UHGV virus genome: UHGV-0468246
Origin: a virus
DNA length: 64,000 bases
Reading direction: 5' to 3' (one strand)
Notes under the pieces: generated by a model
Database searches by the model: none
What the model was told of the DNA's origin: nothing
Seen by the model: only the letters and a program-made list of their open reading frames with translations
Translations under genes and position numbers: made by a program
In this document: piece after piece, positions 1-64,000 of the stretch
How positions within the stretch are numbered: the stretch's first letter is position 1
How the letters are laid out: each line of letters opens with the position of its first letter

Positions 1-3000
1 GAACACGTCAACCTGAACCGACGCTATGGCCTGCGAGCGGACGAGCTTGCTCTGCGACTGTATGCCGATCTCGTCGCCGTCGTCGGGTGCCGGGGTGTAC
101 GGTGTCGCCTTGCTCCCCGATTCCAGCTTCAGGGTGCCCTTCCTCACCTCGACCCATTTGGTAGCGTCGTACGAAGCGAGCGAGTAGAACAGCAAGGCTT
201 GGTAGTTCGTCCTGACGTTCGCGTTCGCCATGCTGAACGTCCATTCGTACCTGTTCCACTCGGTCTCCGACATGGCGGACGGGTTCTTCGACGCTATCGA
301 CACGTTCGGTGCCGTCTTCTGCAAGAAGTAGAACAAGCCGAACGAATCTATGTTCCCACGGTACTCGAAGGACAGCGTTACCGTCTCGCCGTCCTGCACG
401 CAGCCGGGGAACGCGAGCGGCACCGACATGCTCACGTTCGAGTTTCCGCCGAACGTCAGGCGCAGGGCCTCCCCCACGTCGGTCAGCTTGCCAACACTTG
501 CGTTGTACAGGCTTATCCCGTCCTGCCCGTTCGCCGTCGCCGTTATGGGCATCTCCTTGGTGAACTTCAGCAGGTTCGCCCCCGGCCCGCTGGCGGGAGC
601 GTCCATCTTCAGCACGGTTCCGGAAACGCCGAACTCGGTGCTCTCGACCTCGGCGTTCAGGCCGCTCCACTCCTCGATCATGTCGGAAGGGTGGTCGAAC
701 ACCTCGCGCGGCGGGTTCTGGTTCACGGCGAAGTCGAAGCTCTTGAACGCCACCGCGCTGTTCACGTTGACGAACTCCAAGCTGTTCATCTCCTCGGTGG
801 AGGGAACCATGCGCTCGTCGCGCGTCAGCTCGAAGCCCACGTTCTTGTCGATCACCGAAGCGTCGTTGGCGAACGCTAGGAACTCGCTGTCAGGCTCGAC
901 CGCCGCGCGGAGGCCCGACAGGCCGAACGACACCTCGCGTATGGCCGCGACGAACGCAAGCTCGTCGGAGCGCTCGCGGCGCACGGTCTTGTAGGCGTGC
1001 CGCCCGTCTTCGTAGAAGCGCATCTTCACCGTCTTGCCCTCGACCGGCTCGCGCGGCGACTGCGGAAGCTGCCGCTCGTAGCGCATGTTCTCCGCGAGGA
1101 CGGAGCTGATCGCCCCGTTGTCCGTGAAGCGCCAGCTCGCCGGTGTCACCAGCGAGGGGAGGTACAGGGGATTGTAGCTCTGCGATATGATGTCCTCGAT
1201 GCCGCGCTGGCGCTCGGCCTCTTGGTAGATGTTCGACGTTCCGATGGCATCGTACACCCCGAGCCGGTCTTCGTAGATCGGGCTGTCCTGCGTGGTGAGG
1301 AGCTGGCGGTACAGCTCGGTCGCGTAGGTGCTGGCGGGCTGCTGCTCGAAGTAGTGCTTCACCTCGTAGGGGTATTCCAGCTCCTCGACCTCGATGCCGT
1401 CCGACACAACCGTGTAGGGGATGGCCGACAGGCCGGTGAACTCCAACTTGACGAACGTGCACTTGCGCAGCGGCAGCGAGTAGTCGGCGCTCTGCAAGGA
1501 GTACACGGCGGGGTACGGCTTCCACGATGCCGTCTCCCAGTCGCCGTCCTCCGTCGAGTAGACGTTCATCTGGCACCCGCCGTACACCGCGTCGATTCTC
1601 ATGGAGTTCACGCGCGAGGCGTTGCCGCTCGCGTCCCTCAAATCGAACACGAGCCATTCTAAGGCGCTCTGCGTGACGTTCGGCTTGCTGCACCAGAACG
1701 TGGACGGCATGCCGTCGTGCAGCCTCTCCGGGCCGCTCACGGCCATCTCCGTCTCCACCTTGTTGCCGAACGGGTCGGAGAACACGGCGGGCGCGAAGTC
1801 CTCTGCGTCCATCACGTCGTAATGGAGCGACAGACCGGCCATGTCTATGGAGAACGGGAAGTCGTCGGCCTTCAGAGCGCCGTCCGGCAGCGTCTTGTAG
1901 TAGGGCGCTTCGAGGCGCGTGAAGACGAGGCGGAAGCCGTAGGCCGTCGCGAGGTTGAAGCGGAACGTAACCGTCGCCATGTCGCCCGTCACCGAAGCGC
2001 CGCCCCACGAGCGCGAGGTGTAGGACAGCGGCGTGCCAAGCTCGTTGGTGAGCTGAAGCCACGTTCCGGCCTCCTCGTCCACGAGGACGTACGGGACGAT
2101 CTCCACGGGCTTCTTCGACACCTCGAACTCCAAGCGGTTCACCGGCACGCCCTTCTGAAGGCGAACCTCGAACCACTCGTGCGGCCTGTCCGCCGGATAG
2201 GCCTCGTCGCTCGACCAGATGCGCGAGCTGCGCGCGTCCTCGCTGAACTGGCACTGCACGACGGGGATGTACTCGACGGGGTACGACCAGTCCACCATGC
2301 CGTCGGAGCCGTAGTACGAAGCGCTGTAAAGGCGGCTCGCAACGTCGGACACGGCGTTCGCCGCCTTCTGCAAGTCCGTCCGCTCCGACGTGCCGAGCGA
2401 CCTGAACGCCGCCGCATGGCGCACGTCGTACGCCCCTATGTGCTCCGTCGATGCCGTCGCGTCCTCGATGGTGTAGGTGAAGTCGAACGTCTCCTCCTGA
2501 TGGTTCACGAGGGCCTGCGTGGGGGCCTCGCGCCGCTCGTTGGGGGAGACCCACAGGTTCAGGTCGTCGTCAACGTCGTACTCCCAGTCGGGCCGCCCCG
2601 TGACGTAGCGCTTGATCTGCCACAGGGAGCTTGACGCGAAGACATCTGCCACGGGCACGTCGGAATCGGGCCTCGTCTCCAAGATGAGGCTGTTGAAGAA
2701 CTCGTCGCGCTGCACGACGGTTATGACCGCATCCTGCGGCCTTATCCTCTTCGTTACCTTGTTGATGTTGTAGCGCTCCGCCTCGGTCACCTCGTCGGCA
2801 TCGACGACCACAACGTACTCGTTGTAGTCGGCCTGCGGGTACACGCCGGGCCGAAGGCTCGCCTGATCGCCGTCGTCCACGTTGACGCTCTCGTAGAACT
2901 TCCACGCTTCGAGAACCTTGCACGGCTTTCCGCACGCCGCCTCCGATGCGAGGCGTATGCCGAAGGCGGTGCCGCCGTACTGGAAGGCCGTCACGTACTT

Positions 3001-3348
3001 GTGGATGCGCGCGCGGTACTTGGCATCCTTCGCGTCGGCCTCGTCCTCCTGCTCCTTCGTGACGAGGCGCGTGCGCGGGTCGAACGCGTACGATTCGCTT
3101 TCGAGCCGCCTGAAGCCGAGCACGCGACCGTAGAACTCGTCGAGGTCGTTGTAGTGCGTCTCGTCGAGGCTCGTCTGCAAGCGCTTCAGCATGAGGTGGT
3201 TGCGCGCGGCCTCGACACCAGCGCCGCCGCAGAGAGCGTCGAGCAGGCGCACCATGTGCGACGAGCGCTTCTTGCTGTAGACCTCCTCCGGGAGGCCGGA
3301 AAGGTACTCCGCCCTGTTCGTCGGGCGCAGCTTGTTCACGCCGCCCAT
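1..3348 (-). CDS. large virion structural protein (over 1100 aa), putative baseplate-associated or tail-fibre protein; 3' end truncated by window edge
   Basis: Manual minus-strand translation from ATG 3346-3348 (1 nt after the stop of the upstream gene) gives an unbroken, protein-like frame (D/E/Y/F/N-rich, no Arg/Ala bias) to position 1. It is missing from the ORF track because it has no in-window stop. It follows the gp25-like and J-like baseplate genes. Confidence 0.55.
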   Translation of the reverse strand, partial: MGGVNKLRPTNRAEYLSGLPEEVYSKKRSSHMVRLLDALCGGAGVEAARNHLMLKRLQTSLDETHYNDLDEFYGRVLGFRRLESESYAFDPRTRLVTKEQEDEADAKDAKYRARIHKYVTAFQYGGTAFGIRLASEAACGKPCKVLEAWKFYESVNVDDGDQASLRPGVYPQADYNEYVVVVDADEVTEAERYNINKVTKRIRPQDAVITVVQRDEFFNSLILETRPDSDVPVADVFASSSLWQIKRYVTGRPDWEYDVDDDLNLWVSPNERREAPTQALVNHQEETFDFTYTIEDATASTEHIGAYDVRHAAAFRSLGTSERTDLQKAANAVSDVASRLYSASYYGSDGMVDWSYPVEYIPVVQCQFSEDARSSRIWSSDEAYPADRPHEWFEVRLQKGVPVNRLEFEVSKKPVEIVPYVLVDEEAGTWLQLTNELGTPLSYTSRSWGGASVTGDMATVTFRFNLATAYGFRLVFTRLEAPYYKTLPDGALKADDFPFSIDMAGLSLHYDVMDAEDFAPAVFSDPFGNKVETEMAVSGPERLHDGMPSTFWCSKPNVTQSALEWLVFDLRDASGNASRVNSMRIDAVYGGCQMNVYSTEDGDWETASWKPYPAVYSLQSADYSLPLRKCTFVKLEFTGLSAIPYTVVSDGIEVEELEYPYEVKHYFEQQPASTYATELYRQLLTTQDSPIYEDRLGVYDAIGTSNIYQEAERQRGIEDIISQSYNPLYLPSLVTPASWRFTDNGAISSVLAENMRYERQLPQSPREPVEGKTVKMRFYEDGRHAYKTVRRERSDELAFVAAIREVSFGLSGLRAAVEPDSEFLAFANDASVIDKNVGFELTRDERMVPSTEEMNSLEFVNVNSAVAFKSFDFAVNQNPPREVFDHPSDMIEEWSGLNAEVESTEFGVSGTVLKMDAPASGPGANLLKFTKEMPITATANGQDGISLYNASVGKLTDVGEALRLTFGGNSNVSMSVPLAFPGCVQDGETVTLSFEYRGNIDSFGLFYFLQKTAPNVSIASKNPSAMSETEWNRYEWTFSMANANVRTNYQALLFYSLASYDATKWVEVRKGTLKLESGSKATPYTPAPDDGDEIGIQSQSKLVRSQAIASVQVDVF

Positions 3349-3349
3349 G

Positions 3350-5344
3350 CTACATCCACCCCTGCTGCGTGCGGCTGTAGAAATGGACGTACTGGACGTA
3401 GAAGCATTCGTTGCCCTTCTGCCTGAAGTCGGTCGTGTACTGCGCCTTCTGCGTCTTCCCGTCGCGCTCGTACTCCACGATGCCGTACGCGCCGAAGGTG
3501 CCGGAGCCGTCGGCCACCTTACCGGCAGCGTCGGCCTGCGTCGAAACCCTCACGTTATCGACACCGGCGACGTTGGCCGCCACCGTCTCGATGTCGGAGA
3601 ACTGGATTGTCTGGCCGAACGGGAGCGAGTTGGCCCAGTCTATCACGGCCTTCTCCACCGCCGCCTTTATCGCGTCCCGCGTGTACACGCTGAACATGAG
3701 CGTGAGGTGAACGCCGTACCTGCGTCGGCGCACCTCGTGAACCAGCGTGTTGGCCGTGACCACGCTCTGCTTCCCCACGAGCTTCTGCACCTCGGAGGGC
3801 ACCGTGTTGTAGACGAACGGGATGTTCAGCGGTGTCTCGTTGGTCAAGCTGATGTTCGTGCCAGCCGGAACGAAACTGTTCTTATCGCCGCTGTAGGTGC
3901 CCATAAGCTCCACAGCGTCCATGGCGCGCGAGCTGCCGTCTCGGTTCGCGTAGCCGGAATCGTACAGCATGCGGAACTGCTTGCCTTCTTGCAGGATGAT
4001 GTCCGCGCCGACGTTTATCATGCCGTTGTAAGAGCGCATGACGGGCTGGTAGGACAGGGGTATGTACAGGTTGTTCTCGGTCGGCATCGTCCCGTCGTCG
4101 TGCCGCCAGTTCCCACGGTTCTGCGCCGTGACGAGCTTGTTGAAGTCGATGAACTGAAGGTCGGCGACCGTCTGCCCGCTCTCGCCGTCCACGAACACCT
4201 CGACCGTCTTGATGCCGCCACGGTTCAGGTTGGACAGGTAGTCGTACTCGATGGTGATGAAGTCGCCGATGCTCGCCGCCTTGTAGACGTAGGACACCAG
4301 AACGGTCTGGCCCACGTAGTCGGCGGGGAACGAGGACGTTATCGTGATCTGGTTCCCGGACACCGTGAAGCCCGTCGTGATCGGCGTAACGCCGTCGTTC
4401 GACGTGATGCCGGACACGCGCAGGACGTTGGGCTGCGAAAGCGAGTAGGAGTTGCCCCGCATGACGGGGCCGATAAGCTCGGTCGTCGCCACGTCGTGGA
4501 AGGTTATCACGGCGTTCTCCGCGTCAACGTCGTACTCGCCGCGAGAGTACAGCTTGTCGGTGTCCGCGTTGCGCACCCAGAAGCGGTTCTGCACGTCGAG
4601 CATTTCGGCAACCTCGTCGATTGAGTACGTCGCCGTGTAGTTGCTCTGGACTGCCACCGTCTCCGTCCACGTGCTCTCCTGCCCGATGACCGATGCGCGG
4701 CTGTCGGCGGCATGCGCGAGCGCGAGGCCCAAGTACTGGTCTACGGTGCCGAACTCGCCACGGAATATCGTGTTCACGATTCGGGTGCGGAACTCCGCGT
4801 CCGTCTCCAAGTCGCGCCCGCCGGTCATGGGGAGGTCGTTCGTCACGCCGAAGTAGCCGGTGTAGCTCACGGAGTACGTGACGGTGTTGGCCGCGACGTT
4901 CGCCGCGCTGCCAGCGACGGTGGCGACCACCGGTATCTCCGCCTTGGTGACACCCTTCGCCATCTCCTGATAGCTCGTCGTCTGGAAGTACACGGCGGCC
5001 TGCGTCGCGGTCGCGGGCTTGTAGAACTGCGCGCCGTAGGCTATCGCCTGCACGCTGTCGGCGTTGTCGCGCGTGATGGAGATTGTGCCGCTCGCCGCCT
5101 GCGCCTGCTGGCGCGCGAAGCCGAACATCGCGCCGAAAGCGTCAAGCTCGGAGCCGCTGTAGGAATCGACCGACCACAGGGTGGTCGTTGTGTTCTCGTC
5201 AACCACGAGGCTCGCGAGCTGCGATGCCACGGCGGTGATGATCTTGCGCGTCGGGGTGCCGAGCGTCGTGCTCAACGTGGGGTCTACCGTCGCGAGCTGG
5301 TTTATGATGCTGGCCTCGAATTGCGCCTGCGTTTGTGCTGCCAT
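3350..5344 (-). CDS. baseplate J-like protein (putative)
   Basis: 664-aa ORF immediately downstream of the gp25-like gene, the gene order expected of contractile-tail baseplates. Protein-like composition. Assignment rests on position and size. Confidence 0.45.
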   Translation of the reverse strand: MAAQTQAQFEASIINQLATVDPTLSTTLGTPTRKIITAVASQLASLVVDENTTTTLWSVDSYSGSELDAFGAMFGFARQQAQAASGTISITRDNADSVQAIAYGAQFYKPATATQAAVYFQTTSYQEMAKGVTKAEIPVVATVAGSAANVAANTVTYSVSYTGYFGVTNDLPMTGGRDLETDAEFRTRIVNTIFRGEFGTVDQYLGLALAHAADSRASVIGQESTWTETVAVQSNYTATYSIDEVAEMLDVQNRFWVRNADTDKLYSRGEYDVDAENAVITFHDVATTELIGPVMRGNSYSLSQPNVLRVSGITSNDGVTPITTGFTVSGNQITITSSFPADYVGQTVLVSYVYKAASIGDFITIEYDYLSNLNRGGIKTVEVFVDGESGQTVADLQFIDFNKLVTAQNRGNWRHDDGTMPTENNLYIPLSYQPVMRSYNGMINVGADIILQEGKQFRMLYDSGYANRDGSSRAMDAVELMGTYSGDKNSFVPAGTNISLTNETPLNIPFVYNTVPSEVQKLVGKQSVVTANTLVHEVRRRRYGVHLTLMFSVYTRDAIKAAVEKAVIDWANSLPFGQTIQFSDIETVAANVAGVDNVRVSTQADAAGKVADGSGTFGAYGIVEYERDGKTQKAQYTTDFRQKGNECFYVQYVHFYSRTQQGWM

Positions 5345-5353
5345 GCCTTCTCC

Positions 5354-5791
5354 TTAGAGCGTCTGCGCGACGGAGACCTGCGTGGCCGCCGCCGTGCTCA
5401 CGATGACGAGGACGTTCACGTTCGTGCCGGTCGCGCTGACCGTTATGCTGTTGAGGGTGGAAACTATGTCGTCGTCCGTCCAGACCTGTAGGAACTCGTT
5501 GTCCGAGAGGCGCTGCTTGTCCCTTGCGATCTGCTCGTTCTGGGCCGCTATGTAGTTCGTCACGACGCGGTTGACCTCCGAGCGGATGGCCGTCAGGTTG
5601 TCGTCGAACGCGGGTGCCCCTATGTAGTTCCAGAGGTCGGAGCCGAACTTGGGGTAGACGGCATCCGTGCCGATAGGTTCGAGCAGCCAAAGCGCCATCT
5701 CCTGCTGGATGCGCGCGGCCCCCTCGACCATCACGGGCTTGCCGTCCCCTCCTATGACTATATCGCCATCCGCGACCTTGATGCACTTCAT
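5354..5791 (-). CDS. baseplate wedge protein, gp25/GPW-like
   Basis: 145 aa. The segment LWLLEPIGTDAVYPKFGSDLWNYIGAP resembles the GPW/gp25 core motif. AAGGAG-type RBS. A TGcTAGAAT extended -10 lies about 35 nt upstream. Confidence 0.5.
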   Translation of the reverse strand: MKCIKVADGDIVIGGDGKPVMVEGAARIQQEMALWLLEPIGTDAVYPKFGSDLWNYIGAPAFDDNLTAIRSEVNRVVTNYIAAQNEQIARDKQRLSDNEFLQVWTDDDIVSTLNSITVSATGTNVNVLVIVSTAAATQVSVAQTL

Positions 5792-5859
5792 GCGGTCGTC
5801 TCCTTACCCTAGTCGTCTTACGGACATTCTAGCAGCAAGGGCGGTCGGCGGCGACGGCC

Positions 5860-7743
5860 TTACGCGTCGCGGGAAACGGAGAACACGAACAGCTCGCTCG
5901 CAAGCTCGGTGAGCATGCTTTCCGCGAGAACGTCTATCCCCATGTACACGTGCCTGTCGCGGACGAGGACGGGTGCGTTCACGACCACATTGACGATGTT
6001 TTCAGCGCTCTGCACCTGATCGTAGCCCGTCGCCCTCCCCTTTCCCATGACGGTGAGCAGCCCGGTTGCCCCAAGCCCTATGTAGAACGAGCGGTCGTAG
6101 TCCGAAACCAAGCCGCCGTCGAGCGTGACCGAGTAGATGTACTCGCGGATGTTCGCTGCGCTCTCGCCGAACAGGCCGACGAACGGGTACGGTCGCATCT
6201 CCACGGTGTCGTCCACGTAGTATCCGCACCGACCGACGAGGCAGACGTACTTCCCGCCGCTCTCGATTATTTTATCGACAACCGCAATCGCGTCGGCCTC
6301 CATGTTCGACACCATGAACAGGCATGTGGCGGCGTTCCGGCTGTACTTGTCCTCATGCTTCAGATCGTCATCGAAGAGAACCCTCATGCGGTTGCTCGTC
6401 TTGTCGATCATGAGCGATGCCATGGAGTACCACGCCTCCATGTACGACACGTTGGCCTCGGTCTGCCAGTTCGCCGCCTGAAGCGAGCGCATGGACAGCG
6501 CCATGCCGTTGTAATCGGAGGCGTTGCGCTCCGATATGCGGTACTTGTCCATCGCGGCCCACAGCTCGATCACCTTCTCGTCCGATAGAAGGCGGTAGTC
6601 GGAGTAGTCGCCCACGACGACCTGCGAGGCGTTGTACTTCGCGAGCACGGAGAACATTCCGTCGGGCTGCGTTATGTCGGGCACGTCGAGCACGAATACC
6701 GGCTTGCACGCCTCCCCGATGCGGCAGCACACGGCGGTCAACGCCTCGAAGCTGCGAAGCTCGCTCTGCTCGTCGGTGCTCTTCTGGTACTTCATGGGCA
6801 TGCCCGCATAGGCCCAGCCGTACGTGCCGAAGTCGGACGCTATGCCGCTCCTCGCATACCCGGCACCGTCGGAATCGACTAGGCAGTAGGCGTAGTCGGG
6901 AACTATTGCCGTGAGGGCCGTCTGCCCTATCTTGGACTTGATCGAGACGCACAGCGCGCGCTGCTCCTCCGCGAGGAACGAGCGCCACAGCAGGTAGTCG
7001 TCGTCCACCCCGTTGATGACGTAGCGGTCGCTGGGCATGACGCGGTTCCGCTCGTAGAAGTTCCTGTCAGCCGTCGCGTTGCGGTCGTATCGCAGACCGG
7101 CAAGCCCGATGCCGTCGAGGCAGTACCCGTACACGTCGGTTCCGTGCATCGTGCGCAGCTCGTCGATGAGGGCGGTGAGCGCGTCCTTCGCCCCGGACGG
7201 CGAAAACATGCGCGAGTACTCGCCCGTGCTCGACCTCTGCTGGTACGGATGGAAGTCGGGGTTCGTCGTGTCGCTCCACAACTCTGACGACACGGCGCAC
7301 GTCACGGCCACGTTGCGGTGCCTGAAACGGTCGAGCAGCTGCTTCAGAACCGGGTTCTTGCCCAGCCCGTAATCGGCGGCGACCTCGCTGTCCCAGTAAA
7401 CCATGCCGTCCTTTGCGACGGTCAGAAGCACCTCGTCGAAGCCTGCGGACGCTATGTCCTCGACCACGACCCGCTCCTTGCCCACGCAGTCCGCCGCGTT
7501 CAGGCGGATGGCGTACCGCATCACGTTCGTCTCGCCGTTGGTGACGCGGTTCCACAGCTTCCACTTGTTCGAGGCGATGCGCTGGATGAGCCACACTTCG
7601 TTGACCTTCGGCGGCTGGTCGAAGCCCGACAGGTCGAACGATATGGTGAGCTTGCCGGTCTGCGTCATGCATGTTATTCCGTCGCTGCCAACGTTGGTTA
7701 TCATCGCGGGCAGCATCTCGTTCTTGTTCATGTTCCTCTGCAT
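5860..7743 (-). CDS. hypothetical virion protein (627 aa)
   Basis: Long ORF with protein-like composition in the tail/baseplate block. Contains the embedded 16-mer CTCGATTATTTTATCG, which encodes DKIIE. Confidence 0.5.
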   Translation of the reverse strand: MQRNMNKNEMLPAMITNVGSDGITCMTQTGKLTISFDLSGFDQPPKVNEVWLIQRIASNKWKLWNRVTNGETNVMRYAIRLNAADCVGKERVVVEDIASAGFDEVLLTVAKDGMVYWDSEVAADYGLGKNPVLKQLLDRFRHRNVAVTCAVSSELWSDTTNPDFHPYQQRSSTGEYSRMFSPSGAKDALTALIDELRTMHGTDVYGYCLDGIGLAGLRYDRNATADRNFYERNRVMPSDRYVINGVDDDYLLWRSFLAEEQRALCVSIKSKIGQTALTAIVPDYAYCLVDSDGAGYARSGIASDFGTYGWAYAGMPMKYQKSTDEQSELRSFEALTAVCCRIGEACKPVFVLDVPDITQPDGMFSVLAKYNASQVVVGDYSDYRLLSDEKVIELWAAMDKYRISERNASDYNGMALSMRSLQAANWQTEANVSYMEAWYSMASLMIDKTSNRMRVLFDDDLKHEDKYSRNAATCLFMVSNMEADAIAVVDKIIESGGKYVCLVGRCGYYVDDTVEMRPYPFVGLFGESAANIREYIYSVTLDGGLVSDYDRSFYIGLGATGLLTVMGKGRATGYDQVQSAENIVNVVVNAPVLVRDRHVYMGIDVLAESMLTELASELFVFSVSRDA

Positions 7744-7744
7744 G

Positions 7745-9199
7745 TCACTTCTCCCACGAGACCATGCCGGGGAACCGAGTGTCGCCCTTCTCGCACTGCG
7801 GGCACACGAGCGTCACGCTCGTGCTGTACTGGCCCGCGTTCGGGCCTCCGCTGTGCTGCACGTTGGTGACGTACCCGGAAAGCCCCAAGCTCTTCACCTT
7901 CACGCGCATGCCGGGCCAGATGTTCGGCATCCACGTTATCTGCAAGCTCATCTGGTACTGGTTGGCCCAGTTTCGCATGAACTCGTACAGCGCGTAAAGG
8001 AACGGGAGGATGTACTGCGGGTTCGCGTCCGTCCCTCCGCTCGTCCCGCTGTCGTTCGGCTTCTCGATGACGTGCTGAAGCTGCTTCTTGGCGGGCCTCG
8101 CCCCGTAGCGGCGGTACAGCTCGCGCGGCGTGAACCGCCACTCCTCGCCCTCCGGTATGTTGATGAGCTTCTTCAGCAGCTCGCTCGGCTCGTTCGATAT
8201 GGCGTTCTCCCCGACATCGTTCAAAACGCCCGACGACAAGGCGGCTGTGTTGCTCTCGATGGACACCACGCCCTGCGTGAGCGCCCATTGCATGTCGGAG
8301 GTCTGGCCGCTGCTTGTGAGGTACTGCCCGCCGGTGTTCACGCCTGCGCAGAACTGATGGCTCACGAACGTGTCGTCGGACTGGGTTATCTTCAGGTCGA
8401 TCAGCTCGATGTCGTCGAGCAGAAGGCACGGCGTGTTGCCAGAAACGCCCCAGTAGTCGGGATACCACGCCATGAAGGTACCGTCCGGCCCGGCCATCAC
8501 CGTGCGCATGGACGAGTTGAATATGTCCTTGACCGTGTTCCACACCGGCTCGTCGTTCGCCAGCGCGCGCTCGCCGACGAGCAGCTGGGATGCCGCCGCG
8601 TTCATCGTGTCGCCGAAGCTCGATGCGAAGAACCACGCCGTCGAGGCGAGGGAGCCTGACGAGGAGTTCGCCCCTCCGCCCTGCGCCTCGGCCTCCTCGG
8701 TGCTGTCAGCATCGCCGCCGTACTCGCTCGCCGTTATTCCGTCCTTGCTCTGAACGTACCTCGGCGTAACAAACAAGAAGCCGCCGCTGTCGTACACGTT
8801 CACCGACAAGTTGTACTTCAGGGCATAGGACGATATTGCGTTGACGGCGTTCAACTTGGTTCGCTCGCCAACGTCGATAAGGGAGAACTCCCATGCAAGC
8901 CCGTAGCCGAAATAATGTATGTACTGCAAGAACTTGACGTTGCCGTCCTCGGCCCACCTCTCGGCGCTCTCCTTTGACACGTAGCCTGAATAGCCGAAGT
9001 CTATGGTAAGCCCGTTGTAGTTCTTTTCGAGGTCTGCCGCAAACAGGCGACACGCCGCCTCGAACGCGCCTTGGAGGCCGTTCGTGCCCTCTCCGCGCGT
9101 TTCGGCCTCGTTAACCCCCGCGTACTTGTCGTCGTCGGTTGGCACGAAGTACTTCCCTAGCATCCTATCCTCCGAACTGGTCGTACGCCGACCGGGCAT
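7745..9199 (-). CDS. hypothetical virion protein (484 aa)
   Basis: Long ORF, protein-like composition, tightly packed with its neighbours. Confidence 0.5.
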   Translation of the reverse strand: MPGRRTTSSEDRMLGKYFVPTDDDKYAGVNEAETRGEGTNGLQGAFEAACRLFAADLEKNYNGLTIDFGYSGYVSKESAERWAEDGNVKFLQYIHYFGYGLAWEFSLIDVGERTKLNAVNAISSYALKYNLSVNVYDSGGFLFVTPRYVQSKDGITASEYGGDADSTEEAEAQGGGANSSSGSLASTAWFFASSFGDTMNAAASQLLVGERALANDEPVWNTVKDIFNSSMRTVMAGPDGTFMAWYPDYWGVSGNTPCLLLDDIELIDLKITQSDDTFVSHQFCAGVNTGGQYLTSSGQTSDMQWALTQGVVSIESNTAALSSGVLNDVGENAISNEPSELLKKLINIPEGEEWRFTPRELYRRYGARPAKKQLQHVIEKPNDSGTSGGTDANPQYILPFLYALYEFMRNWANQYQMSLQITWMPNIWPGMRVKVKSLGLSGYVTNVQHSGGPNAGQYSTSVTLVCPQCEKGDTRFPGMVSWEK

Positions 9200-10301
9200 A
9201 TGCGATGCGCTTCTCCATCATGGGGACGGAACCGCGCGTGTACACCCGCTCGAACGCCTCCGTTGCCCATGGCAGATCGGTGATCGCCTTGAACTGGTCG
9301 AACGTCATCTTCTCCGCTATCCACGCCTGCGCGCCGTTCGGATACGTGTAAACTCCGTTGCCGGTGAAAGCGTCGAACTGGGCGGGTGCCTCGCTGACGA
9401 AGAACAAGAGCTGCGCCTGTATGTCCGTCCATTCGGTGCCGCGCTCCGACGCGAAGGCGCACAGGTCGCTGAACCGGCCAGAACCCGCCTCCCACTGAAG
9501 CAGCCCGCGTCCGGGGCCTCCGCCTCCTTGGCACGCCGCCGGGTCTACGCCGCTCTCCTGCTGCATGTTCCCGATCACGCCAGCCGCCGCCTGCTTGCTG
9601 AAGCCTTGGCTCATGCAGAAGTTCCACACCACCTCCGCGTTGCTGTTGCCGCTGAAGTCGGCAGCTCCGCCCGACGACGAGCCTTCGCTTGCCCCTCCTA
9701 TGGCGGGGCCTGACGTTTGCAGCATCTTGTAGATTTGATTCACCATGTCCGCACCTTGGGTGTCCGAGAGCTTCGCTTGGTACATGGATGTCGCCCACTC
9801 GATCACGTCGCTCGGTATCTGGCCCACGCTGATCTTCGACGCGGGCCAGTCCGCGACCGCTTGGAGCACCTTGACCCCGCTCTTCCAATAGCCGCCGTCC
9901 TGCTCCGTATCGTCCTGCCCACGATAGACGAGCCAGAAGCTCTCCTCCAAGCCCGCGTCCCAGTAGAGCTTCTGCAAGCGGTACAGGACATCGCGCCCCC
10001 TTATCTCAACCTCGTCGGTGTTGAGGTTGTAGTAAGGGGCCTTCGTGACGTAGCCCGCGAGGACTTGGTAGCGGTCTGCCTTGGAGAGGTATATGGCGAT
10101 CTTGTCCATGGGCATGAGAAGCCCGGTGTACTTTTCCCCCTCGTTCTTCAGGTGCAGGATGAAGTCGCTCGAATCGTCCGTCTTCAGGTTGACGGTGAAC
10201 CGCGTGATGTCGTCCGAGAGGTCGTACGCAGTCGTCCTCCCGTCGCGCGTCAGCGACACGTTGGCCTCGACCATGGGGGTGTATGTAAGGATAGCCGTCA
10301 T
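9165..10301 (-). CDS. tail-associated cell-wall hydrolase, paralog 3 (shared N-domain plus phage-tail-lysozyme-like C-domain)
   Basis: The N-terminus MTAILTYTPMV and an internal GADMVNQIY motif are shared with two paralogs. The C-terminal part (GVIGNMQQESGVDPAA...GLLQWE) resembles the phage tail lysozyme domain. A TGgTAGAAT extended -10 sits 7 nt before the ATG at 10301, which suggests a leaderless transcript. Confidence 0.55.
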   Translation of the reverse strand: MTAILTYTPMVEANVSLTRDGRTTAYDLSDDITRFTVNLKTDDSSDFILHLKNEGEKYTGLLMPMDKIAIYLSKADRYQVLAGYVTKAPYYNLNTDEVEIRGRDVLYRLQKLYWDAGLEESFWLVYRGQDDTEQDGGYWKSGVKVLQAVADWPASKISVGQIPSDVIEWATSMYQAKLSDTQGADMVNQIYKMLQTSGPAIGGASEGSSSGGAADFSGNSNAEVVWNFCMSQGFSKQAAAGVIGNMQQESGVDPAACQGGGGPGRGLLQWEAGSGRFSDLCAFASERGTEWTDIQAQLLFFVSEAPAQFDAFTGNGVYTYPNGAQAWIAEKMTFDQFKAITDLPWATEAFERVYTRGSVPMMEKRIAYARSAYDQFGG

Positions 10302-10350
10302 GGCTGACATTCTACCATTCGCGGCGCTCCCCCTCCATGCAGCTCGGCAC

Positions 10351-10368
10351 CTCGATTATTTAATCGAG
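10351..10368. promoter_or_regulatory. near-palindromic motif CTCGATTATTTAATCGAG (copy 1)
   Basis: Read directly. It contains the TAA stop of 10356..11063. On the minus strand it lies about 36 nt upstream of the TGgTAGAAT extended -10 that drives 9165..10301. Confidence 0.45.
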
Positions 10369-11063
10369 CGGAGACTGTAGAAGTAGAGCCACTGCGTGGC
10401 GTTAAGCTCCTCATCGGAATAAGGGCGCTGCGAGTTGTCGCCGCTCTTGGGGTCGCGGATGCGAACGTCGCCGTCGAAGCTCTGCCACAGCAGCACGACG
10501 TGGCCGCCGTAGCAGTTGCCCTGGCCGCCGAGCTGACCGGTCATACCGGCGAACACCACCGCGCCGTCCGCGCACTCCGCCAGCGCCTCGTCGAGCGTCC
10601 AGTAGATTTCGGAGCCGTCGAGGCCGTAGGCCTCCTCCGCGTACGCGCAGAACTTGCCGGGGTCGTTGACCCCATCGGTCAGGCACGTGTCGCCAACGAC
10701 CGCCGCGAGGTCGCGCGGGTAGGTGATCTGGTTCGTAAGGTACTCTATCGCCATGGCGGCGCACACGAGGCCGCACCCGGCCTGCGAGATCGACGAGCCT
10801 GCGTACTCGATTCCTCCCCACTGCGGGTCGTCCTGAAGGTACAGCGGCATGTTGTAGCCCGTCGGTATGGCCCTCTGGGCCTCTGTGGCGGGCGCTGGGA
10901 GGTCGTTAGCGTCGAAGTCGAGATAGGGTTCATCTTCGAGCCAAACGGGGGTTCTGGGAGGCTCTGCGTCCGTCTGTGGCACATCGGAGAAAACCGAATA
11001 GCCGATGATCGCCGCGAACAGCGCGGCGACCGCCAGACATTTTATGTAGCCGTTTCGTCTCAT
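10356..11063 (-). CDS. secreted papain-like (peptidase C39-like) cysteine peptidase
   Basis: Hydrophobic N-terminal signal/TM segment. Q...C (SQAGCGLVCAAMAIEY)...H arrangement typical of the C39-like fold. The stop codon TAA lies inside the palindromic motif at 10351-10368. Confidence 0.45.
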   Translation of the reverse strand: MRRNGYIKCLAVAALFAAIIGYSVFSDVPQTDAEPPRTPVWLEDEPYLDFDANDLPAPATEAQRAIPTGYNMPLYLQDDPQWGGIEYAGSSISQAGCGLVCAAMAIEYLTNQITYPRDLAAVVGDTCLTDGVNDPGKFCAYAEEAYGLDGSEIYWTLDEALAECADGAVVFAGMTGQLGGQGNCYGGHVVLLWQSFDGDVRIRDPKSGDNSQRPYSDEELNATQWLYFYSLRSIK

Positions 11064-11096
11064 GGCCGATGATTATACCCCAGCGGGAGCCAAGCG

Positions 11097-11516
11097 TCAC
11101 CCGGTTCGCTCCCACAGCGGCACCGCCACCGACAACGGCATGTTGTTGTGAGGCCGGTTCTGCGCCATGGGCACGTCGTCCCTGTGGTTCTCCTCGTCGT
11201 TGATGAAGCCCCACCCGGAGGTACCGGTGCCTTGGAAGAACTCGACCCCCGACATGCTCGAACCAGAGGCTAGGTTGCACAGGAGCGCGTGCGCATGCCA
11301 CGGAAGCTCCGCAGCGGTGAGCGCGTGCGCGTTCTCCCCGTACCTTCCGCCCGTCCGGTACGTGCCGCCAGCCGCCACGAGGTACACGCCCTCGTCGTGG
11401 CGCTCCCACGTGGTGCCGGGCCACTCCGCGTTCGGGTCGCCCTTGCAGAACACGAACTCGCCGACGGCGTGCGGGCAGTAAACGGAGCGCTTCGGCCCGA
11501 AGAGGATGCTAGTCAC
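11097..11516 (-). CDS. tail collar domain protein, array member A
   Basis: 139 aa. Carries CPHAVG, WPGTTWE and HNNMP...PLWERTG motifs shared with the array. GTG start with GAAGGAGG RBS. Confidence 0.6.
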   Translation of the reverse strand: MTSILFGPKRSVYCPHAVGEFVFCKGDPNAEWPGTTWERHDEGVYLVAAGGTYRTGGRYGENAHALTAAELPWHAHALLCNLASGSSMSGVEFFQGTGTSGWGFINDEENHRDDVPMAQNRPHNNMPLSVAVPLWERTG

Positions 11517-11988
11517 GATGCGCCTCCTTCAGAGCGAGAAGCCCCCCCCCCGACGTGCACTTCCACACGTAGGCTGCGATGTACGGCGGAACGTTGTTGT
11601 GAGGCTTGTCGCCGCCCGTGTAGTAAATCAGGTTCTGCACCCAGTTCGACCACGCCCCCTCCGTGTAGGCCACGGTGCCGTCGTCCACCCTGTAGTCCCC
11701 GGAAGCGCTCATGTTGAACTTCTTCCCGTTCGGATTGTCGGGGGAGTGCGTGTGCCGGGGCATCTCATCGACCGTGAGGACGTGCGCGGCCTCGCCGCCC
11801 GTGCTGCCGACTGCGTACGCTCCGGAGGCCGCGCCCGCGCACACGAACGTCCCGGCGGCCAAAAGCTCCCACTTCGTCCCCGGCCATCTTGCTGACGGGT
11901 CGGTGTCCGACAGCGTGAAGTACAGGTCTCCCGCGTCGTACGGGCACAAGACCGATTTACCGCCGCCGCTCTGAACCTTGACCGTCAT
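11509..11988 (-). CDS. tail collar domain protein, array member B
   Basis: Has the LCPY...WPGTKWEL...GGEAAH...EMP.H.H...HNNVPPY..VWK motifs. The likely start is the ATG giving MTVKVQ. The C-terminal tail is translated through the G10 tract. Confidence 0.55.
   Translation of the reverse strand: MTVKVQSGGGKSVLCPYDAGDLYFTLSDTDPSARWPGTKWELLAAGTFVCAGAASGAYAVGSTGGEAAHVLTVDEMPRHTHSPDNPNGKKFNMSASGDYRVDDGTVAYTEGAWSNWVQNLIYYTGGDKPHNNVPPYIAAYVWKCTSGGGLLALKEAHRD
11542..11551. repeat. homopolymeric tract C10 on plus strand (G10 on coding strand) at the B/A junction
   Basis: Read directly from the sequence. It encodes the GGG in the C-terminal tail of B and lies about 30 nt upstream of the start of A. 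Confidence 0.8.
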
Positions 11989-12009
11989 AGCGGCATCGCC
12001 CCGCACAGA

Positions 12010-12411
12010 TCACGCGGTGCGCCTCCACAGCGGGACGCATACGGAGTACGGCATGTTGTTGTGGGGCTGGCCTCCGCCCGTGTGGACGGAACTGCTGTCA
12101 ATCCAGTTGTTGCCAGAAACAGCGGCGTACCTCCCCGTGTTGCCGCCCTTCGACAGCTCGACGTTCCAGTTGTTGCCGCCGTCGCCGGTGTGGCTGTGGC
12201 TCGGAATCTCCTCGATGGTGAGGATGTGCGAGTTCTCCCCACGGTTCGTGAGCGTCTTGAAGTTGTCGCCGGAAGAGACGAGGTAGGTTGCCTCCTCGTA
12301 TCTGGCCCATGTGGTGCCGGGCCACTCGCCGTTGGGGTCGAACTCGCAGTGCAGCCACGTTCCAACAGGATGCGGGCAGTAGTAGCCCTTCCCCTTGACG
12401 TTAAGCCGCAT
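12010..12411 (-). CDS. tail collar domain protein, array member C
   Basis: Starts MRLNVKGKGYYCPHPVG and ends HNNMPYSVCVPLWRRTA. Complete 133-aa paralog. Confidence 0.65.
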   Translation of the reverse strand: MRLNVKGKGYYCPHPVGTWLHCEFDPNGEWPGTTWARYEEATYLVSSGDNFKTLTNRGENSHILTIEEIPSHSHTGDGGNNWNVELSKGGNTGRYAAVSGNNWIDSSSVHTGGGQPHNNMPYSVCVPLWRRTA

Positions 12412-12844
12412 GGCGCATCACGGAGGCGGCTATGCCCCCCCCCCTGATCGTGCGCAGGTTTATCTTCACGGGCCAATTAGACCCGTTGCAGGTTCCGCCG
12501 ACATCGGAGAACGTCACCTTCGTCCCGGATATGGCGGCCCTCGCGCGCCAAAGGCACGAGTTGCCCCCAATCGCGGTTCCGAAATGGAGGTCTACCGTCT
12601 TGCCGTTCGGTGAGTACACGCGGAAGGTCGGGAGCCAAACGCCGTCGTTGTACATGCAGTCAAATTCAAGCCACTGGTAGCTCGCGGCGCTCGCGCTCAA
12701 CGCGTACACGTTGCCGTTGCTCAAAAGATGGCTGCCGCTCCACAAGGTCGCTACGCCCTGCTTCGAGTACGGGATGGTCGGTATCTGCGCGATGTTGAGC
12801 ACGGGCGTTTGAACGCCGGACGAGTTACGGTACTTCAGGTACAT
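12401..12844 (-). CDS. small beta-rich protein without collar motifs, inside the collar array (possible tip or receptor-binding module)
   Basis: About 147 aa from the internal ATG (MYLKYRN...). No HNNMPPY motif. The C-terminal tail RGGGIAAS is encoded by the G10 tract. Confidence 0.45.
   Translation of the reverse strand: MYLKYRNSSGVQTPVLNIAQIPTIPYSKQGVATLWSGSHLLSNGNVYALSASAASYQWLEFDCMYNDGVWLPTFRVYSPNGKTVDLHFGTAIGGNSCLWRARAAISGTKVTFSDVGGTCNGSNWPVKINLRTIRGGGIAASVMRHAA
12435..12444. repeat. homopolymeric tract C10 (G10 coding) at the D/C junction
   Basis: Read directly. It encodes RGGG in the tail of D and lies about 24-33 nt upstream of the ATG of C. Confidence 0.8.
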
Positions 12845-12864
12845 CTCATGCCTCCTCTCGGAGG

Positions 12865-13293
12865 CTACGCGGTGCGCCTCCACATATCGACGGAAAGGTA
12901 CGGGGGCCTGTTCTCATGCGGCTTGTTCCTTCCGGGGAGCCGAACGTACTTATCTTCCCACTTGACCTTACCGTATTCGCTCGTAATGCCCCAAGCGTCT
13001 GCTCCGCCGCTATTGTCGCGCTGCTTCGATTGCAGATAGATTTGCGGCAAAGCGTCTGCCGACAACGTGACGGAGGCTGCGCCGCCGGTATTGCCGACGG
13101 CGTAATCGCCGGTCGTCGCGCCTCCGCTCGACACGAGGAAGGTGCCCGCAGCGATGCGCGTCCAAGTCGTCCCCGGCCAGAGAGCGGACGGCGTGACGTT
13201 GGATGCGCTGATGTAAACCCCTCCCACCGGGAACGGGCAGAACTGCTGAACGGATGCTCCGTTGCGCCATTTGAGGACGGACAGGTTAGCCAT
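12865..13293 (-). CDS. tail collar domain protein, array member E
   Basis: Has FCPFPVGGVY...WPGTTW...HENRPPYLSVDMWRRTA. ATG giving MANLSV at 13293. Confidence 0.6.
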   Translation of the reverse strand: MANLSVLKWRNGASVQQFCPFPVGGVYISASNVTPSALWPGTTWTRIAAGTFLVSSGGATTGDYAVGNTGGAASVTLSADALPQIYLQSKQRDNSGGADAWGITSEYGKVKWEDKYVRLPGRNKPHENRPPYLSVDMWRRTA

Positions 13294-13314
13294 GCAGACC
13301 ACCGCCCGAAGATG

Positions 13315-13735
13315 CTACGCGGTGCGCTCCCACATGTACACGACGAGGTACGGGGGCATGTTGTTGTGCGACTGCCCCCCCCGCCAAATGCATGACATCG
13401 CTGTCAACCGGGTCGCCCGCCATCATGCCGCGCGATATGCACATTTGTTCTTGCGTTCCGCTGCCGGTGCGCCAATATCCCTGCGTGTCGTGGTTGTGGG
13501 GCGGCATCTCTGCCTTCGTCAAGGTATGCCTCTCCTCGCCGCCGGTCGAGCCTGCCGACTTGGAGCCTGCGGCGTACAGGAACACGTCCTGCAACCTTCT
13601 CCACGTCCCGCCCATGAACGTTGACGGGTCGGTCGCCTTGGTCGAATGGTAGATGCTGCCCACCGGGAAGAACAGGTTCAGGAGCGAGACGGTCGAGCCG
13701 CCCGCCCTCGCCTTGAAGCCGAGCGCGGTGGTCAC
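13315..13735 (-). CDS. tail collar domain protein, array member F (frameshifted at G8 tract: phase-variable or pseudogene)
   Basis: The N-terminal 118 aa are collar-like (FFPVGSIY, GGTW, EMPPHNH). The conserved C-terminus QSHNNMPPYLVVYMWERTA followed by a stop is in the other frame, directly after the G8 tract. It would be in frame with 9 G. Confidence 0.5.
13375..13382. repeat. homopolymeric tract C8 (G8 coding) inside collar gene F
   Basis: Read directly. It separates the N-terminal part of F from its out-of-frame conserved C-terminus. Confidence 0.8.
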
Positions 13736-13756
13736 AAGATCACCGCCTCTCGCTCG

Positions 13757-14167
13757 TTACGAAACCCTCTTCCACATATCGACCGCGAGGTACGGAGGCC
13801 GGTTCTCGTGCGCGCCTCCTTCTCCCGTGTCGCCGGAGAAGGTGTTAGACCAGAACGTGTTGCTGCCGTTGATGAAGTACAGACATGGAGAGCTTCCGCC
13901 GCCCGCGTCGTACCCGTTGTATATGGAGTGCTGGTGGCTCGGAATCTGCGCCGTGGTGAGGGCGACGGAAGCCGCCCCTCCCGTCTTGCCTGCGGCATAG
14001 TCACCCGACGCGACACCGCCGCTCGACGCGAGGAACGTGCCGGAAGCGATGCGCTCCCAAACCGTCCCCGGCCAGAAGCCAGCCGGGTCGATGTTGGAGA
14101 CGTTGAAGTAGACGCTGCCGACGGGCAGGGGGCAGTAATAGCCCGTGCCGACGACTTTAAGCCGCAT
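13757..14167 (-). CDS. tail collar domain protein, array member H
   Basis: Starts MRLKVVGTGYYCPLPVG and ends HENRPPYLAVDMWKRVS. GGGAGGTG RBS. Confidence 0.65.
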   Translation of the reverse strand: MRLKVVGTGYYCPLPVGSVYFNVSNIDPAGFWPGTVWERIASGTFLASSGGVASGDYAAGKTGGAASVALTTAQIPSHQHSIYNGYDAGGGSSPCLYFINGSNTFWSNTFSGDTGEGGAHENRPPYLAVDMWKRVS

Positions 14168-14179
14168 GGGGCACCTCCC

Positions 14180-14595
14180 CTACGCCGTGCGCCTCCAAAC
14201 GAACACGGTTGCGTACGATGGGTAGAACGGTGCCCCCCCCCGGTCGTGCCAGTGGTCGTGCCGGTCTTGGCATCTCCGTCTCCCCATGCGGGCGCGCTCG
14301 CCACTCCGCTCACGTTCCAGCAGAACTTGCCGGTGCTCACGTAGAGATGGCTGTGCGCTGGCATCTGCGACACGCTTATGGTGTCGCTGCCGCCGGTCGC
14401 CCCCGCCTTGGAGGACGCGGAGCCGCCGCGAAGGTACCTGTCGGTCGCGTACAGCGCCCACGTCCCGCCGAGGAACGAGGATGGGTTCTTGTTCTCGTAG
14501 GTGAGGTACGCGCTCCCCACGGGAAAGAACATGTCAAGAAGGGTCACGGTCGCGCCGTTCGCCTTCAGCTTCACGCCATGGGCGGTAACGGTCAT
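14180..14595 (-). CDS. tail collar domain protein, array member G (frameshifted at G9 tract)
   Basis: The N-terminal 118 aa are collar-like. The conserved end APFYPSYATVFVWRRTA is in the frame of track ORF 14180..14461. It would be in frame with 10 G. The 287-aa track ORF 13732..14595 is a read-through artefact. Confidence 0.5.
14233..14241. repeat. homopolymeric tract C9 (G9 coding) inside collar gene G
   Basis: Read directly. It separates the N-terminal part of G from its out-of-frame conserved C-terminus. Confidence 0.8.
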
Positions 14596-14613
14596 GCCAT
14601 CACCGCCTTTCGG

Positions 14614-15018
14614 TCATGAGATTCTGCGCCAGAAGTACACCGCAACGTACGGCGGCATGTTGTTGTGGGCGGCATTGCCGCCGACGCTGACGAGCCTTCC
14701 CAGATTGCCGCTCGGGGCGTATCCGTACTCTCCCTGCGCGAACGCCCTGTTCCCGAGGTCTCCGACGATGAGCATGTCGGCTGATGGGTTGTGGTTGTGA
14801 GATGGCATCTCCGAGACGGAGAGCTTATGGGCCGCCTCGCCACCGGTCGCCCCTCCGGCGTACGACGAACCTGCGCCGAGCAGGAACCGGTCTTTCCCGT
14901 AAAGGCTCCACGAGGTTCCGGGCCAATAGGACGACGGGTTGACGTTCTCCGTCGAGATGTAGATGCCGTTCGGCTGGACGGGGCAGTAGCAGCCGTGTCC
15001 GGGGACGTTAAGCCGCAT
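14614..15018 (-). CDS. tail collar domain protein, array member I
   Basis: Starts MRLNVPGHGCYCPVQPNG and ends AAHNNMPPYVAVYFWRRIS. GGGGAGG RBS. Confidence 0.65.
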   Translation of the reverse strand: MRLNVPGHGCYCPVQPNGIYISTENVNPSSYWPGTSWSLYGKDRFLLGAGSSYAGGATGGEAAHKLSVSEMPSHNHNPSADMLIVGDLGNRAFAQGEYGYAPSGNLGRLVSVGGNAAHNNMPPYVAVYFWRRIS

Positions 15019-15042
15019 AGGGCACCGCCTCCCCGCACGGGG

Positions 15043-15470
15043 CTACATTGCGGTTGCCCCCCCCCGGTTCGCTTCCACATGTACACGGCGAGCCAAGGCG
15101 GCATGTTGTTGTGCGCGGCATTGCCGCCGACGCTCGCCGACGCGACGATTGCCGTGTTGCCGGTGTACGCGAAGCCGTTGCCGGGAGAGCCGTCCGTTCC
15201 AGTCCATTGCGGCCACTCGACGTTGTGCGCATGGCTCGGCATCTCGTTCACGGTGAGCTTATGGGCCGCCTCGCCGCCGGTGTTCCCGACCTTGTAGGTG
15301 CCCGAGGCCGCACCGGCCACGAGGAACGTACCGGCTGCGACCAGCTCCCACGTCGTGTCGCCCCAGCGCGTCGCCGGGTTGACCGCCGACATGGTTACGT
15401 ACACGTCTCCGACCGCGTACGGGCACAGGTTCTTCTTAGCGCCGTTCTGGCTGTATGAGAGGGCGGTCAT
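15043..15470 (-). CDS. tail collar domain protein, array member J2 (3' end depends on G-tract length)
   Basis: Starts MTALSYSQNGAKKNLCPYAVGD and runs to AAHNNMPPWLAVYMWKRT, followed by the G9 tract. With 9 G the frame reads through gene I to 14592. With 10 G it stops at about 15043. Confidence 0.45.
15057..15065. repeat. homopolymeric tract C9 (G9 coding) at the 3' end of J2, upstream of I
   Basis: Read directly. It follows the VYMWKRT motif. Its length decides whether J2 terminates or reads through gene I. Confidence 0.8.
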
Positions 15471-15486
15471 GCGACCACCCCCCGCG

Positions 15487-15914
15487 CTACGCCGTCCTCT
15501 TCCAGACGTTGACGGAGATGTGGAGCGGGTAGTAGTCCGCCCCCCCCCTGTTGCGTTCGTCCATGCGTCGAACGTGTATAGCGAATCTTCGACAACGCCG
15601 GAAAGGGCGAAGTTCTCGCTGCCTTCCACGTTCTCCCTCAACGTGGTCGTGACAGACCTTGTTCCCGAATGGATGTGCGACGGCATCTGGCCGACGCTTA
15701 TCTTCTTCGAGCCGCCTACGGCACCAGCCGCAGCGTACCCAGCCGTCCCGGCGCACGCGAGCACGCCGCCCGTCAGCTTCACCCACGTGCCGCCGAAGAC
15801 GGTGTTCGGGTCTTCCGAGCCGACGGTGAGGTAAAGGCTGTTCACCGGGCGCACGAGGTCGAGCATCGTCTTGTCGATGCCGCCCTCCAGATGGAACCCG
15901 CTCAATCTTGCCAT
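15487..15914 (-). CDS. tail collar domain protein, array member J1 (frameshifted at G9 tract)
   Basis: The N-terminal 122 aa are collar-like. The conserved end ADYYPLHISVNVWKRTA is in the frame of track ORF 15487..15786. It would be in frame with 10 G. AGGAGG RBS. A TGcTATCAT extended -10 lies upstream. Confidence 0.5.
15540..15548. repeat. homopolymeric tract C9 (G9 coding) inside collar gene J1
   Basis: Read directly. It separates the N-terminal part of J1 from its out-of-frame conserved C-terminus. Confidence 0.8.
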
Positions 15915-15968
15915 TGCCGCCTCCTGTGTGTCTGACGCTGAAATGATAGCACAGGGCCGGGCGCTCGG

Positions 15969-17060
15969 CTACGCCGCCTTCTCGTAGCGGAAGAAGTGCG
16001 TCCAGCCGCCGGAGATTTTCACCACGGAGATTTCATCGCCCGTCTGGTCTCCGCCCTGCCCGTATATGCCGCCGTCCTCCGCGCTGTGAGCGCCCGCCGT
16101 CTCTCCGTTGCCGATGTACCATTCCGTGTGCGCTGCGCGCCACATGATGTCGCCGCGCTTCAGCGAGCCGACGTTGCCGTCGTACGGGTACATCTTCCAT
16201 CCGATGGGCGGAAGAACCTCCTGCATGCGCGTCGTGTTGAACGTCCAGCTTCCAAGCTCCTCGCGCGTCCATCCACCGGCGAGGAGCGAGTAGAAGACCA
16301 ATGACGAGCAGTCGTAATCGGGGTTCCCGTCGCGGTTCCCCTGACTGTACCCGTGGCTGTCGTCGTTGCATATCTGTATGGCCCACTGCACGGCCTTCTC
16401 GACCGCCTCGTACGAAGCGGTTCCCCCTCCGGCTGACGACGAGCCGCCGGAGCCTATGGCGGGGCCTGACGTTTGCAGCATCTTGTAAATCTGGTTCACC
16501 ATGTCCGCGCCTTGGGTGTCGGCCAGCTTGACGCGGTACATCGACGTTGCGAACTCGATCACGTCGTCGGGCAGCTGCCCTATGGCGATCTTCGACGCGT
16601 CCCAGTTGGCGACGTTGGTGAGCACGTTCGCCCCCACGCGCCAGTACTCCTCGTGCGTCTTCCACGTCGAGCTGTTCGTGAACAGGAGCTGCTGCGATTC
16701 GTACAGCCCCGCGTCCCAGTAGAGCGCTTGGAGGCGGTAGAGCGCGCACTTCCCGGACATCTCGAAGTCGGCGTTGTAGAGCCGCCAGAAGTCGCACTTG
16801 GTGATGTACCCGGCGAAGACCGGGTACTCGTCGCCCTTGGACAGGCGTATGACGATTCTGTCCATGGGCGTGAACGCCCCGTTGTACTTGCCGCCCTTGT
16901 TCTGAAGTGACAGGGAGAACGTGGAGCAGCTATCGACGTTCAGGTTTATCTTGAAGCCGGTGATGTCGTCGGTGAGGTCGTACGCGCGCACGGAGCCGTC
17001 CTGCTGGCGCACCGCCACCTCGGCCTTGACCATCGGCGTGTAGGTGAGTATGGCCGTCAT
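15969..17060 (-). CDS. tail-associated cell-wall hydrolase, paralog 2 (shared N-domain plus NlpC/P60- or CHAP-like C-domain)
   Basis: Internal start giving MTAILTYTPMV (the track ORF is N-extended with Arg-rich junk). Shares GADMVNQIY. The C-terminal part has a Cys...His arrangement (DCSSLV...H) typical of papain-like amidases. ATGA overlap with the upstream paralog. Confidence 0.5.
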   Translation of the reverse strand: MTAILTYTPMVKAEVAVRQQDGSVRAYDLTDDITGFKINLNVDSCSTFSLSLQNKGGKYNGAFTPMDRIVIRLSKGDEYPVFAGYITKCDFWRLYNADFEMSGKCALYRLQALYWDAGLYESQQLLFTNSSTWKTHEEYWRVGANVLTNVANWDASKIAIGQLPDDVIEFATSMYRVKLADTQGADMVNQIYKMLQTSGPAIGSGGSSSAGGGTASYEAVEKAVQWAIQICNDDSHGYSQGNRDGNPDYDCSSLVFYSLLAGGWTREELGSWTFNTTRMQEVLPPIGWKMYPYDGNVGSLKRGDIMWRAAHTEWYIGNGETAGAHSAEDGGIYGQGGDQTGDEISVVKISGGWTHFFRYEKAA

Positions 17061-18157
17061 GGCAGAAGCCCCGGCCTGCACGGATAGGCCTCGTCGAGTA
17101 TAACGCCGCCGTTCCAGCCCCACCCGGTGCCCTGCGGCACGTAGGTGTTGCCGGAGTTCACCCATTCCGTCAGCGACCACTCGTGCACGTACCCTATGTT
17201 GTCGAGAACCACGCCGTTGCCGACGTAGATTCCCACATGGCCGTACACGCATCCGGGGTTGCCGGAGTTGTCCCAGCCGTAGCCGAACACGGCTGCTCCG
17301 ACCTTGACCTTGCTCCAATCCGTCGATGCGCCCCACGCCCGCGCCGCCTCGCGCGCCGAAGACTTGCGGGGTATCTTGATTCCGGCAGCGTCGAACACGT
17401 CGTCAACCCACTTCTGGCAGAAGCCGCCCTGCGTGGTTATGCCGTACCTCTCGGAGTTCTTCGCGACCTCGACGATCTTCTTCTGCGCCTCGGTCACGTC
17501 GCCGTCGAACACGTCCCCGCCGAGGCCCCCGATGTCCCCCGTCGCCTCCGTGAAGGTAGGCCCCGACACCTGCAACATCGAGTAGATTTGATTCACCATG
17601 TCGGCTCCCTGCGTGTCGGCCAGCCTCGCATCGTACATCGACAGCGCCCACTCGATGACCTCGGTCGGTATCTGGCCCACGCTGATGCGCTCGGCGGGCC
17701 AACCGGCGACGCTCATCAGGACGTTGGCTGCGGCGCGCCAGTAGCCGCCGTCCTGATCGGAGCTTTCGGCGCTCTGGAAAGTGACAAGCTCGCGAGACGC
17801 GAGAAGGCCGCTGTCCCAGTAAAGGGCCTGCAAGCGCCATAGAACGTCCTTGCCCGTTATGGTGACGGGCTGCGAGTTCAGCATGAACATGGGAACCTTC
17901 GTGACGTAGCCCGCGAGGACTTGGTAGCGGTTCGCCTTGGAGAGGTATATGGCTATCGCGTCCATGGGCTTGAACGCCCCGTCGTACTTGCCGCCGACGT
18001 TCTGAAGCGTGAGCGAGAACGTGGAGCAGCCGTCGGTGTTCAGCGTCACGGAGAAGTCGGTGATGTCGTCGGTGAGGTCGTAGTACTTGTAGCCGTTCGC
18101 CGTCTGCGCCCTCACCTGCGCGCTCACCATCGGCGTGTAGGCGAGTATGGCCGTCAT
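17057..18157 (-). CDS. tail-associated cell-wall hydrolase, paralog 1 (shared N-domain plus CHAP-like C-domain)
   Basis: Starts MTAILAYTPMV and shares GADMVNQIY. The C-terminal part (GFCQKWV...GHVGIYVG) is CHAP-like. Confidence 0.55.
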   Translation of the reverse strand: MTAILAYTPMVSAQVRAQTANGYKYYDLTDDITDFSVTLNTDGCSTFSLTLQNVGGKYDGAFKPMDAIAIYLSKANRYQVLAGYVTKVPMFMLNSQPVTITGKDVLWRLQALYWDSGLLASRELVTFQSAESSDQDGGYWRAAANVLMSVAGWPAERISVGQIPTEVIEWALSMYDARLADTQGADMVNQIYSMLQVSGPTFTEATGDIGGLGGDVFDGDVTEAQKKIVEVAKNSERYGITTQGGFCQKWVDDVFDAAGIKIPRKSSAREAARAWGASTDWSKVKVGAAVFGYGWDNSGNPGCVYGHVGIYVGNGVVLDNIGYVHEWSLTEWVNSGNTYVPQGTGWGWNGGVILDEAYPCRPGLLP

Positions 18158-18666
18158 GCCCCGGTCGCCTCCCCACGGAACGCAGCGTCGCCCTGCGCCT
18201 TGATATCGTCCTGCTCAACCTTGTCGGCGGGGATGTCGCCAACGCCTCCGGTGTTCTCGCTCTCGTTGCCCTCCTCGCCCGTCTCGTCCTTGACGATGAC
18301 GCACTGGTAGGAGTTTTGGTAGACGGAATCGCCGAACTTCACGTCAACCGGGAAGCTGGTGAACGCGATGGAGTAGGACTTCTTTATGACGGGTATGGAG
18401 AGCACCATGTGGCTCGGCTTGGTCATCGAGGTGAGGTACATGTGGTACTCGGCTATCCAGCGCGAGAACTCCAAGTACTCCTCCCGGCTCCTGAACGCGA
18501 GGCCGAGCGTTATGTCGCTCTTGCGCCAGTTGCGGGGGTACGCCGTCTGCCCCTGCCGCGCGTACGACGTTGCCGTGAGGCCGAGCGACATGCCGAAGGC
18601 GAAGTCCTCGACTATGACATCCTTGCTCCTGCCGTTGTACGTCAGCGTCCCGTTGAACGTTCCCAT
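18154..18666 (-). CDS. hypothetical tail/baseplate protein (170 aa)
   Basis: Protein-like ORF directly downstream of the tape measure block. Confidence 0.4.
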   Translation of the reverse strand: MGTFNGTLTYNGRSKDVIVEDFAFGMSLGLTATSYARQGQTAYPRNWRKSDITLGLAFRSREEYLEFSRWIAEYHMYLTSMTKPSHMVLSIPVIKKSYSIAFTSFPVDVKFGDSVYQNSYQCVIVKDETGEEGNESENTGGVGDIPADKVEQDDIKAQGDAAFRGEATGA

Positions 18667-18667
18667 G

Positions 18668-19381
18668 TCAGCTCACCCTGTTGTAGGAGCCGTCTTCGTT
18701 CCACACGTAGCGAACCATCTCCGACGTGCCGCCCGACACTTCGAGGCGCACCACGCCGTCGTCGGTCGTGACCTCCCCGTCGTCGTTCTGCCTGATCTTC
18801 TCGTACTGCTCGTAGAGGCTCGCGCCGTAAGCGTCGTAGCTCCCGCTGTTCTCCACGACCTGCTTCAGCGCCTTCAGCATGTCTTCCCAGTTGTTCGTGT
18901 CGGGCGTGTTGTACACGCTGCGCGTCCACCCAACGCCGTCGGGGATGGCGTTGAGCGCGTCGGTCGCCACGATCTCCTTGATGGTGTCGAAGCCGGTATC
19001 GACGAAGAACGTGAGCTGGTAGCTTATGGCCGCGACCTTCGGGCTGTAGCTGAACTTCGACACGTCCTTCAGGAACACCTTCCCGTTCCATCCGAGCACC
19101 GGGAAGTAGAACGTGACCGGGTTGCCGGTGTCCACATGGTACTGCATGATGTCGGCCATCTTCTGCTGGAACTCCTCCATGCGCTGGTAGCGGTTCTCGT
19201 TCGTGAGGCCGCGCGCCGAGAGGTAGCCGGTGATGGTGAGGTCGCCGATGTTGCGCGCGATGATCTGGACGACGGTGCCGCCCTTCGTCTGAATCTTGTT
19301 CGTCTTCAGCTCGTAGCCCCATTTCGCCGTGCTGGGGTCGATGCCGAACGCGTAGTTGCCGAGCCTCGCCGTAGCCATCAC
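18668..19381 (-). CDS. hypothetical tail protein (237 aa)
   Basis: Protein-like ORF directly downstream of the tape measure gene. Stop and start overlap. Confidence 0.45.
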   Translation of the reverse strand: MMATARLGNYAFGIDPSTAKWGYELKTNKIQTKGGTVVQIIARNIGDLTITGYLSARGLTNENRYQRMEEFQQKMADIMQYHVDTGNPVTFYFPVLGWNGKVFLKDVSKFSYSPKVAAISYQLTFFVDTGFDTIKEIVATDALNAIPDGVGWTRSVYNTPDTNNWEDMLKALKQVVENSGSYDAYGASLYEQYEKIRQNDDGEVTTDDGVVRLEVSGGTSEMVRYVWNEDGSYNRVS

Positions 19382-21588
19382 ATGCCCCCGTTGTCCGATT
19401 GCATCTGCTCGCGCCCGTTCTCGACCATGATGGCGAGCACCTTTTCAGCGTCGTCCTGCCACCTCACGGTCAGCGCCACGGGCGTTTCTCCCGTGTCGGA
19501 ATCGGAGTAGCCGTACCACGCGCCCTTGTCCTGCCAGTCGAACTTGCCCGACAGGAACGACGCAGCGCCCGTCTGGTTGCCGAGCCAGTCCTTGCCGTAC
19601 TCGCCGTAAGACCACGCGGTGTCGCTGAACATGCGGGCCATGCCCTCGTCGGTCATCCCCGCCATGTCCTCTGCGGTCACTTCGCCGGAAAGCTCCATGG
19701 CCTGCATGAAGATGGCCTTCTCGTCGTCCGACAGGCTCGCGTAGTCCTTCGACAGGATGTCCTTCAGAACCGCGTCGCCCTTCTTGTCGCCCATGCTAAG
19801 GCCGCTCACGTAGTTGGACATCCCGCTGACCTCGATGATGCCCGCCTCGGAGTACGTGTTGATGCTCGATGCCTCGGTGCTTCCGCCAAGCTCCTTCGCG
19901 CGTTCGAGCATGGAGTTCACGCCGTCGCCGCCCACCGATTCCTGCTGGGCGCGGTTCGCGCCGCCCACGAGAACGTCGGACAGCATGTCGAACACCCCGT
20001 CGGGGTCTTCTATGAGGCTCATTGGAAGCTGCTTCATGCCGAACAGGGACGCGAGCTGCTGCTGCACGCTTATCTGCTTCGCCATGCCGTCGATGCCGAG
20101 GCCGCTTGCGTTCTTCAGCTCGCCCACCACGCTGTTGAACTTGTCCCGGTCGCCGCTCATGACCGCGCCGATGAGCGCTTCCACGTCGCCGCCCTTCGTC
20201 TGCGCGGCGTACCCGACCGTCTGCTGTATGGCCGCTGCGTACGCCTGACCGGTGTCCATGCCCTGCGCGATGTTCTGCGACACGTTGTTCTGGAACATGG
20301 GGTTGCTCCCGTACGCGCTTATGAAGCCGTTGGCGGCGCTGTAGGTGTTGCCGCTCGCGTCGCCGAAGAAGCGGGTGAGGTCAACGCCGACCTCCTGCGC
20401 CTCGACCGACGAGCCGGTAAGCCCCTCCATGGTCTTCGCGAAGCCCTCCTGCTGCTCCTGTATGGACGACAGGGACGCGCCCGTGCTCTCCGCCACCTGC
20501 GCGAGCGTGTCGAACTTCTCGTTCAGGTAATCGACGCTCTTGCCGCCCTTCACGACGGCCTTCACGTACTCGTCGGTCGCCTTCGATGCGGACAGGCCGC
20601 GCTCCTGCGTCGCGTTCACGACCCAATCGTAGCCCTGTCCGTACGTCTCGCTGCCGTAGGTCGCGCCGCCCGACATGAGGCCCTGCTGAATCGTCTGCAC
20701 GTCCTTGTCCGAGAGGTTGGTCGTGAACTCCGTGAGCTTCGACTGGATGCCCTGCTCCACGCCGACGTTGAGGTTGCCGGTGCCGCCGGTCGCCTCCAAC
20801 GAGGCGTTCTTCAGACCTTGGAACTGGTCGATGCCGCTCTCCACGAGGTTGAGGCCCGCAACGGCGGTGCCGAGCACCGCGCCCACGGGGCCGAGGAACT
20901 TCAGCACGCCGCCCGCCTTGGAAAGGACGTTGGCGATGGTGCCCATGCCGCGCGTGCCGCCAGCCCCCAGAGCGCCTATGACGGACGTAGCGCCCTGCGC
21001 GACCTCCGCTGCGGTTCCCGCACCCTGCATGACGCGATCTGCCGTGCTAGGCCCCTCGTAGCTCTCCACAAGCCTATCGAAGGAGCTTTGCTGCGCAGAC
21101 GCGCTGCCCTGACGCACGACGTTCGAGTACAGCTTGTCCATGAACTCGTCGTCGCGCGCCCGCATGTCCTCCGCCATCTGTCGGCGGTCGTCGTCGAGGG
21201 CGCGTATGAACTCATCGACCTTCTTGGTTCGCTCCGCCTGCTCCTTGTCGATCTTCTCCTGAAGACTGGCGAACGTCTCCCTCGTCTCGCGAGCGGCATC
21301 CGTCTGCTCCTCAACCGCCTTGGTGAGTTCGGGGGTTTCGAGAACCATGGCCGCGCCGGTGCCGTTGCCGTCGATGCCGACGCTGCCGCCTAGGTCGCGT
21401 ATCTCCTCAATGTAGTCTTGGAACACCCCTATCTGCTTGGTCATCTTATCGACCTCGGAGACGAGGGAGGTTGCCGCCTCCTCGACAACGCTCTTCGACG
21501 CGTCGGCGCGCTGCACCAGCTCGCCCATGCGCTGCGCAACGTCCGTGGAGGACGTTACGGGCCTGCGTACCACGTTGTCTTCGGCCAT
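19378..21588 (-). CDS. tail tape measure protein
   Basis: 736 aa. Ala/Gly/Gln-rich with predicted long helical stretches. Positioned right after the chaperone pair with the frameshift site and before the distal tail genes. Confidence 0.6.
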   Translation of the reverse strand: MAEDNVVRRPVTSSTDVAQRMGELVQRADASKSVVEEAATSLVSEVDKMTKQIGVFQDYIEEIRDLGGSVGIDGNGTGAAMVLETPELTKAVEEQTDAARETRETFASLQEKIDKEQAERTKKVDEFIRALDDDRRQMAEDMRARDDEFMDKLYSNVVRQGSASAQQSSFDRLVESYEGPSTADRVMQGAGTAAEVAQGATSVIGALGAGGTRGMGTIANVLSKAGGVLKFLGPVGAVLGTAVAGLNLVESGIDQFQGLKNASLEATGGTGNLNVGVEQGIQSKLTEFTTNLSDKDVQTIQQGLMSGGATYGSETYGQGYDWVVNATQERGLSASKATDEYVKAVVKGGKSVDYLNEKFDTLAQVAESTGASLSSIQEQQEGFAKTMEGLTGSSVEAQEVGVDLTRFFGDASGNTYSAANGFISAYGSNPMFQNNVSQNIAQGMDTGQAYAAAIQQTVGYAAQTKGGDVEALIGAVMSGDRDKFNSVVGELKNASGLGIDGMAKQISVQQQLASLFGMKQLPMSLIEDPDGVFDMLSDVLVGGANRAQQESVGGDGVNSMLERAKELGGSTEASSINTYSEAGIIEVSGMSNYVSGLSMGDKKGDAVLKDILSKDYASLSDDEKAIFMQAMELSGEVTAEDMAGMTDEGMARMFSDTAWSYGEYGKDWLGNQTGAASFLSGKFDWQDKGAWYGYSDSDTGETPVALTVRWQDDAEKVLAIMVENGREQMQSDNGGM

Positions 21589-21589
21589 G

Positions 21590-21955
21590 CTACACTCCCT
21601 GCTGCTCCATCATCCGCATAAGGCCCTCCATGGTGTCGGACGTGATGCACACGTCGTCCGCCTCCTGCGACTTGCGCCATTGGCGCATCTCAATCGACTT
21701 CTGGTAGCTGTCCGGGTGCTCGTAGGAAAGCCAGAAGTCCTTGTCCTCCCTATTATCGAGGAGTTCGCGCGCCCGTTCAAGACGCTTGGCGATGTCGAGC
21801 GCCGTGATCTGCACGACGTTCAGGTCTCCTTCGAGCATCCGCCGATGATAGGCCTGCTGGCACTGCGAGAAGGCGAGCGCGACACCTCGCGGCAGCTCGT
21901 CCTCGCTGCCAGTCAGGCCGATTATTTTTTTAGCGCGCCCGCCACCTCGGCGCAC
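21590..21955 (-). CDS. tail assembly chaperone, frameshift extension (gpT-like segment)
   Basis: A -1 frame ORF overlapping the 3' end of the upstream chaperone. Entered by ribosomal slippage at A_AAA_AAA. Confidence 0.5.
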   Translation of the reverse strand: MRRGGGRAKKIIGLTGSEDELPRGVALAFSQCQQAYHRRMLEGDLNVVQITALDIAKRLERARELLDNREDKDFWLSYEHPDSYQKSIEMRQWRKSQEADDVCITSDTMEGLMRMMEQQGV

Positions 21956-22518
21956 GACCTGCTCATGACCTTGTACTCGTCGTAAAGGAACTCGACGACC
22001 GTGGCGTACCAGTTCTTCATCTGCTCCGCCTTGGTCGCGATGGGGTCTACCTCCGGCTGTATGCCGCCGAGCATCGACTGGCCGTCAACGCTCTGCACCG
22101 CCGCCGCGACGGTGTAAAGCTTCAGAGCGCTTATCTCGTTGCGGCAACCCACGTACTCGCGCGTGAGCTGCCCCACGCGCAGCTCCTCGCCCTGCGTGAG
22201 CGTCTTCAGCGCGATCTTGTGCCCCGCGTACTCAACGGTCTTCGTCATGGCCCCGACGTAAAGCAGCCCTAGGAAGGGCTGCTTGTATTCTTCGGGGAAG
22301 ACCTCGCCGATAGCTTTCTCGGCCATTGTTCGTCCTCCCTGTCGCGTTAGTATGTGATGCCGCCTGCGGTGTCGCGCTCGGCGACGGTGAGCGTCTGCAC
22401 GAGGCGGCGGGTGTACTTGATCTCGATGTCCACGGTCATCTCCATGGTGCGGCTCTCGAACGTCTCCGGCTGGATGCAGTTCGTGATGACCGCGCCTTCG
22501 TAGGTGATGACCCTCCAA
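21922..22518 (-). CDS. tail assembly chaperone (gpG-like)
   Basis: The real product is about 145 aa starting MAEKAIGEVF. It ends with KK followed by a stop, inside the slippery heptamer. Classic position between tube and tape measure genes. Confidence 0.5.
   Translation of the reverse strand: MEGHHLRRRGHHELHPAGDVREPHHGDDRGHRDQVHPPPRADAHRRRARHRRRHHILTRQGGRTMAEKAIGEVFPEEYKQPFLGLLYVGAMTKTVEYAGHKIALKTLTQGEELRVGQLTREYVGCRNEISALKLYTVAAAVQSVDGQSMLGGIQPEVDPIATKAEQMKNWYATVVEFLYDEYKVMSRSCAEVAGALKK
21925..21931 (-). promoter_or_regulatory. programmed -1 ribosomal frameshift slippery heptamer A_AAA_AAA
   Basis: On the minus strand, CTA AAA AAA TAA in frame 0. The -1 frame continues ATA ATC GGC, giving ...KKIIGLTGSE... 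of track ORF 21590..21955. Confidence 0.5.
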
Positions 22519-22922
22519 AGGTTGTCGCTCGCTCCGCTACCGGCCCGCTCGAACTTCTTCACGAGGATGCGGTTGCCCGCCTTGCGCTGCGCCTCGAACA
22601 CCTCGTAGATGTTCACGAGGCGGTTGGCCTCCGTGGGGCCGCCGAGCACGTTGGTGTTCTCCAACGCCGTCGCGATGCCCTCCTTTCCCCAGAGCTGCCA
22701 TACGCGGCAGCGGATGGTGCCGGAGCCTTGCACGACGGGCGGAACGATCTCGACGGGGCAGAACGAGCCTACCGGGATGATGTCAACGGCGCTCGTGACG
22801 GCGGTGCCGGGGGTGTCGGTCGCCTGCGCCATGAAGCGCATGGGCTTGGTGGAACCCCCTTCGTCGCCGATGGCGATGAACGTGTTGCCGCCGCCTGCGA
22901 CGCGTACTTGGGAATCAGGCAT
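22347..22922 (-). CDS. tail tube protein (putative)
   Basis: 191 aa, immediately downstream of the sheath gene and upstream of the chaperones. Confidence 0.45.
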   Translation of the reverse strand: MPDSQVRVAGGGNTFIAIGDEGGSTKPMRFMAQATDTPGTAVTSAVDIIPVGSFCPVEIVPPVVQGSGTIRCRVWQLWGKEGIATALENTNVLGGPTEANRLVNIYEVFEAQRKAGNRILVKKFERAGSGASDNLWRVITYEGAVITNCIQPETFESRTMEMTVDIEIKYTRRLVQTLTVAERDTAGGITY

Positions 22923-22935
22923 TTCTCACTCCTTC

Positions 22936-24867
22936 CTAGACTGCGGTGGTGCCGTTGATGGAGAACTTGATGTAGATGCGGTTGATGCCGTAGGTCGGCG
23001 TGTACCCCAAGCTGATGTTCACCTGCGTGGGGTCGGTCGCATCCTGCTCCACCGACGGGTCGGTGTACTCGGTCAGGTACCCGTCGGTCTGCATGCGCGA
23101 CAGGAGCGCGGCGGTGCTGGACTTGATGTCGAGGAGCACCTGCGCGGTGGCGACAGAGCCGATGAAGCCCGACGCGAACGCGCGGCGCAGCGACTTCACG
23201 ATGTAGAGCTTGCACATCTGGATGTTCAGCTCGCGCTTGACGACGGACGCGGTGGACGTGGTGATTCCTTGGATGACCGTCATGGCCGCGTTGATGTAGT
23301 CGATGAACAGAAGGCCGTTGTTCACTTGGTTCGTCTTGACCGTGGTGGTGAACGTCTCGTTCGGGCCGTACAGCCCGAGCACCTTCTTGTGCGTGAGCGG
23401 GTTGTACTGCGCCATGGATGACGCGAGACCGGCGACCGCCGCCGCGCCGTAGAAACCGGCGATTGCCTCGACCACGTTGGTCTGGCGGTTGCGGAACTGG
23501 AACGTCGCGGGCGAGACCAGAACGCAGTCCTCGCTCGCGATGGACTTCGCGTAGGCGATCATCTGGTCGGAGGTCACGGCCTCCTCGGTGCCGTCAGCGC
23601 CCATGAACGCTATGCGCTCGTCCGCGTTCTCCTTCATGGTGCGGATGTGCGCCTGCGCGGCGTTCCACACCTCCGGTGAGCCGGACACGGGGACAACGAT
23701 GTCGATTCCCGAGACCTTGGTAAGCTGCTCGAACGCGTCCTCGAACGACTGGACGGTGTAGGTCGCGGCGCTGCCGCCCTGCGTGGCCGGGTTGCACGCA
23801 GCCGCGTAGAAGCCCGACAGGCCGCACAGGGACGCGATGTAGATCGCGAGGGACAGCGGGGACTGCACGTTGCCCGCAGCGTCCCACGGCACGCCGTACA
23901 CGTCGATGCACTCGTTGTAGGACGCGAAGTACTGCGGTGCGGTGTAAGCGTCCCCCTTGTAGTTGTACGAAACGACAACGCGGTCGCCGCTGCGGATGCC
24001 GCAATAGGCGTACGCGGCGTACATGTAGTTGCCCTTCGATTCGTCGAACGTCGGGATGCGGCTCGACGGCGTGCGCGATATGCGCCCCGTCTGGTAGTCC
24101 ACAACGAAGTCGATGCCCTCGACGTATCCGCCCTCGACCTGACCGCTGCCGTTGCCGTCCGGGGTGTCGCCGTAGGCGTTGCCGTCGGTCGCGCTGGACA
24201 CGATGACCACGGTGCTCTCGCCCGATTCGTCCTTCGACACGTAGGGGTGGGAGAGCGTGTAGGCCGCCTCGCCGTTGAGCTGGACAGGCTCCGCCGTCGC
24301 CCAGTCGAACGATATGGACAGATTGGTGTTGTTCGCCAGCGCCCCGCCGATCTTGGACGAGAACGTGCCCGTCTGGTAGTTGATGATGTAGTCGGTTCCC
24401 TCCACGTAGGTCTTAGACTGGTCGTCCTTGACCACGACCGTACCGGCGATGACGAAGCCCGCGATGGGGTTGTTCTCGCCGTCGAAGAGGATGGAGAAGC
24501 TGGGCTGCGCGGAGAAATAGGTGTACTGCTTCTCCGTCACGGTATTCTTCGTGGTTGTGCTGCGCAGCAGCTTTCGCGCGATTGTCGCCTTCTGGTCTGC
24601 GCCCTGCACGACGGTGTAGTCCTGCTCGTTCACGAACTGAACGCCGCTGGACGCACTTGTGACGGTGTAGCTGTCGGCTATAACGCCCGCGTTGTTCAGC
24701 GGCACAGCGGTCACGCCTTCGAGCGTGATCTGCTGCGTGGCCGTGCGGAAGCCGATTGCGGGGCCGACGAAAGCGACCACGGCGTTCCCACCCACTGTGG
24801 TATTCAGACGGGGGCCTTCTACTTCCTCCGTGTAGATACCCGGCAGCGAGTTGTTCAAATCAGCCAT
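22936..24867 (-). CDS. tail sheath protein (putative)
   Basis: About 643 aa from the ATG with AAGGAG RBS (MADLNNSLPGIYTEE...). Size, position and N-terminus fit contractile sheath proteins. Confidence 0.5.
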   Translation of the reverse strand: MADLNNSLPGIYTEEVEGPRLNTTVGGNAVVAFVGPAIGFRTATQQITLEGVTAVPLNNAGVIADSYTVTSASSGVQFVNEQDYTVVQGADQKATIARKLLRSTTTKNTVTEKQYTYFSAQPSFSILFDGENNPIAGFVIAGTVVVKDDQSKTYVEGTDYIINYQTGTFSSKIGGALANNTNLSISFDWATAEPVQLNGEAAYTLSHPYVSKDESGESTVVIVSSATDGNAYGDTPDGNGSGQVEGGYVEGIDFVVDYQTGRISRTPSSRIPTFDESKGNYMYAAYAYCGIRSGDRVVVSYNYKGDAYTAPQYFASYNECIDVYGVPWDAAGNVQSPLSLAIYIASLCGLSGFYAAACNPATQGGSAATYTVQSFEDAFEQLTKVSGIDIVVPVSGSPEVWNAAQAHIRTMKENADERIAFMGADGTEEAVTSDQMIAYAKSIASEDCVLVSPATFQFRNRQTNVVEAIAGFYGAAAVAGLASSMAQYNPLTHKKVLGLYGPNETFTTTVKTNQVNNGLLFIDYINAAMTVIQGITTSTASVVKRELNIQMCKLYIVKSLRRAFASGFIGSVATAQVLLDIKSSTAALLSRMQTDGYLTEYTDPSVEQDATDPTQVNISLGYTPTYGINRIYIKFSINGTTAV

Positions 24868-24941
24868 GGGTACTCTCCTTCGATTGCTCGACATTGACAA
24901 TGACCCCATTTTAGACGAGAAAGATGCCCTCCGCCATGCCC

Positions 24942-25631
24942 TTAGATCGCAGGCTCGACGAACATGCCCTCCTCCGCCTGCTTCTCGCCCGTGATTATCA
25001 CGTCAAGCTCGTCGGCGTCTATCATGAGATGCAGCTTGATCTTCTCGATGAACGTGGGGTTCACGCGGTCGATGTAGTAGAACTCGCCGCGCACCTTGAA
25101 CGAGAACTGCTTGAACACCGTCACCAAATCGTCGTCCCACGGAGTGCCCTTGCTGTCGTTGTTCGTGGTGTTCGATAGCGTCGCCATGTTAGGCTCTATG
25201 TTCACGTACGGGTTGTCCCGCAGGCACTGGCGGTACTTCGGGTCGATTCCGATTCCGCTCACGATGCAGTCGGCGAGGATGGCACCCTCGACGGGGGAGT
25301 TCGCGTACACGTCGATGGTGACCCTGCCGCTGAAAACGTAGGCCGCGACATCGACCCTGCCGCCGGTGCTCTTGTCGGTCACCATGACCCACTCGTTCGG
25401 GGCGGCTGGCTGGAAGTCCTCGTTCACGTAGCCCACGCGGACGTAGGGCCACGCCTCGGCCACGATGGGGTAGTCCGATTCGACCTTCAGGTCTTTGTAG
25501 CCGTGGACGGCCACCATCTCGGGGGATTGCAGGAACTTCCTGATGCTGTCGGTCGCAGCCGTAAGGCAGCTGTAGAAGTACCCCACGTGCTTCGGCTCGT
25601 GCCATACCATGTGCCCGTCGTTACTCATCAA
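24942..25631 (-). CDS. hypothetical virion protein (229 aa)
   Basis: Protein-like ORF between the intein-bearing gene and the sheath gene. Confidence 0.45.
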   Translation of the reverse strand: MMSNDGHMVWHEPKHVGYFYSCLTAATDSIRKFLQSPEMVAVHGYKDLKVESDYPIVAEAWPYVRVGYVNEDFQPAAPNEWVMVTDKSTGGRVDVAAYVFSGRVTIDVYANSPVEGAILADCIVSGIGIDPKYRQCLRDNPYVNIEPNMATLSNTTNNDSKGTPWDDDLVTVFKQFSFKVRGEFYYIDRVNPTFIEKIKLHLMIDADELDVIITGEKQAEEGMFVEPAI

Positions 25632-27240
25632 TCCACTCCATCATCCCGCCGACGAAGGCGTAGTCTATGTCCTCGCTGTGCATCGCTATCGCGTCGTCTA
25701 TCGCGTCGGCGATGAACTGCACGGGGCCGTGGCCCGGATGCACCCAGCTCCTCGATTGGCGCGTCTCCGGCATAAGCTCGCCGTCCTGACCGCGCACCCA
25801 GTACGTCTTCTCGCCCTTGCGCCACTGGTTGATGTTCGTCACCTTGCGGAACACGAGCTGGCCGCCGATCACCATGGGGACGGTGTTGTGCGTGACTATG
25901 TAATCGTTCGTGACGTACAACCCGTCCGCGCTATCGACGAGGATGCAACGGCACTCCTCGCGTCCGGAAAAGGAAACGCTCTTGAATCTCCTGCACCAAC
26001 ACTTTGCGCTCTGATGCGCAACGTTGTCAAGATAGCGCTTCAGCTTCTTTTCGTAAGGGGCGAGGAACGGCACAACGCCGTTGTCGAACCTCATCTCGAC
26101 GATGTACGCCACACCGTTTCGATATTTGCCGCTGCGCCTGTCCTCGTGAATATACGCATGGCCTCCGAGCGAAAGCGCTAGGCTCCGCACCTGCACCGCG
26201 AGGTCGCGGCACACCGTGGTGTACTGGCATATCGCACCGCGAGCGGCGCACGAGCCGTCCGTGTCCATGAGGCCCTGCAATAGAAGGACGCGATCTTCGA
26301 CGCACGAAAGCATGTACTCTTCTGGGATGGTCTTGCCGTATGCGTCATGCCCCCATAGTCCGAGCGACCTGAACGCATCTATGAGCGGCGATGTCGAATT
26401 GCCGCCGCGCCCCCAACGCGACGGCGCGGCATTGTAGCCGGGAGCGCCGCACGCCAACGCTATTCTAGCTCCATCTTCAGCGACCGCATGGGGGGTGACG
26501 CACTCCGGCACGAACCTCATGAACGTGTCGATGCCAGCCCCGTCATAACAGCAGAAGTACGGATACGGCCCCCGGAGGCATCCATCGCCTATCATCGCTC
26601 CGACAAAATATGGATGCAATGGAAGATCGCGCTTGTCGAACATGATCTTCGGGGCAAGACGGATGCGCCAGCTATCGCCGTGCGTCCTCCCTATCCTTCC
26701 CATGAAGTCTTCTAACGGCATCACCCGATCATCGACCCATGCCCCGTTGCGCCTGACAGACCATAAGTGCTCTTTCGTGCATCTTGTATGGCCGCCGTCC
26801 GTGAACTCGACATCGTAAACGTCGCACATGCCCTGATCGTAAACATCGATCACCTTCACAGGCGCTCCGTCCGAGCCGATGACCAAGCATCCCGGCTCTA
26901 TCTCCCCCATCGGCTTGAAGCCGTCGGGCGTGAGCACCGGCTCCGAGAGCGGCTGCGCCTTCCCGTACAGGCTCTTCATCGGGAACGTCTGGAAGCCGTT
27001 CTCTTGGTAGATGAGGTAGTGGTGCTCCGGCACGATGCCGACACCCGCGTAGCCAGCCGCGTAGTCGGGCGACGGGTAGAACGCCATCCTGCCGCCCTTG
27101 AACGTGGCGAATATGCCGCTTCCGTACTCCGCCGCGAGGTCGCATGCGGTCTCCGAAACCATGTCGAGCACGCGGTTCGCCAGACTTGTCCCGGTTAGGG
27201 GCATGTCGGCGTAAACGTCCTCGATCACTCGCTCGTCCAC
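25621..27240 (-). CDS. virion protein interrupted by an intein with LAGLIDADG-type endonuclease motifs
   Basis: A Hint-like block (SEPVLTPDGFKPMGEI...) after ...KAQPL. Two LAGLIDADG-like motifs (YFVGAMIGDG, LLLQGLMDTDGS). C-terminal ...YIVTHN then T. Confidence 0.5.
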   Translation of the reverse strand: MDERVIEDVYADMPLTGTSLANRVLDMVSETACDLAAEYGSGIFATFKGGRMAFYPSPDYAAGYAGVGIVPEHHYLIYQENGFQTFPMKSLYGKAQPLSEPVLTPDGFKPMGEIEPGCLVIGSDGAPVKVIDVYDQGMCDVYDVEFTDGGHTRCTKEHLWSVRRNGAWVDDRVMPLEDFMGRIGRTHGDSWRIRLAPKIMFDKRDLPLHPYFVGAMIGDGCLRGPYPYFCCYDGAGIDTFMRFVPECVTPHAVAEDGARIALACGAPGYNAAPSRWGRGGNSTSPLIDAFRSLGLWGHDAYGKTIPEEYMLSCVEDRVLLLQGLMDTDGSCAARGAICQYTTVCRDLAVQVRSLALSLGGHAYIHEDRRSGKYRNGVAYIVEMRFDNGVVPFLAPYEKKLKRYLDNVAHQSAKCWCRRFKSVSFSGREECRCILVDSADGLYVTNDYIVTHNTVPMVIGGQLVFRKVTNINQWRKGEKTYWVRGQDGELMPETRQSRSWVHPGHGPVQFIADAIDDAIAMHSEDIDYAFVGGMMEWIDE

Positions 27241-27250
27241 GGGGAGCCTC

Positions 27251-27964
27251 CTACGGCCAAGACGGCTCGGACTGCCACTTGCCGCCGCTCTGGTTGTCGG
27301 AGTTCATGAGCTGCGGCGGGTCGCACACGTGGTCGCGCGACACCGTGAGCGAGTGCGGAGCGCCGCCCCACAGCTCGTCGGAATAGCGGAAGTCGGTAGG
27401 GAGCAGCAGCTTCGCCGTCCCGCTCTGCGACACGAGCATGCGCTGCAAGTTGGTCGTCATCTCGGTGTTGTTCGACGACACAACGCCCTGAATCGTCTGG
27501 TACTTCACGGGGCCGTCCAGCTGGAAGATGCGACCGCGAAGCGTCACGAGCGTGCCGGTCATCTCCAACACCTCGCACAGCAGGTCGCCGTCGTGGTAGA
27601 TCGGCTCGACCGCCATCTTCACCGTAACGTCGAACTTCTCGCGCGTGCCGTGGTTGTCGTACTCGGTGTTGTCGCTGCCGTTCTCGTTCACCACCATGCG
27701 GCGCATCTCCAAAGGGCGGTAGCCTCCGTCGAACGTCGTGCCGTAGCAGTTCGGGCAGTCGTTCGGTCGCTTCGACTGGTGGTTCACCTCGTCCCAGCAG
27801 ACCGGGCAGCGCTTCACGAGGCCGTCCGCTAGGTCTTGCAGCGTCCACATGCGGCGCACGAGCCACGTTGAGCCGCACAGCCTCATGCCGTCCTCGACGG
27901 CCTTCCTCGTGTAGAGGACTTCGCGGGAGACGTGCCCCGCATCCCAGTAGGCGACCCGTCCCAT
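27251..27964 (-). CDS. hypothetical virion protein with Zn-ribbon (CPVCW...CPNC)
   Basis: 237-aa ORF with two CxxC pairs. Confidence 0.4.
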   Translation of the reverse strand: MGRVAYWDAGHVSREVLYTRKAVEDGMRLCGSTWLVRRMWTLQDLADGLVKRCPVCWDEVNHQSKRPNDCPNCYGTTFDGGYRPLEMRRMVVNENGSDNTEYDNHGTREKFDVTVKMAVEPIYHDGDLLCEVLEMTGTLVTLRGRIFQLDGPVKYQTIQGVVSSNNTEMTTNLQRMLVSQSGTAKLLLPTDFRYSDELWGGAPHSLTVSRDHVCDPPQLMNSDNQSGGKWQSEPSWP

Positions 27965-27965
27965 C

Positions 27966-28538
27966 CTAGCGCCCCCACCAAGGCAGGGCCTTCTCGTAGG
28001 AGCGGAAGAAGGGCCATCCCAGAGAGGCGTAGGGGGTGGATGCCCAGTCGATGAGCGCGATGGTGTTGTGCGCCGCGCTCATGTCCTGAAGGACGGTGGA
28101 CAGCTTCTTGCCCGCCTCCTTCAGCTGGTTCTGGTAGTCGGTCAGCACGGACTGCCAGCGGTTGAGGTAGTCGCGGCGCACCACGTCCGGCGCGCCGACG
28201 CGGGACGTGTCCGGTATCTCGACGTAGCCGATTATGTACTGGCGTATTATCTCGATCTTCAAGGCGACCTCGAACGCCGCCGACAGGAATGGAACCGCCC
28301 ACGGGAACGACTGCATGTCCCAGTTCGCGCTGGGGTGCATGCAGTACGTCATGAGGGTGCCGAGCGCCGCCGGGACGAGCGCAGCGTCAGCGTCGATGCT
28401 GTACGGCGTTACCTCTTCCAGAAACGGCCCCCAGTCGTTGTTGTCGAACTGCATGGTGAAGTAGGCGGCGACGTTGCGCACCGCCGACTGCGCGCCCTCC
28501 GGCAGGTCTGCGAACTTTATGCTTCCCTCTATCTCCAT
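27966..28538 (-). CDS. hypothetical head-tail joining region protein (190 aa)
   Basis: Protein-like ORF in the head-completion region. Confidence 0.4.
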   Translation of the reverse strand: MEIEGSIKFADLPEGAQSAVRNVAAYFTMQFDNNDWGPFLEEVTPYSIDADAALVPAALGTLMTYCMHPSANWDMQSFPWAVPFLSAAFEVALKIEIIRQYIIGYVEIPDTSRVGAPDVVRRDYLNRWQSVLTDYQNQLKEAGKKLSTVLQDMSAAHNTIALIDWASTPYASLGWPFFRSYEKALPWWGR

Positions 28539-28568
28539 GGTGCAGGCTCCTTCCCGCCGCGCCCAGAA

Positions 28569-29150
28569 CTACTCGTTGTCGAACACGGGACGCGCGTCTG
28601 CGGGCGCGAGGGGCGACGTGGCGGCCTCTGCGGGCTTGGAAGCGTCCGAACCCTCTCCTTCTGCGTTCCCCGCCTCTGCGGGCTTCACAGGTGCCTCTGC
28701 GGGCTTCTTGGCGGCCTTCTCGTCGGCCTTCTTCGCCGCCGCGCCGGTCTTCGTCCACTTCCCGTCGATCAGCTCGTAGTCGTCGGGGTTCTCGTCCTTG
28801 TGGCGACCGCAGAAGCGCGGAGCGTCCTCGTACCTCTCGCCCTCCGCGAGCTGCACGACGGCGTTGCACGGGTTGCCGTTCTTGAACACTCCGGGGCAGT
28901 GCACGGTGGTAAGAACCTCGGTGTCGCCCGCGTCGATGAGGTCGGCGACGGTCTCCTGCTCCTTCGCGGCCTTCGGCTTCTCGCCGTCCACGATCTCGAC
29001 GTAGCCGAGCGACACGAGCGTTCTGATCGCAGTGTCGTCCTCCTTCGCGTCGATCAGCGCCACGGTCTCGCCGGGTGCGATCTGGCGCTGGCGCTTGCCG
29101 TCGTTGTAGGCGAAGTTCTGGAATGTCTTGGACACGTTCTTCAAAAACAT
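28569..29150 (-). CDS. hypothetical protein (194 aa, Lys/Ala/Glu-rich C-terminus)
   Basis: Internal ATG giving MFLKNV, with AAGGAG RBS. It is preceded by a TAGACT -10 and the palindromic motif. Confidence 0.45.
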   Translation of the reverse strand: MFLKNVSKTFQNFAYNDGKRQRQIAPGETVALIDAKEDDTAIRTLVSLGYVEIVDGEKPKAAKEQETVADLIDAGDTEVLTTVHCPGVFKNGNPCNAVVQLAEGERYEDAPRFCGRHKDENPDDYELIDGKWTKTGAAAKKADEKAAKKPAEAPVKPAEAGNAEGEGSDASKPAEAATSPLAPADARPVFDNE

Positions 29151-29231
29151 GGCTTTCTCCTTACTTGCGGGTTGACTTTCCCTTGGTTGCAAAGTCTACC
29201 TCAAAACGGGAAGACGTGCGACATGCGCGGT

Positions 29232-29249
29232 GTCGATTAAATAATCGAG
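29232..29249. promoter_or_regulatory. near-palindromic motif GTCGATTAAATAATCGAG (copy 2)
   Basis: Read directly. On the minus strand it lies about 33 nt upstream of a TAGACT -10 and about 80 nt upstream of the ATG at 29150. Confidence 0.45.
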
Positions 29250-29266
29250 GCCCTTGACAGGCCGTG

Positions 29267-29275
29267 CCCCCCCCC
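29267..29275. repeat. homopolymeric tract C9 in the intergenic promoter region between the capsid terminator and the palindromic motif
   Basis: Read directly. It is the only run of 8 or more C or G outside the collar array. Confidence 0.8.
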
Positions 29276-29330
29276 ATAACGGTTCCTTCGGGCGGCCAGA
29301 TCAACATAGTCAGGCTCCCGACACCGGCGT

Positions 29331-29361
29331 AAAAAAAAAGAACCCCTCTCGCGAGGGGTTC
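29331..29361 (-). terminator. rho-independent terminator downstream of the major capsid gene
   Basis: On the minus strand, the hairpin GAACCCCTCGCGAGAGGGGTTC is followed by T9. Confidence 0.6.
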
Positions 29362-29375
29362 TTCTCTTGCTGCGG

Positions 29376-30329
29376 TTAAGCTCCATTCAAGTCCATGCGG
29401 ACGACACCGTAGGAGTTGGCGATGATCTCGTTGATGAGTTCGCTGTACACCCAGCCGATGGTGAAGTTCTCGGCCTTGGGGTTGTCCACGCCGTCGAGCT
29501 GCTTCAGAATCGGCATCCAGCCAAGATACTCCGGCTCCGGAACGAGGTAAATCTTGTTCATCGGGCAGATGATCGAGGTCATGATGGAGAAGCGGCCCAT
29601 CTTGGTGATCGGCTTGCCGTCCATCACGTCGTCGAGGAACTTAACGCCCGTGGTGTCGAGCTTCCACTTGTACAGGTCGTTCGCCGTCGCCGGGTTCATG
29701 ATGACGCGGTTGGACTGCAAGCGGTTCTGGATGGCGATCTTCTCGGCATCGTAGAACGCGCCGGGGTTGATCTCGCCGGTGACCGTGGTCACATGCGAGG
29801 TGAGGCCCGCCCAGTCCGGGTTTTCGGAGGTGATCTTGGACACGGCAGCGTCGAGCGAGGAGAACAGGTAGCCGTCCTCCTGCTCCATGATGCGCTGCTC
29901 GGCCTCGCCCTTGGCGTAGTCCACCATGTTGATGGCGAGCTTGTAGATGTCCTCCTCGGCGATCTGGGGGAACGCCGCGATGCGGATGACCTCGTAGCGT
30001 ACGCGGTTGCCCTCGTACTGCGCGATCTTCACTTCGTTGTCGTGCGGTTGCAGCTTGTAGGCCGCGCCGAACTCGGTGGTGATGTCGTAGAACAGGCCAG
30101 CGCCCTGCGGCAGCGGGTCTTCCATCAGAACGGAGCGCACGATGCCCTCGTAGCGGAGACGCATGATGATCGGGCCTACCACGCCCTGCGCGACCTTGGT
30201 GGACGCGAGACGCATGTCGTGGCGGTTGTCCGTCAGAATCTTGTTGAGCGCCGCCTGACGCTTCGCGGGGGACGACGGGTTCGCACCCATCTCCGCGACG
30301 ATCTCGGCGGAAGTCTTAGGCATTGCCAT
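29376..30329 (-). CDS. major capsid protein (putative)
   Basis: 317 aa. Lies after the scaffold and decoration-like genes and is followed by a strong terminator. Confidence 0.5.
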   Translation of the reverse strand: MAMPKTSAEIVAEMGANPSSPAKRQAALNKILTDNRHDMRLASTKVAQGVVGPIIMRLRYEGIVRSVLMEDPLPQGAGLFYDITTEFGAAYKLQPHDNEVKIAQYEGNRVRYEVIRIAAFPQIAEEDIYKLAINMVDYAKGEAEQRIMEQEDGYLFSSLDAAVSKITSENPDWAGLTSHVTTVTGEINPGAFYDAEKIAIQNRLQSNRVIMNPATANDLYKWKLDTTGVKFLDDVMDGKPITKMGRFSIMTSIICPMNKIYLVPEPEYLGWMPILKQLDGVDNPKAENFTIGWVYSELINEIIANSYGVVRMDLNGA

Positions 30330-30353
30330 TTCTCTGCACCTTCCCTTCTTGTC

Positions 30354-30863
30354 TTAGCGGGCGAACGTGACGATGAGGGTGGAACCCTCCATGCCGAGCA
30401 GTTCGCAGATGGTGTTCTCGGTCTTGGTCTGCGGCGCGGTTTCGAGCGTGAGCAGGCCCTTGGCGTTGGACTTCAGGTAGACGTTCTTGCCAGCCTTCAG
30501 GTTGGCGATCTGCGCCGTCCAACCAGCGCCCGTGTCGTACGCCGGGGGATAGATGGCGAACTGGCTGTCTTCGCCGCCGACCCACACGCCCATCAGGTTG
30601 AGGCCGTTTTCGCGCACCTCGTCGATGTTCATGCCGGGAGCGCAGAAGCTGTCTGCGAGGCCGTAAGGGGCCTTCGTGCCGTCGCACAGGGTCACAACGC
30701 CGTTGCCGAGATAGGACATGACGCAGCCGGGGAGGATGTCTCCGGATGCGGCGGTGAACGTCGGGTCGAGCGTCATGGACTGGTTGGTGGCTTGGGTCTT
30801 CGCGTACAGCGGCTTGATGGTGCGGTGCTGCAAGGGGTTGTTGGCAGGAACCATGAGTGCCAT
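30354..30863 (-). CDS. head decoration-like protein (169 aa), paralog of the N-terminal part of 36402..37313
   Basis: Real start MALMVPANNPLQHRTIKPLYAKTQAT with AAGGAG RBS. The track ORF is N-extended with Arg-rich junk. Confidence 0.4.
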   Translation of the reverse strand: MALMVPANNPLQHRTIKPLYAKTQATNQSMTLDPTFTAASGDILPGCVMSYLGNGVVTLCDGTKAPYGLADSFCAPGMNIDEVRENGLNLMGVWVGGEDSQFAIYPPAYDTGAGWTAQIANLKAGKNVYLKSNAKGLLTLETAPQTKTENTICELLGMEGSTLIVTFAR

Positions 30864-30886
30864 AGTAACCACTCCTTTCTTTCGTC

Positions 30887-31834
30887 TTAGTAGAGCGCAC
30901 CGAGTTCGGTGCGGGTTGCGGATACGGCCTTGCTCGCGGTCTTCGCCGCGACGTGTCGGGCCGGTGCGACACCGGCGACGCGCTGGGCGCTGCCCACGGC
31001 GCGCAGCTTCTCGGTCGCCAGCTTCATGGCCTCGACGGAGTAGCGGTTGGCGTACTCCTCGCACACGGCGGCATCGCGCACCGTCGGGGCGAGGACACCT
31101 GCGGCCTTCTCGACCTTCACGAGGTCGAGCGCGGCGCAGAACGTCGCCTTGGCGGCCTCCACGGACGCGGGCGGCTTAACGCCCTCGCCGTTGTCCTTGG
31201 TGGTGCCGTCGGGGGCGATGGACTTCTCTTCGAGGTCGTCGGAAACGGCGACCTCGGTTGCCGTGTCCTTCTGCGGAAGATCGGGGGCCTCTGCGGTGTC
31301 CTTCACGAGGTCGTCGGAGATTTCGCCGTCGGCGGTCTCCGCCTTCTTGCCGCGAGAGGCCACGCGCGCCCTGCGCGCCAGCTTCTTCTTCGACGCGCTG
31401 CGCTTGACAGCCGCTTCCACGGCATCCTCCACAGCGTCCTCGATGATCTCGGCCAGCTCCTCCTCCGGCAGCGCTGCGGCTTCCGGTATCGCATCGACGA
31501 TGGCCTGCACGGCCTCGTCGGAAACGGCATCGGCAACGTCGTCTGCCACGTCCTCTTCCTCGTCATCCACGATGCGCTCGATCTCCTCGGCGTGCTCGTC
31601 CTGCGCGATCTTGTAGGCGCGGCGCTTCAGCTTGCGGGCGAATCGCTTTGCCTCCTTGTCGTCGTCGGTCACGTCCTTGGTCTCGGTCTCCGTGACTTCC
31701 TTGGTCTCGTCGTAATCCTCTTGGGAAGTCTTGGCCGTGGGGCGAGCGGACTTGGGCATGGCGGATGCGTTCTTGCGCTTGGCAGCGATGGAGGCCAGCA
31801 TAGACCTGCGCTGCTCTGCATTGAGCTTACCCAT
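30887..31834 (-). CDS. scaffolding protein (putative)
   Basis: About 315 aa from MGKLNAEQ. Very acidic, Ala/Glu/Asp/Lys-rich and likely helical. Lies immediately upstream of the decoration and capsid genes. Confidence 0.45.
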   Translation of the reverse strand: MGKLNAEQRRSMLASIAAKRKNASAMPKSARPTAKTSQEDYDETKEVTETETKDVTDDDKEAKRFARKLKRRAYKIAQDEHAEEIERIVDDEEEDVADDVADAVSDEAVQAIVDAIPEAAALPEEELAEIIEDAVEDAVEAAVKRSASKKKLARRARVASRGKKAETADGEISDDLVKDTAEAPDLPQKDTATEVAVSDDLEEKSIAPDGTTKDNGEGVKPPASVEAAKATFCAALDLVKVEKAAGVLAPTVRDAAVCEEYANRYSVEAMKLATEKLRAVGSAQRVAGVAPARHVAAKTASKAVSATRTELGALY

Positions 31835-31928
31835 GTAACGCTCCTTTCGTGAAACTAGTGTCTCCTGAACGTGCACGCATGGTGCACGGCTCCATTTTGA
31901 CACATACAGAAAATCGCGCAACATAGAA

Positions 31929-31952
31929 AGCGCCCCTCCGAAGAGGGGCGCT
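31929..31952 (-). terminator. stem-loop (AGCGCCCCTC cgaa GAGGGGCGCT), putative terminator or attenuator, followed by a promoter-like region with GTGCAC...GTGCAC inverted repeat
   Basis: A perfect 10-bp stem read directly. The downstream T-run on the minus strand is weak (CTTTCTATGTT). Confidence 0.35.
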
Positions 31953-32014
31953 GCCGGTCTACCACTGGCCGTTCGGCTTATCAGGCTCGTTTCAACCCAC
32001 GTCCTCACGGGCGA

Positions 32015-32263
32015 CTAATCGTAGAAGTACAGTATGCTGCTGTCGTCGGTCACCATCGACGGGCTTACGCCGCCCCTATCGACGAACGGGTCGAGCACGG
32101 GCGTTGTGAACACCGCGTCGCCCTTCACGAAGTAATGCTCGCCGTCGGCGTAGAACGTGTCGTCCCACCTCGTCGATTCGAGCGCGCGGACGAACGCGTT
32201 GTCCGCCGGGGTGCTCCTGTCCCAAGCATCACGCAGAAAATTGTAAAGTTCAAGGCTCGTCAT
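32015..32263 (-). CDS. hypothetical small protein (82 aa)
   Basis: Protein-like composition, tightly packed. Confidence 0.4.
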   Translation of the reverse strand: MTSLELYNFLRDAWDRSTPADNAFVRALESTRWDDTFYADGEHYFVKGDAVFTTPVLDPFVDRGGVSPSMVTDDSSILYFYD

Positions 32264-32275
32264 CGCAAGACCTCC

Positions 32276-34678
32276 CTATGCACCCAATGCCGCATTGGAG
32301 CCGGTGCGCCTGCCGACCTCCTCGGTTACGGCGCTCTTCGCGCCCTCCAACGTGTCCTCGTCGCCCTCGGCCATCTTCTCGCCGGACGCGCCGCCGCTCG
32401 TCATGTCGATCAGCTCCCAGTGGTACTTTCCGGGCGTGGAGTAGTCGTAATCGACCTCCATCTCGTACGGGTGCTCGAACTTGGCCCACACGCCGTCCTC
32501 CTCTTCCCAGCCGTCGTCGGCGGTCTTCGCGGAGGCCGTGCGGCCCAGAGCGTCGTCGATGGCGGCCTGCGCGCTCGGGAAGTAGCCTTGGCGCGGATAG
32601 CCCTTCACGCCCACGTCTTCGGTGACCCAGTACCAGTTGTAGGTTCCGTCCGCCTCGACTTCGGCGTTCACGATCTTGCCGTCGCCCGTGAAGCGCCACG
32701 GACTGCCGAGAGCGCCGCCGCCCATGGTCTCGAACTTCGTCCAGCCGTCGGGCGCGGGCGTTGAGCGCCCGGTGTCGTGCCCGTCGCTCGCCGCCGTCTT
32801 GGCGGGGAGGCGCTGGGCGTTCTGCGCCAGCCACTCGTCCGCGAGCTTCGCGCAGTACTCCATGGCAGGCTCGATCATGCAGAAGCCGTCCTCCGGGTTG
32901 TCGTACTTCGCCAGCAGCTGGTCGTACGGCATGCTCTCGACCTCGGCGTAGGGCAGGCCGTCGATTGAGACGGTCTTGACGCGGGCGATCTCCAAGCTCG
33001 GCTCGTACGCGCCGTCCAGCGTTCCGTCGTAATAGGCGTAGCAGCCCTTCGCGTCGTAGTAGAGGTTTCCGGGAAGGTTCGTCCAGCCAGCCCACGACAC
33101 GTTGACGGTGGAGCCATCGCTTCCGACGTACTTGTACCAGTAGTCTTCGCCCGCATGCTCCCATCCTCCCATCTGCGCGGCCTTTTCAGCCGTGGTGACG
33201 CGCACGGTCTTGGGAGGCGCTGCGGAAACGACCTCGTTGTACGTCATCTTCTCGAACCGCTCCGCCTGACGCAGGGCGTAGTCCATGTTCGGCATCATGC
33301 CGAACTCGTGCACCTGCCCCTTGTCGGAGATGACGGTGAGCTGCGGCTTGGAACCGATCTGCTGTTGGACGACACCGATGGTAGCCCTCTTGTCCTTCGT
33401 CTGGCCTTCGTAGAAGGCGTAGAACGGCAGCTCCTCGTCATGGTAGCTCACCTCCGGGGCGAGGCCGCCGCTGGCCGTCTTGCGGGAGCCGACGGAAGAC
33501 CTGACGGAAACGTCGATGTCCTTCCCGTCGTTGTACTCCCTATCGAAGGAGACCGTGTATTCGTCCCAAATGGAAAAGTCGTCGAAAGGCGTTTCCTTGC
33601 CGGAGACCATCTGGGATATTTTGCGCGTCATCTCGCCGTCAAGCTCAACGTCGCTCCGCATGTGCACGTTGATGCCGTCAAACACCTGCCCGTAATTGAA
33701 CTCGGACGACACCTTCCTCGATGCCGTGCGGCGCGCGGAGCGCTTGCGCCCTGCGGAGCGAACGGCCCTGTTCTCGGCGCTCTTCTTCTCCATGTCGTCG
33801 TCCTTTCCCTCGGTCTCCCGCTCGACCTCTCCGATGCCTTCGTTGAACTCGTCCTCCTCGGACGGGTCGAGGTCGATGAGCAGCTTGTGAAGCTCTCCGG
33901 CGTGCTCCTTCTCCTCGTCGCGTATGTCCTCCAAGCCCTTGCGCACGGGGTCGCCCTCGGGCAGGAGGTCGATGTAGGCGCTGTACATCAGGATAGCGTC
34001 GTTCTCCGCCTTCATGTTGTCGCGGATGGCGCGCTTCTTCAGCTCCTCCTCCGAAAGCTCCTTGGGGTCAACCGGCATCTGCTGCGCGGTCTTCCCCTCC
34101 TTCCATTCGCCCTCGATGCCGTCGGCTTCGAGCTTCGCCACGACGGCATCGTACAGCTCGCCGCCGAGCGCGTCTTGGACGATCTGCCAGTAGCGGTTGT
34201 CGTGCTCCTCCATGGCGGTGCCGTGGTCGTATCCGGCCAAGTCCCCCGCCACGAGCCAGTCAACGACGGCCTGAACCGTGCGGTCGTCCGGCATGGACGC
34301 GCTCTTGGGCATCCTGCCGCTCCCTGAGACCTCCTGAAGCTCCTCGCCGTACTCTGGGAGGGTTATGGTCGTATCGCCCGTCAGATCGGCTCCTGCGGCC
34401 TCGGAGGCGGCGTTGCGCCCCATGCACAGGGGCAGCTTGCCGCTGCCCTCGATCAGCTTGCAGAACTCGCGGGCCTCGTCCTCGTCAGCGCACACCTTGA
34501 AGCGCGCGGCCTCGTTCGGCCTGTCCTTCTCGAAGACACCCGCCCAAACCGTGTCGCCGGTCTTGTCGATGGAGTAGTTGAACGCCTCGCCGCACGATGT
34601 CAGCACGCGGGGCATCTCCTCCTTCCACCGCAGGGCGGTCTTCGTGCCCTGCTCGATTATTTTATCGGGTGTGCCCAT
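32276..34678 (-). CDS. large multi-domain protein (800 aa) with ferritin/rubrerythrin-like EE..H segment
   Basis: The segment AILMYSAYIDLL...DIRDEEKEHAGELHKLL resembles a diiron-helix motif. Contains the embedded motif variant encoding DKIIE near the N-terminus. Acidic. Confidence 0.45.
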   Translation of the reverse strand: MGTPDKIIEQGTKTALRWKEEMPRVLTSCGEAFNYSIDKTGDTVWAGVFEKDRPNEAARFKVCADEDEAREFCKLIEGSGKLPLCMGRNAASEAAGADLTGDTTITLPEYGEELQEVSGSGRMPKSASMPDDRTVQAVVDWLVAGDLAGYDHGTAMEEHDNRYWQIVQDALGGELYDAVVAKLEADGIEGEWKEGKTAQQMPVDPKELSEEELKKRAIRDNMKAENDAILMYSAYIDLLPEGDPVRKGLEDIRDEEKEHAGELHKLLIDLDPSEEDEFNEGIGEVERETEGKDDDMEKKSAENRAVRSAGRKRSARRTASRKVSSEFNYGQVFDGINVHMRSDVELDGEMTRKISQMVSGKETPFDDFSIWDEYTVSFDREYNDGKDIDVSVRSSVGSRKTASGGLAPEVSYHDEELPFYAFYEGQTKDKRATIGVVQQQIGSKPQLTVISDKGQVHEFGMMPNMDYALRQAERFEKMTYNEVVSAAPPKTVRVTTAEKAAQMGGWEHAGEDYWYKYVGSDGSTVNVSWAGWTNLPGNLYYDAKGCYAYYDGTLDGAYEPSLEIARVKTVSIDGLPYAEVESMPYDQLLAKYDNPEDGFCMIEPAMEYCAKLADEWLAQNAQRLPAKTAASDGHDTGRSTPAPDGWTKFETMGGGALGSPWRFTGDGKIVNAEVEADGTYNWYWVTEDVGVKGYPRQGYFPSAQAAIDDALGRTASAKTADDGWEEEDGVWAKFEHPYEMEVDYDYSTPGKYHWELIDMTSGGASGEKMAEGDEDTLEGAKSAVTEEVGRRTGSNAALGA

Positions 34679-34735
34679 CGCACTTTTCCTTCCAACGTCC
34701 GAGGGAGGGCGCTCGCCCTCCCTTTGATTTCCGAT

Positions 34736-36391
34736 CTAGCGCACATGCTCCCATTCGGGGTCGTAGGCGAACGGGATGTCGTACCACACGTCGCCGTCGA
34801 TCTCGTCTACGAACGTGGTGACTTGGTTCTTGTACTCATAGCCGTCGATCAGCGTCTCCGTCTCCGGGGTCTTGCGCAGGTACAGGTCGGAGTTCCAGTG
34901 GTCGATATCGCTGTCCGGGATGTTCACGGTCTGCTCGTACAGGCTCTGGGCCTTCTTCACGCTCGCGGTCATGGCTGCGGCCTTCCTCTTGGGGTTCTTC
35001 CTGCCGCCCATCTTACCACAAGTCTTAACTTTTGTCTTAACTTTTCCCTCAACTTTTTCTTTTACACTTTCGGCGGCCTTGATGTTCCTCTCGGCCAGCG
35101 CCACCAGCATGCGGTCGTGGATGTCGCACGCGAGCTTCGAGCGCGATGCCACGCGGAAGGCGAAGCCGTTTTCGATGGTGTACCCGTCGTTGATAACGAT
35201 GTCGCGGCCGAAGCCCTCGTAGTCGAAGTACATCTCCTTCTCGTCGTCGCTGATGCCGTCGAAGCCAAGCTCATCGACGATGCGGTACCCCAAGTCGCGC
35301 TCGTCGTACACGTCGCTCCAATAGTCAACGTCGTCGATGTGCTCGGCGACGTATTCAAGGCTTTCGTAGTCGAGCAGCGCGTCGAGCAGATCGTCGTCGA
35401 GGTCTGCGTCCTCTATGGCCTCCACCCACTCGTTCACGCTGTATATGTCGTCGTACTCGCCGACGCTGCTGCCAAGCCCGTCGGTGTCGGCGATCATTAC
35501 CTCTTCGTAGAACTCGCCGTCGGGGCCGGTCTGCGCGCGCTCTATCGCCTCGTCTATCTCGCTGTCGCTCGCGGGGAGGGACAGCCAGTCGCCGTTGGTC
35601 GGGTTGGACACAGCGCCTATGAAGATCGCAACGTCGCCGCCGAACGCGACCTTGCGCGCCGCCCAAGCCTTGTAGCGCGCCTCCTTGGTCTTCAGGCGCG
35701 GCTTGCGGTTGCCAACGTGCTTGGCGGACTTCACGGCCTCCGCCTTGTACTCCGCGTAGGCCTTCTTCTCCGTCAGCTTCGCGCAAGCGATCAGGCCGAC
35801 GGTGCAGCCCATGCCAGCGAGGTGGTGGCGCACGTCGTCGTCGATCTTGCGGGCCATATGGCGCTCGGCCATGCGGGATGCCACCCATTCCGCCTTGGCG
35901 ATCTCCCCTGCGGGCACGCCGTCGGGGTCTCCGTCCATGAGGTCGTCAGCCGCGTCGGTAAGCTCGTCGATGTCCTGCGCGACCCTGAACGCGGCGCTCT
36001 CCTTCTCGTGCGCCTTCAGGTGCTCTTCCAAAGCGTCGTCGGCATCGTTCTTGGCATCCTCGATGCTGTCGGAATGCCCGCTGTCCACGGTGCGGTCGTC
36101 GGTGTCCAGCACGTCCCAGCGGTAGCGCTTCTCGCCGCCGTCGTCCCACTTGACGGTCGCCTGATAGCCGCCGTCGTGCTTGCGCCACGTGGTGTCCTTC
36201 TCGTCCGGGTTCCCCTCGTTGTCTGCCTTCCATTCAGCGGCCATCTTGCGGCCTCCTTCCATGCGCTTCAGGCGCTTCAGCTCGTCTCGCTGGTGGTCTG
36301 TCTCGTCGTAGTCGTAAGGCAGCGCGAAGTCCGTCACGCAGTCGCCGTCGCCCTCGCGAGCCTTGCGGCTCATACCCTTAACAAGCTCCAT
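34736..36391 (-). CDS. large acidic protein with ArdA-like antirestriction segment
   Basis: About 551 aa from MELVKG with AAGGAG RBS. The segment MYFDYEGFGRDIVINDGYTIENGFAF closely resembles the conserved ArdA block (YIDYQAYGRDL...HGIFE of Tn916 ArdA, as I recall it). Confidence 0.45.
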   Translation of the reverse strand: MELVKGMSRKAREGDGDCVTDFALPYDYDETDHQRDELKRLKRMEGGRKMAAEWKADNEGNPDEKDTTWRKHDGGYQATVKWDDGGEKRYRWDVLDTDDRTVDSGHSDSIEDAKNDADDALEEHLKAHEKESAAFRVAQDIDELTDAADDLMDGDPDGVPAGEIAKAEWVASRMAERHMARKIDDDVRHHLAGMGCTVGLIACAKLTEKKAYAEYKAEAVKSAKHVGNRKPRLKTKEARYKAWAARKVAFGGDVAIFIGAVSNPTNGDWLSLPASDSEIDEAIERAQTGPDGEFYEEVMIADTDGLGSSVGEYDDIYSVNEWVEAIEDADLDDDLLDALLDYESLEYVAEHIDDVDYWSDVYDERDLGYRIVDELGFDGISDDEKEMYFDYEGFGRDIVINDGYTIENGFAFRVASRSKLACDIHDRMLVALAERNIKAAESVKEKVEGKVKTKVKTCGKMGGRKNPKRKAAAMTASVKKAQSLYEQTVNIPDSDIDHWNSDLYLRKTPETETLIDGYEYKNQVTTFVDEIDGDVWYDIPFAYDPEWEHVR

Positions 36392-36401
36392 CTTTCTCTC
36401 C

Positions 36402-37313
36402 TTACTCGCCGAAGACGCAGGCGGTAAAATCGAACGTGTATTCCGTGCCGTCCGTCTTGCTCTCGGCATCCTCGGCGCTCGCGTACAGCGTCGCCGTGAA
36501 CTTCTTCACATCCTTCTGAATGGCGGCGACGAGAATGATGGCTCCCGGCCCGTCGCCCGTCTGGCCGAACACAAGCGTCTTCTCGCCGCTGCCGAGCGTC
36601 TGGCGGACGAACGCGGAGCCGTCAGCCGCCTTCATCTCGAACGCGGCGTAGTAGCCCGTTCTGTCCTCCTCTGCGGCGGAGAACTCCGTCCAGTCGGGAA
36701 CGTGGTTGACGGTTCCACCGAAGACGACGTTCGTGCCTTCGACTCTCGCGGTGAGGCCGCTCGTCAGCTCGCCTAGGTTCTTACCGGCGAAGTTCGTTCC
36801 GGCGAAGTCCGTCTTCCCTATCGTCAGCGCCGCTGGCTGCGGCGGCTCCGCGACGAGGGCTTCCGGCGCTTCTGAAACGGTTATCTTCGCCTGACCGACC
36901 GACATCAGCATGCACACCGGGTTCCCGTCGCCGACCGTCAAGCGACCGTTGGCATCCGATTCGAGCAGCACGCGGCCTCCCGACTTCAACGTCGCCTCCG
37001 CCGCCTCCCAGTCAGCATCCTTGTCGATGACGGAGCGCGACACGTCCGCCATCGCCCCGCCTCCGAAGACGAGAACGCCAGCGCTGGGAACCTCCCAGAC
37101 ATTGTGCGTCCTGTACGTCGAGAACAGCCCCAAGGGGCGCTCCGCCCCGGTTGACGGCCTCACCCCGTCAGGCCCCATGCAGGCGACCATGCCCGGCATG
37201 ATGTCGTGCCTCGAAGGGTCAACGGGCCAATCTTGGAACGTCGCCTGCGTCTTCGTGAACAATGGTTTCAGGGTTCGATGCTCCTGCGTTGCGAAATTTG
37301 ACACTATAGCCAT
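36402..37313 (-). CDS. head decoration-like protein, long paralog (303 aa)
   Basis: The N-terminus MAIVSNFATQEHRTLKPLFTKTQATFQ parallels that of 30354..30863. Confidence 0.4.
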   Translation of the reverse strand: MAIVSNFATQEHRTLKPLFTKTQATFQDWPVDPSRHDIMPGMVACMGPDGVRPSTGAERPLGLFSTYRTHNVWEVPSAGVLVFGGGAMADVSRSVIDKDADWEAAEATLKSGGRVLLESDANGRLTVGDGNPVCMLMSVGQAKITVSEAPEALVAEPPQPAALTIGKTDFAGTNFAGKNLGELTSGLTARVEGTNVVFGGTVNHVPDWTEFSAAEEDRTGYYAAFEMKAADGSAFVRQTLGSGEKTLVFGQTGDGPGAIILVAAIQKDVKKFTATLYASAEDAESKTDGTEYTFDFTACVFGE

Positions 37314-40300
37314 CTGCTTTCCTTTCCGATAACTCCGCCGCGCATCAATTCGTCAAGCGATGCGGAGTAAGAGGCGATCTTACCTCCGCTCGCAAGATCG
37401 TAGTCTATGCCCTCTGCGTACCCGGCATCGGCGAGCGCCGCGAGCACGGTGCCCTGATCGTCCGGAACGTCGAACAGGCGGGCCGCGACGCGGGCATCGT
37501 CGGTGTCCTCCGCGTACTCCTCCTCGGCATCTTCGGTCACCTCCGCGTCAGGCTCCTCCGCGTCGTCCAAGTCCTTGCGCAGCTCCTTGTTCTCCTGCGC
37601 CTCCTCCGTGTCGATGTCGCCGAAGCCCTCGGCGTACTCGACGTACTCGCACACGTCGCAGTAGATGCCGTCGAAGTCTGGGCTTCCGCATATCGGGCAC
37701 ACGCGGTCGGAGTTCTGCATGTCCACCTCTTCGGGGATGCGCAGCTTGTTCACCATGTTGTCGGCCAGCTTGTAGTGACCGGCGATCTCTTGGAGGGCAT
37801 CGGCGTAGAACTCCTCGTCGGCATCGGCGGCCTCCTCGACGGCGCTCCACACCTCTGCGGCAAGCTCGTCGTAGCTGTCGAAGGACAGGCCGAGGCTGTC
37901 GTACTCCTCGATGAAGTCGCTGGCGAAGCCGCTTGCGTCGTCTGCGGAGCCTTCCTTGCCCTCGCCGAACGGCTCGATGCCGAACCTCCTGCACGCGGCG
38001 TTCACCTTGTCGATGACGGCCTGCCTGTCATCGGACGGTATCTCGACCTTGTTCCCGCGATAGCCCTTGCCGAGCGCGGCCTTCGCCGCAGCGGCGTGGT
38101 CTTTGTCCGAGATGTCCAGCTTCCAATCGCTCGGATTGTCGGTCGGAGTGTACGCATAGTCCGACTTGCTCTTCTCCGCCGCCGTCACCCGAAGCAGCGT
38201 CCGCGCCTCGTCGTATACCTCATCGTTCATGTCGGTGTGCCTCCATTGCATCGTCCCGAACATATGGTCGGCAAGCGTCCCGTCTGCTCCGCTGCCCACG
38301 TAGCTCTCCACCACGTCGTTCAATTTCTTGTCGAAGATGTAGTCGTAGTTCTCCGTGTTCTCGAAGTCAGACCACCTCGCATAGCCGTACAGCTCGCCGC
38401 CGTACATCTGCCTGTTGATGCCGTCGAGGTACCAGTTGCACCCGCCAACGCCGTAGCCCCAATGGTCGGAGCCGCGAATAACGCCGTCAGGGAAGTACCA
38501 GTACTCGGAGCCTGATTCGCTCGTGTAGTCGGGAGCGCCCTGCGGCCTGTCCTCCACCTCCGCGAAGTTCGCCTCGGTCTCTATGTAGAAGTTGTCGGGG
38601 CCGAACTCCCTTTCCTTCGCGGCGACCTTGGCGGTCTTCGCCTCGGCCTCCAACGCCTGCACGGTGGCCGTCGGGTCTGCCGGGTCGTACACCCAGCTCT
38701 CCTCGAAGAACGCTATGCCGTTGCATATCTCGAACGCGAGAACGCCGTCGAACTCGCGCCCCTTCTGCTTGATGTGGTTGCAGAACTGGGCGGGCTGCTC
38801 TGCCACGTTCCCGCACACCGAGCACGTCGTGGTCTCGCAGTTATGAACGGCATACCCCTCGGCAATATAACTATGATCTTCCTCAACTTCAAAGTTATAC
38901 ACCATCCCCGTGTACGGAAGAACCCTTATGCGGTCTATGCGCCTCCAAGTGCCTTGTTCGTCAACATAGCACATCGCCATTTTCTTCTGTTCTTCGGAGC
39001 GATCTCCATAAGAGACGTAACGTGTGTGTTTGGCAATATCGGATATTCTCTCGGAAGACCTAGCGATTGGTTTGGACATCTTGATGCCAAGTTGAGTGCA
39101 TATTGAAAATATCTGATATGCAAGGTCTTTTGAAACGGTGGAATATGCGACCCTGTGATCATCAATGTAATGTCCGTCTCCATTAAGATACGCTTCGACA
39201 AGATCGCCAAGACACTCATCATCCCAGCGCATTGCTTCGTCGCTTATTCTTTTCCCATGGGAATACTTCCCACCATGCTCTAACATCATATTTGCAAGTT
39301 CCGGTGAATTGCACCTTATCGTAGCAGCTCCACGCTTGATATATGGCCCAACCGCCTTATATCCGAGTTCAGAGCAAAGCGCCATGACTTCATCGTGATA
39401 ATCAGTCTCGCTATCGCAAAACGTCCACTCGACAAACGCTGGTGCGCCAACACCAATGTTCAGCTTTTTGTCATATCCGAAGTTTCCCTCTGCGAGATAG
39501 TATCCAAGGAGCCTTGCGAACACGCGATTCCCGCCACGCGATGTGCGAACGGGCTTCGGGTCGAGAACGTAATCTCCAACCTCCAAGTCACTCGCAATGA
39601 CCCATCCTTCAAAATCGGGCTGGTATCCATGGCCGTCAACGCCGTTCTTCGCGGCCTCGCGCACATGCGCCGCAAGGCTTCTATGGCTCTTGAACGAGCG
39701 CCCGCAAATGCAAGAATGCTCTGCATTGTCGCCATCATGAGCTATCCTGCTTTCACGTATGGTTCGCATCGCGTCGTTCTTCATTCGACGCACCCAGACG
39801 GGATGCTCGTCGGTAAGAACCATCGGACGTTTGCTTCCATAAGATCGCACCTCATACACGATTCCGGAATGCAAGCTCGCCATCGTGTCGGCAACCCTTC
39901 GCACGTTCCCAAGATGCGTTATAACCTCATCGCCGACCGCAACGTCTTCGATGTTTTTGACGGTGCCGTTTGACATAGTTATATGCGTTCCGGGAACAAA
40001 GCAGTTGAGGCCCATGGAAACGGTGTCGATGTCGCCGCTGCGGATGAGCGCGCACAGCCTCGGGAACGTAACCTCGTCCATCTCCATCAGAATCTCTATC
40101 CAACGGTCTTCCGGGTCTTCGTCGTGGTACACCGCGTCGATGATGTAGCCGCGCGCCCTGTCGAGGTTCGTGTTCGAGTGGTTCACGTACACCGGCTTGC
40201 CGACGAACGTGCGGTACGCGGTCTTCAGCTCCTCGTGCGGCAGCATGTCGAAGTTCAGGTTCGGAACGTCTGCGGTGCATGCGCGGACGGAGACGTACAG

Positions 40301-40417
40301 GAACCCGTCGCCGCGATCATCGTACTCGAACGAGCCGAGGGCCTTGCGCGCGGCGACGCGCCCGGTCGTCCCGAAGCTCGTTCCGATTATGGAGCAGTTG
40401 GAGAACTTAACGAACAT
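37304..40417 (-). CDS. prohead protease-like protein with long acidic C-terminal region, interrupted by a LAGLIDADG intein
   Basis: The N-extein PVYVNHSNTNLDRARGYIIDA resembles the HK97-family protease His block. The intein runs from CFVPGTHITMSNG to VHN, followed by CETT, and contains LLGYYLAEGNF. Confidence 0.5.
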   Translation of the reverse strand: MFVKFSNCSIIGTSFGTTGRVAARKALGSFEYDDRGDGFLYVSVRACTADVPNLNFDMLPHEELKTAYRTFVGKPVYVNHSNTNLDRARGYIIDAVYHDEDPEDRWIEILMEMDEVTFPRLCALIRSGDIDTVSMGLNCFVPGTHITMSNGTVKNIEDVAVGDEVITHLGNVRRVADTMASLHSGIVYEVRSYGSKRPMVLTDEHPVWVRRMKNDAMRTIRESRIAHDGDNAEHSCICGRSFKSHRSLAAHVREAAKNGVDGHGYQPDFEGWVIASDLEVGDYVLDPKPVRTSRGGNRVFARLLGYYLAEGNFGYDKKLNIGVGAPAFVEWTFCDSETDYHDEVMALCSELGYKAVGPYIKRGAATIRCNSPELANMMLEHGGKYSHGKRISDEAMRWDDECLGDLVEAYLNGDGHYIDDHRVAYSTVSKDLAYQIFSICTQLGIKMSKPIARSSERISDIAKHTRYVSYGDRSEEQKKMAMCYVDEQGTWRRIDRIRVLPYTGMVYNFEVEEDHSYIAEGYAVHNCETTTCSVCGNVAEQPAQFCNHIKQKGREFDGVLAFEICNGIAFFEESWVYDPADPTATVQALEAEAKTAKVAAKEREFGPDNFYIETEANFAEVEDRPQGAPDYTSESGSEYWYFPDGVIRGSDHWGYGVGGCNWYLDGINRQMYGGELYGYARWSDFENTENYDYIFDKKLNDVVESYVGSGADGTLADHMFGTMQWRHTDMNDEVYDEARTLLRVTAAEKSKSDYAYTPTDNPSDWKLDISDKDHAAAAKAALGKGYRGNKVEIPSDDRQAVIDKVNAACRRFGIEPFGEGKEGSADDASGFASDFIEEYDSLGLSFDSYDELAAEVWSAVEEAADADEEFYADALQEIAGHYKLADNMVNKLRIPEEVDMQNSDRVCPICGSPDFDGIYCDVCEYVEYAEGFGDIDTEEAQENKELRKDLDDAEEPDAEVTEDAEEEYAEDTDDARVAARLFDVPDDQGTVLAALADAGYAEGIDYDLASGGKIASYSASLDELMRGGVIGKESRWL

Positions 40418-41003
40418 GCTTGCCCTTCTTCCTCGCCTTATACGCCATGTAGCAGTTCACGATCAAAGCGGCCTCCATGAGCGCCACCAGAGCCATTTTG
40501 ACGACGAGAAGCGCGTTCGGGCCCGGCAGGCCTATGAACGCGCTGTCGGCCAGCGTCACGACCGCGAGAACGCCCATTATGAGCGCTATGAGCATCTTGT
40601 CGTTCGCATAGTAGCGGATTGCCATGACGGCGAAGCCCGCGAAGACGACGAACGCCGACGGCATGACGACCGAGTGCGGCGCTCGCGTGAAGAAGCCGCC
40701 GATGACCGACGACATGAAGACGAACACGACGAGCAGCAGCATGTCTATCGAACGCCAGCTCTTGTCGGTCGCCCCCGCGAACATGAAGACACCCGCCATG
40801 CCGTAGGCTGCGAGCGAGAAGAAGCGGGCGAACATGTCGTGCTCGCCCACCGATGCGATGATCGAGGCGGAGAGCGCCATCGAGGCGAGCGCTGCGGCCA
40901 TGTAGGGCATGCTCTTGTCCCCGCACGTCCTGACGCTCAACGCGGACGCGATGACGAATATCGGAAAAGTCGCTCCGAAGATCGAGAAGACAGCGGCGTT
41001 CAT
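40407..41003 (-). CDS. integral membrane protein (about 5 TM segments)
   Basis: Real start MNAAVF. Hydrophobic throughout. ATGA overlap with the upstream gene. Confidence 0.4.
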   Translation of the reverse strand: MNAAVFSIFGATFPIFVIASALSVRTCGDKSMPYMAAALASMALSASIIASVGEHDMFARFFSLAAYGMAGVFMFAGATDKSWRSIDMLLLVVFVFMSSVIGGFFTRAPHSVVMPSAFVVFAGFAVMAIRYYANDKMLIALIMGVLAVVTLADSAFIGLPGPNALLVVKMALVALMEAALIVNCYMAYKARKKGKHVR

Positions 41004-41368
41004 CGCTTTTCGCCTCCCTTCGAGGAGCTTGCTTCGTCCTTCGAGCCTCCGAACTTCGATTCGAGCGAGTTTATGATCTGCTCCAATATCATGGGGGCTA
41101 TGATGGCCGAAGAGAAGGCCGTCCAGATCGACTGATCGACTATCACGCCGACCGCGCCGCCCATTATCAGCGACGCTACGAAGCCGAGATGGACGTACAC
41201 GCCTCCGTCGTCCTTGCGCTCGATGCGCAGCGGAAGCTCCAAGCAGCCGTCGTTCACGCAGATGTCGCGGACGAACGCACCGCAAGCACCGGCGAGGAAC
41301 AGGAACAAAGCCTGCTCGAAGCTGGTTATCTCGCTCATGTGCACGATCGATGCGAAAAGTTCGTCCAC
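41000..41368 (-). CDS. small membrane protein (122 aa)
   Basis: Two or three hydrophobic segments and an acidic C-terminal tail. Confidence 0.4.
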   Translation of the reverse strand: MDELFASIVHMSEITSFEQALFLFLAGACGAFVRDICVNDGCLELPLRIERKDDGGVYVHLGFVASLIMGGAVGVIVDQSIWTAFSSAIIAPMILEQIINSLESKFGGSKDEASSSKGGEKR

Positions 41369-41383
41369 GCTGCGCTCCCTTCT

Positions 41384-42367
41384 TTAGTAAAGGGAGGCAT
41401 CTTCTCCCTTGTAGCGGTCTCTGTTGCGAGCCAACTGGCCGGTGCTCTCCTCTTGGAGTTCCTTCTGCTCCTGCTGGCTGAATATCCTTGTGGCGCTTTT
41501 ATTGTATCCGCTGTTGCTTTTCGCCGCCACTGGCAACGCGACGCGCCGAGCGCCCGCAGACACGCACATGACACCGCCGTACTCGTGGACGCGCATCGCC
41601 TCGCGGATGCCGCGCTGCATCGTCTCGGGGGCCGATTCGTCGAGGAACGCGACGGCCTCGCGCCTCTCGCCCTCGTTGGTCGAGTACAGGCGCGCGACCA
41701 TGGCGTTGAACACCTCGTCCTCGAAGCAGTCGGGGCACAGTTCGTGCAGCCCATCGCGCTCGCCGTATTTCCCGCAGTGCGAGCAGAAGCCCGTCTCGTT
41801 GTAAACCATGCTTGCCGTCCTATCTCCGAAGAACTCTTTCCTCGCCCTCGCGTTGCTCACCATGAGCGTCGCGAGCGCGTGGCTGCACATCCTGCCGCCC
41901 CAGCCGCTCCTGCTGCTGTGGCCCGGAGCGCCGTCGTAGTAGCTGCCCCACTTGCAATCGCACAGGTAGCCCTGAACCCATCCGCCGTAGTTAGGCGACT
42001 TGTTCCATCCCTTGCGCGCGAGTATCACGCCGTAGGGGCCTCCGCGATAGACGGGGAAGCGCCCCGCCACCTGCGCGCTCGTGACGACGGCATCGACCTC
42101 CTCGCTGTCGTCGCGGGTGATGACAACGCCGCCCGTGGCGGCTATGGCCTCGGCCTTCGCCTTCACGTCCGCCCATGCCGCGCGCTTCTCCAACATCGAC
42201 GTTTTCCGCATGTCGTCTGCCACCGCGAGCGGGCAGTGCAGCAGGCGCTCGTCGGAGCGTTCGTAGGAGCATGCGCCAAGCTCGACGCTCGCCGTCCTCT
42301 CCGACACGTCAACCCTCTGCACGCACCGCCCGCAGTCCCAGAACATGCAGTCGCATCCGCTACTCAT
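41384..42367 (-). CDS. SWIM zinc-finger protein
   Basis: Real start MSSGCDC. The segment CDCKWGSYYDGAPGHSSRSGWGGRMCSHALA fits the CxCx(n)CxH SWIM pattern. Confidence 0.45.
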   Translation of the reverse strand: MSSGCDCMFWDCGRCVQRVDVSERTASVELGACSYERSDERLLHCPLAVADDMRKTSMLEKRAAWADVKAKAEAIAATGGVVITRDDSEEVDAVVTSAQVAGRFPVYRGGPYGVILARKGWNKSPNYGGWVQGYLCDCKWGSYYDGAPGHSSRSGWGGRMCSHALATLMVSNARARKEFFGDRTASMVYNETGFCSHCGKYGERDGLHELCPDCFEDEVFNAMVARLYSTNEGERREAVAFLDESAPETMQRGIREAMRVHEYGGVMCVSAGARRVALPVAAKSNSGYNKSATRIFSQQEQKELQEESTGQLARNRDRYKGEDASLY

Positions 42368-45300
42368 CGCCGCCGTCCTCCGCGACCAACGGCACGCCCT
42401 GCTCCACCAGAGATGCCGTTCGCTTGCTGCGGACGCTTGCGCGGTGGTTGGCGACCACGGAGCGCTTCGTGCTCCCAACGTCCTTCATGGCGCTTCTGGC
42501 GGCCTCGTGCGGGATGTCTCCGCCCTTCGCCGCGAACGTGCCCGGAGCGTCCATGTCCTCGCGCCTCTCGTCCGACACGTCGGGTCTTGCGCCGTCTCCG
42601 GGGGCGTACTCCTCCTCGTCCACCACGTCGGTCACCGCTTCGAGCTGCGATACCGCCTCCTCTTCGGGCGACTTCCCGAACGGGCCGTCCTTGCCGTCGT
42701 CCTCCTTCGGGGCTATCTTCTTCAGAAGCTCCTGCTCTTCCAACGGCGCTATGCCGTCCTTCATGAACTTCACCGTGTCGGGAGGAACGGGAACGCCCTT
42801 CTCGACGCACGCGCGGAAGATCGCGGCGTGCTCCTCCGCGCGCTGCACGGCATCGTGTATGGCATCCTGCGATGCCTGCTCCGCCGTCGCACGGTAGTCG
42901 ATGTCGGTTCCCATGAAGAACGCCTGACGGGCGATTGGCACGCCCTGCTTCTGCAACTGCATGAGGAAGTCGCGCGTCTTCTCCGTCGTGTTGAAGTTGA
43001 TCGTCTCCATGCGCAGCTCCGGATAGAGCAGCTTGGGAACCTCCTTGATGACGTAGCCGCCCTCTCCGTCGTTGACCGATTCGTCCCACACCTCGCGCCA
43101 CTCGGTCTTGTCGATCTTGACCCCGCCTATGATGTCGTAGTCGTAGATGCCGTTCGCCTCGGCGACGAACGCCGCGCGGCGGTTGTACAGCTCGCACAGG
43201 CACTTCTGGTAGCTGCGGAGCATCTGGCTCGCCAGCTCGAACTCCATGGCCGACGTTGCGTACGGGCCGCTCGCAGGCTTCAAGATCGACGATGAGAGGC
43301 CCCACGCCATGAACAGGCGGTCGTCGTACATGTCGATGTCGTTCTTGAAGTTCGCCATCTTGTCGCCGCGTATGACCTCCTGCACGTTCACAAACTGGTT
43401 TGTGACCAAGGCTCGGAAGTCGGACGAAAGCGCCTCGTCGAGACGCGTTCGGAAGGTAGCTATGGCGTTCGGAGACGGGATGTAGGGGCTTCCGTCGGCA
43501 AGGTTGCCTCCGAGCGAGAACAAGAGGAGCGGCGCGTACATGCGGTCTGCCGTCGCGAGCATGGCCGACTGAAGGCGCTCCTCCAACCGCAGGGTGTTCC
43601 AAGCGCGCAGGGCGACCGGCGTTCCGTGAAGGTCTCGCACGCTGTCCTTGTTCGCGAGGTGGACGCATCGGTCTGGCGATATGAGGATGTCCTTTCCGGT
43701 CTTCACCAGCTCGGCGAACTCCGGGTTCTCCTCCTCGAAGATGCGCCCTGCAACGTCCATGCTGTTGACGATGCGCTTCATGTCCTCGTCGGGAACGAAC
43801 TTCAAGATGTTCTCCGATGAGAACGGCACCCTTATTATCTCCATCTGGCGCGGGTCTAAAAGCTCCTCGCCCGTCCATATGCCCAAGCTGTCGTCCCACA
43901 CGCCGTTGGCGAACACCTCTCCGTACTGCCAGTACTCGCGGCCAACGTCGATCAGGAAGTTCTCGTAGTCCAAGTCCTCGAAGAAAATCTGCTCGAAGAA
44001 GTCTTTCACGTCCTTGTTCTTGCATTCGAGGTGCGCGCCTGCGGTGGGGTACCTCGCGTACACCTCCAAGCAGTTGTGAGACGCGAAGCCGTCGGCTAGA
44101 TAGCTATGGTCTTCATCGACCTCCAAGTTGTACACGGCCCCCTCGAACCTCTCGACGGACACCGACTTCACCGCGAAGTGCATGTAGTCGCCGCTTAGGA
44201 AGCCGAGGGAGACGCGCGAGTACGGGCGCTTCTCGCGCTCGTGCCGTATACCATTGTCGTCGCGAAAAGAGCATGCCGATGCCCCGCTGTACCTCACAGC
44301 GCCGAGCGACGTTTGCACGATGGACGCTTTCTCATTGTCCGCGACGAACCTCTCGAACATGCAGTTCCGAGGCCATTTCACGCACACCTCGTAACCGCAC
44401 CTGATCGAAATAGCGGCAAGGCCGTTCACAAGATCGCGGGAGACGCTGTTCATCACGATCTCGTTCTTCCCGTTGCAGCCGTCTCCACGGAAGAACCCGA
44501 CAAGCAGCTGACGCTGCTTCTCGATTGGAAGCTCCTGAACCCATAGCGGTATGCGCTTCGAGTGAGCGCCGCACAAAAACTCATCGCGCAGCCATTGGGC
44601 GAGCGGCGCGGAGTTCACATCGACGACCCACATGTTCCTGCGCCCGTCTCTGCGAGCCTTCGCCTCGATGCCGAGGCATTCGCGGCATATCCTCTTAACG
44701 TCATCAACGTACTCGACCTCATGCGCGCCGAAGCAGATGCTCGTCCTGTTGCCCGATGCCGCTCCGTCAGAGAGATGGTATCCCACGAACCTGAAGAAGT
44801 CTGCATTCGCCTTGATCTCCAACCGCATCGAACGCTTCGACTTCGTTGGGGGGACGACCTTGCCCGTCTTCGTCTTGTACGAACCCTGAACCCATTCGAC
44901 ATCGCGCTTCGCGACGATACGCTCGACATCCTCGACGCTTTTGCCGACCGGCATCACAAGATAGTCTCCGATGCGAACCTCGCTCGCCGAAACCCACTTG
45001 TACTCGCCCTCCGGCAGCGCTCCGTCAAGGTACGTCGTGCCGCCCGTGCGTCTGAACACGTACAGGTTGTGGTCTTCGGTGCAGCGCAGCTCCGAATCGC
45101 TCTGATGCACCTTGAACGAATACATGTCCCCGTCATACCCGAACGCCATTGTTTCGAGAACCTTGCGGTAGCGCCCAGCATGCGTCTTTACCTCGTCTCC
45201 GACCGCCACGTCCTCGATGGGCACGAGAGACCCTTCGACATCGACGAGCGTCCCGGCGGGGTGGCACGCGCGCATGACGGGGTTGGTCTTCATGATGACC

Positions 45301-45581
45301 TCAACGCCGTCGAGGAGGTTCTTCCTCGCCTCCTCGTTGTGGTCGATGTCCATGTAGTTGTTGTAGCCGTAGCCTCTAAGGCCGATGCGCTTCTGGCGCG
45401 CCGGGTCGAATATGCGCGGTATGGCGAACTCCGCCCCCGGCTCCCCGAACGCCGCCGTGTGCTCGAACTTCGAGCTTGCCGGTGCCGCCTGCTCAACGAG
45501 CACGCGAAGATGGGACGCGTCGTGCGCCTGCACCTGACGGGTGGGGAGGTTGACTATCGCCTTCTTGCCTTTAGATTCCAT
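42360..45581 (-). CDS. portal protein candidate interrupted by a LAGLIDADG intein
   Basis: 1073 aa. The intein runs from CHPAGTLVDVEGS to SHN, followed by CLEV, and contains LLVGFFRGDGCNG and FVGYHLSDGA. The extein is about 630 aa and lies downstream of the terminase. Confidence 0.45.
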   Translation of the reverse strand: MESKGKKAIVNLPTRQVQAHDASHLRVLVEQAAPASSKFEHTAAFGEPGAEFAIPRIFDPARQKRIGLRGYGYNNYMDIDHNEEARKNLLDGVEVIMKTNPVMRACHPAGTLVDVEGSLVPIEDVAVGDEVKTHAGRYRKVLETMAFGYDGDMYSFKVHQSDSELRCTEDHNLYVFRRTGGTTYLDGALPEGEYKWVSASEVRIGDYLVMPVGKSVEDVERIVAKRDVEWVQGSYKTKTGKVVPPTKSKRSMRLEIKANADFFRFVGYHLSDGAASGNRTSICFGAHEVEYVDDVKRICRECLGIEAKARRDGRRNMWVVDVNSAPLAQWLRDEFLCGAHSKRIPLWVQELPIEKQRQLLVGFFRGDGCNGKNEIVMNSVSRDLVNGLAAISIRCGYEVCVKWPRNCMFERFVADNEKASIVQTSLGAVRYSGASACSFRDDNGIRHEREKRPYSRVSLGFLSGDYMHFAVKSVSVERFEGAVYNLEVDEDHSYLADGFASHNCLEVYARYPTAGAHLECKNKDVKDFFEQIFFEDLDYENFLIDVGREYWQYGEVFANGVWDDSLGIWTGEELLDPRQMEIIRVPFSSENILKFVPDEDMKRIVNSMDVAGRIFEEENPEFAELVKTGKDILISPDRCVHLANKDSVRDLHGTPVALRAWNTLRLEERLQSAMLATADRMYAPLLLFSLGGNLADGSPYIPSPNAIATFRTRLDEALSSDFRALVTNQFVNVQEVIRGDKMANFKNDIDMYDDRLFMAWGLSSSILKPASGPYATSAMEFELASQMLRSYQKCLCELYNRRAAFVAEANGIYDYDIIGGVKIDKTEWREVWDESVNDGEGGYVIKEVPKLLYPELRMETINFNTTEKTRDFLMQLQKQGVPIARQAFFMGTDIDYRATAEQASQDAIHDAVQRAEEHAAIFRACVEKGVPVPPDTVKFMKDGIAPLEEQELLKKIAPKEDDGKDGPFGKSPEEEAVSQLEAVTDVVDEEEYAPGDGARPDVSDERREDMDAPGTFAAKGGDIPHEAARSAMKDVGSTKRSVVANHRASVRSKRTASLVEQGVPLVAEDGGDE

Positions 45582-47931
45582 GGACTTCGCATCCTATCTC
45601 CTTGTAGCTGCTGCCGTCGCTTAGTATGTACGGCTTCACGCTGTACTCGACCTCGCTGTTCATCAGCGTGGCGCTCGACTGCTCCAACCGCAGCGCGTTC
45701 TTTCCGCTAATTATACAGTCTTCAACGGTGAACCCGTCGCAATCGTAGAGGTACACGCCGGTGTCCACCGCCCGGTAAGAGTAGTAGACGGTGTTGGAAA
45801 GCTCGGAGACGGTGCCCTGCTTGTCTATCGCCCCTATGCGGAACGCGTTGTCCTTCGAGGAAAGGGCGGTCTCCATGAACACGACGGTGCCGTAGCTCGC
45901 CTTGCCCTTGCGCCAATCCGTCGCCGCCAGACCGTTCACGTAGATTCGGTACTTGTAGTACGTTCCGTCGTCCGTCCACGGCGCGCCCTCGCTCGCCGGG
46001 TTGAAGGCGAGTATCGCCTTCGAGCTGTCGGTTGACGAGCGCGTGACCGTGAGCAGCACCGGCGGCTTCACGTGCGGCGGGTTGTACTGGTACTCCACGC
46101 GCCCCGGCACGCTGGCCCAGTCGTTGTACGCCGTGACCGTGAAGGTCGTCAGCTCGACCTCGAACCAATCGACGGCCAGCGTGTAGTCGGTCTGCCCACT
46201 CACGTATTGGACGGTGAACGAGCGCGAGTTCACGTTGTTGGTTATCACGAACCGCGTGGGGGCAACGTCGATGATCGCGGAGAACGACAGCACCAGCTTC
46301 GTTATCTCCTGATCTTCGTAGTTGTTGTCCTGACGCGCGCGCACCCAGTTGAAGCCCATGGGAGGGCTTTTCAGCGTGAGGGTGGCGCTGTAGGGCGAGT
46401 ATCGACCGGACACGGAGCTGTAGACGCGCGCCCTCACGTAATAGGTGAGGTACTGCGTCGTGAGCGAGCCGTTGAACGATGTCCACGTGCTGTTGTTCGT
46501 CGAGTATTCGAGCTGCACGACCGAGCTGTAGGTGTTGCCAGCGTCGTTCTTCGACGATGCGGACAGCGACGTGCCGGAGCGCGAGCCTGTCGGTGTCGCC
46601 GGGGCGTAGAGGGTGCCGTACCCCGTGACGCTGCCGGAGTTCGCCGTGCCGCCCGTGCCGTACGCCTGCACGTACACGCTGCCGGTCTTGCCCTTGATCG
46701 AGGAGGGCCAGCTGATCGAATAAGATGCGCCGGAAACCGCGCCCGAAGCGCTCGCCACCGTCTTGACCAGCGAGCCGCCAGCGTAGATTCTGAACCCCGT
46801 TCGCGGCTTCGACGCGGTTGGCGCGTTCGCCGAGAACGTGACGGTCGCCGTCGTGTCGGTGACCGACGAGAGCGAAAGGCCGTAGGGAGCGTCGGGCGCT
46901 ACCGCGCCGTTCGCCAGCGAAACCGTCGATATGCTTCCCGCGAAGCCGTCGAGGTACGTGTACGTCGCGTAGCTCGCTTTGTCGGAGCGCTTCCAAGCGG
47001 CGTAGCTCGACACCTGCACGAGGCTGAACTTCTTCGTCTCGTAGCCGCCCGTGGTGCTCCAAATGCTCGCGTTGCTGTAGGTCGCAACGCCGGGTTCCAG
47101 CTTCGCAAGCAGCTTCGCGCTGCCAGCGTTCAGCTTGCCGTTCGAGGAGACGGACACCGTTCCCTCGTAGATGTAGGTGTAGTAATCGGTGAGCGACTGG
47201 GTGTTCTTCCACGTGAACGTAGCCCCGAACGTGGTGTTCGCCTTGACCGAGAAGCCGGTGGGGGCGCTCGGCCTCGTCAGGAGCGCAACGGTCTGCGACA
47301 GCTTCCAAGAGCCTGTCTTGCCGTACGTCGCTATCCTTCGAGAGCTGACGTTGCCGTTCGCGCTCACGCTGTTCGTCCACGGGTTGGCGCTGATCTGCGA
47401 GCCAGACCATCCCGGAGATGCCGCGTCGCTGTCGAACACGGCAACGTCAACGTTCGTCTGCGTGGCGGGTGCCTGCGCGGTCGAATGCGTGTCGTACGCA
47501 AGGCTCTCGCTCGTGCCGTTCGACGACGTGTACGATGTGATCGTCGGGGTCGCCTGCGTCGCCCAAGTAGCGTCGAAGTAAGTCCTGAAGTCGGGAATAT
47601 CGACGGAGCCTACCACGTTCGACGAGCCGGAAACGCCGCCGTCGCAGAACGTCGTGTAGTAGTCGGCATCGTAGCCGGGGTACAGCGTCACGCTCCACGT
47701 CTGGTTGCCGCTGCCAGCCTCGGTGTTGCTCCACGAGAACCGATGGGAGTTCCCGCCGATGGTGACGTTCACGTACCTCTCGTCGGAGTAGAGCCACGCG
47801 TTGTAGGTCTCGTAGTAGGCCGTGACCCTGAACGTGACTGCGGTGCCGGAGCGGGACGTGACCGACGTATCGACGTAGAAGCGAACGCCCCATCCTCCCT
47901 TGTTGTACGCAGACCAGCCGGAGTTAGCCAT
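45571..47931 (-). CDS. large Ser/Thr-rich beta-repeat protein (786 aa)
   Basis: Long ORF with protein-like but S/T/G/Y-rich composition. Unusual position between terminase and portal. Confidence 0.45.
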   Translation of the reverse strand: MANSGWSAYNKGGWGVRFYVDTSVTSRSGTAVTFRVTAYYETYNAWLYSDERYVNVTIGGNSHRFSWSNTEAGSGNQTWSVTLYPGYDADYYTTFCDGGVSGSSNVVGSVDIPDFRTYFDATWATQATPTITSYTSSNGTSESLAYDTHSTAQAPATQTNVDVAVFDSDAASPGWSGSQISANPWTNSVSANGNVSSRRIATYGKTGSWKLSQTVALLTRPSAPTGFSVKANTTFGATFTWKNTQSLTDYYTYIYEGTVSVSSNGKLNAGSAKLLAKLEPGVATYSNASIWSTTGGYETKKFSLVQVSSYAAWKRSDKASYATYTYLDGFAGSISTVSLANGAVAPDAPYGLSLSSVTDTTATVTFSANAPTASKPRTGFRIYAGGSLVKTVASASGAVSGASYSISWPSSIKGKTGSVYVQAYGTGGTANSGSVTGYGTLYAPATPTGSRSGTSLSASSKNDAGNTYSSVVQLEYSTNNSTWTSFNGSLTTQYLTYYVRARVYSSVSGRYSPYSATLTLKSPPMGFNWVRARQDNNYEDQEITKLVLSFSAIIDVAPTRFVITNNVNSRSFTVQYVSGQTDYTLAVDWFEVELTTFTVTAYNDWASVPGRVEYQYNPPHVKPPVLLTVTRSSTDSSKAILAFNPASEGAPWTDDGTYYKYRIYVNGLAATDWRKGKASYGTVVFMETALSSKDNAFRIGAIDKQGTVSELSNTVYYSYRAVDTGVYLYDCDGFTVEDCIISGKNALRLEQSSATLMNSEVEYSVKPYILSDGSSYKEIGCEVHGI

Positions 47932-48391
47932 GGTTTCCCCTCAACGTCATGCGGTATATGCCGGAGCGCGAGCCGCTTACCGACAGTATGGCGGAATCTT
48001 CCCCGGCCTTCTGCTTCAGAACGGTGTGCTCCTTGCTCTGACCTTCGAGCGACACGTTCCCGCTCACGACGATGCGCGTCACGACGTACACGCCGATGGA
48101 GAACTCGACTATCCCGCCGCCGAATCCCTCAACGTAGTCGATGGCCGACTGTATCGCCAGCGTGTCGTCGGCTATGCCGTCGCCCTTCGCGCCGAAGTCG
48201 GCGACGGACGCGTGGCGAAGCCCCGATTCGTACGCCGAAACGCTTATGGGGAGGGCGGACAGGTCGTTGCCCATCGCTATCGACAGGTAGTCGTCGTACG
48301 GCATCGACACCGAAGCGTTGGGGGCTATCGACTTGTCCCCGACCTGAATGCGGTAGTTCGCCAAGTTGCGTATTTCCATGAAACGAAGCAC
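47924..48391 (-). CDS. short protein with pectate-lyase/beta-helix-like N-terminal motif
   Basis: The block FGAKGDGIADDTLAIQSAI is typical of right-handed beta-helix glycosidases and tailspikes. Only 155 aa. It overlaps the downstream gene by 8 nt. Confidence 0.35.
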   Translation of the reverse strand: MLRFMEIRNLANYRIQVGDKSIAPNASVSMPYDDYLSIAMGNDLSALPISVSAYESGLRHASVADFGAKGDGIADDTLAIQSAIDYVEGFGGGIVEFSIGVYVVTRIVVSGNVSLEGQSKEHTVLKQKAGEDSAILSVSGSRSGIYRMTLRGNHG

Positions 48392-48476
48392 TGGCCGCCC
48401 TTTGCCCTTCTCTCGCTTTTACCCGATAATTGTACTCAAAACAAGGTCGCTCGGATAGCGGCCCGGAAGGAGCGCC

Positions 48477-48824
48477 ATGAAGTACAGGGTTGACGATATA
48501 TTCGCAACGCCGAGCGAGCAGGCGCGCGGCCTCATGTTCAGGGAGGACTATCCGGAGGACGCTTGCGCCGCGTTCCTCTACCACGACGAGCCGCGCGTGC
48601 TGTCGTTCCACGGGCGCAACTGCCTGTTCCCGATCATCGCGGCGTTCTTCAGGAAGGACTTGACGCTCGACTGCTGGCACGTCCTCGAACCCGACGGGGA
48701 ACCGGCCTCGTCGGTCGGCGAATGCTCCCTCGTCGTCGAGGTCAAGGCGACCGAACGCAACATCGCGGTCGTCTCGCAGTGCGTGAGGGCCGCAATCGAC
48801 AAGAACTGCATATCCCTCCTGTAA
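48477..48824 (+). CDS. DUF192-like protein, the only convincing plus-strand gene (moron-like)
   Basis: GGAAGGAG RBS. The RGLMFR...AAFLY pattern matches the DUF192/COG1430 family. A possible TTGCCC-N17-GATAAT promoter lies upstream. Confidence 0.5.
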   Translation: MKYRVDDIFATPSEQARGLMFREDYPEDACAAFLYHDEPRVLSFHGRNCLFPIIAAFFRKDLTLDCWHVLEPDGEPASSVGECSLVVEVKATERNIAVVSQCVRAAIDKNCISLL

Positions 48825-48851
48825 AACGAAAGAGGCCCCTCACGGGGCCTC
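48822..48851. terminator. hairpin GAGGCCCC tcac GGGGCCTC, putative bidirectional terminator
   Basis: An 8-bp GC stem. On the minus strand it is followed by TTTCGTTTTA. It separates the plus gene from the minus gene at 48868. Confidence 0.4.
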
Positions 48852-48867
48852 TCGCTGCCTCTTACGG

Positions 48868-49245
48868 CTATTCTTTCTTCGCGTGCTTCGCCTCGCCAAC
48901 GTCCTCGGCCTCGCCGCCGATGGGCAGCTCCGCCTTGTCGTCGCTTGTGAAGTGAAAGAACTTGTCGAGCCATTCGTCTGTAACGCCAATCGCCTTGAAC
49001 AGGTTGTAAGCCGCCTGAACTCCGCCCACCACGGCGGCCACCCAGAGCACGAACGTCTCCGGTGTCGGCGCTCCGCTGATGAAGGCGGTGAAAACGCCAG
49101 CGGCCAGCGATATGACCACGGCTATCGTCCAGTTGACCTTCTTAGACCAACCGCCGCGCTTGACGAGCTGAACGACATAGGGCAGGAAAAGCGAGAAGAA
49201 CACGGCAGCGATAGCCGGAACCCACGCCCCGAAACCCTCGAACAT
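48868..49245 (-). CDS. small membrane protein (about 3-4 TM segments, charged C-terminus), holin-like topology
   Basis: Hydrophobic segments and a Lys/Glu-rich C-terminal end. Confidence 0.4.
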   Translation of the reverse strand: MFEGFGAWVPAIAAVFFSLFLPYVVQLVKRGGWSKKVNWTIAVVISLAAGVFTAFISGAPTPETFVLWVAAVVGGVQAAYNLFKAIGVTDEWLDKFFHFTSDDKAELPIGGEAEDVGEAKHAKKE

Positions 49246-49315
49246 AGCGTCTCCTCTCTTCGGGGTCTTTCCGCCCCGCCTCGCGGGGCCTTCGGGACAT
49301 TATACGCCGAAGCCG

Positions 49316-51301
49316 CTACAGGCCGCCACCCCACGGCCTCCCGGCCCATCCGTCGGTGAGGCCCATCTGCCTCTCGAACTCCATGGAGCGCTCGAAGTAG
49401 AACTGCTCCTTCGCAAGGTTCTCCCTCATGCCGACCTCCGGCATGTAGCCGCCCTGCGCCGCGCCGGTGATGCGCAGCAGGGTTCCCTCTCCAAGCGCCT
49501 CGACCTGATCTGACAGGAGGTTCACGCACACCGTCGAAACGCAGTCCGCCATGTCGTTGTGGGTAACGTCGCCCGTCTCCGGGTGGTCTACCTTCTTGCC
49601 GTTCTTCAGGATGAGGAACTTCAGCTCCTTCTCCAACATGCACACCTCGCCGAGACCCAGTATGTCGTCTATCACGAACGGGGCGTGAACCCATCCTTGG
49701 TAGAGGGCCTGCTTGAACCGCTCCCAGCGCTTCATGTTCTTCTTCTCGGTGGCGGTGTCCTCCTCGATGACGACCGAGCCGTTGAGGAACGTCCCCATCG
49801 TCCTCTCCAAGTTCAGCGTGTCGATGAGCGACGCGCTCTGGTACTGGTCGAACGTGCAGCGGACGATGTTGAACAGCTTCAGGTACTCGATGATCTGCTT
49901 CTGCACGACCGTGTAGTTGATGCGCCGAACGCCGTGCTCGTCGGGAGGGAAGTCCTTCGCTTGGAAAATCTTCTGCACGTCGATGAAGGCGTGGAAGAAG
50001 CCGTCCTCGCACAGCTCCTTGTGGCCGATTGCTATGCAGAAGTTGTCGTTCACGCGCCCAGCGTCGCAGTGCATGACGTACTGGCGGTCGATGCGCCCGT
50101 GCCTAGCCGGGACGTTCGCGTTGCCCTGAAGGTCTGGGTACGCGTTGAACATCTTCTCAACCATGTCGGGGTTCAGGTACGCGTCCTGCGACTTGGCGAA
50201 CTGCGCACGGTACTCAACCCTGAACTTCTCCGGGTCGCGCTCCTCCTCCATGGCGAACGATTCGTCCTGCTCCGGAGGAAGCAGCAGGGGCTTGCCTATC
50301 GCCGGTACGTACTGGCCGTCCGTGAACAGCTCCCACGACGGCGCTTGCATGCAGAACATGTCGGGGTGCTTCGAGCTGCCGTCCTCGTCGCGCTCGAAGG
50401 CGTTCTTGAACAGCTTGTAGAACATGCCCACCTCCGACACGGGGGTGGACGGGACGACTATCATGGCCTCCTTGCCGACCTGACGCAGCGACGGCGTTAG
50501 GGCCTTCCAGATCGCCTCCGACGATGCCTTCAGGCCGTCGTCGCGACCGTAGGCGAACTCGTCGTACGCCTGTATGATCGAGGCGTTGCCTCGCGCGGAA
50601 TCGGGGTTGGCGGCCTTCGGCTCGACGAGAAGCGATGCCCTGCGCCTTATGTTCTTCCTGATGCCCGATTCGATCTGCCGCATCTCCTCGCGCTCGTTGA
50701 ACACCTTGTCCGCAGCCGTTTCCAGCTTTATCGCGGTCTCGGACAGCGAGCTAGTCCACGGGTCGAACCACGAGCACTCTATGATGGTGTTCAGGATGTC
50801 GAGGTACAGCGCGGACTTCGCTTGGCTGAACGTCGTTGCCATGACATCGACGTGCATCTCCTTGCCGTCCGGCAGGTGGAGGACGCGCTGGGGGTTGCCG
50901 AGCGAGAGCATCTGGGCCAGCTTGTAGTCGATGAGGTGCGACACGGTGAAGCCCTTTGAGCCGCGTCGCCCGAGGCAGAAGATGTTCTCGCGGAAGTGCT
51001 TGTATCCGCGCTTCTTCAGCCACTCGATGCGGTCGAAGATGTCGAGCGGAATCTTCACCGGGCCGCCGTTGCGCGTGCTCTCGCGCCACCCTTCTATCAC
51101 TTGGAAGTCGTACCGGTTCATCTGGTCGATCTCCAAGAAGATGATCTTCATGAGCGTCTTCTGGCGGGGGTACAGCGGTGTCCATTGCAGGGACGGCGTG
51201 TACATGTCGTAGAAGTCGCAGATCGGCGGGAGCCGTTCGAGCGCCAGCTTCGGGGCCGCCAGCGACGAGAAGACATCTATGCCGTGCTTGATCTCGCCCA
51301 T
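49316..51301 (-). CDS. terminase large subunit (putative)
   Basis: 661 aa. GRRGSKGFT is a Walker-A-like loop. Position and size are typical for the start of the morphogenesis block. Confidence 0.5.
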   Translation of the reverse strand: MGEIKHGIDVFSSLAAPKLALERLPPICDFYDMYTPSLQWTPLYPRQKTLMKIIFLEIDQMNRYDFQVIEGWRESTRNGGPVKIPLDIFDRIEWLKKRGYKHFRENIFCLGRRGSKGFTVSHLIDYKLAQMLSLGNPQRVLHLPDGKEMHVDVMATTFSQAKSALYLDILNTIIECSWFDPWTSSLSETAIKLETAADKVFNEREEMRQIESGIRKNIRRRASLLVEPKAANPDSARGNASIIQAYDEFAYGRDDGLKASSEAIWKALTPSLRQVGKEAMIVVPSTPVSEVGMFYKLFKNAFERDEDGSSKHPDMFCMQAPSWELFTDGQYVPAIGKPLLLPPEQDESFAMEEERDPEKFRVEYRAQFAKSQDAYLNPDMVEKMFNAYPDLQGNANVPARHGRIDRQYVMHCDAGRVNDNFCIAIGHKELCEDGFFHAFIDVQKIFQAKDFPPDEHGVRRINYTVVQKQIIEYLKLFNIVRCTFDQYQSASLIDTLNLERTMGTFLNGSVVIEEDTATEKKNMKRWERFKQALYQGWVHAPFVIDDILGLGEVCMLEKELKFLILKNGKKVDHPETGDVTHNDMADCVSTVCVNLLSDQVEALGEGTLLRITGAAQGGYMPEVGMRENLAKEQFYFERSMEFERQMGLTDGWAGRPWGGGL

Positions 51302-51302
51302 G

Positions 51303-51722
51303 CTACTGAAGCAGGTTGGTGTCCCAACCCATGTCCTTCATCTGCTTCGAGCTGTAGCGCTGCGCGTCGTACGCCTTGCGCTCGATGTCCACGCCCTCGT
51401 CGAGGTACGCCTGCTGGCGCTTGTCGAGGCGGCCCGTGACCGTCACGACCGGGTAGAAGGTCTCGGTCTCCCTGCCGGGGACGATGAGGCCGGCGACGGC
51501 CACCGGCTCCTTCTTCGATTCTATCCCTATGTAGCCGTCGAGGCCGAGCCTGTCGTGGAGGTAGGCGAGCGACCACTTCAGCATGTCGGCAACCAAGTCG
51601 ATCTTCTGCTTGCGGTCGTCGCAGGTGCGGCCTTCGTACCGCGCGGAGAAGTCCCGCTTGAACTGCTCTATGCGCCTCTGGTCGTCGGAGTTGATTCCCA
51701 CGTTCGCCATTCTGTCCTCCAA
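51303..51722 (-). CDS. hypothetical protein, possible terminase small subunit
   Basis: 139 aa, immediately upstream of the large terminase gene. Confidence 0.3.
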   Translation of the reverse strand: MEDRMANVGINSDDQRRIEQFKRDFSARYEGRTCDDRKQKIDLVADMLKWSLAYLHDRLGLDGYIGIESKKEPVAVAGLIVPGRETETFYPVVTVTGRLDKRQQAYLDEGVDIERKAYDAQRYSSKQMKDMGWDTNLLQ

Positions 51723-51756
51723 AAGTGAAACGGCGCTCCCGCGCCAAGTCGATTCC

Positions 51757-51981
51757 CTATGACGGGCCGTTGCCCATGTACCGCTCCGTCCAGTCGCCTA
51801 TCTCGTCGTCGCGGTTGGCGTAGCCCCCGCAGTTGCCGGAGTTCGGTTCGACGATCAGCTCCGGAACGTCGGCATCGCAGGCGCAGCCGAAGAAGCAGAC
51901 GGCGAAGTTGTTCACGCCGTCTATCCTCCTCCCGTGGAAGCACGAGAAGCACGACTGTTTCCTGTTGCCCGCCTTTTTCAA
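51757..51981 (-). CDS. small Cys-rich protein (74 aa)
   Basis: Contains CFSCFHG and CFFGCAC clusters. Confidence 0.3.
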   Translation of the reverse strand: MKKAGNRKQSCFSCFHGRRIDGVNNFAVCFFGCACDADVPELIVEPNSGNCGGYANRDDEIGDWTERYMGNGPS

Positions 51982-52049
51982 ACCGCTCCTTCAATAAAGC
52001 CCCGGCACGGATGCCGGGGCATAGTATCGCACAGAACAGCGCGCCGCCG

Positions 52050-53141
52050 CTACACCTCGTCTATCAGGATGGCGTCGCAGTTGTTGCATCGGTGCTCCTT
52101 GTGAGACTTCACCACGACGTAACCGGCGAGGCGCTGTAGCTTGCGCACGCTGTTGGGCTTGATCTCGGCGATGAAGCAGCTCGACGTGATGAGGTCGATA
52201 AGCTCGCCGGTCGTCCCGTGCTCGCCCGCCGACGTGCCGAGGCGGTATTCGTCGAAGCACGTGAGCGACGTTGCGCGCACGCGGGCGGGCAGGCCGTGCT
52301 CGGAGTACATGTGCATGATGCGCTTGCGCATGCGCGGTATCTCCTCGCCGTAGACCTCCCTCATGGTGTACGCGAGGCCTTCCAAGCTGTCAACGGCGTT
52401 CTCGACCTTCTCGCCGATGACGCGGAGGATGTCGTCGTACGATAGGTCGCGGATGTTGATCGGGTCTAGGTAGTCGTCGCACTCGATGATGCCGCAGCTC
52501 GCCTCGTTGAGGAAGATCGGGGACACCTCCGGCGCTTGGAACTTGCGCTTGTGGACGAAGCGGATGCCAGCCATGTAGGTCTCCCCCACGTCGTAGCGCT
52601 TGTCGGGGATGAGGATGTCGATCTGGATGTGCCCCAGCGAGCTGTCGGTTCGGATGATCTGGGCGCTTCCGCCGACCTTCTCGTAGAGCACCTTCAGGCA
52701 GTCCACGAAGTCGATGTTCTGGCGCTTCGCCTCGCCGAACTCGACGAGGTTGGGGGTCGTCTCGTCGCCGGAGCGGCGCGTTCCGAGCGCGAACTTCCTG
52801 TCGCCCTCCTTCTTCAGCCAGTAGTTGATGTTGTCGGCCCGCATGTCAGGCCCCAAGCGCACGAGGTACGGCACGGGAATCTTCAGCAGCGCGCCGATCT
52901 TGTCGTAGCACGCGATGTGCCCGACCAGATCAAGCTTCTCCTCGCCCATGGCGTTCTTGCCCACGAGGTACATGTCCTCGTTCTTCACGCGCATCTCGCT
53001 CCCGAGCGCTTCGGAGCGCTCGACCGCATCGTAGGCCTTCTTGGCGCGCTCGTAGGCCTGCCTGACCGTGATGATCTCCTTGCCCGCCTCGTTCACGTAC
53101 TCCTCTATCGTCTTGCCGAGGTCTGTGTATGCGTCTGCCAT
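52050..53141 (-). CDS. hypothetical protein (363 aa)
   Basis: Long ORF with protein-like composition. Confidence 0.45.
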   Translation of the reverse strand: MADAYTDLGKTIEEYVNEAGKEIITVRQAYERAKKAYDAVERSEALGSEMRVKNEDMYLVGKNAMGEEKLDLVGHIACYDKIGALLKIPVPYLVRLGPDMRADNINYWLKKEGDRKFALGTRRSGDETTPNLVEFGEAKRQNIDFVDCLKVLYEKVGGSAQIIRTDSSLGHIQIDILIPDKRYDVGETYMAGIRFVHKRKFQAPEVSPIFLNEASCGIIECDDYLDPINIRDLSYDDILRVIGEKVENAVDSLEGLAYTMREVYGEEIPRMRKRIMHMYSEHGLPARVRATSLTCFDEYRLGTSAGEHGTTGELIDLITSSCFIAEIKPNSVRKLQRLAGYVVVKSHKEHRCNNCDAILIDEV

Positions 53142-53145
53142 CTCC

Positions 53146-53580
53146 CTAGCCTTCCTTCGATTGTCTCTCTATGGTCTCGACGGCCACAGCCGCCTTCCTC
53201 GCGGAGTTCATCATGTCGGCGTAAAGCCCTCCGCGCGAAACGCCCATGCTCTCCGGCGTGAGCTGCGCCACCACGTTGACCGTCCCGACGGGGACGAGCA
53301 GGCAGCTAACGCCAGCGCCCACCATCGCGTCGCTTATCGCGCCGACGGCCTCTTGGCCGATGTCCGCGCTCACCTCGACGACGTAGGTGGGCCTGCCTAT
53401 GTCGTTCTGAAGCTCCATGACGCGCTCGACGTACTCCGCCGCCGCTCCGACGGCATCGAACCCGGCCTTGTCGGCGACGTACTCCGCAAGCGCCGCCCTG
53501 TCCCACACGACGCATCCGCCCTGCGGCTCCCGCCGTGGTGCCTCGTCGCGCTCCTCGCGCCTCCTACGGAACAAGCCCAT
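53146..53580 (-). CDS. hypothetical protein (144 aa)
   Basis: Minus-strand ORF packed against the upstream gene (stop at 53146) in the early-gene block. Composition protein-like. Confidence 0.35.
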   Translation of the reverse strand: MGLFRRRREERDEAPRREPQGGCVVWDRAALAEYVADKAGFDAVGAAAEYVERVMELQNDIGRPTYVVEVSADIGQEAVGAISDAMVGAGVSCLLVPVGTVNVVAQLTPESMGVSRGGLYADMMNSARKAAVAVETIERQSKEG

Positions 53581-53887
53581 GCGGCACCTCGCCTTCTATC
53601 TCCTTGAACATGTCGAGCGCCATGGAGAGCGCCTTGCGCGACGGGTTGCCGAACTCGTCGCCGTCGGGAACCGCCCAAGCTGGCGCGGACATGTCGATAG
53701 GCTCGCACCGCCTCTTGCACGGGTACCACTTCCGGTCGATGCGGACGCTGAAGGTGAACTCCCATTCGGCCCCCAAGTCATCGTAGCCGATCAGGATGCC
53801 GTCCGCGCCGTCCGTCTTGACGCAGTTGCGCCACCCGTTCACCAGAGAGCGCTCGACGAGCGCGGAAAACCTCTCGAAGTCGTTCAT
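53564..53887 (-). CDS. hypothetical protein (107 aa)
   Basis: Minus-strand ORF packed between its neighbours, with protein-like composition. Confidence 0.35.
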   Translation of the reverse strand: MNDFERFSALVERSLVNGWRNCVKTDGADGILIGYDDLGAEWEFTFSVRIDRKWYPCKRRCEPIDMSAPAWAVPDGDEFGNPSRKALSMALDMFKEIEGEVPHGLVP

Positions 53888-54210
53888 GCGAACACCTCCT
53901 CGTCCGCCATGCCGCCGCTGGCGACGTGAACGCCCATGATTCCCTTCACGTTGTCGGAGACTATGGCGTTGATCTCATCGACGGCCTGCGGGTCGTCGGC
54001 GTGCGAGGATGCCATCGACCGGAACTTCTCCCTAGCCGCCTCCTCGCGGTTGGCAGCGTCGGCGGACTTGACTTCGAGCGCCTGAATCGTCTCCGCGAGC
54101 GACGCTATCCTGCCCTCGCACTCCGAGCACTCGTCGAACGCCTCGCGCCATTCCTGCATGACCTTGGTGATCGCGCTCCGCGAAGCGCCGTCAAGACCGG
54201 GCATCGTCAC
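53884..54210 (-). CDS. hypothetical protein (108 aa)
   Basis: Minus-strand ORF with ATGA-type overlap to its neighbour. Confidence 0.35.
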   Translation of the reverse strand: MTMPGLDGASRSAITKVMQEWREAFDECSECEGRIASLAETIQALEVKSADAANREEAAREKFRSMASSHADDPQAVDEINAIVSDNVKGIMGVHVASGGMADEEVFA

Positions 54211-54848
54211 ACCGCCGGTGTCGTAGTCGAGAAGTCGTACACGGAGGCGAGCGATGGTTCTATCAGCGTCTCGGCACCGTCGTCTTCGAGGGTCGCCGCG
54301 ACCGCTCCGGGCTTCGCCTGCTCCTGCTTCCGGTTCTGCTGCGCCGCGCGCTTCAGCGGCTTAGGCCCGGAAGATGCCCTCTGCGGGGCGCTGACGGCCT
54401 TCTGGGGGGCGCTGGGCTGCTTTTCGGGTTCGGGTGCCGCCTCGTCCGCTTCGGGGGCGCAGAACAGCTTTGAGGGCTTCACGGCTATCTTCGCCGCCGC
54501 CTCGCTCCTTCCCCTGCTCTCCGCAGCCACCTCCTCGATGCCGCCGGGAATCTTCACCTCGCGCTTGCGGGAGGGCTTCTGCCCCTCCGCCGGTGCGGCC
54601 TTCTTGGCCGGTGCGGCCTTCTCGGAGTTCGCTGCGCCGCCCTGCGAGAGGAAGCCCTTCACGACCGCCTCGAACTGCTCGCGGTGCCTCGCGCACACGT
54701 CGTCGAGGAGCATGTACCTCTCGCCGTCGATAAGAACCTCGATTGCGGCGGGCTTGTCCTCGCCGTACTCTTCCAGAATCGCCTCGGTCTCCTCCGGGGA
54801 TATGACATCCCCGCAACCGGGCACGTCGCACACCAACGCTATGCCCAT
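54207..54848 (-). CDS. hypothetical protein with N-terminal Cys pair and Ala/Pro/Lys-rich linker (213 aa)
   Basis: AAAGGAGATGG RBS. The TGaTACAAT -10 and the palindromic motif sit directly upstream. Confidence 0.4.
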   Translation of the reverse strand: MGIALVCDVPGCGDVISPEETEAILEEYGEDKPAAIEVLIDGERYMLLDDVCARHREQFEAVVKGFLSQGGAANSEKAAPAKKAAPAEGQKPSRKREVKIPGGIEEVAAESRGRSEAAAKIAVKPSKLFCAPEADEAAPEPEKQPSAPQKAVSAPQRASSGPKPLKRAAQQNRKQEQAKPGAVAATLEDDGAETLIEPSLASVYDFSTTTPAV

Positions 54849-54870
54849 GAGCTTCCATCTCCTTTGAACG

Positions 54871-54888
54871 CTCGATTATTTAATCGAC
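54871..54888. promoter_or_regulatory. near-palindromic motif CTCGATTATTTAATCGAC (copy 3), immediately downstream of a TGaTACAAT extended -10 (operator-like position)
   Basis: Read directly. Confidence 0.45.
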
Positions 54889-54894
54889 ATTGTA

Positions 54895-55812
54895 TCACAG
54901 CCACTTGCCCTCGGTTGAGAATCTTTGCCAGTCGCCGGAGGCGAGCACGTTGCCGAGCGTCGGGCACCAGTCGCCGCGCCTGTTGTCCATGAGCCACTTC
55001 CGGAAGTCGGGGTTGCGAAGCGCCCGCAGAACGTCCTCCCTCCAACGCCCAACGCCGTCGCCCGCAGCCTCTGCCGCCTCGGCCACGATCTCCCGCTCGC
55101 GCTCCAAGAAGCTCTCGTTCTGGTACCGCAGCGGAACGTCCGGGTACGCCTCCCTGAAGTCCCGATGCGCAGCGTCGATTAAATAATCGAGTTCTGCGGT
55201 GCCCTGCCCTTGGGTGTCTGCGGAGATTTTCCGCGCGCGCGCGCGTTCATTCGTTCCTCCATCATGTCCCTCTCCGTCAGGAGTGGTTTGGTTGTTACAG
55301 GTTGAAGGGGTAGTCTCTGTAACGTAGTCTATGTATATGTCCCCTCTTTTTTGAGGAGACCCTGTCATCATTTTTGATGGGAGGGGGGTGTCCGGGTATG
55401 TAAGCTCGAAGATGCGCTCGACGTTGGGTTTGATGAACAGCACGTTGTTCAAAACCGTGTCGTCGGTTTCGATTGTCCTGAACACTCTGGTGATCGCTCC
55501 GAGCTTTTCCAAGAGGACGACGGCGCGCATGGCGGACTGCTTGGAGATGCCGAACTGGTCGGAGAGCTGCTTGTACGAACGTTGGAGCAAGTCCCCTTTG
55601 AACTTCCTCTGGAAGCCCACGGTCGCGCCCGTGCGCTCATCGCGCATCTCGGTCGGACGATACCAGTAAACTACGTCCGAAAGAACCATGATGGCGTTGA
55701 GGTTCGGCTTCCCCGTATCGCCCACGACCGTTTTGAACCAAGAGCCGGGGATGACGTTCCCTGTGATGTTGAGCTGGCCGATTGCCTCGACCTCCGGCGT
55801 TGTCTCTCTCAT
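54895..55812 (-). CDS. replication initiator-like protein (N-terminal winged-helix DNA-binding domain, low-complexity linker, C-terminal domain)
   Basis: 305-aa continuous ORF. The internal region 55200-55400 is AT-richer and carries repeats, which may be an ori embedded in the gene. Confidence 0.4.
   Translation of the reverse strand: MRETTPEVEAIGQLNITGNVIPGSWFKTVVGDTGKPNLNAIMVLSDVVYWYRPTEMRDERTGATVGFQRKFKGDLLQRSYKQLSDQFGISKQSAMRAVVLLEKLGAITRVFRTIETDDTVLNNVLFIKPNVERIFELTYPDTPLPSKMMTGSPQKRGDIYIDYVTETTPSTCNNQTTPDGEGHDGGTNERARARKISADTQGQGTAELDYLIDAAHRDFREAYPDVPLRYQNESFLEREREIVAEAAEAAGDGVGRWREDVLRALRNPDFRKWLMDNRRGDWCPTLGNVLASGDWQRFSTEGKWL
55174..55191. promoter_or_regulatory. near-palindromic motif GTCGATTAAATAATCGAG (copy 4), inside the replication gene next to the ori-like region
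   Basis: Read directly. It encodes LDYLID in the gene's frame. Confidence 0.4.
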
Positions 55813-55822
55813 GCCCCCTCCC

Positions 55823-56122
55823 CTAAATGCCCTTTGGGCCGACAGCTGCGTACCATTCGATTGACCTGCCGCCGTAACTCCCTGTTTTCACAAGACCGGC
55901 GCGAATGAGCTTGTCGAGCGCTTCGTCGATCTCCGTCTGCGAAGAGAATGTGAGAAGCGAGGCGAAGAGGCTAGGGTCACCCTGCGTCCAATAAAGGCCG
56001 TCGTGGAAGTGCTCGCCGTTCGCGGCGCTCCGCTCGCATCGGGCGGCGATCTTCTCGTAAACGACTGCTGCCGTTACGCCGACTTTCACCGCGACGTTTT
56101 GGTCGAACGACTGTAGTGCCAT
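55823..56122 (-). CDS. small winged-helix/HTH-type DNA-binding protein (putative)
   Basis: 99 aa. The segment VYEKIAARCERSAANGEHFHDGLYWTQ fits a helix-turn-helix pattern. It lies upstream of the replication gene. Confidence 0.4.
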   Translation of the reverse strand: MALQSFDQNVAVKVGVTAAVVYEKIAARCERSAANGEHFHDGLYWTQGDPSLFASLLTFSSQTEIDEALDKLIRAGLVKTGSYGGRSIEWYAAVGPKGI

Positions 56123-56267
56123 GAGATACCCCTAACAAAAAAAAGACCTGTCGGACATTTCGCGTAGGGGTGCGCGATGACCTAAACAAGTCTTTCCGAC
56201 ATTTTAGATCATCACGCACCCCTACGCAAGACCCCATTGTATACCCAAGCGCCCAGAGATTACAAGA

Positions 56268-56615
56268 TCATAACGCGTCGAACGGCATCCATTCGATTCT
56301 GTCCATCACGGCGCGCTCGGTTCTCCCGTCAATCGCGTCGCCCTCGAACCGAAGCTCGATGCCCGTCTTCCCTCCAAGGCCGCGCTCGATGTACGCTTCG
56401 AGCACCTTCTGCGCCTCGCTGTCGATGACCGATGCCCTGTGCATCTGCTCGACGGTCAGGCCGCAGCCGGTGAGCATGTCTATCCACTCCTTGGTGGCGA
56501 CGGTCGAGTATGCTATGGGGCGCTTCAGCCCCGGAGCGTGCCACTCCACGTCGTGGCAGTCCCAATCGCTCTTCCTCGTCATCGCGGCAGCCTCGCTCCC
56601 GGCGCGTAGCGGCAA
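56268..56615 (-). CDS. hypothetical protein (115 aa)
   Basis: Minus-strand ORF with protein-like composition, just upstream of the inverted-repeat region at 56123-56267. Confidence 0.35.
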   Translation of the reverse strand: MPLRAGSEAAAMTRKSDWDCHDVEWHAPGLKRPIAYSTVATKEWIDMLTGCGLTVEQMHRASVIDSEAQKVLEAYIERGLGGKTGIELRFEGDAIDGRTERAVMDRIEWMPFDAL

Positions 56616-56896
56616 CGGCAGCGGTTGCGGTCGTACACGTCGCGCCCCGCCTGCTCCATGGACGCTCCGTAGCGCTCCAAGAGCCTCTTGCCCTGCTCCA
56701 CGGCGTGGTCGATGTCCATGAACTCCTCGACGAGCCGCACGTGGTCTGCGTGGTCGCCGGTCTTGGCGAGCTCCTCGAACGCCTCGCGCGCCTCGGCCAG
56801 CTCCTCGGCGACCTTGCGCAGCTGCGTGTCGATGTCGGCGTACTCGCAGCCCGTGAAAAGCCCCGGCATCTCCGGGTAGTTGTAGCGGTGGCGCAT
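56579..56896 (-). CDS. MazG-like all-alpha NTP pyrophosphohydrolase (putative)
   Basis: Real start MRHRYNYPEM with TAAGGAGG RBS. The E/D-rich helical pattern LRKVAEELAEAREAFEELAK...EEFMDIDHAVEQ is MazG-like. Confidence 0.35.
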   Translation of the reverse strand: MRHRYNYPEMPGLFTGCEYADIDTQLRKVAEELAEAREAFEELAKTGDHADHVRLVEEFMDIDHAVEQGKRLLERYGASMEQAGRDVYDRNRCRCRYAPGARLPR

Positions 56897-56977
56897 GCCA
56901 GATTCCTCCTTACTCGGAACGTGAAAAGGGCACCCTCTCGGGTGCCCTTCGATGTTACATCCCATAGGCGCTCGGCG

Positions 56978-58096
56978 CTAGATGGCGACGTAGCCCTTTT
57001 CGTCGATCATGGCGTAGAACTCCTGCACCGGGAGCCACTTGGCGGCACCCTCGTTGAACATGGAGGCAGCGCTGGCGGTGTCTGCGTACTGCACCATGCC
57101 CTCGCCCTTCGCCATGACCTCTATCACGTTGCCGTCGTCGCCTTGGTACTGGCTCCCCTCGACGGCAACGTCGGCGTACACGTCGTGGCGGGCGCTCCTG
57201 ATGATGTCGCCGCGCTCGATCTGCCCGACGAGGGCGGCTGCGGTCGCGGTGAACAGCGCGCCGCTGTCGAGCTGCACGCCGCTCACGGAGTTGCCGGAGA
57301 CGGACGCTATGCGCATCTTGGAACCGGTGTGGGCCGACGCGTACACGTCGCCCTCGGCGATGCCTATGTAGCGGTCGTACCACGTCTGGCAGTGGTCTAG
57401 CGCCTCCGCGTACCCCTGCGCCGAACCGCTCGACACCTCGATGCCCTCCAACGTCACGCACCACGACACCCCGTCAAGCCCGAACGAGATGTGCGATTCT
57501 ATGCCGGGGCTGAACTCCATCGTGTCGGTCACCGGCTCGACGGCCATCGTGCCCATCGAATGGTCTACCGAGAAGGACGTTCCGCACTCGTTGCACATGA
57601 AGGTGTCTGCGGGAGCGTCCTCGTACACCATGGTGGTGTTGGCGGAGGAGCACATGGGGCAGCACGTCGGGTCTTGCGGCCCCATGAGGTATTCGATGCT
57701 GCCGATGTCCCCTGCGGTGACGTAGCGCCCCGCCACGTCCATCTGGGAGGCGTAGAGCCTAGATGCGAGCGTGGACGGGCGCTTCGCGAGCGCGCTGAAC
57801 CGGTACTTCCTGCCGTCCTTCAGGGCGTAGCGCTCGTCCGCCTCCTCGAACACAGCGTCGAGGTCGGCGAAGTCCTCCTCCGTCGCCTGAACGATCTCCA
57901 AATCGTCGTCGAAGACGACCTCCGGCTCCGTGAACGGTGCCACAAGCTCCTCGATCTCGTCGCGGCACAGAAGCCGTTCGTACTCCACGATGGCATCGGA
58001 TATGGCCTCGCGGGCCTCGGCCTCGGCCTCGTCCATCGTGTACACGTCCTCCACGCCTTCGGCGACCTGCGCGAGAACGTCTTGCCTGTGTCCCAT
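56978..58096 (-). CDS. hypothetical protein with Zn-ribbon (CCPMC...CNEC), acidic N-terminus
   Basis: GAAGGAG RBS. A TGcTAAAAT extended -10 and the palindromic motif lie upstream. Confidence 0.45.
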   Translation of the reverse strand: MGHRQDVLAQVAEGVEDVYTMDEAEAEAREAISDAIVEYERLLCRDEIEELVAPFTEPEVVFDDDLEIVQATEEDFADLDAVFEEADERYALKDGRKYRFSALAKRPSTLASRLYASQMDVAGRYVTAGDIGSIEYLMGPQDPTCCPMCSSANTTMVYEDAPADTFMCNECGTSFSVDHSMGTMAVEPVTDTMEFSPGIESHISFGLDGVSWCVTLEGIEVSSGSAQGYAEALDHCQTWYDRYIGIAEGDVYASAHTGSKMRIASVSGNSVSGVQLDSGALFTATAAALVGQIERGDIIRSARHDVYADVAVEGSQYQGDDGNVIEVMAKGEGMVQYADTASAASMFNEGAAKWLPVQEFYAMIDEKGYVAI

Positions 58097-58175
58097 AATC
58101 ACTGCTCCTTCATGCGCATGCGGGTTCTGCTTGAGATTTTAGCAGCAAAAGAAAAGCGGCGCACCCCAGTAGGCC

Positions 58176-58193
58176 CTCGATTAAATAATCGAG
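58176..58193. promoter_or_regulatory. near-palindromic motif CTCGATTAAATAATCGAG (copy 5), in the loop of a larger GC-rich inverted repeat followed by a T-rich tract
   Basis: Read directly. The flanks GCGGCGCACCCC and GGGGCGCGCCGC pair. On the minus strand the structure is followed by TTTTCTTTT and then TGcTAAAAT. Confidence 0.45.
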
Positions 58194-58224
58194 CCTGCGG
58201 GGCGCGCCGCCTCGTCCCTCGGAA

Positions 58225-58482
58225 TCAGTCCAAGTAGCGCAGGTCTGAAAGCGCCTGCCGCACGTCCATGTCCGGGCACGCCTTCAGTATCGCGAGAACG
58301 CCGGGCACCTCGTACTCGCGCACGCTCACCATCTCGCGCTCGCCGTGGACGTGCTGCATGTGCTCCTGAAACGTGACGCGCAGAAGCCCGTCGCGCGTGA
58401 TCTCGCCGGGTCGCTCCGGCTTCACCCAGTAGGCGTTCTCGCCGTCCTGCTTCGCATATTCGACGCTCGTAGCCATCTCCAT
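58225..58482 (-). CDS. hypothetical small protein (85 aa)
   Basis: Minus-strand ORF with protein-like composition. Its stop at 58225 is followed by the copy-5 motif at 58176-58193. Confidence 0.35.
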   Translation of the reverse strand: MEMATSVEYAKQDGENAYWVKPERPGEITRDGLLRVTFQEHMQHVHGEREMVSVREYEVPGVLAILKACPDMDVRQALSDLRYLD

Positions 58483-58494
58483 CTCCTTCTCGCT

Positions 58495-59028
58495 CTACTG
58501 CAAATACGGGTTGAGGTCTATTTCGCGACCGCTTCCGAGGTCGTATATCGCCTCCTCGAAGCGGGACACTCCGACCTCGATTGCCTCCTGCTCGTCGGAG
58601 AACACGTTGGACACGTCGAACACGACCTGCCCGCGGTCGTTCACCCAGAAGCCGACCACAACGTCGCCTCCCGACATCAGGCGGCGCGCCTCCTCGTCCA
58701 TAAGCTCCACGACGGCGCGCAGGTCTTGCTCGTCCTCGATGTCGTCGCGCGACACGGCGAACTCCTCGGCGCGCCGGAAGCCGCCTTCGTAGCCTCCGAC
58801 GACGTAGCCGCGCACGGCGCGCTGGCCGTCGAGGTAGTAGGAGCCTCCCGGCTCCCCGCGCTCGATGTCCTCGAATATGCTCTCCATGAGCGCGTCGGAG
58901 AAGGCGACCTTCTTGGCGGACGCGCTCCTGCGCATCGCCGTGATGGCGCTCCTCCCGACCTCGCGCACGACGGACGCACCGGCCTCGACGCGGCGCTGCC
59001 TGTAGTTCGCGTACTCAATCCAACCCAT
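58495..59028 (-). CDS. hypothetical protein (about 177 aa from MGWIEYANY)
   Basis: Internal start chosen because the track N-extension is Arg-rich junk. Confidence 0.35.
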   Translation of the reverse strand: MGWIEYANYRQRRVEAGASVVREVGRSAITAMRRSASAKKVAFSDALMESIFEDIERGEPGGSYYLDGQRAVRGYVVGGYEGGFRRAEEFAVSRDDIEDEQDLRAVVELMDEEARRLMSGGDVVVGFWVNDRGQVVFDVSNVFSDEQEAIEVGVSRFEEAIYDLGSGREIDLNPYLQ

Positions 59029-59042
59029 CGCTTCGTTCCTTT

Positions 59043-59273
59043 CTACGGCTGCATGTCCTCGAACGCCCGCTGCACGACCGCGTGAGCGTCGGCGTAGCCT
59101 TCGAGGTATCCCATCATATACGCCCTGTCGTCCACGGAGAACGATTCTAAGGTGCGTTTTAGCTGCTCCTCGACATCCGCATCGACGGAGCCTAGAACTA
59201 GGTCTAAGATCGTCTCCTTGTCCTCTTGGCTGACGCTCACCGCTTGTTCCACCTTCTCTCCGCAACGGCCCAA
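59043..59273 (-). CDS. hypothetical small acidic protein (76 aa)
   Basis: Minus-strand ORF with protein-like, acidic composition, lying between the homing endonuclease gene and 58495..59028. Confidence 0.35.
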   Translation of the reverse strand: MGRCGEKVEQAVSVSQEDKETILDLVLGSVDADVEEQLKRTLESFSVDDRAYMMGYLEGYADAHAVVQRAFEDMQP

Positions 59274-60121
59274 TGGTATCCTCCTGCCGACTGCCTGCGT
59301 CCTTTGAGGCAGTCGCCTATGTTGTGCGGTTTCTTGATTCCCTTCGCCTTCGCTGCATCCGATATGCAGGGAAAGCTCTCACCCGTTTCGACGCATACGA
59401 CGGGCACGCCCTGCTTGCAGTTCGCCTTGCGCGTCGAGAGAACCCTTTCGCGATACTCCGGGTCTTCCCATCTTGCGATAAGACGCTCCGATGCAAGCCT
59501 GCGCTCTTCCTCGCGCTGGAAGCGCTTATGATTGCCCTCGGATATTGCCGCGCTTATTGCCGCCTTTTCCTCTGGCGTTCTGTTCGAGGCGCGACGTTTC
59601 GCTGATGCTGATATTTTCTTCCTTACATCGTCAGGACGTTTCTTGCCGATATGAGTAGCAAGAAGCGCAGCGCGCGTGTTCGGGTGCATCGGCATACTGT
59701 GCTTGCCACGGCTCTTCATGCCGATCTTCGCGTAGCGGTCGGGAGAACTCATGGCGTGCCCGCGCTTCGATGCGGCGCTCAACTTCGCCCTAGTCTCCTC
59801 CGACACGACGTATTCCCTCTCTTGGCTCGCCACTAGGTTGTAGCCGTTCGGGGACAAGGTGCCGTACTCGATGATCTTCTCCGTTTCCAACGCGCAAAGC
59901 TCTTCGACGGGAACGCCCTCGGCAATCGTCTCGACGGTGAACGAATCTGCGCCGTACTTCGCTATGGCGCGGTCTATGGCGCTGTTGTTCGTGATTCCGT
60001 GCAGGGCGCAGTAGCAGTGATCGTACCAGCGCTCCTTCACCGTCCTGATCGTCTGGCCTACGTACTGCTTGCCGTTGGCATTGTTCGTCGCCAAGTATAT
60101 GCTTCCTACCTTTTCAGCCAT
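59237..60121 (-). CDS. GIY-YIG homing endonuclease with NUMOD3-like repeats
   Basis: Real start MAEKVGSIYLATNNANGKQYVGQT (GIY-YIG block). Repeated E..RAK.SAA motifs. C-terminal GGYHW. Codon usage is AT-richer than the neighbours (ATA, AAT). Confidence 0.6.
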   Translation of the reverse strand: MAEKVGSIYLATNNANGKQYVGQTIRTVKERWYDHCYCALHGITNNSAIDRAIAKYGADSFTVETIAEGVPVEELCALETEKIIEYGTLSPNGYNLVASQEREYVVSEETRAKLSAASKRGHAMSSPDRYAKIGMKSRGKHSMPMHPNTRAALLATHIGKKRPDDVRKKISASAKRRASNRTPEEKAAISAAISEGNHKRFQREEERRLASERLIARWEDPEYRERVLSTRKANCKQGVPVVCVETGESFPCISDAAKAKGIKKPHNIGDCLKGRRQSAGGYHWAVAERRWNKR

Positions 60122-60639
60122 CGTCTCTCCATGTAAGGCAGAAATAAAATTTTCCTTCCCTCCGACCCCCAAGAAGCGCTCTGGCGCGGCTGGTAGTACG
60201 TGTAGGTGTCCACGACGTAGCGCACGATCTCCTCGCCCGTCGAAGGCTCGTTGAAGTAGAGCCACAGCTTCAGCGTGAACTTCAGGCTCTGGTTGTACTG
60301 AACCTGCGTCCCACGGTAGCCCGCGTCCCAGTCGGTCGCCGCCTCCTGCTTCTCGTGGTAAGCGTCCTGCCAGTACGGGTAGACCAGCGCGCTCGGGTAC
60401 GTCCAGAACTCGACCGCAGCGCCCGCCTCTTCCGGCTTCGCCGGGTCGTAGTCCTTAACGTCGTTGCGCCATATCTGCGCCATGCCGAACTTGGGCGCTC
60501 CGCACCGGTCGAGGATTTCCTGCGCGTCACCGGCGACGGGGACAGGCTCGTCCCACACCAGCTTGCACATGGTCGTCTGCTCGATCTGCTGCACGGCCAT
60601 GCCAGCGCTGAAGTCGCCGAGCGATCGCTTGTCGAACAT
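60106..60639 (-). CDS. hypothetical protein (about 177 aa from MFDKRS)
   Basis: AAGGCAGG RBS before the internal ATG. The track N-extension is Arg-rich junk. Confidence 0.35.
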   Translation of the reverse strand: MFDKRSLGDFSAGMAVQQIEQTTMCKLVWDEPVPVAGDAQEILDRCGAPKFGMAQIWRNDVKDYDPAKPEEAGAAVEFWTYPSALVYPYWQDAYHEKQEAATDWDAGYRGTQVQYNQSLKFTLKLWLYFNEPSTGEEIVRYVVDTYTYYQPRQSASWGSEGRKILFLPYMERRWLKR

Positions 60640-60641
60640 CG

Positions 60642-60971
60642 TCACACCTGCCTTACGCATTCCATGGTCAAATCTCCGGGCCTGCTCTCGCGAAGGTACG
60701 CCGCCGTCCCGCACAGGGGGTAGTCGTCGCAGGCTAGGCAGCATTGTCTCACGTCTTGCTCGCCGAAGATATTCACTTTGCCGTCGCCGCACTCGCGCAT
60801 GACCGACCAGCACGATTCGCACCACGTCATGCTCCTGCGCTCGCCGAACTCCGACACGTGCCTGCGGTGTATGTCGGAGCCTTTCGGCAGGAGCCTCCCG
60901 CATCCGTCGCACGGGCGTTCCTTGCGCAGCCTCGTCAGCTTCGGGTTCCCGGTGTCGATCATCGCGCACAT
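60642..60971 (-). CDS. small Zn-ribbon protein (about 109 aa from MCAMIDTG)
   Basis: Contains CDGCG...CESC...CLAC cysteine pairs. Confidence 0.35.
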   Translation of the reverse strand: MCAMIDTGNPKLTRLRKERPCDGCGRLLPKGSDIHRRHVSEFGERRSMTWCESCWSVMRECGDGKVNIFGEQDVRQCCLACDDYPLCGTAAYLRESRPGDLTMECVRQV

Positions 60972-61147
60972 TCCGCCGCCCCGTTCTCCGGGCATTCCGC
61001 GCAGTCGCGCCAAGGCGACACGTGGCCGCCCTTCAGCGCGCAGGTGTAGCTGACCGTCTCGACCGCCCTGCCGGGCCGATGGCCGTGCTCGGCGTAGTGC
61101 TCGCACTCCACCTCGACCCTCTCGAACGAGGAGCCTATTTCTTCCAC
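60959..61147 (-). CDS. small Cys/His-rich protein (62 aa)
   Basis: GTG start with GGAGGAGGAGG RBS. Not Arg-rich. Confidence 0.3.
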   Translation of the reverse strand: MEEIGSSFERVEVECEHYAEHGHRPGRAVETVSYTCALKGGHVSPWRDCAECPENGAAECAR

Positions 61148-62358
61148 GGCGGCACCGCCTCCTCCTCCGCCTTGAAGTTGTACACCGGTCGCATGACCTG
61201 CACAACGTCCACCGTGTCGGCCACGCTCTCGATTATTTTATCGGCATCCTTGTACGCGCCGGGTGCCTCGTCGAGCGTCGAGGAGCCTATGCACGAAGAC
61301 CAAACGCCGTCCATCTGCTCGCGGTAGTCCTTGACGCGGAGGCTCCGCTTCGCCTTCGCGCGGGACATCTTGCGCCCGGCCCCGTGCGGGGCAGACCAGT
61401 TGTAGTCCTCGTTGCCCTTCCCGATGCCGATGACGCAGCCCTTCGCCATGTTGAGCGGGATGATGACCTTCTGGCCCTCGTACGCCGCTATAGCGCCCTT
61501 GCGGATGATGCGGTTCGCCGTATCGACGTAGTTGTGCGTCGAGGAGACCATATCGTCCCAGCCGCCCCATCCCATGCCGGAAAATATCTCGCGCGCCATC
61601 GTCTCGCGGTTGGCCGACGCGTACATCTGGCAGAAGTCGCAGTCGTGAAGGTACTCTTCGAGCAGCCTGCCTTCGGCCCATGCCAGCTCCTTGCCGACCG
61701 AATGCTCGCGCTGTATGCCGTTCATCGTTTGCAGCACGTAGCCGATAAGCTCCTGCTTGCCGTCGGCCTTCAGGCGCTCTATGAAGCCCTCCTTCAGGTA
61801 CCCGGTCGATTGGATGCCGACGCGGGAAAGCTCCTCGTGCGCCGCCTTCTGGTACACGCCGCACACCTGCGAGCCGAGGTTGCGCGAGCCGGAATGGATG
61901 ACCAGCCACAGGTTGCCGTCCATGTCCTCGTCGATCTCGATGAAGTGGTTGCCGCCTCCGAGCGTCCCCACCGACCTCTTGATTCGGTCGAGGTCGTGCA
62001 GGCGGTCGATGCAGGCGAGGTCGTCCCATCCGAACCAGAAGTCCTGCTGCTCGTTTTCGCGCCAGCTCATGCCGGACGGTATGCGCTCGCGCACCACGTC
62101 GTCGAGCGTCTGGAAGTCCACGCGCCTCTTGCCCACGAGGTAGGCGTTCACGCCGCACGATATGTCAACGCCGACGACGTTGGGTATGACGGCATCGCCG
62201 AACGTTGACGTGAGGCCCACCACGCATCCGATGCCAGCGTGGGCATCGGGCATGACGCGTATGCGCTGCTCCTTGAACGGTCGGAGCGCTGCAAGCTCCT
62301 CGACCTGCCTGCGCGCCTCGTCCTCGATCTCCTCCGCGTAGATTTTAACGTCTTCCAT
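61135..62358 (-). CDS. rtcB: RtcB-family RNA 3'-phosphate ligase
   Basis: The conserved blocks PDAHAGIG, GGGNHF, HSGSRNLG and HGAGR are spread along the length. Real start MEDVKIYAEE. Contains the embedded motif variant encoding DKIIE. Confidence 0.7.
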   Translation of the reverse strand: MEDVKIYAEEIEDEARRQVEELAALRPFKEQRIRVMPDAHAGIGCVVGLTSTFGDAVIPNVVGVDISCGVNAYLVGKRRVDFQTLDDVVRERIPSGMSWRENEQQDFWFGWDDLACIDRLHDLDRIKRSVGTLGGGNHFIEIDEDMDGNLWLVIHSGSRNLGSQVCGVYQKAAHEELSRVGIQSTGYLKEGFIERLKADGKQELIGYVLQTMNGIQREHSVGKELAWAEGRLLEEYLHDCDFCQMYASANRETMAREIFSGMGWGGWDDMVSSTHNYVDTANRIIRKGAIAAYEGQKVIIPLNMAKGCVIGIGKGNEDYNWSAPHGAGRKMSRAKAKRSLRVKDYREQMDGVWSSCIGSSTLDEAPGAYKDADKIIESVADTVDVVQVMRPVYNFKAEEEAVPPWKK

Positions 62359-62360
62359 CT

Positions 62361-62741
62361 TCAGCCTTCCTCCTCGCAGTAATAGCGCCAGCGCTCCTCG
62401 ATGCACTCGACGCTGACGACCTTCGGCGACAGGCGGTAGTCCTCCATGTCATCCATGTAGGCGACCGCGAGCGGCCTCCTTCCGAAAAGCTCCTTCGACA
62501 TGACCGCCGTCAGCATGAGGCCGTACGGCACGCCGCCCTCCTTGCCGACGGCGTGCGAGCAGAACGCGTCGAGCAGCCGTTCAACGTCCCTCTTGAAGAA
62601 CGTCGCCTCCTCCATGGGCAGCGACATGCCGAACATCGGGGAGTACCCGGCTCCGGGCCTCGCCTCGACGCAGTACATGAACGCGAGGTCTCCCGTCTCC
62701 GTCGCCTGAAGCTCTACGCACGCGCGCAGCCTCCGCTCCAT
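62361..62741 (-). CDS. hypothetical protein (126 aa)
   Basis: GGAAGGAGG RBS. A TGgTAGACT extended -10 lies about 30 nt upstream. Confidence 0.4.
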   Translation of the reverse strand: MERRLRACVELQATETGDLAFMYCVEARPGAGYSPMFGMSLPMEEATFFKRDVERLLDAFCSHAVGKEGGVPYGLMLTAVMSKELFGRRPLAVAYMDDMEDYRLSPKVVSVECIEERWRYYCEEEG

Positions 62742-62799
62742 AAAGCCTCCTTCCAGAACCTTTGGGACAACAGTCTACCATGTAAGAGAAGAAATTAAA

Positions 62800-62843
62800 A
62801 GAAGAATTAAGAATAAAATGGAAACCCCCGCCGAAGCGGGGGT
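62800..62843 (-). terminator. rho-independent terminator (hairpin AACCCCCGC ttcg GCGGGGGTT followed by a long T-rich tract on the minus strand)
   Basis: Read directly. It lies downstream of the stop of 62855..63979. Confidence 0.55.
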
Positions 62844-62854
62844 TCCGGGAGGCC

Positions 62855-63979
62855 CTACGGCTCGATTATGAGAACCGCGTTCGCCGGTGCCGACGACGCG
62901 GCACCCACGTATATCTCCTTGGCCGTCGATGCCAAGGCGGTCGCCGTCACGGCGGTGACGTTGATCGAGATGTTGCCCGACAGGTCTCCGGAGCCGGAGC
63001 CTGTCGCGTTGCCGGTGAGCGAGAACGTCCGGGAAGCCGACAGCTTGCCAGCGCTCGTGGCGCTCGTGGCGGTGGTCGCGTTGCCCGACAGCGCGCCGTA
63101 GAACGTCGTGGCGTACATCGCCAAGAACTTGTTCGCGCTCGTGCCGACGGTCTTGGTGTTCGTGGCGGACGACAGGATGTTCCCAACGCCCGACATGTCG
63201 CCGGAGACGGCGGCGCTGCCGTCGAAGCTCTGCCCCCATAGGCCGCGCGCCGTGGCGAGCTTCGTTGCCGTCCCGGCGTTGCCGCTCACGGCGGTCTGCA
63301 CGGGGTGCACGTGGTCTTCCCTCGCCCACTTCGTCGCCGTGCCGACCGCCGCCGTGGCCGCGACCTTCGGAGCTGCGGTGCCAGCGTAGGGAACGCCGAC
63401 CGTCGTCCACGCCTCCGCGACCGTCGTGCCGCCGAAGCCGCCCTTCGACACCGCCACCGGGTTGATGAAGTCGGTTCCGCCGTTGGGCTGAACGTCTCCG
63501 ACCACCACGAACTGCGTGCCGTCGTACATGACGAGGTACGGCACGGAGAGCCTGAAGTAGCCAGCCGTCGGGACGGCCACCGGCGTGCCGGTCTGGGTGA
63601 AGCGGCGTATGTTCTTCGCACCGAGCGAGTTGATGTTGAGCGTCACGTCAACGCTCGCCGACGTGACCGACGGGACGATCACCAGCAAGCGCCCCTTCAG
63701 GCCCGCGAGCGTCGTTGCCCACGGAGGCCCGGAGAGCGTGCCCGTGTACGCCGACGACGTTCCAGCGAGCGTCACGACGGGCGCTGACATGCGACCGTCA
63801 ACCGTGTTGAGCGATATGAGGCCGTTCACGCTCGCTGACGCGACCGGTATGGCGGCAACCGTTTCCGAGACGATCTGGCGCTGGTCTGCGTCAGTCCAGT
63901 AGTCAACGCCGCGCACGGGCGTGTCGCCCTTCGGGATGCCGAACTCCAACTGCGCCGCGTTCGACGTTCCGGCGTTCAC
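62855..63979 (-). CDS. Ala/Gly/Thr-rich fibre-like protein (374 aa; start may lie beyond window)
   Basis: Repetitive G/A/T/S-rich sequence with NAGTATKLATARGLWGQSFDGSAAVSG-type fibre repeats. GTG start near the window edge. Confidence 0.45.
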   Translation of the reverse strand: MNAGTSNAAQLEFGIPKGDTPVRGVDYWTDADQRQIVSETVAAIPVASASVNGLISLNTVDGRMSAPVVTLAGTSSAYTGTLSGPPWATTLAGLKGRLLVIVPSVTSASVDVTLNINSLGAKNIRRFTQTGTPVAVPTAGYFRLSVPYLVMYDGTQFVVVGDVQPNGGTDFINPVAVSKGGFGGTTVAEAWTTVGVPYAGTAAPKVAATAAVGTATKWAREDHVHPVQTAVSGNAGTATKLATARGLWGQSFDGSAAVSGDMSGVGNILSSATNTKTVGTSANKFLAMYATTFYGALSGNATTATSATSAGKLSASRTFSLTGNATGSGSGDLSGNISINVTAVTATALASTAKEIYVGAASSAPANAVLIIEP

Positions 63980-64000
63980 GACGGTCGCTTGGCTCCCCGG

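Follow-up and report, generated by a model that had tools for sequence, protein, structure and literature searches.

A dispersed 18-bp near-palindromic motif, conserved as DNA even within genes of an Eggerthella phage lineage, is a candidate operator

Background

Why should the same 16 nucleotides stand inside three genes of one phage genome and each time encode the pentapeptide DKIIE? A preliminary description of a 64,000-nt stretch of the virus genome UHGV-0468246 (hereafter the window) raised this question and proposed an element acting at the level of DNA or RNA. The window shares 98–99.5% identity with the 112-kb myovirus LE2-3, a phage of Eggerthella; the paper on Eggerthella phage phiKL11 was set aside as concerning unrelated 44-kb phages. 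Here, we define the motif to which the 16-mer belongs, describe its placement and conservation among relatives, and weigh what might read it.

Results

The 16-mer CTCGATTATTTTATCG occurs exactly three times in the window, on the + strand at 6262–6277, 34652–34667 and 61228–61243. The 18-nt ranges first given for these copies are correct, but identity spans 16 nt only, the last two bases being AC, GG and GC. Five further loci (10351+, 29234−, 54871+, 55176−, 58178−) carry the sequence CTCGATTATTTAATCG, one mismatch away. Allowing up to two mismatches gives eight copies in the window versus 0.02 expected from shuffles, a count reached in 0 of 100 shuffles, and widening to three mismatches returns the same eight loci only. 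The 16-mer is a member of a family of 18-bp palindromic motifs with eight copies in the window and 16 in LE2-3. The window copies, with one associated hairpin, are as follows.

6262..6279, − strand: AAAA-centre copy, coding strand GTCGATAAAATAATCGAG, within the 627-aa baseplate-region gene 5860..7743(−), encoding VDKIIE
10351..10368, − strand: perfect 18-bp palindrome CTCGATTAAATAATCGAG, containing the TAA stop of gene 10356..11063(−)
29232..29249, − strand: TATT-centre copy CTCGATTATTTAATCGAC, in the 225-nt gap that follows the major capsid gene
34652..34669, − strand: AAAA-centre copy CCCGATAAAATAATCGAG, from codon 4 of the 800-aa rubrerythrin-like gene 32276..34678(−), encoding PDKIIE
54871..54888, − strand: TAAA-centre copy GTCGATTAAATAATCGAG, 7 nt before the AAGGAG of gene 54207..54848(−)
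55174..55191, − strand: TATT-centre copy CTCGATTATTTAATCGAC, inside the replication-initiator-like gene 54895..55812(−), encoding LDYLID
58153..58213, − strand: terminator-like hairpin with the 58176–58193 copy at its apex, followed by CUUUUCUUUU (−57.2 kcal/mol, z = −4.3)
58176..58193, − strand: perfect palindrome CTCGATTATTTAATCGAG, at the tip of that long hairpin
61228..61245, − strand: AAAA-centre copy GCCGATAAAATAATCGAG, inside RtcB 61135..62406(−), encoding ADKIIE

The consensus in LE2-3 is NNCGAT-W-A-WW-TAATCGAG and, with its flank, that of the family is (C/G)(T/C)CGAT-W-A-WW-TAATCGAG, an 18-bp dyad-symmetric site whose half-sites CGATTA and TAATCG enclose a 2-bp centre used in both orientations, TT and AA. 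CTCGATTATTTTATCG represents the AAAA-centre variant, one of three natural centre variants. A PWM scan of LE2-3 separated the 16 copies (at least 26.6 bits) from everything else by a gap, with zero sites scoring from 12 to 26 bits. Of the two halves, the downstream one is strict (TAATCGAG on the coding strand) and the upstream one looser; among the flanks, the right GAG is kept in 14 of 16 LE2-3 copies and the left CTC in 4 of 16. The strict half lies on the coding strand in 16/16 LE2-3 copies, including all six with an AAAA centre. Relatives break this orientation rule at L092 6549−, L093 10− and in an L097 array, where six motif copies stand in tandem at a spacing of 22–25 bp in a low-GC genome. 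Relatives also have composite sites, in which a second palindrome, GAACAnnTGTTC, lies 3 nt from the motif. A search for the perfect 18-mer in 185,579 species gave 21 scattered chance-level matches, none of them in Coriobacteriia or in Eggerthella genomes; the motif is thus no host operator.

On the coding (−) strand, all three exact copies do read GAT AAA ATA ATC GAG, which puts DKIIE at residue 490 in the 627-aa protein, 5 in the 800-aa protein and 389 in RtcB. The peptide is expected 0.006 times in ~19,000 codons and, given the peptide, these codons have a probability of 0.002 per copy. The rarity ascribed to the codons holds for AAA (7.9% of Lys codons) but not for ATA, which is common enough (30% of Ile codons); GAT is also rare (16% of Asp codons). 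In coding-strand orientation an AAAA copy has one stop-free frame, and in reverse orientation three. DKIIE is therefore forced by the single open frame, so its repetition is not the added coincidence it had appeared to be. All three intragenic AAAA copies have the one-open-frame orientation (probability (1/4)^3 = 0.016 were orientation irrelevant). The idea that the 16-mer is a TAA-free derivative adapted to ORFs survives in part. The TAAA form would indeed read GAT TAA in this frame, but TAA is present in the other two frames of the AAAA form. Nor is the variant specific to ORFs, because three LE2-3 copies with the AAAA centre are intergenic (13429, 97649, 109206); in L095, an intergenic site orthologous to a TAAA copy has the AAAA form instead. 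The fourth intragenic window copy, at 55174–55191, has the TATT centre and encodes LDYLID. Intragenic copies may be tolerated only where translation of the stop-free frame yields a peptide that the protein can accept, DKIIE for AAAA and DYLI(E/D) for TATT.

We compared the motif with synonymous variation in related phages, as the preliminary description had suggested. All of the relatives examined in which DKIIE persists keep its exact codons, with flanks that differ synonymously (n = 7, protein identity 77–99%; LE2-3, L091 and L092 for the 627-aa gene, and LE2-3, L241, L239, L240 and L095 for RtcB). In remoter relatives, the peptide and the motif are lost together. The copy at 6262..6279 is invariant in L091 and L092 (82–85% aa identity) and reads TCAATAAAATAATTGAG in L089; it lies within an 18-nt invariant run, tied third-longest in the gene, and its conservation in L091 and L092 alone is statistically unexceptional, with about a dozen runs of at least 17 nt per pairwise comparison. 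The RtcB copy is invariant across five lineages (77–100% aa identity) and falls within the gene's second-longest invariant run; one of the five conserved-Asp GAT codons of RtcB and one of its two AAA codons are invariant, and both are motif codons. PDKIIE of the 800-aa gene is invariant in 120 population variants, in which four other N-terminal codons vary; a homologue search with its protein was filled by variants at 97–100% identity, and more than 100 metagenome contigs carry the gene. Its true start may be either the annotated ATG or a second ATG, preceded by a GGAGG box, 21 codons further downstream. Alignments of RtcB and the 627-aa gene run without an indel at the motif, which rules out that a 15-nt cassette was inserted.

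Intergenic copies of the motif occur in all relatives. The 55174..55191 copy is conserved in LE2-3, L095 and L096, and the arrangement at 58176..58193 in L095, L096 and L240. IMG/VR searches based on proteins returned near-identical contigs only, and IMG/VR motif scans gave mostly single chance matches, with the exceptions of 3300045988_116257, near-identical to the window, and 3300045988_115635, a low-GC relative. The invariant codons, the joint loss of peptide and motif and the intergenic copies bear out the original proposal of a nucleotide-level element tolerated in ORFs, rather than protein homology. The three identical 16-mers are genuine motif copies kept at the DNA level, even within genes. 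On the explanation favoured below, selection on the DNA maintains the intragenic copies as genuine sites.

The half-sites vary together between genomes. Every copy in the high- and mid-GC relatives (window, LE2-3, L091, L092, L095, L096, L239–L241) has CGAT...ATCG, and almost every copy in the low-GC relatives (L089/L097, L093, L094, L116/L118) has CAAT...ATTG, with flanks CTCAAT...ATTGAG. The switch extends to the copy inside the 627-aa gene of L089, which reads GTC AAT AAA ATA ATT GAG. So uniform and symmetric a change over dispersed copies points to one trans-acting reader by which both halves are read alike, with the caveat that the CG-to-CA/TG switch amounts to about a single phylogenetic event in the same direction as AT mutation pressure. 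Constraint on structure only would, by this argument, fail to give half-site co-variation.

With respect to genes, 11 of the 16 LE2-3 copies lie in or touch non-coding DNA, which makes up 5.9% of the genome. Three contain the upstream gene's stop codon, and five lie directly before AAGGAG and a start codon; the 3' end of the motif is 13–26 nt or more from the ATG, and the AAGGAG is separate, downstream of the motif. At the boundary that separates the initiator-like gene from its downstream neighbour, the motif is present in every relative examined (five genomes), downstream of a TACAAT or TATAAT −10. An Lsr2-like identity for the gene downstream of this conserved site was rejected, the resemblance being by eye only and without database support. 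The 54871..54888 copy is immediately preceded by TGATACAAT, an extended −10 in which the TGA serves as stop codon of the initiator-like gene; the exact inverted partner of this copy lies 285 nt away, at 55174..55191.

Other copies have −10-like elements at varied positions. TGgTAGAAT lies 36 nt downstream of the 10351..10368 copy, positioned for a leaderless start at 10301; the hexamer TAGACT (29198..29193) is near the 29232..29249 copy; and TGcTAAAAT (58141..58136) comes next after the 58176..58193 copy, upstream of gene 56978..58102(−). Overlap with promoters in LE2-3 also speaks for the operator proposed below: the 109206 copy begins 7 nt past TGaTAGTCT, and the TAAAAT of the 97649 copy falls at the expected −10 of a repeated AT-rich promoter box. 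Relative to putative promoters, the copies are heterogeneous, being at −10, at +1, at about −55 or without a promoter nearby. A consensus scan for promoters and terminators, over window positions 54000–62500, placed no promoter on the three copies covered and was uninformative overall.

Discussion

These observations lead us to propose, with a probability of roughly 55%, that the phage encodes a dimeric DNA-binding protein for which the motif is the operator and whose effect on transcription is directional. This reader would be a sequence-specific protein, probably homodimeric, acting on double-stranded DNA. The sites stand at gene boundaries, over stop codons, abutting the SD and on or just past sigma-A-like −10 elements, with few inside genes. 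Once bound, the protein would repress the initiation of transcription from promoters that the site overlaps and impede read-through, and at some positions it might instead assist RNA polymerase, the outcome being timed expression of gene blocks. A strict downstream half combined with a looser upstream half suggests that the protein probably acts in a direction-dependent way. Counting against this proposal are the heterogeneous positions relative to putative promoters, the breaks of the orientation rule in relatives and the strand asymmetry, which a simple symmetric operator would not usually show; the asymmetry of GAG versus CTC and the strand of the AAAA centre would also fit a promoter or a role at the RNA level. 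Pfam and PHROG scans of ~60 proteins recognised no classical HTH regulator except an initiator-like pair, and PDB sequence searches with two conserved neighbouring proteins gave nothing useful.

Among known systems, the Cluster A mycobacteriophage stoperators (L5 gp71-type), which are 13–14 bp, asymmetric and bound by the monomeric immunity repressor of a temperate phage (PMC9283540), resemble the motif in having many near-identical copies scattered over the genome, in promoters and in short spaces between genes, often over start or stop codons. The orientation of stoperators correlates with the direction of transcription; here the strict half is on the coding strand in all 16 LE2-3 copies, with exceptions in relatives. 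Unlike stoperators, the motif is an 18-bp dyad-symmetric near-palindrome with some copies deep in ORFs; no repressor was recognised among the ~60 phage proteins scanned, and no integrase is annotated in LE2-3. The SAS and ESAS repeats of Cluster K lie just upstream of translation starts, sometimes with the upstream stop codon inside them (PMC3203893). SAS contains the SD, 3–7 bp from the start codon, and the ESAS inverted repeats, whose arms flank a variable spacer and whose consensus is subcluster-specific, are thought to be protein-binding sites (PMC3203893). The motif differs from both in being a compact palindrome with a fixed 2-bp centre, located upstream of the SD and in all genome modules.

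Several other readings deserve weighing against the operator. It is possible, if on balance unlikely, that the motif itself serves as a phage-specific promoter of the middle or late class; host RNA polymerase, helped by an unrecognised phage factor, would start transcription at or just past the 3' end of the motif, and the intragenic copies would be internal promoters of downstream genes. The coding-strand strict half in 16/16 LE2-3 copies would suit such a role, as would the five copies directly before an SD and ATG, the others 20–80 nt upstream of starts, and a near-invariant, all-or-none sequence like that of phage promoter sets. Its WWTAAT core is −10-like, and the TANNNT form of a −10 (TAAAAT), present in the AAAA variant only, occupies in the LE2-3 97649 copy the expected −10 position of a repeated AT-rich (primase) promoter box. 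The RtcB copy, moreover, lies ~80 nt upstream of the overlapping next gene, and in a low-GC relative a copy stands just past the RtcB stop, upstream of the next gene. An asymmetric promoter reader, however, would not predict the symmetric half-site change in relatives. Both centre orientations are in use, and relatives have tandem arrays and opposite-orientation copies. At the conserved site a canonical −10 is already present upstream, at a variable distance of 2, 10 or 15 nt, and where the SD abuts the motif the leader would be only 0–8 nt. Just 4 of the 16 LE2-3 copies are in the 56-kb structural module, and the ~60 proteins scanned include no sigma factor or RNA polymerase.

A role at the mRNA level, in which the motif forms an AU-rich hairpin or stays single-stranded just 5' of the RBS and serves a translational repressor, processing or stability, appears quite unlikely. 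The orientation bias and the position immediately upstream of the SD would be expected of such an element; GC-rich hairpins directly precede the LE2-3 13429 and 100845 and the L097 4221 and 13436 copies, and the mixed copies of L097 are mostly G..T, wobble-compatible on the coding strand. Against it, the stem would be only 4–6 bp and, in the low-GC relatives, almost all A-U and too weak; the outer pairs drift, the left flank is variable, and base-pair identity is uniform per genome rather than freely varying. The predicted start inside the 54871 motif would leave its left arm untranscribed, the start codon nearest to one intragenic copy is 470 nt away, and Rfam gave 0 matches. The motif also failed as a terminator, its own stem being 6–8 bp with three G-C pairs only and no U-tract; the sole copy inside a larger terminator hairpin is that at 58176.

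In lambda-type origins, four adjacent iterons lie at one locus, inside the initiator gene. The motif resembles these iterons as an 18–19-bp dyad site with an A/T-rich centre, one copy of which falls in the stretch of an O-like initiator gene (PHROG 270, E = 3e-14) that encodes the linker. It could accordingly be imagined as a replication-initiator iteron, with an origin around the initiator-like genes as with lambda ori inside gene O. Another copy lies 285 nt downstream, a third (58176) 3 kb away, and the six-copy L097 array is 1.5 kb from that phage's initiator gene. Unlike lambda iterons, the copies are single and dispersed, with 13 further ones genome-wide in LE2-3 and no tandem array in the window, and the initiator's DNA-binding domain has been exchanged without a change in the motif (the N-terminal domain in L095 and L096 differs, being HTH_36 and non-alignable). 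We regard this possibility as very unlikely. More doubtful again is a site at which a phage nicking enzyme or other site-specific nuclease would cut, leaving strand-specific interruptions like those of T5 or phiKMV-like phages: the all-or-none sequence, the strand bias and a lineage rich in HNH and GIY-YIG genes would agree with it, but intergenic placement by the SD, tandem arrays and the second operator-like palindrome of the relatives would be unexpected for nick sites.

Two suggestions of the preliminary description gained no support. A partition or packaging role is unsupported (a palindrome is present, and no ParA/ParB is annotated in LE2-3 or among the ~60 proteins scanned), and the proposed link to the tail-chaperone slippery site (21917–21933) comes down to a shared 9-mer, outside the matches to the 16-mer with up to three mismatches. 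Finally, chance repetition or a shared structural peptide DKIIE, which the RtcB family pattern [DE][ED]I[IV]x would accommodate, is refuted by the expected numbers (0.006 for the peptide, 0.02 for the 16-mers), by identical codons wherever relatives keep the peptide, by the absence of DKIIE from remoter homologues and by the same motif standing in intergenic DNA elsewhere.

Returning to the operator, a bolder version of it, speculative and rather improbable in our estimation, is that in this virulent-looking large myovirus lineage the 18-bp site serves as a genome-wide, direction-dependent roadblock or timing signal, that reader and site switched specificity together between low- and high-GC hosts, and that the site is selected even in essential ORFs. 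If this were true, selection in RtcB and baseplate ORFs would fix rare codons and a forced pentapeptide, and the reader would belong to an unrecognised protein family that had followed the switch from CG to CA/TG in both half-sites.

Conclusions

The motif provides a first regulatory handle on the uncharacterised ~112-kb Eggerthella lenta gut phages, which are common in metagenomes, and on their low-GC relatives, and it marks the boundaries of gene blocks. Within genes it is a clear case of dual coding, in which a DNA signal overrides codon preference. The matched versions CGAT...ATCG and CAAT...ATTG offer a route to the cognate DNA-binding protein by co-variation. For phage engineering, recoding or deleting these sites would likely alter gene timing.

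A recurring palindromic motif

The motif described here is a real, DNA-level signal. An exact 16-mer, CTCGATTATTTTATCG, occurs three times in the window, and five further copies read CTCGATTATTTAATCG, one base off.

Copies of the motif in the window
6262: exact 16-mer, in the gene for a 627-aa protein
34652: exact 16-mer, in the gene for an 800-aa protein
61228: exact 16-mer, in the RtcB gene
10351 (+): one base off
29234 (-): one base off
54871 (+): one base off
55176 (-): one base off; fourth intragenic copy (55174-55191), TATT centre, encoding LDYLID
58178 (-): one base off

Dinucleotide-preserving shuffles predict 0.02 matches at up to two mismatches, and a window scan allowing three mismatches to a degenerate consensus returned the same eight loci only. 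The tail-chaperone slippery site, CTAAAAAAATAATCGG, which the preliminary description had related to the motif, differs from the 16-mer in five aligned positions and did not come up when up to three mismatches were allowed; this kinship is not supported. The window has 63% GC, and its minus strand carries nearly all genes. On that strand the three 16-mers were confirmed to read GAT AAA ATA ATC GAG in frame, encoding DKIIE, a peptide expected 0.006 times in about 19,000 codons. Two codons had earlier been called rare: AAA, with 7.9% of Lys codons, and ATA, which accounts for 30% of Ile and is not rare. GAT accounts for 16% of Asp. The gene hosting the fourth intragenic copy matches a replication-initiation PHROG (E = 3e-14).

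Eggerthella phage LE2-3 (MW679026, 111,961 bp), which has a myovirus-type gene set, matches the window at 98-99.5% identity; its plus strand is the counterpart of the window's minus strand. Its coding strand carries 16 copies of NNCGAT-W-A-WW-TAATCGAG, with positions 3-6, 8 and 11-17 invariant bar one exception; in a PWM scan all 16 scored at least 26.6 bits and the range from 12 to 26 bits was empty. Their centres are TATT (six), TAAA (four) and AAAA (six), CTCGATTATTTTATCG being the AAAA form. This form had been taken for a TAA-free derivative special to ORFs; since it also stands between genes in LE2-3 (13429, 97649, 109206) and replaces the TAAA form at the orthologous intergenic site of the relative L095, it is instead a normal variant. 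Translating the variants showed that the AAAA form has a single stop-free frame on the coding strand, giving DKIIE, and the recurring pentapeptide is therefore forced; the TATT form permits DYLIE or RLFNR, and the TAAA form RLNNR only. The perfect 18-mer was not found in Eggerthella genomes.

Conservation within genes

The 627-aa protein query gave a graded homologue series from 99% down to 30% identity, the RtcB series was similar, and DNA was retrieved for 11 homologues. Relatives at 85% and 82% identity keep the motif of the 627-aa gene unchanged at every nucleotide; it reads GTC AAT AAA ATA ATT GAG in L089 (70% identity, 41% GC), and is gone, with the peptide, at 66% and 56%. In the RtcB gene, C GAT AAA ATA ATC GAG is kept in five lineages (77-100% identity), across which the adjoining codons show many synonymous changes. 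This comparison of motif with synonymous variation, proposed in the preliminary description, bears out its view of a nucleotide-level element rather than protein homology. The motif falls within the gene's second-longest invariant run; one of five GAT and one of two AAA codons are invariant, both inside it. For the 627-aa gene, conservation in L091 and L092 taken alone is only moderately unusual. RtcB relatives at 70% and 61% identity lack the motif and read SSIVE and QYILD. The family pattern here is [DE][ED]I[IV]x, so few changes were needed for the site to arise, and the homologue alignment shows no indel at it.

The rubrerythrin-like 800-aa protein (32276-34678, minus strand) has 800-, 876- and 948-aa length variants on more than 100 metagenome contigs; in its first 21 codons four positions vary and PDKIIE is invariant, with codon 22 as an alternative start that has a GGAGG box. 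Elsewhere, a 1037-aa protein (37304-40417, minus strand), annotated as 'tRNA synthetase' in LE2-3, matches a head-maturation-protease PHROG and has Hint/intein domains; GC drops to 0.548 at 38-40 kb, pointing to insertion of an intein or homing endonuclease. Extra NUMOD/HNH homing-endonuclease genes lie among the baseplate genes of L091 (4746-5588) and L092 (6226-6951, 11447-12016, 13520-13635), the L092 6226-6951 gene bearing an AAAA-centre copy on its antisense strand. L097 has a tyrosine recombinase gene (4266-5138) beside opposite-strand genes and a large tail-fibre gene; it could encode an integrase or tail-fibre invertase, and no equivalent is annotated in LE2-3.

Placement relative to genes and promoters

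Although coding sequence takes up 94.1% of LE2-3, 11 of its 16 copies are located in non-coding gaps or touch them. In three, the upstream gene's stop codon falls inside the motif, and five are followed directly by AAGGAG with a start codon 13-14 nt on. Each of the five genomes examined has a copy between the initiator-like gene and the next gene, always 3' of a -10 reading TACAAT or TATAAT, with a distance varying from 2 to 15 nt, and 7-8 nt 5' of the SD in four of the five. All these genomes also have a copy 5' of the gene homologous to 56978..58102, expanded in L097 to six tandem copies with 22-25 bp spacing. Low-GC relatives have a second, SOS/Cheo-box-like palindrome, GAACAnnTGTTC, as a partner 3 nt from the motif; neither it nor the tandem arrays occur in the window.

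Pairing with GAACAnnTGTTC and tandem arrays (up to six copies)
L097: 13291-13450, 15985-16060
L116: 5566-5600, 11526-11580, 14123-14160
L118: 2387-2420

Copies follow an extended -10 at LE2-3 30751 (window 54871; TGATACAAT) and 109206 (TGaTAGTCT), and TAAAAT of the 97649 copy occupies the expected -10 position in a repeated AT-rich promoter box. At window 58176, 29232 and 10351 the motif centre lies about 54-58 nt 5' of starts predicted from -10-like hexamers; at 58176 the motif also caps a strong hairpin of terminator-like form (z = -4.3).

The AT-rich box, TCTTAATTCTTCTTTTAA, occurs at window about 62770-62812 (minus strand) and LE2-3 97606-97640 and 109150-109200, with TGnTAG(A/T)CT about 35 nt on from its first base; these boxes probably serve as strong promoters of the host type, and in the one at the primase gene TAAAAT of the motif stands in for the -10. 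At window 10299-10317 (minus strand), TGgTAGAAT lies 7 nt 5' of an ATG matching the LE2-3 annotated start of a tail gene, suggesting a leaderless transcript. The gene 3' of the universally conserved site (54207-54848, minus strand) encodes a protein whose N-terminal domain contains Cys/His, whose middle is rich in Lys, Pro and Ala (PAKKAAPA) and whose C-terminal tail, IEPSxASxxDxS, is conserved; no database match was found, and the product could be DNA-binding or replisome-associated. A 25-nt inverted repeat (56162-56227; 92% complementary, 16-nt spacer) in the gap 5' of the two replication-initiator-like genes could be a terminator or origin-related palindrome.

Half-site co-variation and direction

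All copies carry CGAT...ATCG in the window, LE2-3 and the other high- and mid-GC genomes (L091, L092, L095, L239-L241 and, at 53% GC, L096). In the genomes of low GC (L089/L097, L093, L094, L116/L118) nearly all carry CAAT...ATTG. The change is symmetric and uniform over dispersed copies, the intragenic one included, which argues for a single trans-acting reader contacting both halves alike and against a purely structural (hairpin) constraint. As RNA, the low-GC form would also have a very weak stem, made up of A/U alone. Of the 16 LE2-3 copies, 14 show TAATCGAG, the downstream half plus flank, on the coding strand and the other two have C for its final G; the upstream flank is loose. Intragenic AAAA copies all take the one-open-frame orientation, the reverse having three open frames; the orientation bias has some exceptions among relatives.

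Candidate reader

The initiator-like protein is tempting as the reader, since its own linker region harbours one copy, countered by L095 and L096, where it has a different N-terminal domain and the motif is the same. Among about 60 proteins, none was recognised as a sigma factor, RNA polymerase or HTH regulator. Of the rival readings, a phage-specific promoter is unlikely, an element read in the mRNA improbable, initiator iterons slightly more doubtful still and nick sites very improbable. Mycobacteriophage stoperators (PMC9283540) and ESAS repeats (PMC3203893) resemble the motif in genome-wide logic and differ in symmetry and size. We favour, at a probability of roughly 55%, an operator for a putative phage-encoded dimeric DNA-binding protein, which would affect transcription in a direction-dependent manner.

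Follow-up and report, generated by a model that had tools for sequence, protein, structure and literature searches.

The window is a 64,000-nucleotide stretch of the virus genome UHGV-0468246 and corresponds, with 98-99% identity, to the reverse complement of positions 21.6-85.5 kb of the Eggerthella myophage LE2-3. We found no published paper on LE2-3; a 2026 preprint on phiKL11 concerns an unrelated 44-kb siphovirus. The window contains a palindromic motif, TCGATTAwwTAATCGA, whose 16-nt core, TCGATTAnnTAATCGA, occurs exactly at positions 10352, 29233, 54872, 55175, and 58177. These are the five copies given in an earlier note on this DNA, and the core is exact in every one of them. Three variants of the form YCGATAAAATAATCGA on the minus strand, at 6263, 34653, and 61229, were missed in that list; all three are coding and are read as D-K-I-I-E. 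The copies and the features around them are listed below, with related phages denoted by handles beginning with L.

6263..6278, minus strand: variant copy TCGATAAAATAATCGA inside the gene-106 orthologue, read D-K-I-I-E
10309..10314, minus strand: TAGAAT, a predicted -10 hexamer preceded by TGg; the ATG of tail gene 104 follows after 7 nt
10351..10368, minus strand: CTCGATTAAATAATCGAG, the motif copy where genes 103 and 104 meet; its core lies upstream of TAGAAT at a distance of 37 nt, and the copy supplies the TAA stop of gene 103, as noted earlier
29193..29198, minus strand: TAGACT, predicted -10 of the promoter of gene 79; it follows the motif after 34 nt, and in L075 and L311 after 35 nt
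29233..29248, minus strand: TCGATTATTTAATCGA, the motif copy that separates gene 79 from the major capsid gene; L075/L076 and L311 have retained it at this position
34653..34668, minus strand: CCGATAAAATAATCGA, a variant copy within the gene-74 orthologue (codons 4-9); kept in L075
54207..54848, minus strand: gene 55, with an N-terminal Cys/Cys/Cys/His domain, a K/P/A-rich linker, and a C-terminal peptide conserved in the alignment
54872..54887, minus strand: TCGATTAAATAATCGA, the motif copy of the gene 54/55 junction; the SD of gene 55 and its ATG come next
54889..54897, minus strand: predicted extended -10 TGATACAAT, 1 nt upstream of the 54872 copy
54895..55812, minus strand: gene 54, a lambda-O-like/HTH_36-type replication initiator (PHROG 270, 3e-14; DUF6017/HTH_36 homologues)
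55175..55190, minus strand: motif copy in the linker-coding part of gene 54, read D-Y-L-I-E
55255..55420, minus strand: ori-like repeats in gene 54, comprising a CCCTCCCATCA-N5-TGATG palindrome, TCTCCTC-A6-GAGGGGA, and two ACA(T/G)AGACTAC
58136..58144, minus strand: TGCTAAAAT, predicted extended -10 for gene 50; the motif is 35 nt upstream
58147..58216, minus strand: long GC-rich hairpin followed by TTTTCTTTT, resembling an intrinsic terminator, after gene 49; -49 kcal/mol, enclosing the motif
58177..58192, minus strand: motif copy that precedes gene 50 and forms the tip of the terminator-like hairpin; L081 has a six-copy tandem array at this place
61229..61244, minus strand: variant copy CCGATAAAATAATCGA in the 3' end of the gene for RtcB; the next start codon is 81 nt away

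A dispersed palindrome in LE2-3 and the window

The consensus of the motif is yCGATwAwwTAATCGAG. It is a 7-2-7 palindrome in which two 7-bp inverted arms flank a short A/T-rich spacer (TCGATTA-ww-TAATCGA), and the best copies extend to the full 18-mer CTCGA...TCGAG. The half-site centers are 11 bp apart, a spacing that suits a dimer of the helix-turn-helix type. Nine matches to the core with no more than two mismatches were found in the window, compared with 0.11 expected from 100 dinucleotide shuffles. The refined pattern YCGATWAWWTAATCGA returned 8 distinct sites against 0.00 expected, which bears out the earlier claim that the motif is commoner than chance. A lone half-site, ATAATCGAG, is indeed present at 62861, at the end of gene 62855..63979, but the 8-mer is expected about 0.9 times from base composition. 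Since it is consistent with a chance occurrence, it was not counted as a motif copy.

The genome-wide search proposed in the earlier note was carried out on LE2-3 and its relatives. The full-length LE2-3 genome carries 16 copies, approximately one per 7 kb. In a PWM scan the distribution is all-or-none: the 16 sites score at least 27.5 bits, the next best match scores 9.1, and there are no weaker motif sites in LE2-3.

The alternative that the earlier note held against its own proposal, a host repeat family, was rejected for exact copies, together with a host regulon. The exact 18-mer gave 21 single hits in unrelated taxa among 185,579 species genomes, which is about the number expected by chance, and no exact copy was present in any Eggerthella or Coriobacteriia representative genome of that set. 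A LexA box was rejected as well. The motif core is GATTAwwTAATC, as opposed to GAAC-N4-GTTC for the LexA box and TCGAAC-N4-GTTCGA for its form in Actinobacteria; GAAC-N4-GTTC is absent from the window and occurs 2 times in LE2-3 (1.2 expected), neither time at a motif copy.

Placement, promoter geometry, and conservation

Between 11 and 12 of the 16 copies in LE2-3 lie in or touch intergenic DNA, which makes up 5.7% of the genome. Seven adjoin an SD without a gap, their ends being 14-27 nt ahead of a start codon. Six have a defined promoter geometry, and the other ten, with no recognizable promoter nearby, are found in stop-motif-SD junctions or within ORFs. The copies also tend to be oriented, a feature that the earlier note does not mention. 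When read on the sense strand, the right half never varies (TAATCGAG), and changes are confined to the left half: all ten deviant half-sites in LE2-3 are left halves, and G17 is kept in 14 of the 16 copies. The asymmetric variants read YCGATAAAATAATCGAG on the sense strand in each of the six cases in LE2-3 and each of the three in the window, and TTAAAT or TTATTT is carried by ten of the 16 copies. The sites that adjoin minus-strand genes in L074/L080 are flipped. Exceptions to the orientation rule were found in low-GC relatives (L081 3686, L169 2388, and L311 716).

Three copies had been reported to lie 31-36 nt upstream of -10 elements. The elements are present, at 37, 34, and 35 nt from the 16-nt core for genes 104, 79, and 50, respectively. 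The distance at the gene-50 promoter is 35, 34, 35, 35, and 34 nt in five lineages, and that at the gene-79 promoter is 34, 35, and 35 nt in three lineages; the spacers at these two promoters are 35-69% identical between clades. The 37-nt spacing at gene 104 is 2-3 bp out of register with genes 50 and 79 and is seen in near-identical genomes alone. A motif that ends 34-37 nt before the predicted -10 has its center near -55, and the centers calculated from the predicted -10 hexamers are -55.5 for gene 50, -54.5 for gene 79, and -57.5 for gene 104. None of the three promoters has a TTGACA-like -35. On the plus strand near the 29233 copy, a promoter-like element with TTGACA and a C-run begins 5 nt away. 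The predicted -10 of gene 104 is only 7 nt before the ATG, which implies a leaderless or near-leaderless mRNA. A standard promoter and terminator scan, which requires a -35 and a short loop, missed these predicted elements.

A second geometry is found at the gene-55 promoter, where the -10 is immediately upstream of the motif in every lineage, at a distance of 1, 11, or 16 nt. The earlier note had recognized this arrangement in the window, and it is kept in all relatives; with TGATACAAT only 1 nt upstream, the 54872 copy would cover about -5 to +11. This junction copy is kept in L071, L072, and L073 and is duplicated 24-36 bp apart in L081 and L159. At the primase promoter of LE2-3 (position 97650), TAAAAT within the motif forms the -10 of TTTACT-17-TAAAAT. 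The motif also overlaps the -10 of an early-type promoter in L299 and lies over the -10 or start site of the gene-135 promoter in LE2-3. The 58177 copy was correctly placed by the earlier note in the loop of a GC-rich stem followed by a T-tract, and it forms the apical stem-loop of the -49 kcal/mol hairpin that precedes TTTTCTTTT.

Copies within genes are conserved as well. The intact 16-mer at 55175 lies in a scrambled patch of about 70 bp, the surrounding DNA being otherwise identical; it is kept in L071-L073 and is absent from the gene-54 orthologues of L081 and L159. The 34653 copy is conserved inside a segment that is merely 90.6% identical to LE2-3. The copy at the end of the RtcB gene is kept in L071 and L072, and in L081 it is found just past the RtcB stop codon.

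Across 11 orthologous comparisons the motif is 92% identical, compared with 49% for the 30-nt flanks. The low-GC relatives, which include IMGVR_UViG_3300045988_115635 and the Logan contigs ERR4333965_16312 and SRR29082279_8828, carry TCAATwAwwTAATTGAG, in which G3 has changed to A and C14 to T together (CGAT/ATCG to CAAT/ATTG). This concerted change of the two half-sites indicates that the symmetry is probably functional. In L081, six motif copies recur in tandem about every 24 bp, and a terminator comes after them. In the low-GC relatives, and in these only, SOS-box-like sites adjoin the motif, within cassettes of the form motif-N3-GAACAnnTGTTC-N3-motif whose middle box is SOS-box-like (GAAC-N4-GTTC). 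Tandem copies and cassettes of this kind are typically found where operators are bound cooperatively. In L159, one copy is located beside a terminator, where two genes converge. No copy was present within about 20 kb in L077-L079 and L083, which are more distant phages with 43-49% identity in MCP or terminase, and scans of IMG/VR with the high-GC motif returned near-identical relatives only.

These results support the view that the motif is a genuine, selected cis-element tied to promoters. The promoter link drawn in the earlier note holds for the conserved -10 spacing at genes 50 and 79, but it does not extend to most of the 16 copies, which have no recognizable promoter.

Candidate functions of the motif

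We propose that the motif is most likely an operator at which a dimer of a phage-encoded regulator activates certain promoters and blocks others, and we assign this reading a probability of about 0.5 on the basis of sequence comparison. The number of the copies, their all-or-none conservation, the symmetric half-site change, and the conserved spacing to the predicted -10s are observed; binding of the motif by a protein, the reality of the -10 promoters, and the sign of the regulation are inferred. The host RNA polymerase would transcribe all gene classes, using -10 elements of the sigma-A type (TGnTAGAAT and similar), and the regulator would reprogram this polymerase in three ways, depending on the position of the site. 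At sites centered near -55 (genes 50, 79, and 104), the bound dimer would recruit the polymerase, as the Ogr/delta activators do from about -55. At sites over the -10 or the start (the gene-55, primase, and gene-135 promoters), it would occlude the polymerase. In the very short stop-motif-SD-start junctions, or in the 3' parts of ORFs in early operons, it may act as a roadblock or have no transcriptional role.

The product of gene 55 may be an autoregulated binder, because the motif covers the promoter of this gene. This protein has no Pfam, PHROG, or PDB match, and a single-sequence AlphaFold model of its N-terminus was discarded (pLDDT 48.6). Pfam, PHROG, and PDB searches with about 55 proteins returned no repressor-like HTH, sigma factor, or polymerase except the initiator gp54. 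Pfam and/or PHROG scans also gave zinc-ribbon hints, ArdA, cement, portal, prohead protease, and inteins; the matches of gp54 were weak (MarR_2, PHROG), and PDB sequence searches with gp50, gp55, and gp54 were uninformative. It is unlikely that gp54 is the binder, because other repeats are conserved across the gp54 family. The HTH protein suggested earlier, encoded by gene 53 (55823..56122), was rejected since it is not universal among the motif-carrying phages, being absent from the low-GC relative L081, which has the motif.

Several observations count against an operator. Real regulons usually include weaker sites, and these are absent here. The sense-strand asymmetry is not predicted by a symmetric dimer. 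Ten of the 16 copies are without a recognizable promoter, and the L159 copy lies between convergent genes. The gene-104 spacing of 37 nt is out of register, and the position of about -55 is derived from predicted -10s.

An alternative explanation is at the level of RNA or single-stranded DNA: the motif would act as a short stem-loop in the transcript, or as an extruded hairpin, that is bound by a phage protein and controls translation of the gene behind the adjoining SD, transcript stability, or termination. We regard this as unlikely. The orientation bias is what such an explanation predicts, with the YCGATAAAATAATCGAG variants on the sense strand in LE2-3 and the window and the L074/L080 sites positioned next to minus-strand genes, but the rule is broken by the three low-GC exceptions given above. 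It would also fit the seven copies that abut an SD 14-27 nt before a start codon and those just upstream of, or within, terminator hairpins. At the gene-55 and primase promoters, however, the predicted start is inside or after the motif, so these transcripts would lack the stem. The motif has a predicted fold of -2.5 to -6 kcal/mol; in isolation and without a U-tract this is not an intrinsic terminator, and the whole window gave no Rfam match at the gathering threshold. Pair 3-14 changes from G-C to A-U between the clades, with 5 G-U intermediates versus 1 A-C. This is the only covarying pair, the same change is predicted by a symmetric protein site, and the covariation score of 0.181 compares with 0.163 for shuffled alignments and was equaled or exceeded by 143 of 500 shuffles. 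The conserved 34-35 nt to the -10 and the pairing with GAAC-N4-GTTC are features of DNA. The six-copy array of L081 with its terminator could serve as a decoy or sponge RNA. A folded, strand-specific form (RNA stem-loop or extruded DNA hairpin) that gates translation or termination, with arrays of the L081 type and the apex of the gene-49 terminator as decoys, is likewise improbable; if true, a lytic actinobacteriophage would encode its own post-transcriptional regulon comparable to CsrA/CsrB.

We consider it decidedly unlikely that the motif is itself a phage promoter, in which the AT-rich core melts or acts in the manner of a -10 and G17 is the start, used by the host polymerase with a phage factor or by an unrecognized phage polymerase. 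Sites of 16-18 nt that are all-or-none, in a single orientation, at gene junctions, after hairpins or terminators, and in upstream 3' ends do resemble the promoter sets of T7-type phages. In the A6 variants, cGA-TAAAAT is similar to an extended -10 with a predicted +1 at G17, giving short leaders that start at the SD, and at 97650 TAAAAT is found 17 nt after TTTACT. In ten of the 16 copies, however, the sequence is TTAAAT or TTATTT, without the critical A at -11, and three copies are at a fixed distance upstream of another -10. A symmetric half-site change and arrays with a 24-bp period are unexpected for a directional promoter, one copy lies between convergent genes, and no phage RNA polymerase or sigma factor was found in the approximately 55 proteins scanned.

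A role in replication, with the motif as an iteron of the O-like initiator gp54 that marks an origin in or beside gene 54 and secondary sites elsewhere, is very improbable. The earlier note had placed one copy inside a replication gene beside an ori-like region, and the gene in question does match PHROG replication-initiator families; the N-terminus of gp54 is a conserved winged helix whose predicted recognition helix differs between the CGAT and CAAT clades. One copy is in the linker-coding region, where the lambda ori iterons also lie, and has an AT-rich stretch beside it; three copies are within 3.3 kb around gene 54, and the iteron-like array of L081, with six copies and a 24-bp period, is 1.5 kb upstream. 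The link to an origin is nevertheless weak, since the initiator gene has other ori-like repeats, which differ from the motif and are common to distant Rep homologues that lack it. Firmicutes Rep homologues, whose DNA-binding domain is 55-60% identical, have in-gene repeats in common with gene 54, namely a GGGAGG/CCTCCC palindrome centered on A5-6 and tandem ACAGAGAyT, but not the motif. The repeats at 55255..55420 are more likely to be the initiator sites than the motif is. L081 and L159 lack the copy within their gene-54 orthologues although they retain the motif at other places, and gene 54 has one copy within it and one at its 3' end rather than clustered iterons, an array being present in L081 only. 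Sixteen dispersed single copies at SD-adjacent junctions with a fixed promoter spacing do not fit an origin. One gene-54 homologue adjoins a ParM-like gene.

Least probable of all is another DNA transaction, such as a strand-specific nick (T5 or phiKMV type), a target of the HNH or GIY-YIG nucleases that the phage encodes, or a recombination boundary. It would fit near-identical copies on one strand about every 7 kb, the scrambled, recombination-like patch centered on the gene-54 copy, and the repeat recombination reported for the palindromes of Cluster O phages (PMC4351075), but the mosaic breakpoints between the window and LE2-3 miss the motif copies, except loosely near 58.3 kb, and the conserved -10 distance and promoter-core placement point to transcription. 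The copies, moreover, arose by substitution within conserved coding sequence and not by insertion; the RtcB C-terminus here is presumably of the same length as in other RtcB proteins.

If the motif is an operator, an 18-bp site would predict that genes 50, 79, and 104 are switched on and that gene 55, the primase gene, and gene 135 are switched off. To our knowledge, the phages of Eggerthella lenta and the Coriobacteriia are almost unstudied, and we know of no publication on the timing of expression in a myophage similar to LE2-3. The natural CGAT to CAAT swap could be exploited to trace the cognate protein through co-variation, and to construct orthogonal regulatory parts for use in a gut Actinobacterium that is genetically difficult. 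The coupling of the motif to SOS-box-like sites in the low-GC relatives hints that the lytic program may be wired to the host damage response.

Comparison with known systems

The origin of phage lambda has four clustered iterons, found at ori only and inside the O gene. The copy in the linker region of the O-like initiator gene, beside AT-rich DNA, is reminiscent of this arrangement, but there is a single in-gene copy here, it is lost in the low-GC relatives, and other repeats are family-wide. The conserved inverted repeats (CIRs) of Streptomyces phage phiC31, bound by the c repressor, were reported by Ingham et al. in 1994 and Wilson et al. in 1995 as a 17-bp palindromic operator with many near-identical intergenic copies, some reportedly at early promoters and some beside terminators, in a temperate phage whose repressor is known. 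They share with our motif the many near-identical intergenic palindromes of an actinophage and differ in sequence and in belonging to a temperate phage with a known repressor.

Christie and Calendar reportedly centered the sites of the Ogr/delta activators at about -55. These late-promoter sites of P2 Ogr and P4 delta have the sequence TGT-N12-ACA (PMC3931495). As with the motif, they are dyad-symmetric and upstream of phage structural-gene promoters that have a -10 and a poor -35, the centers here being at about -54.5 to -57.5, and the phage encodes small Cys-rich proteins similar to zinc ribbons (gp5 and the gp55 N-terminus). The consensus is different, and gp5 and gp55 have no sequence homology to Ogr, a Cys4 zinc-finger activator. 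Ogr sites are also confined to late promoters with no known repression, whereas the motif also covers -10/+1 regions and gene junctions.

The stoperators of Cluster A mycobacteriophages, bound by L5 gp71 and its relatives, are asymmetric 13-bp sites that are read by a monomer and function in temperate-phage immunity; a single protein acts as the repressor of a promoter and also stops elongation at internal sites (PMC9283540, PMC6550527). Stoperators resemble the motif in their many conserved copies in short gaps touching stop or start codons. They are oriented with transcription, and the motif may be as well: the deviant halves of LE2-3 are one-sided and the sites of L074/L080 are flipped, but there are three exceptions in low-GC relatives. 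The motif is palindromic, in contrast, and both of its halves change together in relatives. The annotation of LE2-3, with 142 features, lists neither an integrase nor a repressor, and the protein scans turned up no repressor-like HTH.

The 17-bp repeat TGTTCGGNNNCCGAACA of the Cluster O mycobacteriophages (Cresawn et al. 2015, PMC4351075), whose binder and function were left unexplained in that report, is also a 7-bp inverted repeat with a short A/T-rich center (AAA/TTT in Cluster O). Both are near-invariant and dispersed, with dozens of copies in Cluster O, and both are absent from the host. Most copies occupy short intergenic stretches or the 5' ends of genes, and some are in ORFs. The sequences differ, and the arrangement is 7-3-7 in Cluster O and 7-2-7 here. 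Cluster O repeats have little orientation bias, and 4 of 34 are near promoters, whereas the motif has a sense-strand constraint and six copies with promoter geometry; the former are found in a siphovirus of Mycobacterium and the latter in a myovirus of the Coriobacteriia. The motif is an analogue of the Cluster O repeat and not a member of it. It provides a second, comparative case of the unexplained dispersed palindromes of actinobacteriophages, one in which, unlike Cluster O, the promoter geometry is conserved.

Motif copies in the window and in phage LE2-3

A 4-kb probe from the window matched only Eggerthella phage LE2-3 (MW679026.1), at 98.3% identity. The LE2-3 record is circular, 111,961 bp long, and has E. 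lenta DSM 2243 as its host; no publication on this phage was found in a literature search. Using whole-window BLAST, the window was found to be the reverse complement of LE2-3 21,584-85,463 at 98–99% identity, with a single segment (33488-36367) at only 90.6%. This orientation explains why nearly all genes lie on the window minus strand. The nearest cultured relatives by terminase are Cluster C mycobacteriophages and Rhodococcus and Gordonia myoviruses (32–35% amino-acid identity). Graded relatives (designated by L numbers) were gathered through homologs of gene 54, the capsid protein, and the terminase, and by pattern scans of IMG/VR. Gene numbers follow LE2-3.

The five palindrome copies described in the earlier note (TCGATTA-ww-TAATCGA) were each found to carry the exact 16-nt core TCGATTAnnTAATCGA, at 10352, 29233, 54872, 55175, and 58177, and every context it had assigned to them was borne out. 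The lone half-site that it reported at 62861 is at chance level. A refined pattern, YCGATWAWWTAATCGA, has eight sites in the window against 0.00 expected. The three added sites (6263, 34653, and 61229) fit on the minus (sense) strand only, and all lie within open reading frames, where they are translated D-K-I-I-E, the sole stop-free frame in that orientation.

The complete LE2-3 genome contains 16 copies. These score at least 27.5 bits in a position-weight scan, and the next best sequence scores 9.1, a clean gap. Intergenic DNA makes up 5.7% of the genome and contains or touches 11–12 of the 16. The motif is incompletely symmetric: all LE2-3 copies, read on the sense strand, share the right half TAATCGA, and the next base is G in 14 of the 16; the deviant half-sites (CCGATTA, TCGATAA, CCGATAA, and TGAATTA) are left halves in 10 of 10 cases. 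A search of 185,579 species genomes with the exact 18-mer gave 21 hits, each a single copy, approximately the chance number, with none in Eggerthella, which rules out for this sequence the host repeat family that the earlier note had raised. Rfam gave no match anywhere in the window.

Another 18-mer, GTCGATTACCTGAACGAG (V-D-Y-L-N-E), is shared without mismatch by gene 88 and Pol III alpha, which are unrelated genes (LE2-3 65759-65776 and 102188-102205; window 20517-20534). Its left half-site is that of the motif, and by our estimate chance would produce about 0.1 such pairs. Intein/Hint domains are found in the portal gene (1073 aa, window 42360-45581 (-)), together with a LAGLIDADG domain, and in the LE2-3 "tRNA synthetase" gene (1037 aa, window 37304-40417 (-)). 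The GenBank name of the latter looks wrong, since the gene matches a head-maturation-protease PHROG.

Position of the motif relative to promoters, junctions, and terminators

The intergenic regions of LE2-3 contain many sigma-A-type elements. Scans of about 55 proteins revealed neither a phage RNA polymerase nor a sigma factor, and we therefore assume that the host polymerase is used for all phage transcription. Two families of highly conserved early-type promoters were found in LE2-3 and at window 62775-62835 (-). An AT-rich family (TCTTAAyTT repeats with CTTTACT-17-TGnTAGAAT) has about 10 copies; the second, AAAAAGTTAAGACA...TGTGGTAAGAT, has 3. Numerous -10-only TGnTAnAAT elements lie 7–8 nt ahead of ATG in LE2-3, which implies leaderless mRNAs. 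Upstream of gene 53, a 146-bp intergenic region (window 56123-56267 (-)) combines a match to a TTGTAA-18-TACAAT promoter with a long perfect hairpin (CGTAGGGGTGCGTGATGA...TCATCGCGCACCCCTACG) and a T9 tract; it may encode a small RNA or serve as an attenuator.

The motif occurs in three recurrent geometries. In the first it lies 34–37 nt before a predicted -10. The distance from motif end to -10 was determined to be 35, 34, 35, 35, and 34 nt at gene 50 of LE2-3, L071, L073, L081, and L159, respectively; 34, 35, and 35 nt at gene 79 of LE2-3, L075, and L311; and 37 nt at gene 104. The spacers themselves are only 35–69% identical between clades. By the predicted -10s, these distances place the motif center near -55 at the three promoters, most of which have GTGCG instead of TTGACA at the -35 position.

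In the second geometry the motif is positioned over the promoter core. The gene 54/55 junction has, in every lineage, a TACAAT or TATAAT -10 that precedes the motif by 1, 11, or 16 nt; L081 and L159 have two motif copies there. Ahead of the primase gene (LE2-3 97650), a motif-internal TAAAAT is the -10 of TTTACT-17-TAAAAT; at LE2-3 109207 the motif starts 8 nt after TGATAGTCT. The motif likewise overlaps an early-type promoter in L299.

In the third geometry the motif fills stop-motif-SD-start junctions within early operons or lies in the 3' parts of open reading frames. A start codon follows 7 LE2-3 copies by 14–27 nt, with the Shine-Dalgarno-type site (SD) immediately after the motif (for example, TAATCGAGAAGGAG), and in several cases the stop codon of the preceding gene lies within the motif or directly next to it. 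The RtcB-associated copy is movable, being within the 3' end of RtcB in LE2-3 and L071 and in the gap right after RtcB in L081. Outside the window, at LE2-3 111607-111824, a GTG at 111638 follows a motif copy and a GAAAGGAG SD by 14 nt. This GTG, rather than the annotated 111824, is probably the start of gene 141, and the annotation of the short gene 140 upstream looks doubtful.

L081 has six motif copies, repeated about every 24 bp, directly ahead of a terminator and the gene-50 -10; the window counterpart is a single copy that forms the apex of the terminator hairpin. A 50-nt terminator module (GAACCCCTCGCGAGAGGGGTTC plus a T-run) is shared by the GH25 lysin and capsid genes, after which it lies (LE2-3 16703-16753 and 56919-56968; window about 29330-29375). 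A recurrent element with a run of 8–10 C (G on the opposite strand), TTGAC(A/T)-N-GTGCCCCCCCCC-(T/A)G-TTACG, was found at window about 29254-29280 (+) and at LE2-3 17298-18958, 57020, and 100870. It lies upstream of each of the four opposite-strand LE2-3 genes 36–39, beside the motif copy that follows the capsid gene, where it points antisense, and immediately ahead of the Pol III alpha ATG.

Conservation and partner palindromes

At gene 54, a 1.1-kb stretch is identical between the window and LE2-3 apart from a scrambled patch of ~70 bp, within which the 16-mer is perfectly conserved. This patch (window 55140-55215 (-)), with dense substitutions and a small indel centered on the motif copy, has the appearance of a short tract of conversion or recombination. 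In L071–L073 (gene 54 protein 64–89% identical) the motif is kept at 4 of 4 shared sites with diverged flanks; the variants TTATTT, TAAAAT, and C1 replace one another at a given site. Over 11 orthologous comparisons, identity was 92% for the motif and 49% for the 30-nt flanks. Lower-GC relatives (L074 and L080, 45–47% GC; L081, L082, and IMG/VR contig 115635, 36–41% GC) carry TCAATwAwwTAATTGAG. The changes G to A at position 3 and C to T at position 14 occur together, and therefore the dyad symmetry itself is under selection. More distant phages (capsid or terminase 43–49% identical) have no motif copy in about 20 kb.

In a 105-kb IMG/VR phage, a GAACAnnTGTTC palindrome, which resembles the Gram-positive LexA box, adjoins almost every motif copy, often in motif-N3-box-N3-motif cassettes. 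In the low-GC relatives, LexA-like palindromes lie 2–3 nt from almost every copy, with motif-box-motif cassettes again frequent:

L159 5584-5598, 11545-11559, and 14140-14153: LexA (Cheo)-like palindromes, AGAACAnnTGTTCk
L081 3712-3725 and 6430-6443: the same
L299, L311, and L313: the same

Such boxes are absent from the window and from the LE2-3 motif copies, and are not enriched in LE2-3. One motif-box cassette in the relatives lies between convergent genes, beside a terminator, and a promoter-only role fails to explain that copy.

Small counter-defense genes, AcrIC5-like and Acb2/Tad1-like, were found in relatives (L075 8194-8427 and L081 3463-3681), and the window head module encodes a 577-aa ArdA-domain counter-defense protein (34736-36469 (-)).

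Possible functions and comparison with known systems

We assign a probability of about 0.5 to the motif being a duplex-DNA operator, on which a dimeric phage regulator would activate or repress according to motif position. This reading is favored because the dyad changes in both halves at once, the half-site centers are 11 bp apart, the copies form operator-like arrays and pair with another DNA palindrome, and the distance to the -10 elements is conserved. We consider a strand-specific hairpin unlikely. It would account for the asymmetry of the motif on the sense strand, for the copies that adjoin an SD or are associated with terminators, and for the finding that G-U combinations outnumber A-C by 5:1 at pair 3-14; a formal covariation test was not significant. 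More doubtful is a self-contained promoter: the all-or-none conservation and the G17 and TAAAAT variants fit, whereas the symmetric half-site change and ten copies without A at -11 do not.

A role in replication is improbable. The gene 54 product is an O-like, HTH_36-type initiator whose Firmicutes homologs adjoin ParM-like genes, an arrangement found in plasmid or ICE replicons. Gene 54 and these homologs have in common an in-gene GGGAGG/CCTCCC palindrome with an A-tract center and tandem ACAGAGAyT repeats, and L081 and L159 lack the motif copy within gene 54. For these reasons gp54 is an unlikely binder of the motif, and the origin more likely lies at other repeats:

55255-55420 (-): ori-like repeats in the linker-coding part of gene 54; CCCTCCCATCA-N5-TGATG palindrome, TCTCCTC-A6-GAGGGGA, ACA(T/G)AGACTAC twice, then (CG)n

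Firmicutes DUF6017 Rep genes have related repeats in the corresponding position. A nick or recombination site is the least probable function considered.

Candidate binders, by position only, are gp55 and, second, gp5. The motif covers the promoter of the gp55 gene, whose product combines a conserved N-terminal Cys/Cys/Cys/His domain with a basic linker rich in K, P, and A; gp5 is a 63-residue CxxC-27-CxxC protein downstream of one of the conserved predicted early promoters. Sequence searches and a single-sequence structure model gave nothing usable. Gene 53, the HTH candidate of the earlier note, was rejected, being absent from L081.

The nearest published analog is the 17-bp palindrome of the Cluster O mycobacteriophages, with 7-bp arms, an A/T center, more than 30 invariant and mostly intergenic copies, and unknown function (PMC4351075). 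The geometry near -55, as set by the predicted -10s, resembles that of the P2 Ogr and P4 delta sites (PMC3931495), and the junction copies resemble stoperators (PMC9283540). Judged by sequence and defining features, the motif belongs to none of these; we class it with the general kind "dispersed palindromic operator set of a phage," in line with the operator reading.

Follow-up and report, generated by a model that had tools for sequence, protein, structure and literature searches.

Phase variation by poly-G tracts is already documented for receptor-binding proteins of phages: according to a published summary, the receptor-binding-protein genes of Fletchervirus phages of Campylobacter contain runs of 7–11 G (Sørensen et al. 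2021, Cell Rep 35:109214, summarised in bioRxiv 10.1101/2025.10.21.683753). Contingency loci are also described in the agt and rIIA genes of T2 and T4 phages (Gomez, Barrick and Waters, bioRxiv 2025, 10.1101/2025.10.21.683753), and the same work finds runs of at least 6 bases under-represented in the tail-fibre genes of 41 BASEL coliphages, at 0.77 of expectation. Here, we analysed a 64,000-nt stretch of virus genome UHGV-0468246 (the window), in which tandem paralogues are interspersed with poly-G tracts. An earlier note on this DNA had taken such an array to be undescribed in phage, a claim contradicted by the Fletchervirus genes, although the layout seen here is unusually dense. The array likely comprises contingency loci within the baseplate module of a lytic, LE2-3-like myovirus that infects Eggerthella lenta.

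Layout and protein family of the array

The window is 98–99.5% identical to the lytic Eggerthella phage LE2-3 across most of its length, with lower identity (about 90%) at 33488–36367. The 112-kb LE2-3 genome encodes a tail sheath, and the array sits amid baseplate genes. The host lineage of LE2-3-like phages, Eggerthella lenta, is a gut bacterium and a high-GC Gram-positive actinobacterium. As the earlier note had described, ten paralogous genes and the unrelated gene D lie at 11097–15914; they are on the minus strand and the paralogues measure about 134–159 aa, and all six poly-G tracts it had reported proved exact in position:

9165–10310, Phage_lysozyme2 gene, next after the 235-aa gene
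10356–11063, 235-aa gene, adjoining the array on one side
11097–15914, minus strand, array of ten Gp10_C-type paralogues plus gene D, in the baseplate module
11097–11516, minus strand, A, Gp10_C paralogue, 139 aa, Pfam score 26.7
11509–11988, minus strand, B, Gp10_C paralogue with a short tail past the domain
11542–11551, minus strand, B tract, G10, 3' tail, 25 nt before the next start codon
12010–12411, minus strand, C, intact Gp10_C paralogue, 133 aa, Pfam score 25.2
12401–12844, minus strand, D, 147 aa, non-Gp10_C, tract in its C-terminal tail
12435–12444, minus strand, D tract, G10, 3' tail, 23 nt before the next start codon
12865–13293, minus strand, E, intact Gp10_C paralogue, 142 aa
13315–13735, minus strand, F, frame restored only by 7 or 10 G
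13375–13382, minus strand, F tract, G8
13757–14167, minus strand, H, intact Gp10_C paralogue, 136 aa
14180–14595, minus strand, G, frame restored only by 7, 10 or 13 G
14233–14241, minus strand, G tract, G9
14614–15018, minus strand, I, intact Gp10_C paralogue, 134 aa
15043–15470, minus strand, J2, domain complete
15057–15065, minus strand, J2 tract, G9, in the 3' tail of J2
15487–15914, minus strand, J1, complete Gp10_C domain requires 7 or 10 G
15540–15548, minus strand, J1 tract, G9, coding for Gly-Gly-Gly immediately before the last beta-strand
15969–17060, Amidase_5 hub-like gene, adjoining the array on the other side

The tail-collar domain that had been proposed for these genes was not recovered, as Pfam Collar (PF07484) matched none of the array proteins even at E ≤ 10. 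Instead, all ten paralogues match PF21939 (Gp10_C; T4 gp10 C-terminal domain), with E between 1e-5 and 1e-22 and with C and A just below the Pfam score cut-off of 27. After frame repair, F, G and J1 align through the very end of the 139-position PF21939 profile, and a family profile matches T4 gp10 residues 446–602 (2FKK; E = 5.7e-6), reaching the C-terminal residue. Gene D gave no match in Pfam, PHROG or NCBIfam. Judged from these profile matches, the paralogues are small proteins homologous to the C-terminal domain of the T4 baseplate protein gp10; by analogy, they are probably trimeric, peripheral baseplate or adhesin subunits, and they may act as adhesins on the virion.

All three of J1, G and F are off in the window. 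With its present G9, J1 is out of frame and continues in frame into J2 (ORF 14592–15914, 440 aa), a fusion that the earlier note had overlooked; G, also with G9, becomes an out-of-frame read-through of H (ORF 13732–14595, 287 aa), and F, with G8, closes with 31 out-of-frame residues (ORF 13286–13735, 149 aa). That the conserved C-terminal strand is out of frame in all three genes had been recognized correctly, as had the restoring length of 10 G for G and J1, to which 7 G (and, for G, 13 G) can be added. F, in contrast, needs 7 or 10 G rather than the 9 G that had been assigned to it, as its natural in-frame products of 139 and 140 aa confirm; it is one G too long or two short, and not all three genes are one G short as had been claimed.

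The tracts of J2, D and B lie past the domain, those of B and D in C-terminal tails, as previously described. With G9, J2 is extended by 157 codons that cross gene I out of frame. A length of G7 or G10 gives the ending ...GG(G)ATAM, and G8 a stop at a TAA within the start region of I, in agreement with the earlier reading that G8 or G10 terminates it. Gene I starts with ATGCGGCTTAA and has its own Shine-Dalgarno sequence. In D, G7 or G10 leads to a TAA overlapping the start of C, G9 to a stop directly after the tract, and G8 or G11 to read-through of the entire gene C, ahead of whose ATG no Shine-Dalgarno sequence was seen. The B tract is followed by a stop within 13 codons in all three frames, and gene A has a strong Shine-Dalgarno sequence, GAAGGAGG.

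Tract enrichment and length variation

On the plus strand, the six array tracts are C runs (C10, C10, C8, C9, C9, C9), that is, poly-G on the coding minus strand. The window holds nine runs of at least 8 bases, six of them inside the array, so that an earlier count of six out of seven applies to G/C runs only. The remaining three are:

29267–29275, C9
29331–29339, A9
56137–56144, A8

Under a first-order Markov model, 1.8 G/C runs of at least 8 bases are expected per 64 kb and 0.14 in the array, compared to six observed there (Poisson P = 8e-9); this enrichment is not chance. Coding-strand G runs in the window have lengths of 4, 5 and 6 and then 8–10, with length 7 absent, and because of this jump the tracts form a discrete class. 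Outside the tracts, none of 147 Gly-Gly pairs is encoded by GGG-GGG, though GGG makes up 18% of Gly codons. In LE2-3, a second cluster of four 8–9 nt tracts adjoins another set of small tail-fibre-associated genes, and 9 of the 22 long runs fall within 5% of the genome (P = 5e-6).

We compared the locus with about 35 related public contigs, mostly short-read MEGAHIT, SPAdes or Logan metagenome assemblies, plus the LE2-3 isolate; the sample is partly biased, as some loci were retrieved via in-frame proteins. Related contigs are 99.5–99.9% identical, yet their tract lengths differ, ranging from 6 to 13, and nearly every indel falls in a G run. Against ten genomes (99.1–99.9% identical), 41 of 53 indels were in G runs of at least 6; the other twelve include five copies of one identical 24-nt in-frame duplication, four 1-nt gaps that pair up in the alignment of a divergent segment close to the J1 start, and two G5-to-G4 changes at about 11250 that break gene A in relatives L025 and L031. 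A length difference per tract is 100–600 times likelier than a substitution per base. In relatives, the J1 tract has lengths of 6, 7, 8, 9 and 10 as well as interrupted GGGGGAGGG(G) alleles; J2 has 8 and 9 and also A-interrupted forms; D has 8, 9 and 10; B has 8, 9, 10 and 12; and F has 8, 9 and 10 in DNA, with G7 implied by a 139-aa natural protein. In relatives, one tract of the non-disrupting type is non-coding and directly follows a stop codon.

Sequencing or assembly miscalls in homopolymers could make intact genes seem broken, and G and J1 do lie one G below an in-frame length. We regard this as very improbable, as F is not one G short, the off lengths of F (8), G (9) and J2 (9) recur in independent assemblies, L025 (ERR321617) and L014 (ERR14205626) among them, and those of F and J2 also occur in the LE2-3 isolate genome. 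Moreover, the lengths run from 6 to 13, indels outside homopolymers are almost absent, and errors are unable to create the tracts or their clustering. The caveat of long-read under-calling raised in the earlier note does not apply, because the relatives are mostly short-read assemblies plus an isolate genome, and these show variable lengths.

The tracts are genuine, with strong enrichment and hypervariable length, and for J1, G and F the identical allele is found in nature in frame and in both out-of-frame states. In-frame J1 proteins comprise P0194, which equals the window J1 with G10, P0196, P0185 and P0208, with P0189 (37 contigs) and P0191 (38 contigs) representing the off frames. For F, in-frame P0235 (G10, 140 aa) and P0236 (G7, 139 aa) occur in 16 contigs and the off forms P0233 and P0234 in 89; in-frame G is found as P0217 (G7), L032 (G10) and L035 (G13). 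Combinations differ between genomes, as the earlier note had anticipated: compared to the window, the J1/G/F states are on/off/on in L034, off/on/on in L032, –/on/off in L037 and on/off/off in L043.

Selection and the proposed switch

These polymorphisms could also be mutational noise without an adaptive role, arising by neutral slippage in duplicated, mostly dispensable and decaying paralogues. In-frame states are a minority (about 8–20% of contigs, compared to about one third if lengths were random), and most tracts peak at G9 irrespective of the effect on frame. The plaque-forming isolate LE2-3 has J1 and F off and lacks G and H; because none of the three is on, J1, G and F are dispensable on E. 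lenta DSM 2243. Every long homopolymer outside the array that is shared with LE2-3, intergenic A and C runs included, is length-variable as well, so slippage is a general property of the phage rather than targeted to the array. Some defects appear fixed, namely an interrupted out-of-frame J1 tract (L012), a premature J1 stop (L010; 83-aa P0013) and the broken G5 run in A; entire cassettes are gained or lost between genomes, and array genes have a dN/dS of 0.5–1.2 (small counts), above the 0.03–0.3 of flanking genes.

Against this stands J1, which is under purifying selection: between two alleles that are both off, dN/dS is 0.29 (25 synonymous versus 25 non-synonymous changes, Fisher P = 3e-5). 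Uninterrupted tracts are also kept in divergent lineages, such as L027, where one F-like and one G-like gene carry G11 and are on, though a single G-to-A change would stabilise them. In a more distant relative with two such genes only, no G run reaches 6 and the homologous site reads GGGGGAGGGG, in frame. GGG-GGG pairs are avoided elsewhere, tracts concentrate in two adhesin-like gene sets, and in-frame versions of identical alleles recur across many independent samples. Taken together, we consider purely neutral slippage unlikely.

Recoding would also fit the combination of mostly out-of-frame states and purifying selection on J1: slippage of transcription, or frameshifting by ribosomes, at the G run would give a low constitutive dose of full-length protein, tuned by DNA length. 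A run of 8–10 identical bases is slippery for RNA polymerase and tRNA-Gly, but G/C runs slip far less readily than A/T runs. Programmed recoding, moreover, keeps one fixed frame relationship, in contrast to the same allele occurring here in both off frames and on, and we judge this explanation improbable.

In the favoured reading as contingency loci, the uninterrupted run of 7–13 G in J1, G and F codes for the Gly-Gly-Gly just before the last beta-strand (...HNNMPPYLxVYxWxRTA or ...DYYPLHISVNVWKRTA), and slipped-strand mispairing during phage DNA replication would gain or lose one G. The C-terminal strand would be in frame, and the gene on, at 7, 10 or 13 G and otherwise off. In the second tract class (J2, D, B), length sets only the C-terminal tail and the point at which ribosomes stop, one frame reading through the whole next gene and another stopping at the TAA inside its ATGCGGCTTAA start. 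Slipped-strand phase variation, which the earlier note had extended to all six tracts, is supported by the tract-length states of J1, G and F in near-identical genomes; the tracts of B, D and J2 switch off no domain. We infer that switching is reversible within a lineage and may alter adsorption or host range as a form of bet-hedging.

Comparison with known systems

Diversity-generating retroelements and the invertible tail-fibre cassettes of Mu (gin) and P1 (cin) presumably serve the same end, a change of host range through alternative tail tips. Unlike in these systems, the LE2-3 annotation contains no invertase or reverse transcriptase, and no flanking inverted repeats were found at the array, where a single 20-nt pair (85% complementarity) lies 2.3 kb apart. 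Structurally, the match to the C-terminal domain of T4 gp10 and to the related domains of gp11 and gp12 (PDB 2FKK, 5HX2, 1EL6) is weak; in T4 gp10 the domain forms the C-terminal end of a wedge protein of 602 aa, whereas here it is free-standing, about 135 aa long and present in ten copies.

With the T2/T4 loci, the array shares short homopolymers, reversible frameshifts via polymerase slippage and a proposed role in bet-hedging, but agt and rIIA are not adhesins, and the long runs here are concentrated in tail-associated paralogue arrays. Bacterial phase variation, as in the poly-G genes of Campylobacter jejuni, has the same mutational mechanism, tract lengths and combinatorial outcome from several independent loci; here, in contrast, the tracts reside in a virus genome copied by the phage's own polymerase, annotated in LE2-3 as a DNA polymerase III alpha homologue.

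Closest are the Fletchervirus phages, in the summary likewise lytic myoviruses with G tracts in tail or receptor-binding-protein genes, in which frame shifts yield subpopulations expressing different proteins. The present array belongs to a different phage lineage infecting a different host phylum, and it comprises ten small tandem gp10 C-terminal-domain paralogues in place of the large receptor-binding proteins described in that summary. It further differs in that the switching tract occupies one constant structural position, before the last beta-strand, and in its second class of tracts in 3' tails or between genes.

The array in its genomic setting

Megablast of the window against 50,697 phage records returned a single relative, Eggerthella phage LE2-3 (MW679026.1; 111,961 bp; source activated sludge, Cork; host E. 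lenta DSM 2243). Identity was 98-99.5% across nearly the full length, falling to ~90% at 33488-36367, a mosaic or replaced segment with many indels whose LE2-3 counterpart carries 'antirestriction protein' and 'ferritin-like' genes. Based on its gene content (tail sheath, baseplate J, terminase, portal and its own replication genes), LE2-3 was taken to be a lytic myovirus. A literature search on LE2-3 or its tracts found no description. Eggerthella lenta, a gut bacterium of medical relevance, inactivates digoxin among other drugs; to our knowledge, very few of its phages have been characterised.

The window has a G+C content of 63% and genes nearly all on the minus strand, and the array occupies the baseplate module. 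Upstream lie a hub-like Amidase_5 gene (15969-17060) and an NlpC/P60-like paralogue; downstream follow a 235-aa gene, a Phage_lysozyme2 paralogue, two large genes and Baseplate_J. Three of these baseplate genes are paralogous, sharing a stretch of nucleotide similarity but differing in their cell-wall hydrolase domains (9165-10310, Phage_lysozyme2; 15969-17060, Amidase_5; 17057-18157, weak NlpC/P60 match), and the array is located between the first two. Genes within the array were called by three-frame translation of the minus strand. Below, Gn denotes a coding-strand poly-G tract of n bases, and a gene is on or off when its conserved C-terminal strand is in or out of frame, respectively.

Genes of the array (coordinates, strand, state in the window)
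J1: 15487-15914, minus strand, off (G9)
J2: 15043-15470, minus strand, domain complete; G9 makes it read through I
I: 14614-15018, minus strand, intact
G: 14180-14595, minus strand, off (G9)
H: 13757-14167, minus strand, intact
F: 13315-13735, minus strand, off (G8)
E: 12865-13293, minus strand, intact
D: 12401-12844, minus strand, unrelated gene; tract within the tail
C: 12010-12411, minus strand, intact
B: 11509-11988, minus strand, intact; tract within the tail
A: 11097-11516, minus strand, intact

All ten paralogues matched PF21939, the C-terminal domain of T4 baseplate protein gp10, with alignments running from profile positions 1-19 through 137-139 of 139. Eight scored 39.6-82.1 bits against a gathering threshold of 27, while A (26.7) and C (25.2) fell slightly under it. 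Once F, G and J1 were repaired, their alignments extended to the final profile position. In a PDB search, a family profile built from six window paralogues and 14 homologues matched T4 gp10 residues 446-602 (2FKK, 5HX2; E = 5.7e-6) and ended on the last strand of gp10, PYITVYRWIRIA. PHROG matches of the array proteins were to the C-termini of tail or tail-fibre proteins. The Collar domain (PF07484) suggested in the earlier note was not recovered: J2, I, H, E and D gave no match at E <= 10 and the other array proteins none at E <= 0.01, and PHROG 4618, 'tail collar fiber protein', was matched only weakly (E = 0.002-0.008). Nothing in NCBIfam matched the array proteins, D or the neighbouring 235-aa protein.

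The six poly-G tracts lie exactly where the earlier note had placed them (11542-11551, 12435-12444, 13375-13382, 14233-14241, 15057-15065 and 15540-15548). Its count of seven homopolymers of at least 8 bases in the window was too low; there are nine, six of them in the array. Under a first-order Markov model with Poisson statistics, 1.8 G or C runs of at least 8 bases are expected per 64 kb and 0.14 in the array, where six were observed (8-10 G within 4.8 kb; P = 8e-9); the window's seventh such run, at 29267-29275, is outside it. Coding-strand G runs have lengths of 4, 5, 6 and then 8-10, with 7 absent. Moreover, GGG accounts for 18% of glycine codons, and GGG-GGG occurs in 0 of 147 Gly-Gly pairs outside the tracts. 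Taken together, this enrichment, the gap in length and the avoidance of GGG-GGG mark the tracts as a discrete, non-random sequence class. The three homopolymers outside the array (C9 at 29267-29275, A9 at 29331-29339 and A8 at 56137-56144) all lie between genes and are one base longer or shorter in LE2-3; C9 and A9 follow closely downstream of the major capsid gene (29376-30329), and the latter resembles a terminator T-run on the coding strand.

Tract length and reading frame in J1, G and F

Tract lengths were compared across about 35 related contigs, comprising LE2-3 (L001), one IMG/VR contig (L002) and ENA, Logan and JGI metagenome contigs obtained via J1, G and F homologues and a J1-tract pattern scan; IMG/VR pattern scans gave nothing beyond the one contig already found. 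Most contigs came from human-gut or sewage-type samples and bore MEGAHIT- or SPAdes-style names, and lengths were read from consensus assemblies. Overall, tracts ranged from 6 to 13 bases. Natural GGA-interrupted tracts were seen in L029, L030 and L012. Sequencing runs in which the array is found include ERR321617, ERR4096359, SRR29309636, SRR33526464, ERR11456974 and SRR30025065.

Tract lengths found in relatives
J1: 6, 7, 8, 9, 10 and interrupted GGGGGAGGG(G)
J2: 8, 9 and A-interrupted forms
G: 7, 8, 9, 10, 13
F: 8, 9, 10 in DNA; 7 implied by the 139-aa homologue P0236
D: 8, 9, 10
B: 8, 9, 10, 12

Within blocks ~99% identical to LE2-3, isolated indels fell mostly in homopolymers of at least 8 bases (B, 10 in the window versus 8; D, 10 versus 9; the intergenic C9, A9 and A8 likewise), the exceptions being two in-frame length changes (6 and 24 nt) and one base upstream of J1. 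When the window was compared with ten genomes sharing 99.1-99.9% identity, G runs of at least 6 accounted for 41 of the 53 indels; the other 12 included five instances of a recurrent 24-nt in-frame duplication in D, two G5-to-G4 changes in A and four 1-nt alignment gaps, occurring in pairs where the sequence diverges near the J1 start. The probability of a difference was 0.5-0.8 per tract, compared to 0.001-0.005 substitutions per base, a 100- to 600-fold ratio. More than 100 public contigs carry these tracts in differing states. The array tracts are real and not an artefact.

Three smaller variants were seen in the same comparisons. The 24-nt tandem duplication, at ~12786, adds ~8 residues near the D N-terminus and is missing in the window but present in LE2-3, L010, L031, L034, L037 and L039. 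At ~11250, a G5 run in A is shortened to G4 in L025 and L031, breaking the gene; short G runs, too, slip occasionally. Finally, a G6 run at 15478-15483, 9 nt upstream of the J2 start codon and where a Shine-Dalgarno sequence would be expected, reads G5 in each of the nine LE2-3-like relatives compared at this site (L010, L012-L016, L025; also L006-L008).

To follow the consequences for translation, tract lengths were simulated in silico, tract by tract. J1 and G are in frame at 7 or 10 G, with 9 in the window, and F is likewise in frame at 7 or 10, with 8 in the window. F thus does not require 9 G, nor are all three broken genes a single G short, as had been proposed. At G9, J1 continues in frame into J2, giving a 440-aa ORF (14592-15914); its LE2-3 equivalent is LE23_93, a 306-aa protein annotated 'tail protein'.

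Homologous proteins from public contigs showed that the same alleles of J1, G and F occur in nature in the on frame and in both off frames. P0194 (142 aa) is exactly the window J1 read with G10, further in-frame J1 alleles being P0196, P0185, P0186 and P0208; P0217 (137 aa) is the G gene with G7; and in-frame F is represented by P0235 (G10, 10 contigs) and P0236 (G7, 6 contigs). Off forms of J1 (P0189, 37 contigs; P0191, 38 contigs) and of F (P0233, 73 contigs; P0234, 16 contigs) outnumber them, the on state making up roughly 8-20% of contigs. Cluster representatives and the first dozen contigs had held off forms only, and the idea that the three genes are never on was overturned by in-frame cluster members. 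Combinations differ between genomes as well: for J1, G and F in that order, the window is off/off/off, L034 on/off/on, L032 off/on/on, L031 and L033 off/off/on, L043 on/off/off and L037 -/on/off. A programmed frameshift or transcriptional-slippage site, which implies one fixed, conserved arrangement, is unlikely given that the on frame and both off frames occur for the same allele. One G allele, P0053 (L028, 2481-2897), starts in frame, leaves it at a G6 near residue 65 and regains the C-terminal frame after a G9, so that its middle is read out of frame.

The mechanism is probably ordinary slipped-strand phase variation, and the tracts are very probably hypervariable reading-frame switches. 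Invertible cassettes of the shufflon or Gin/Cin type and a diversity-generating retroelement (DGR) were considered and discarded: no inverted repeats flanking the cassettes were found apart from one 20-nt pair with 85% complementarity, and LE2-3 has neither an invertase-type recombinase nor a reverse transcriptase annotated.

Tracts in 3' tails and turnover of cassettes

The tracts of B, D and J2 behave differently from those of J1, G and F, in that the domain is retained at every length and only the C-terminal tail and stop position change. Here the earlier note was borne out: the B and D tracts are located after the domain and, in simulation, J2 at G9 reads 157 codons across I, with other lengths stopping within 6-19 codons. 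In L006, L008 and L026, the B-type tract directly follows the stop codon and is therefore non-coding.

The start ATGCGGCTTAA is common to C, H and I, which follow the tract-bearing D, G and J2, respectively. Depending on frame, the upstream ORF stops at the TAA of this motif, stops earlier or reads through the whole downstream gene. A Shine-Dalgarno sequence is present for H, I and A; none was seen before C. With D at G7 or G10, a ribosome would stop at the TAA overlapping the C start, coupling translation of C to D; at G9 it would stop 22 nt upstream; and at G8 or G11 it would pass out of frame through all of C, which would be occluded. Since no Shine-Dalgarno sequence was seen for C and the D stop depends on tract length, the D tract could gate C by translational coupling. 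A broader version, in which the tracts of D, J2 and perhaps B act as a three-state translational switch of the next gene and not as a frameshift of the gene carrying them, seems rather unlikely to us. If it were true, coupling together with the three intradomain switches could yield dozens of baseplate compositions per genotype, with the paralogues mostly silent in most of them.

A second cluster of four small paralogues, LE23_36 to LE23_39, is found in the LE2-3 record at 16824-18902 (L003), ~2.7 kb past the right end of the window and adjoining a collagen-like 'putative tail fiber protein 1'. The N-terminal pattern MA[KI][LI]KYRG.GGVVELLD is shared by three of the four, the others being looser variants. 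In each gene a homopolymer of 8-9 bases (coding-strand poly-C) precedes the start codon by 35-45 nt, a position that suggests phase variation of the promoter or 5'UTR type. D was considered as a homologue of LE23_36 and LE23_37 and dismissed, the likeness being confined to a short N-terminal 'LKYR' and not significant by BLASTP.

Comparison with more distant genomes indicated when the tracts arose. L027, a divergent relative, has uninterrupted in-frame G11 tracts in its F-like and G-like genes and an off G10 tract in its J1-like gene. The more distant L017-L024 hold just two such genes, both intact, with no G or C run of at least 6 bases within 16 kb; their homologous site reads GGGGGAGGGG. 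Long tracts thus appeared as the array expanded and were retained afterwards. In this two-gene relative, the baseplate module carries an inserted TnpB-like gene (OrfB_IS605 / Cas12f1-like_TNB; L017, 10833-11600; L019, 3611-4378) following the lysozyme gene.

The array also gains and loses cassettes. LE2-3 is without H and G, L032 and L035 are without D and C, and in L002 the F-to-J2 stretch is absent and a new cassette present. In at least 28 public contigs (P0177, 26; P0197, 2), the J1 body is fused to the J2 tail: J2 has been deleted from one poly-G tract to the other (15057-15548), which suggests that the tracts may double as microhomology for cassette loss.

Selection, possible bet-hedging and known systems

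The array is best read as a set of poly-G contingency loci by which individual baseplate paralogues are turned on or off: tracts are over-frequent, their lengths are polymorphic with indels mainly within them, and full-length and truncated states are both natural. Several observations call for caution, and off states predominate. In the LE2-3 isolate, J1 and F are off and G and H are absent, yet it still plaques on DSM 2243, so none of these is needed on that host. Some defects are fixed, namely an interrupted off J1 in L012, a premature stop in J1 of L010 (P0013, 83 aa) and the broken A of L025 and L031. Moreover, every long homopolymer shared with LE2-3 slips, intergenic ones included, and tract lengths mostly peak at G9 regardless of consequence, so mutational equilibrium alone could explain the excess of off states. 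Long-dead pseudogenes, on the other hand, do not fit the pattern of change in J1: between the window (G9) and L002 (G6), both off, we counted 24.8 synonymous and 25.2 non-synonymous changes, corresponding to a dN/dS of 0.29 (Fisher P = 3e-5). Other array genes gave 0.5-1.2, compared to 0.03-0.3 for flanking genes, from counts too small to judge. On balance, we lean with modest confidence towards adaptive host-range bet-hedging.

If the switches alter adsorption, a single phage stock would be a mixture of host-range variants, with bearing on phage isolation, host-range typing, therapy design and the interpretation of phage-host dynamics at strain level in gut metagenomes. The array also indicates that tail proteins are subject to poly-G switching outside the Campylobacter phages. 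In Fletchervirus, receptor-binding-protein genes carry 7-11 G, allowing part of the phage population to infect Campylobacter whose receptor has been switched off by phase variation (Sørensen 2021, summarised in bioRxiv 10.1101/2025.10.21.683753 and also cited in PMC12823448); the likeness to our array is one of mechanism. Further poly-G tracts are on record for BPP-1 and for a PB1-like baseplate gene (bioRxiv 10.1101/2025.10.21.683753). Gomez et al. (2025; same preprint) broadened the idea into a general concept of 'contingency loci', with T2 and T4 as cases, and found homopolymers depleted in coliphage tail-fibre genes, the opposite trend to the tracts in the tail-protein genes described here. 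Relative to these systems, the novelty lies in the host and phage lineage, in the tandem small gp10-C paralogues whose tract keeps the same structural position, in a second, 3'-terminal class of tracts and in how widely natural genomes in public metagenomes vary between on and off states.
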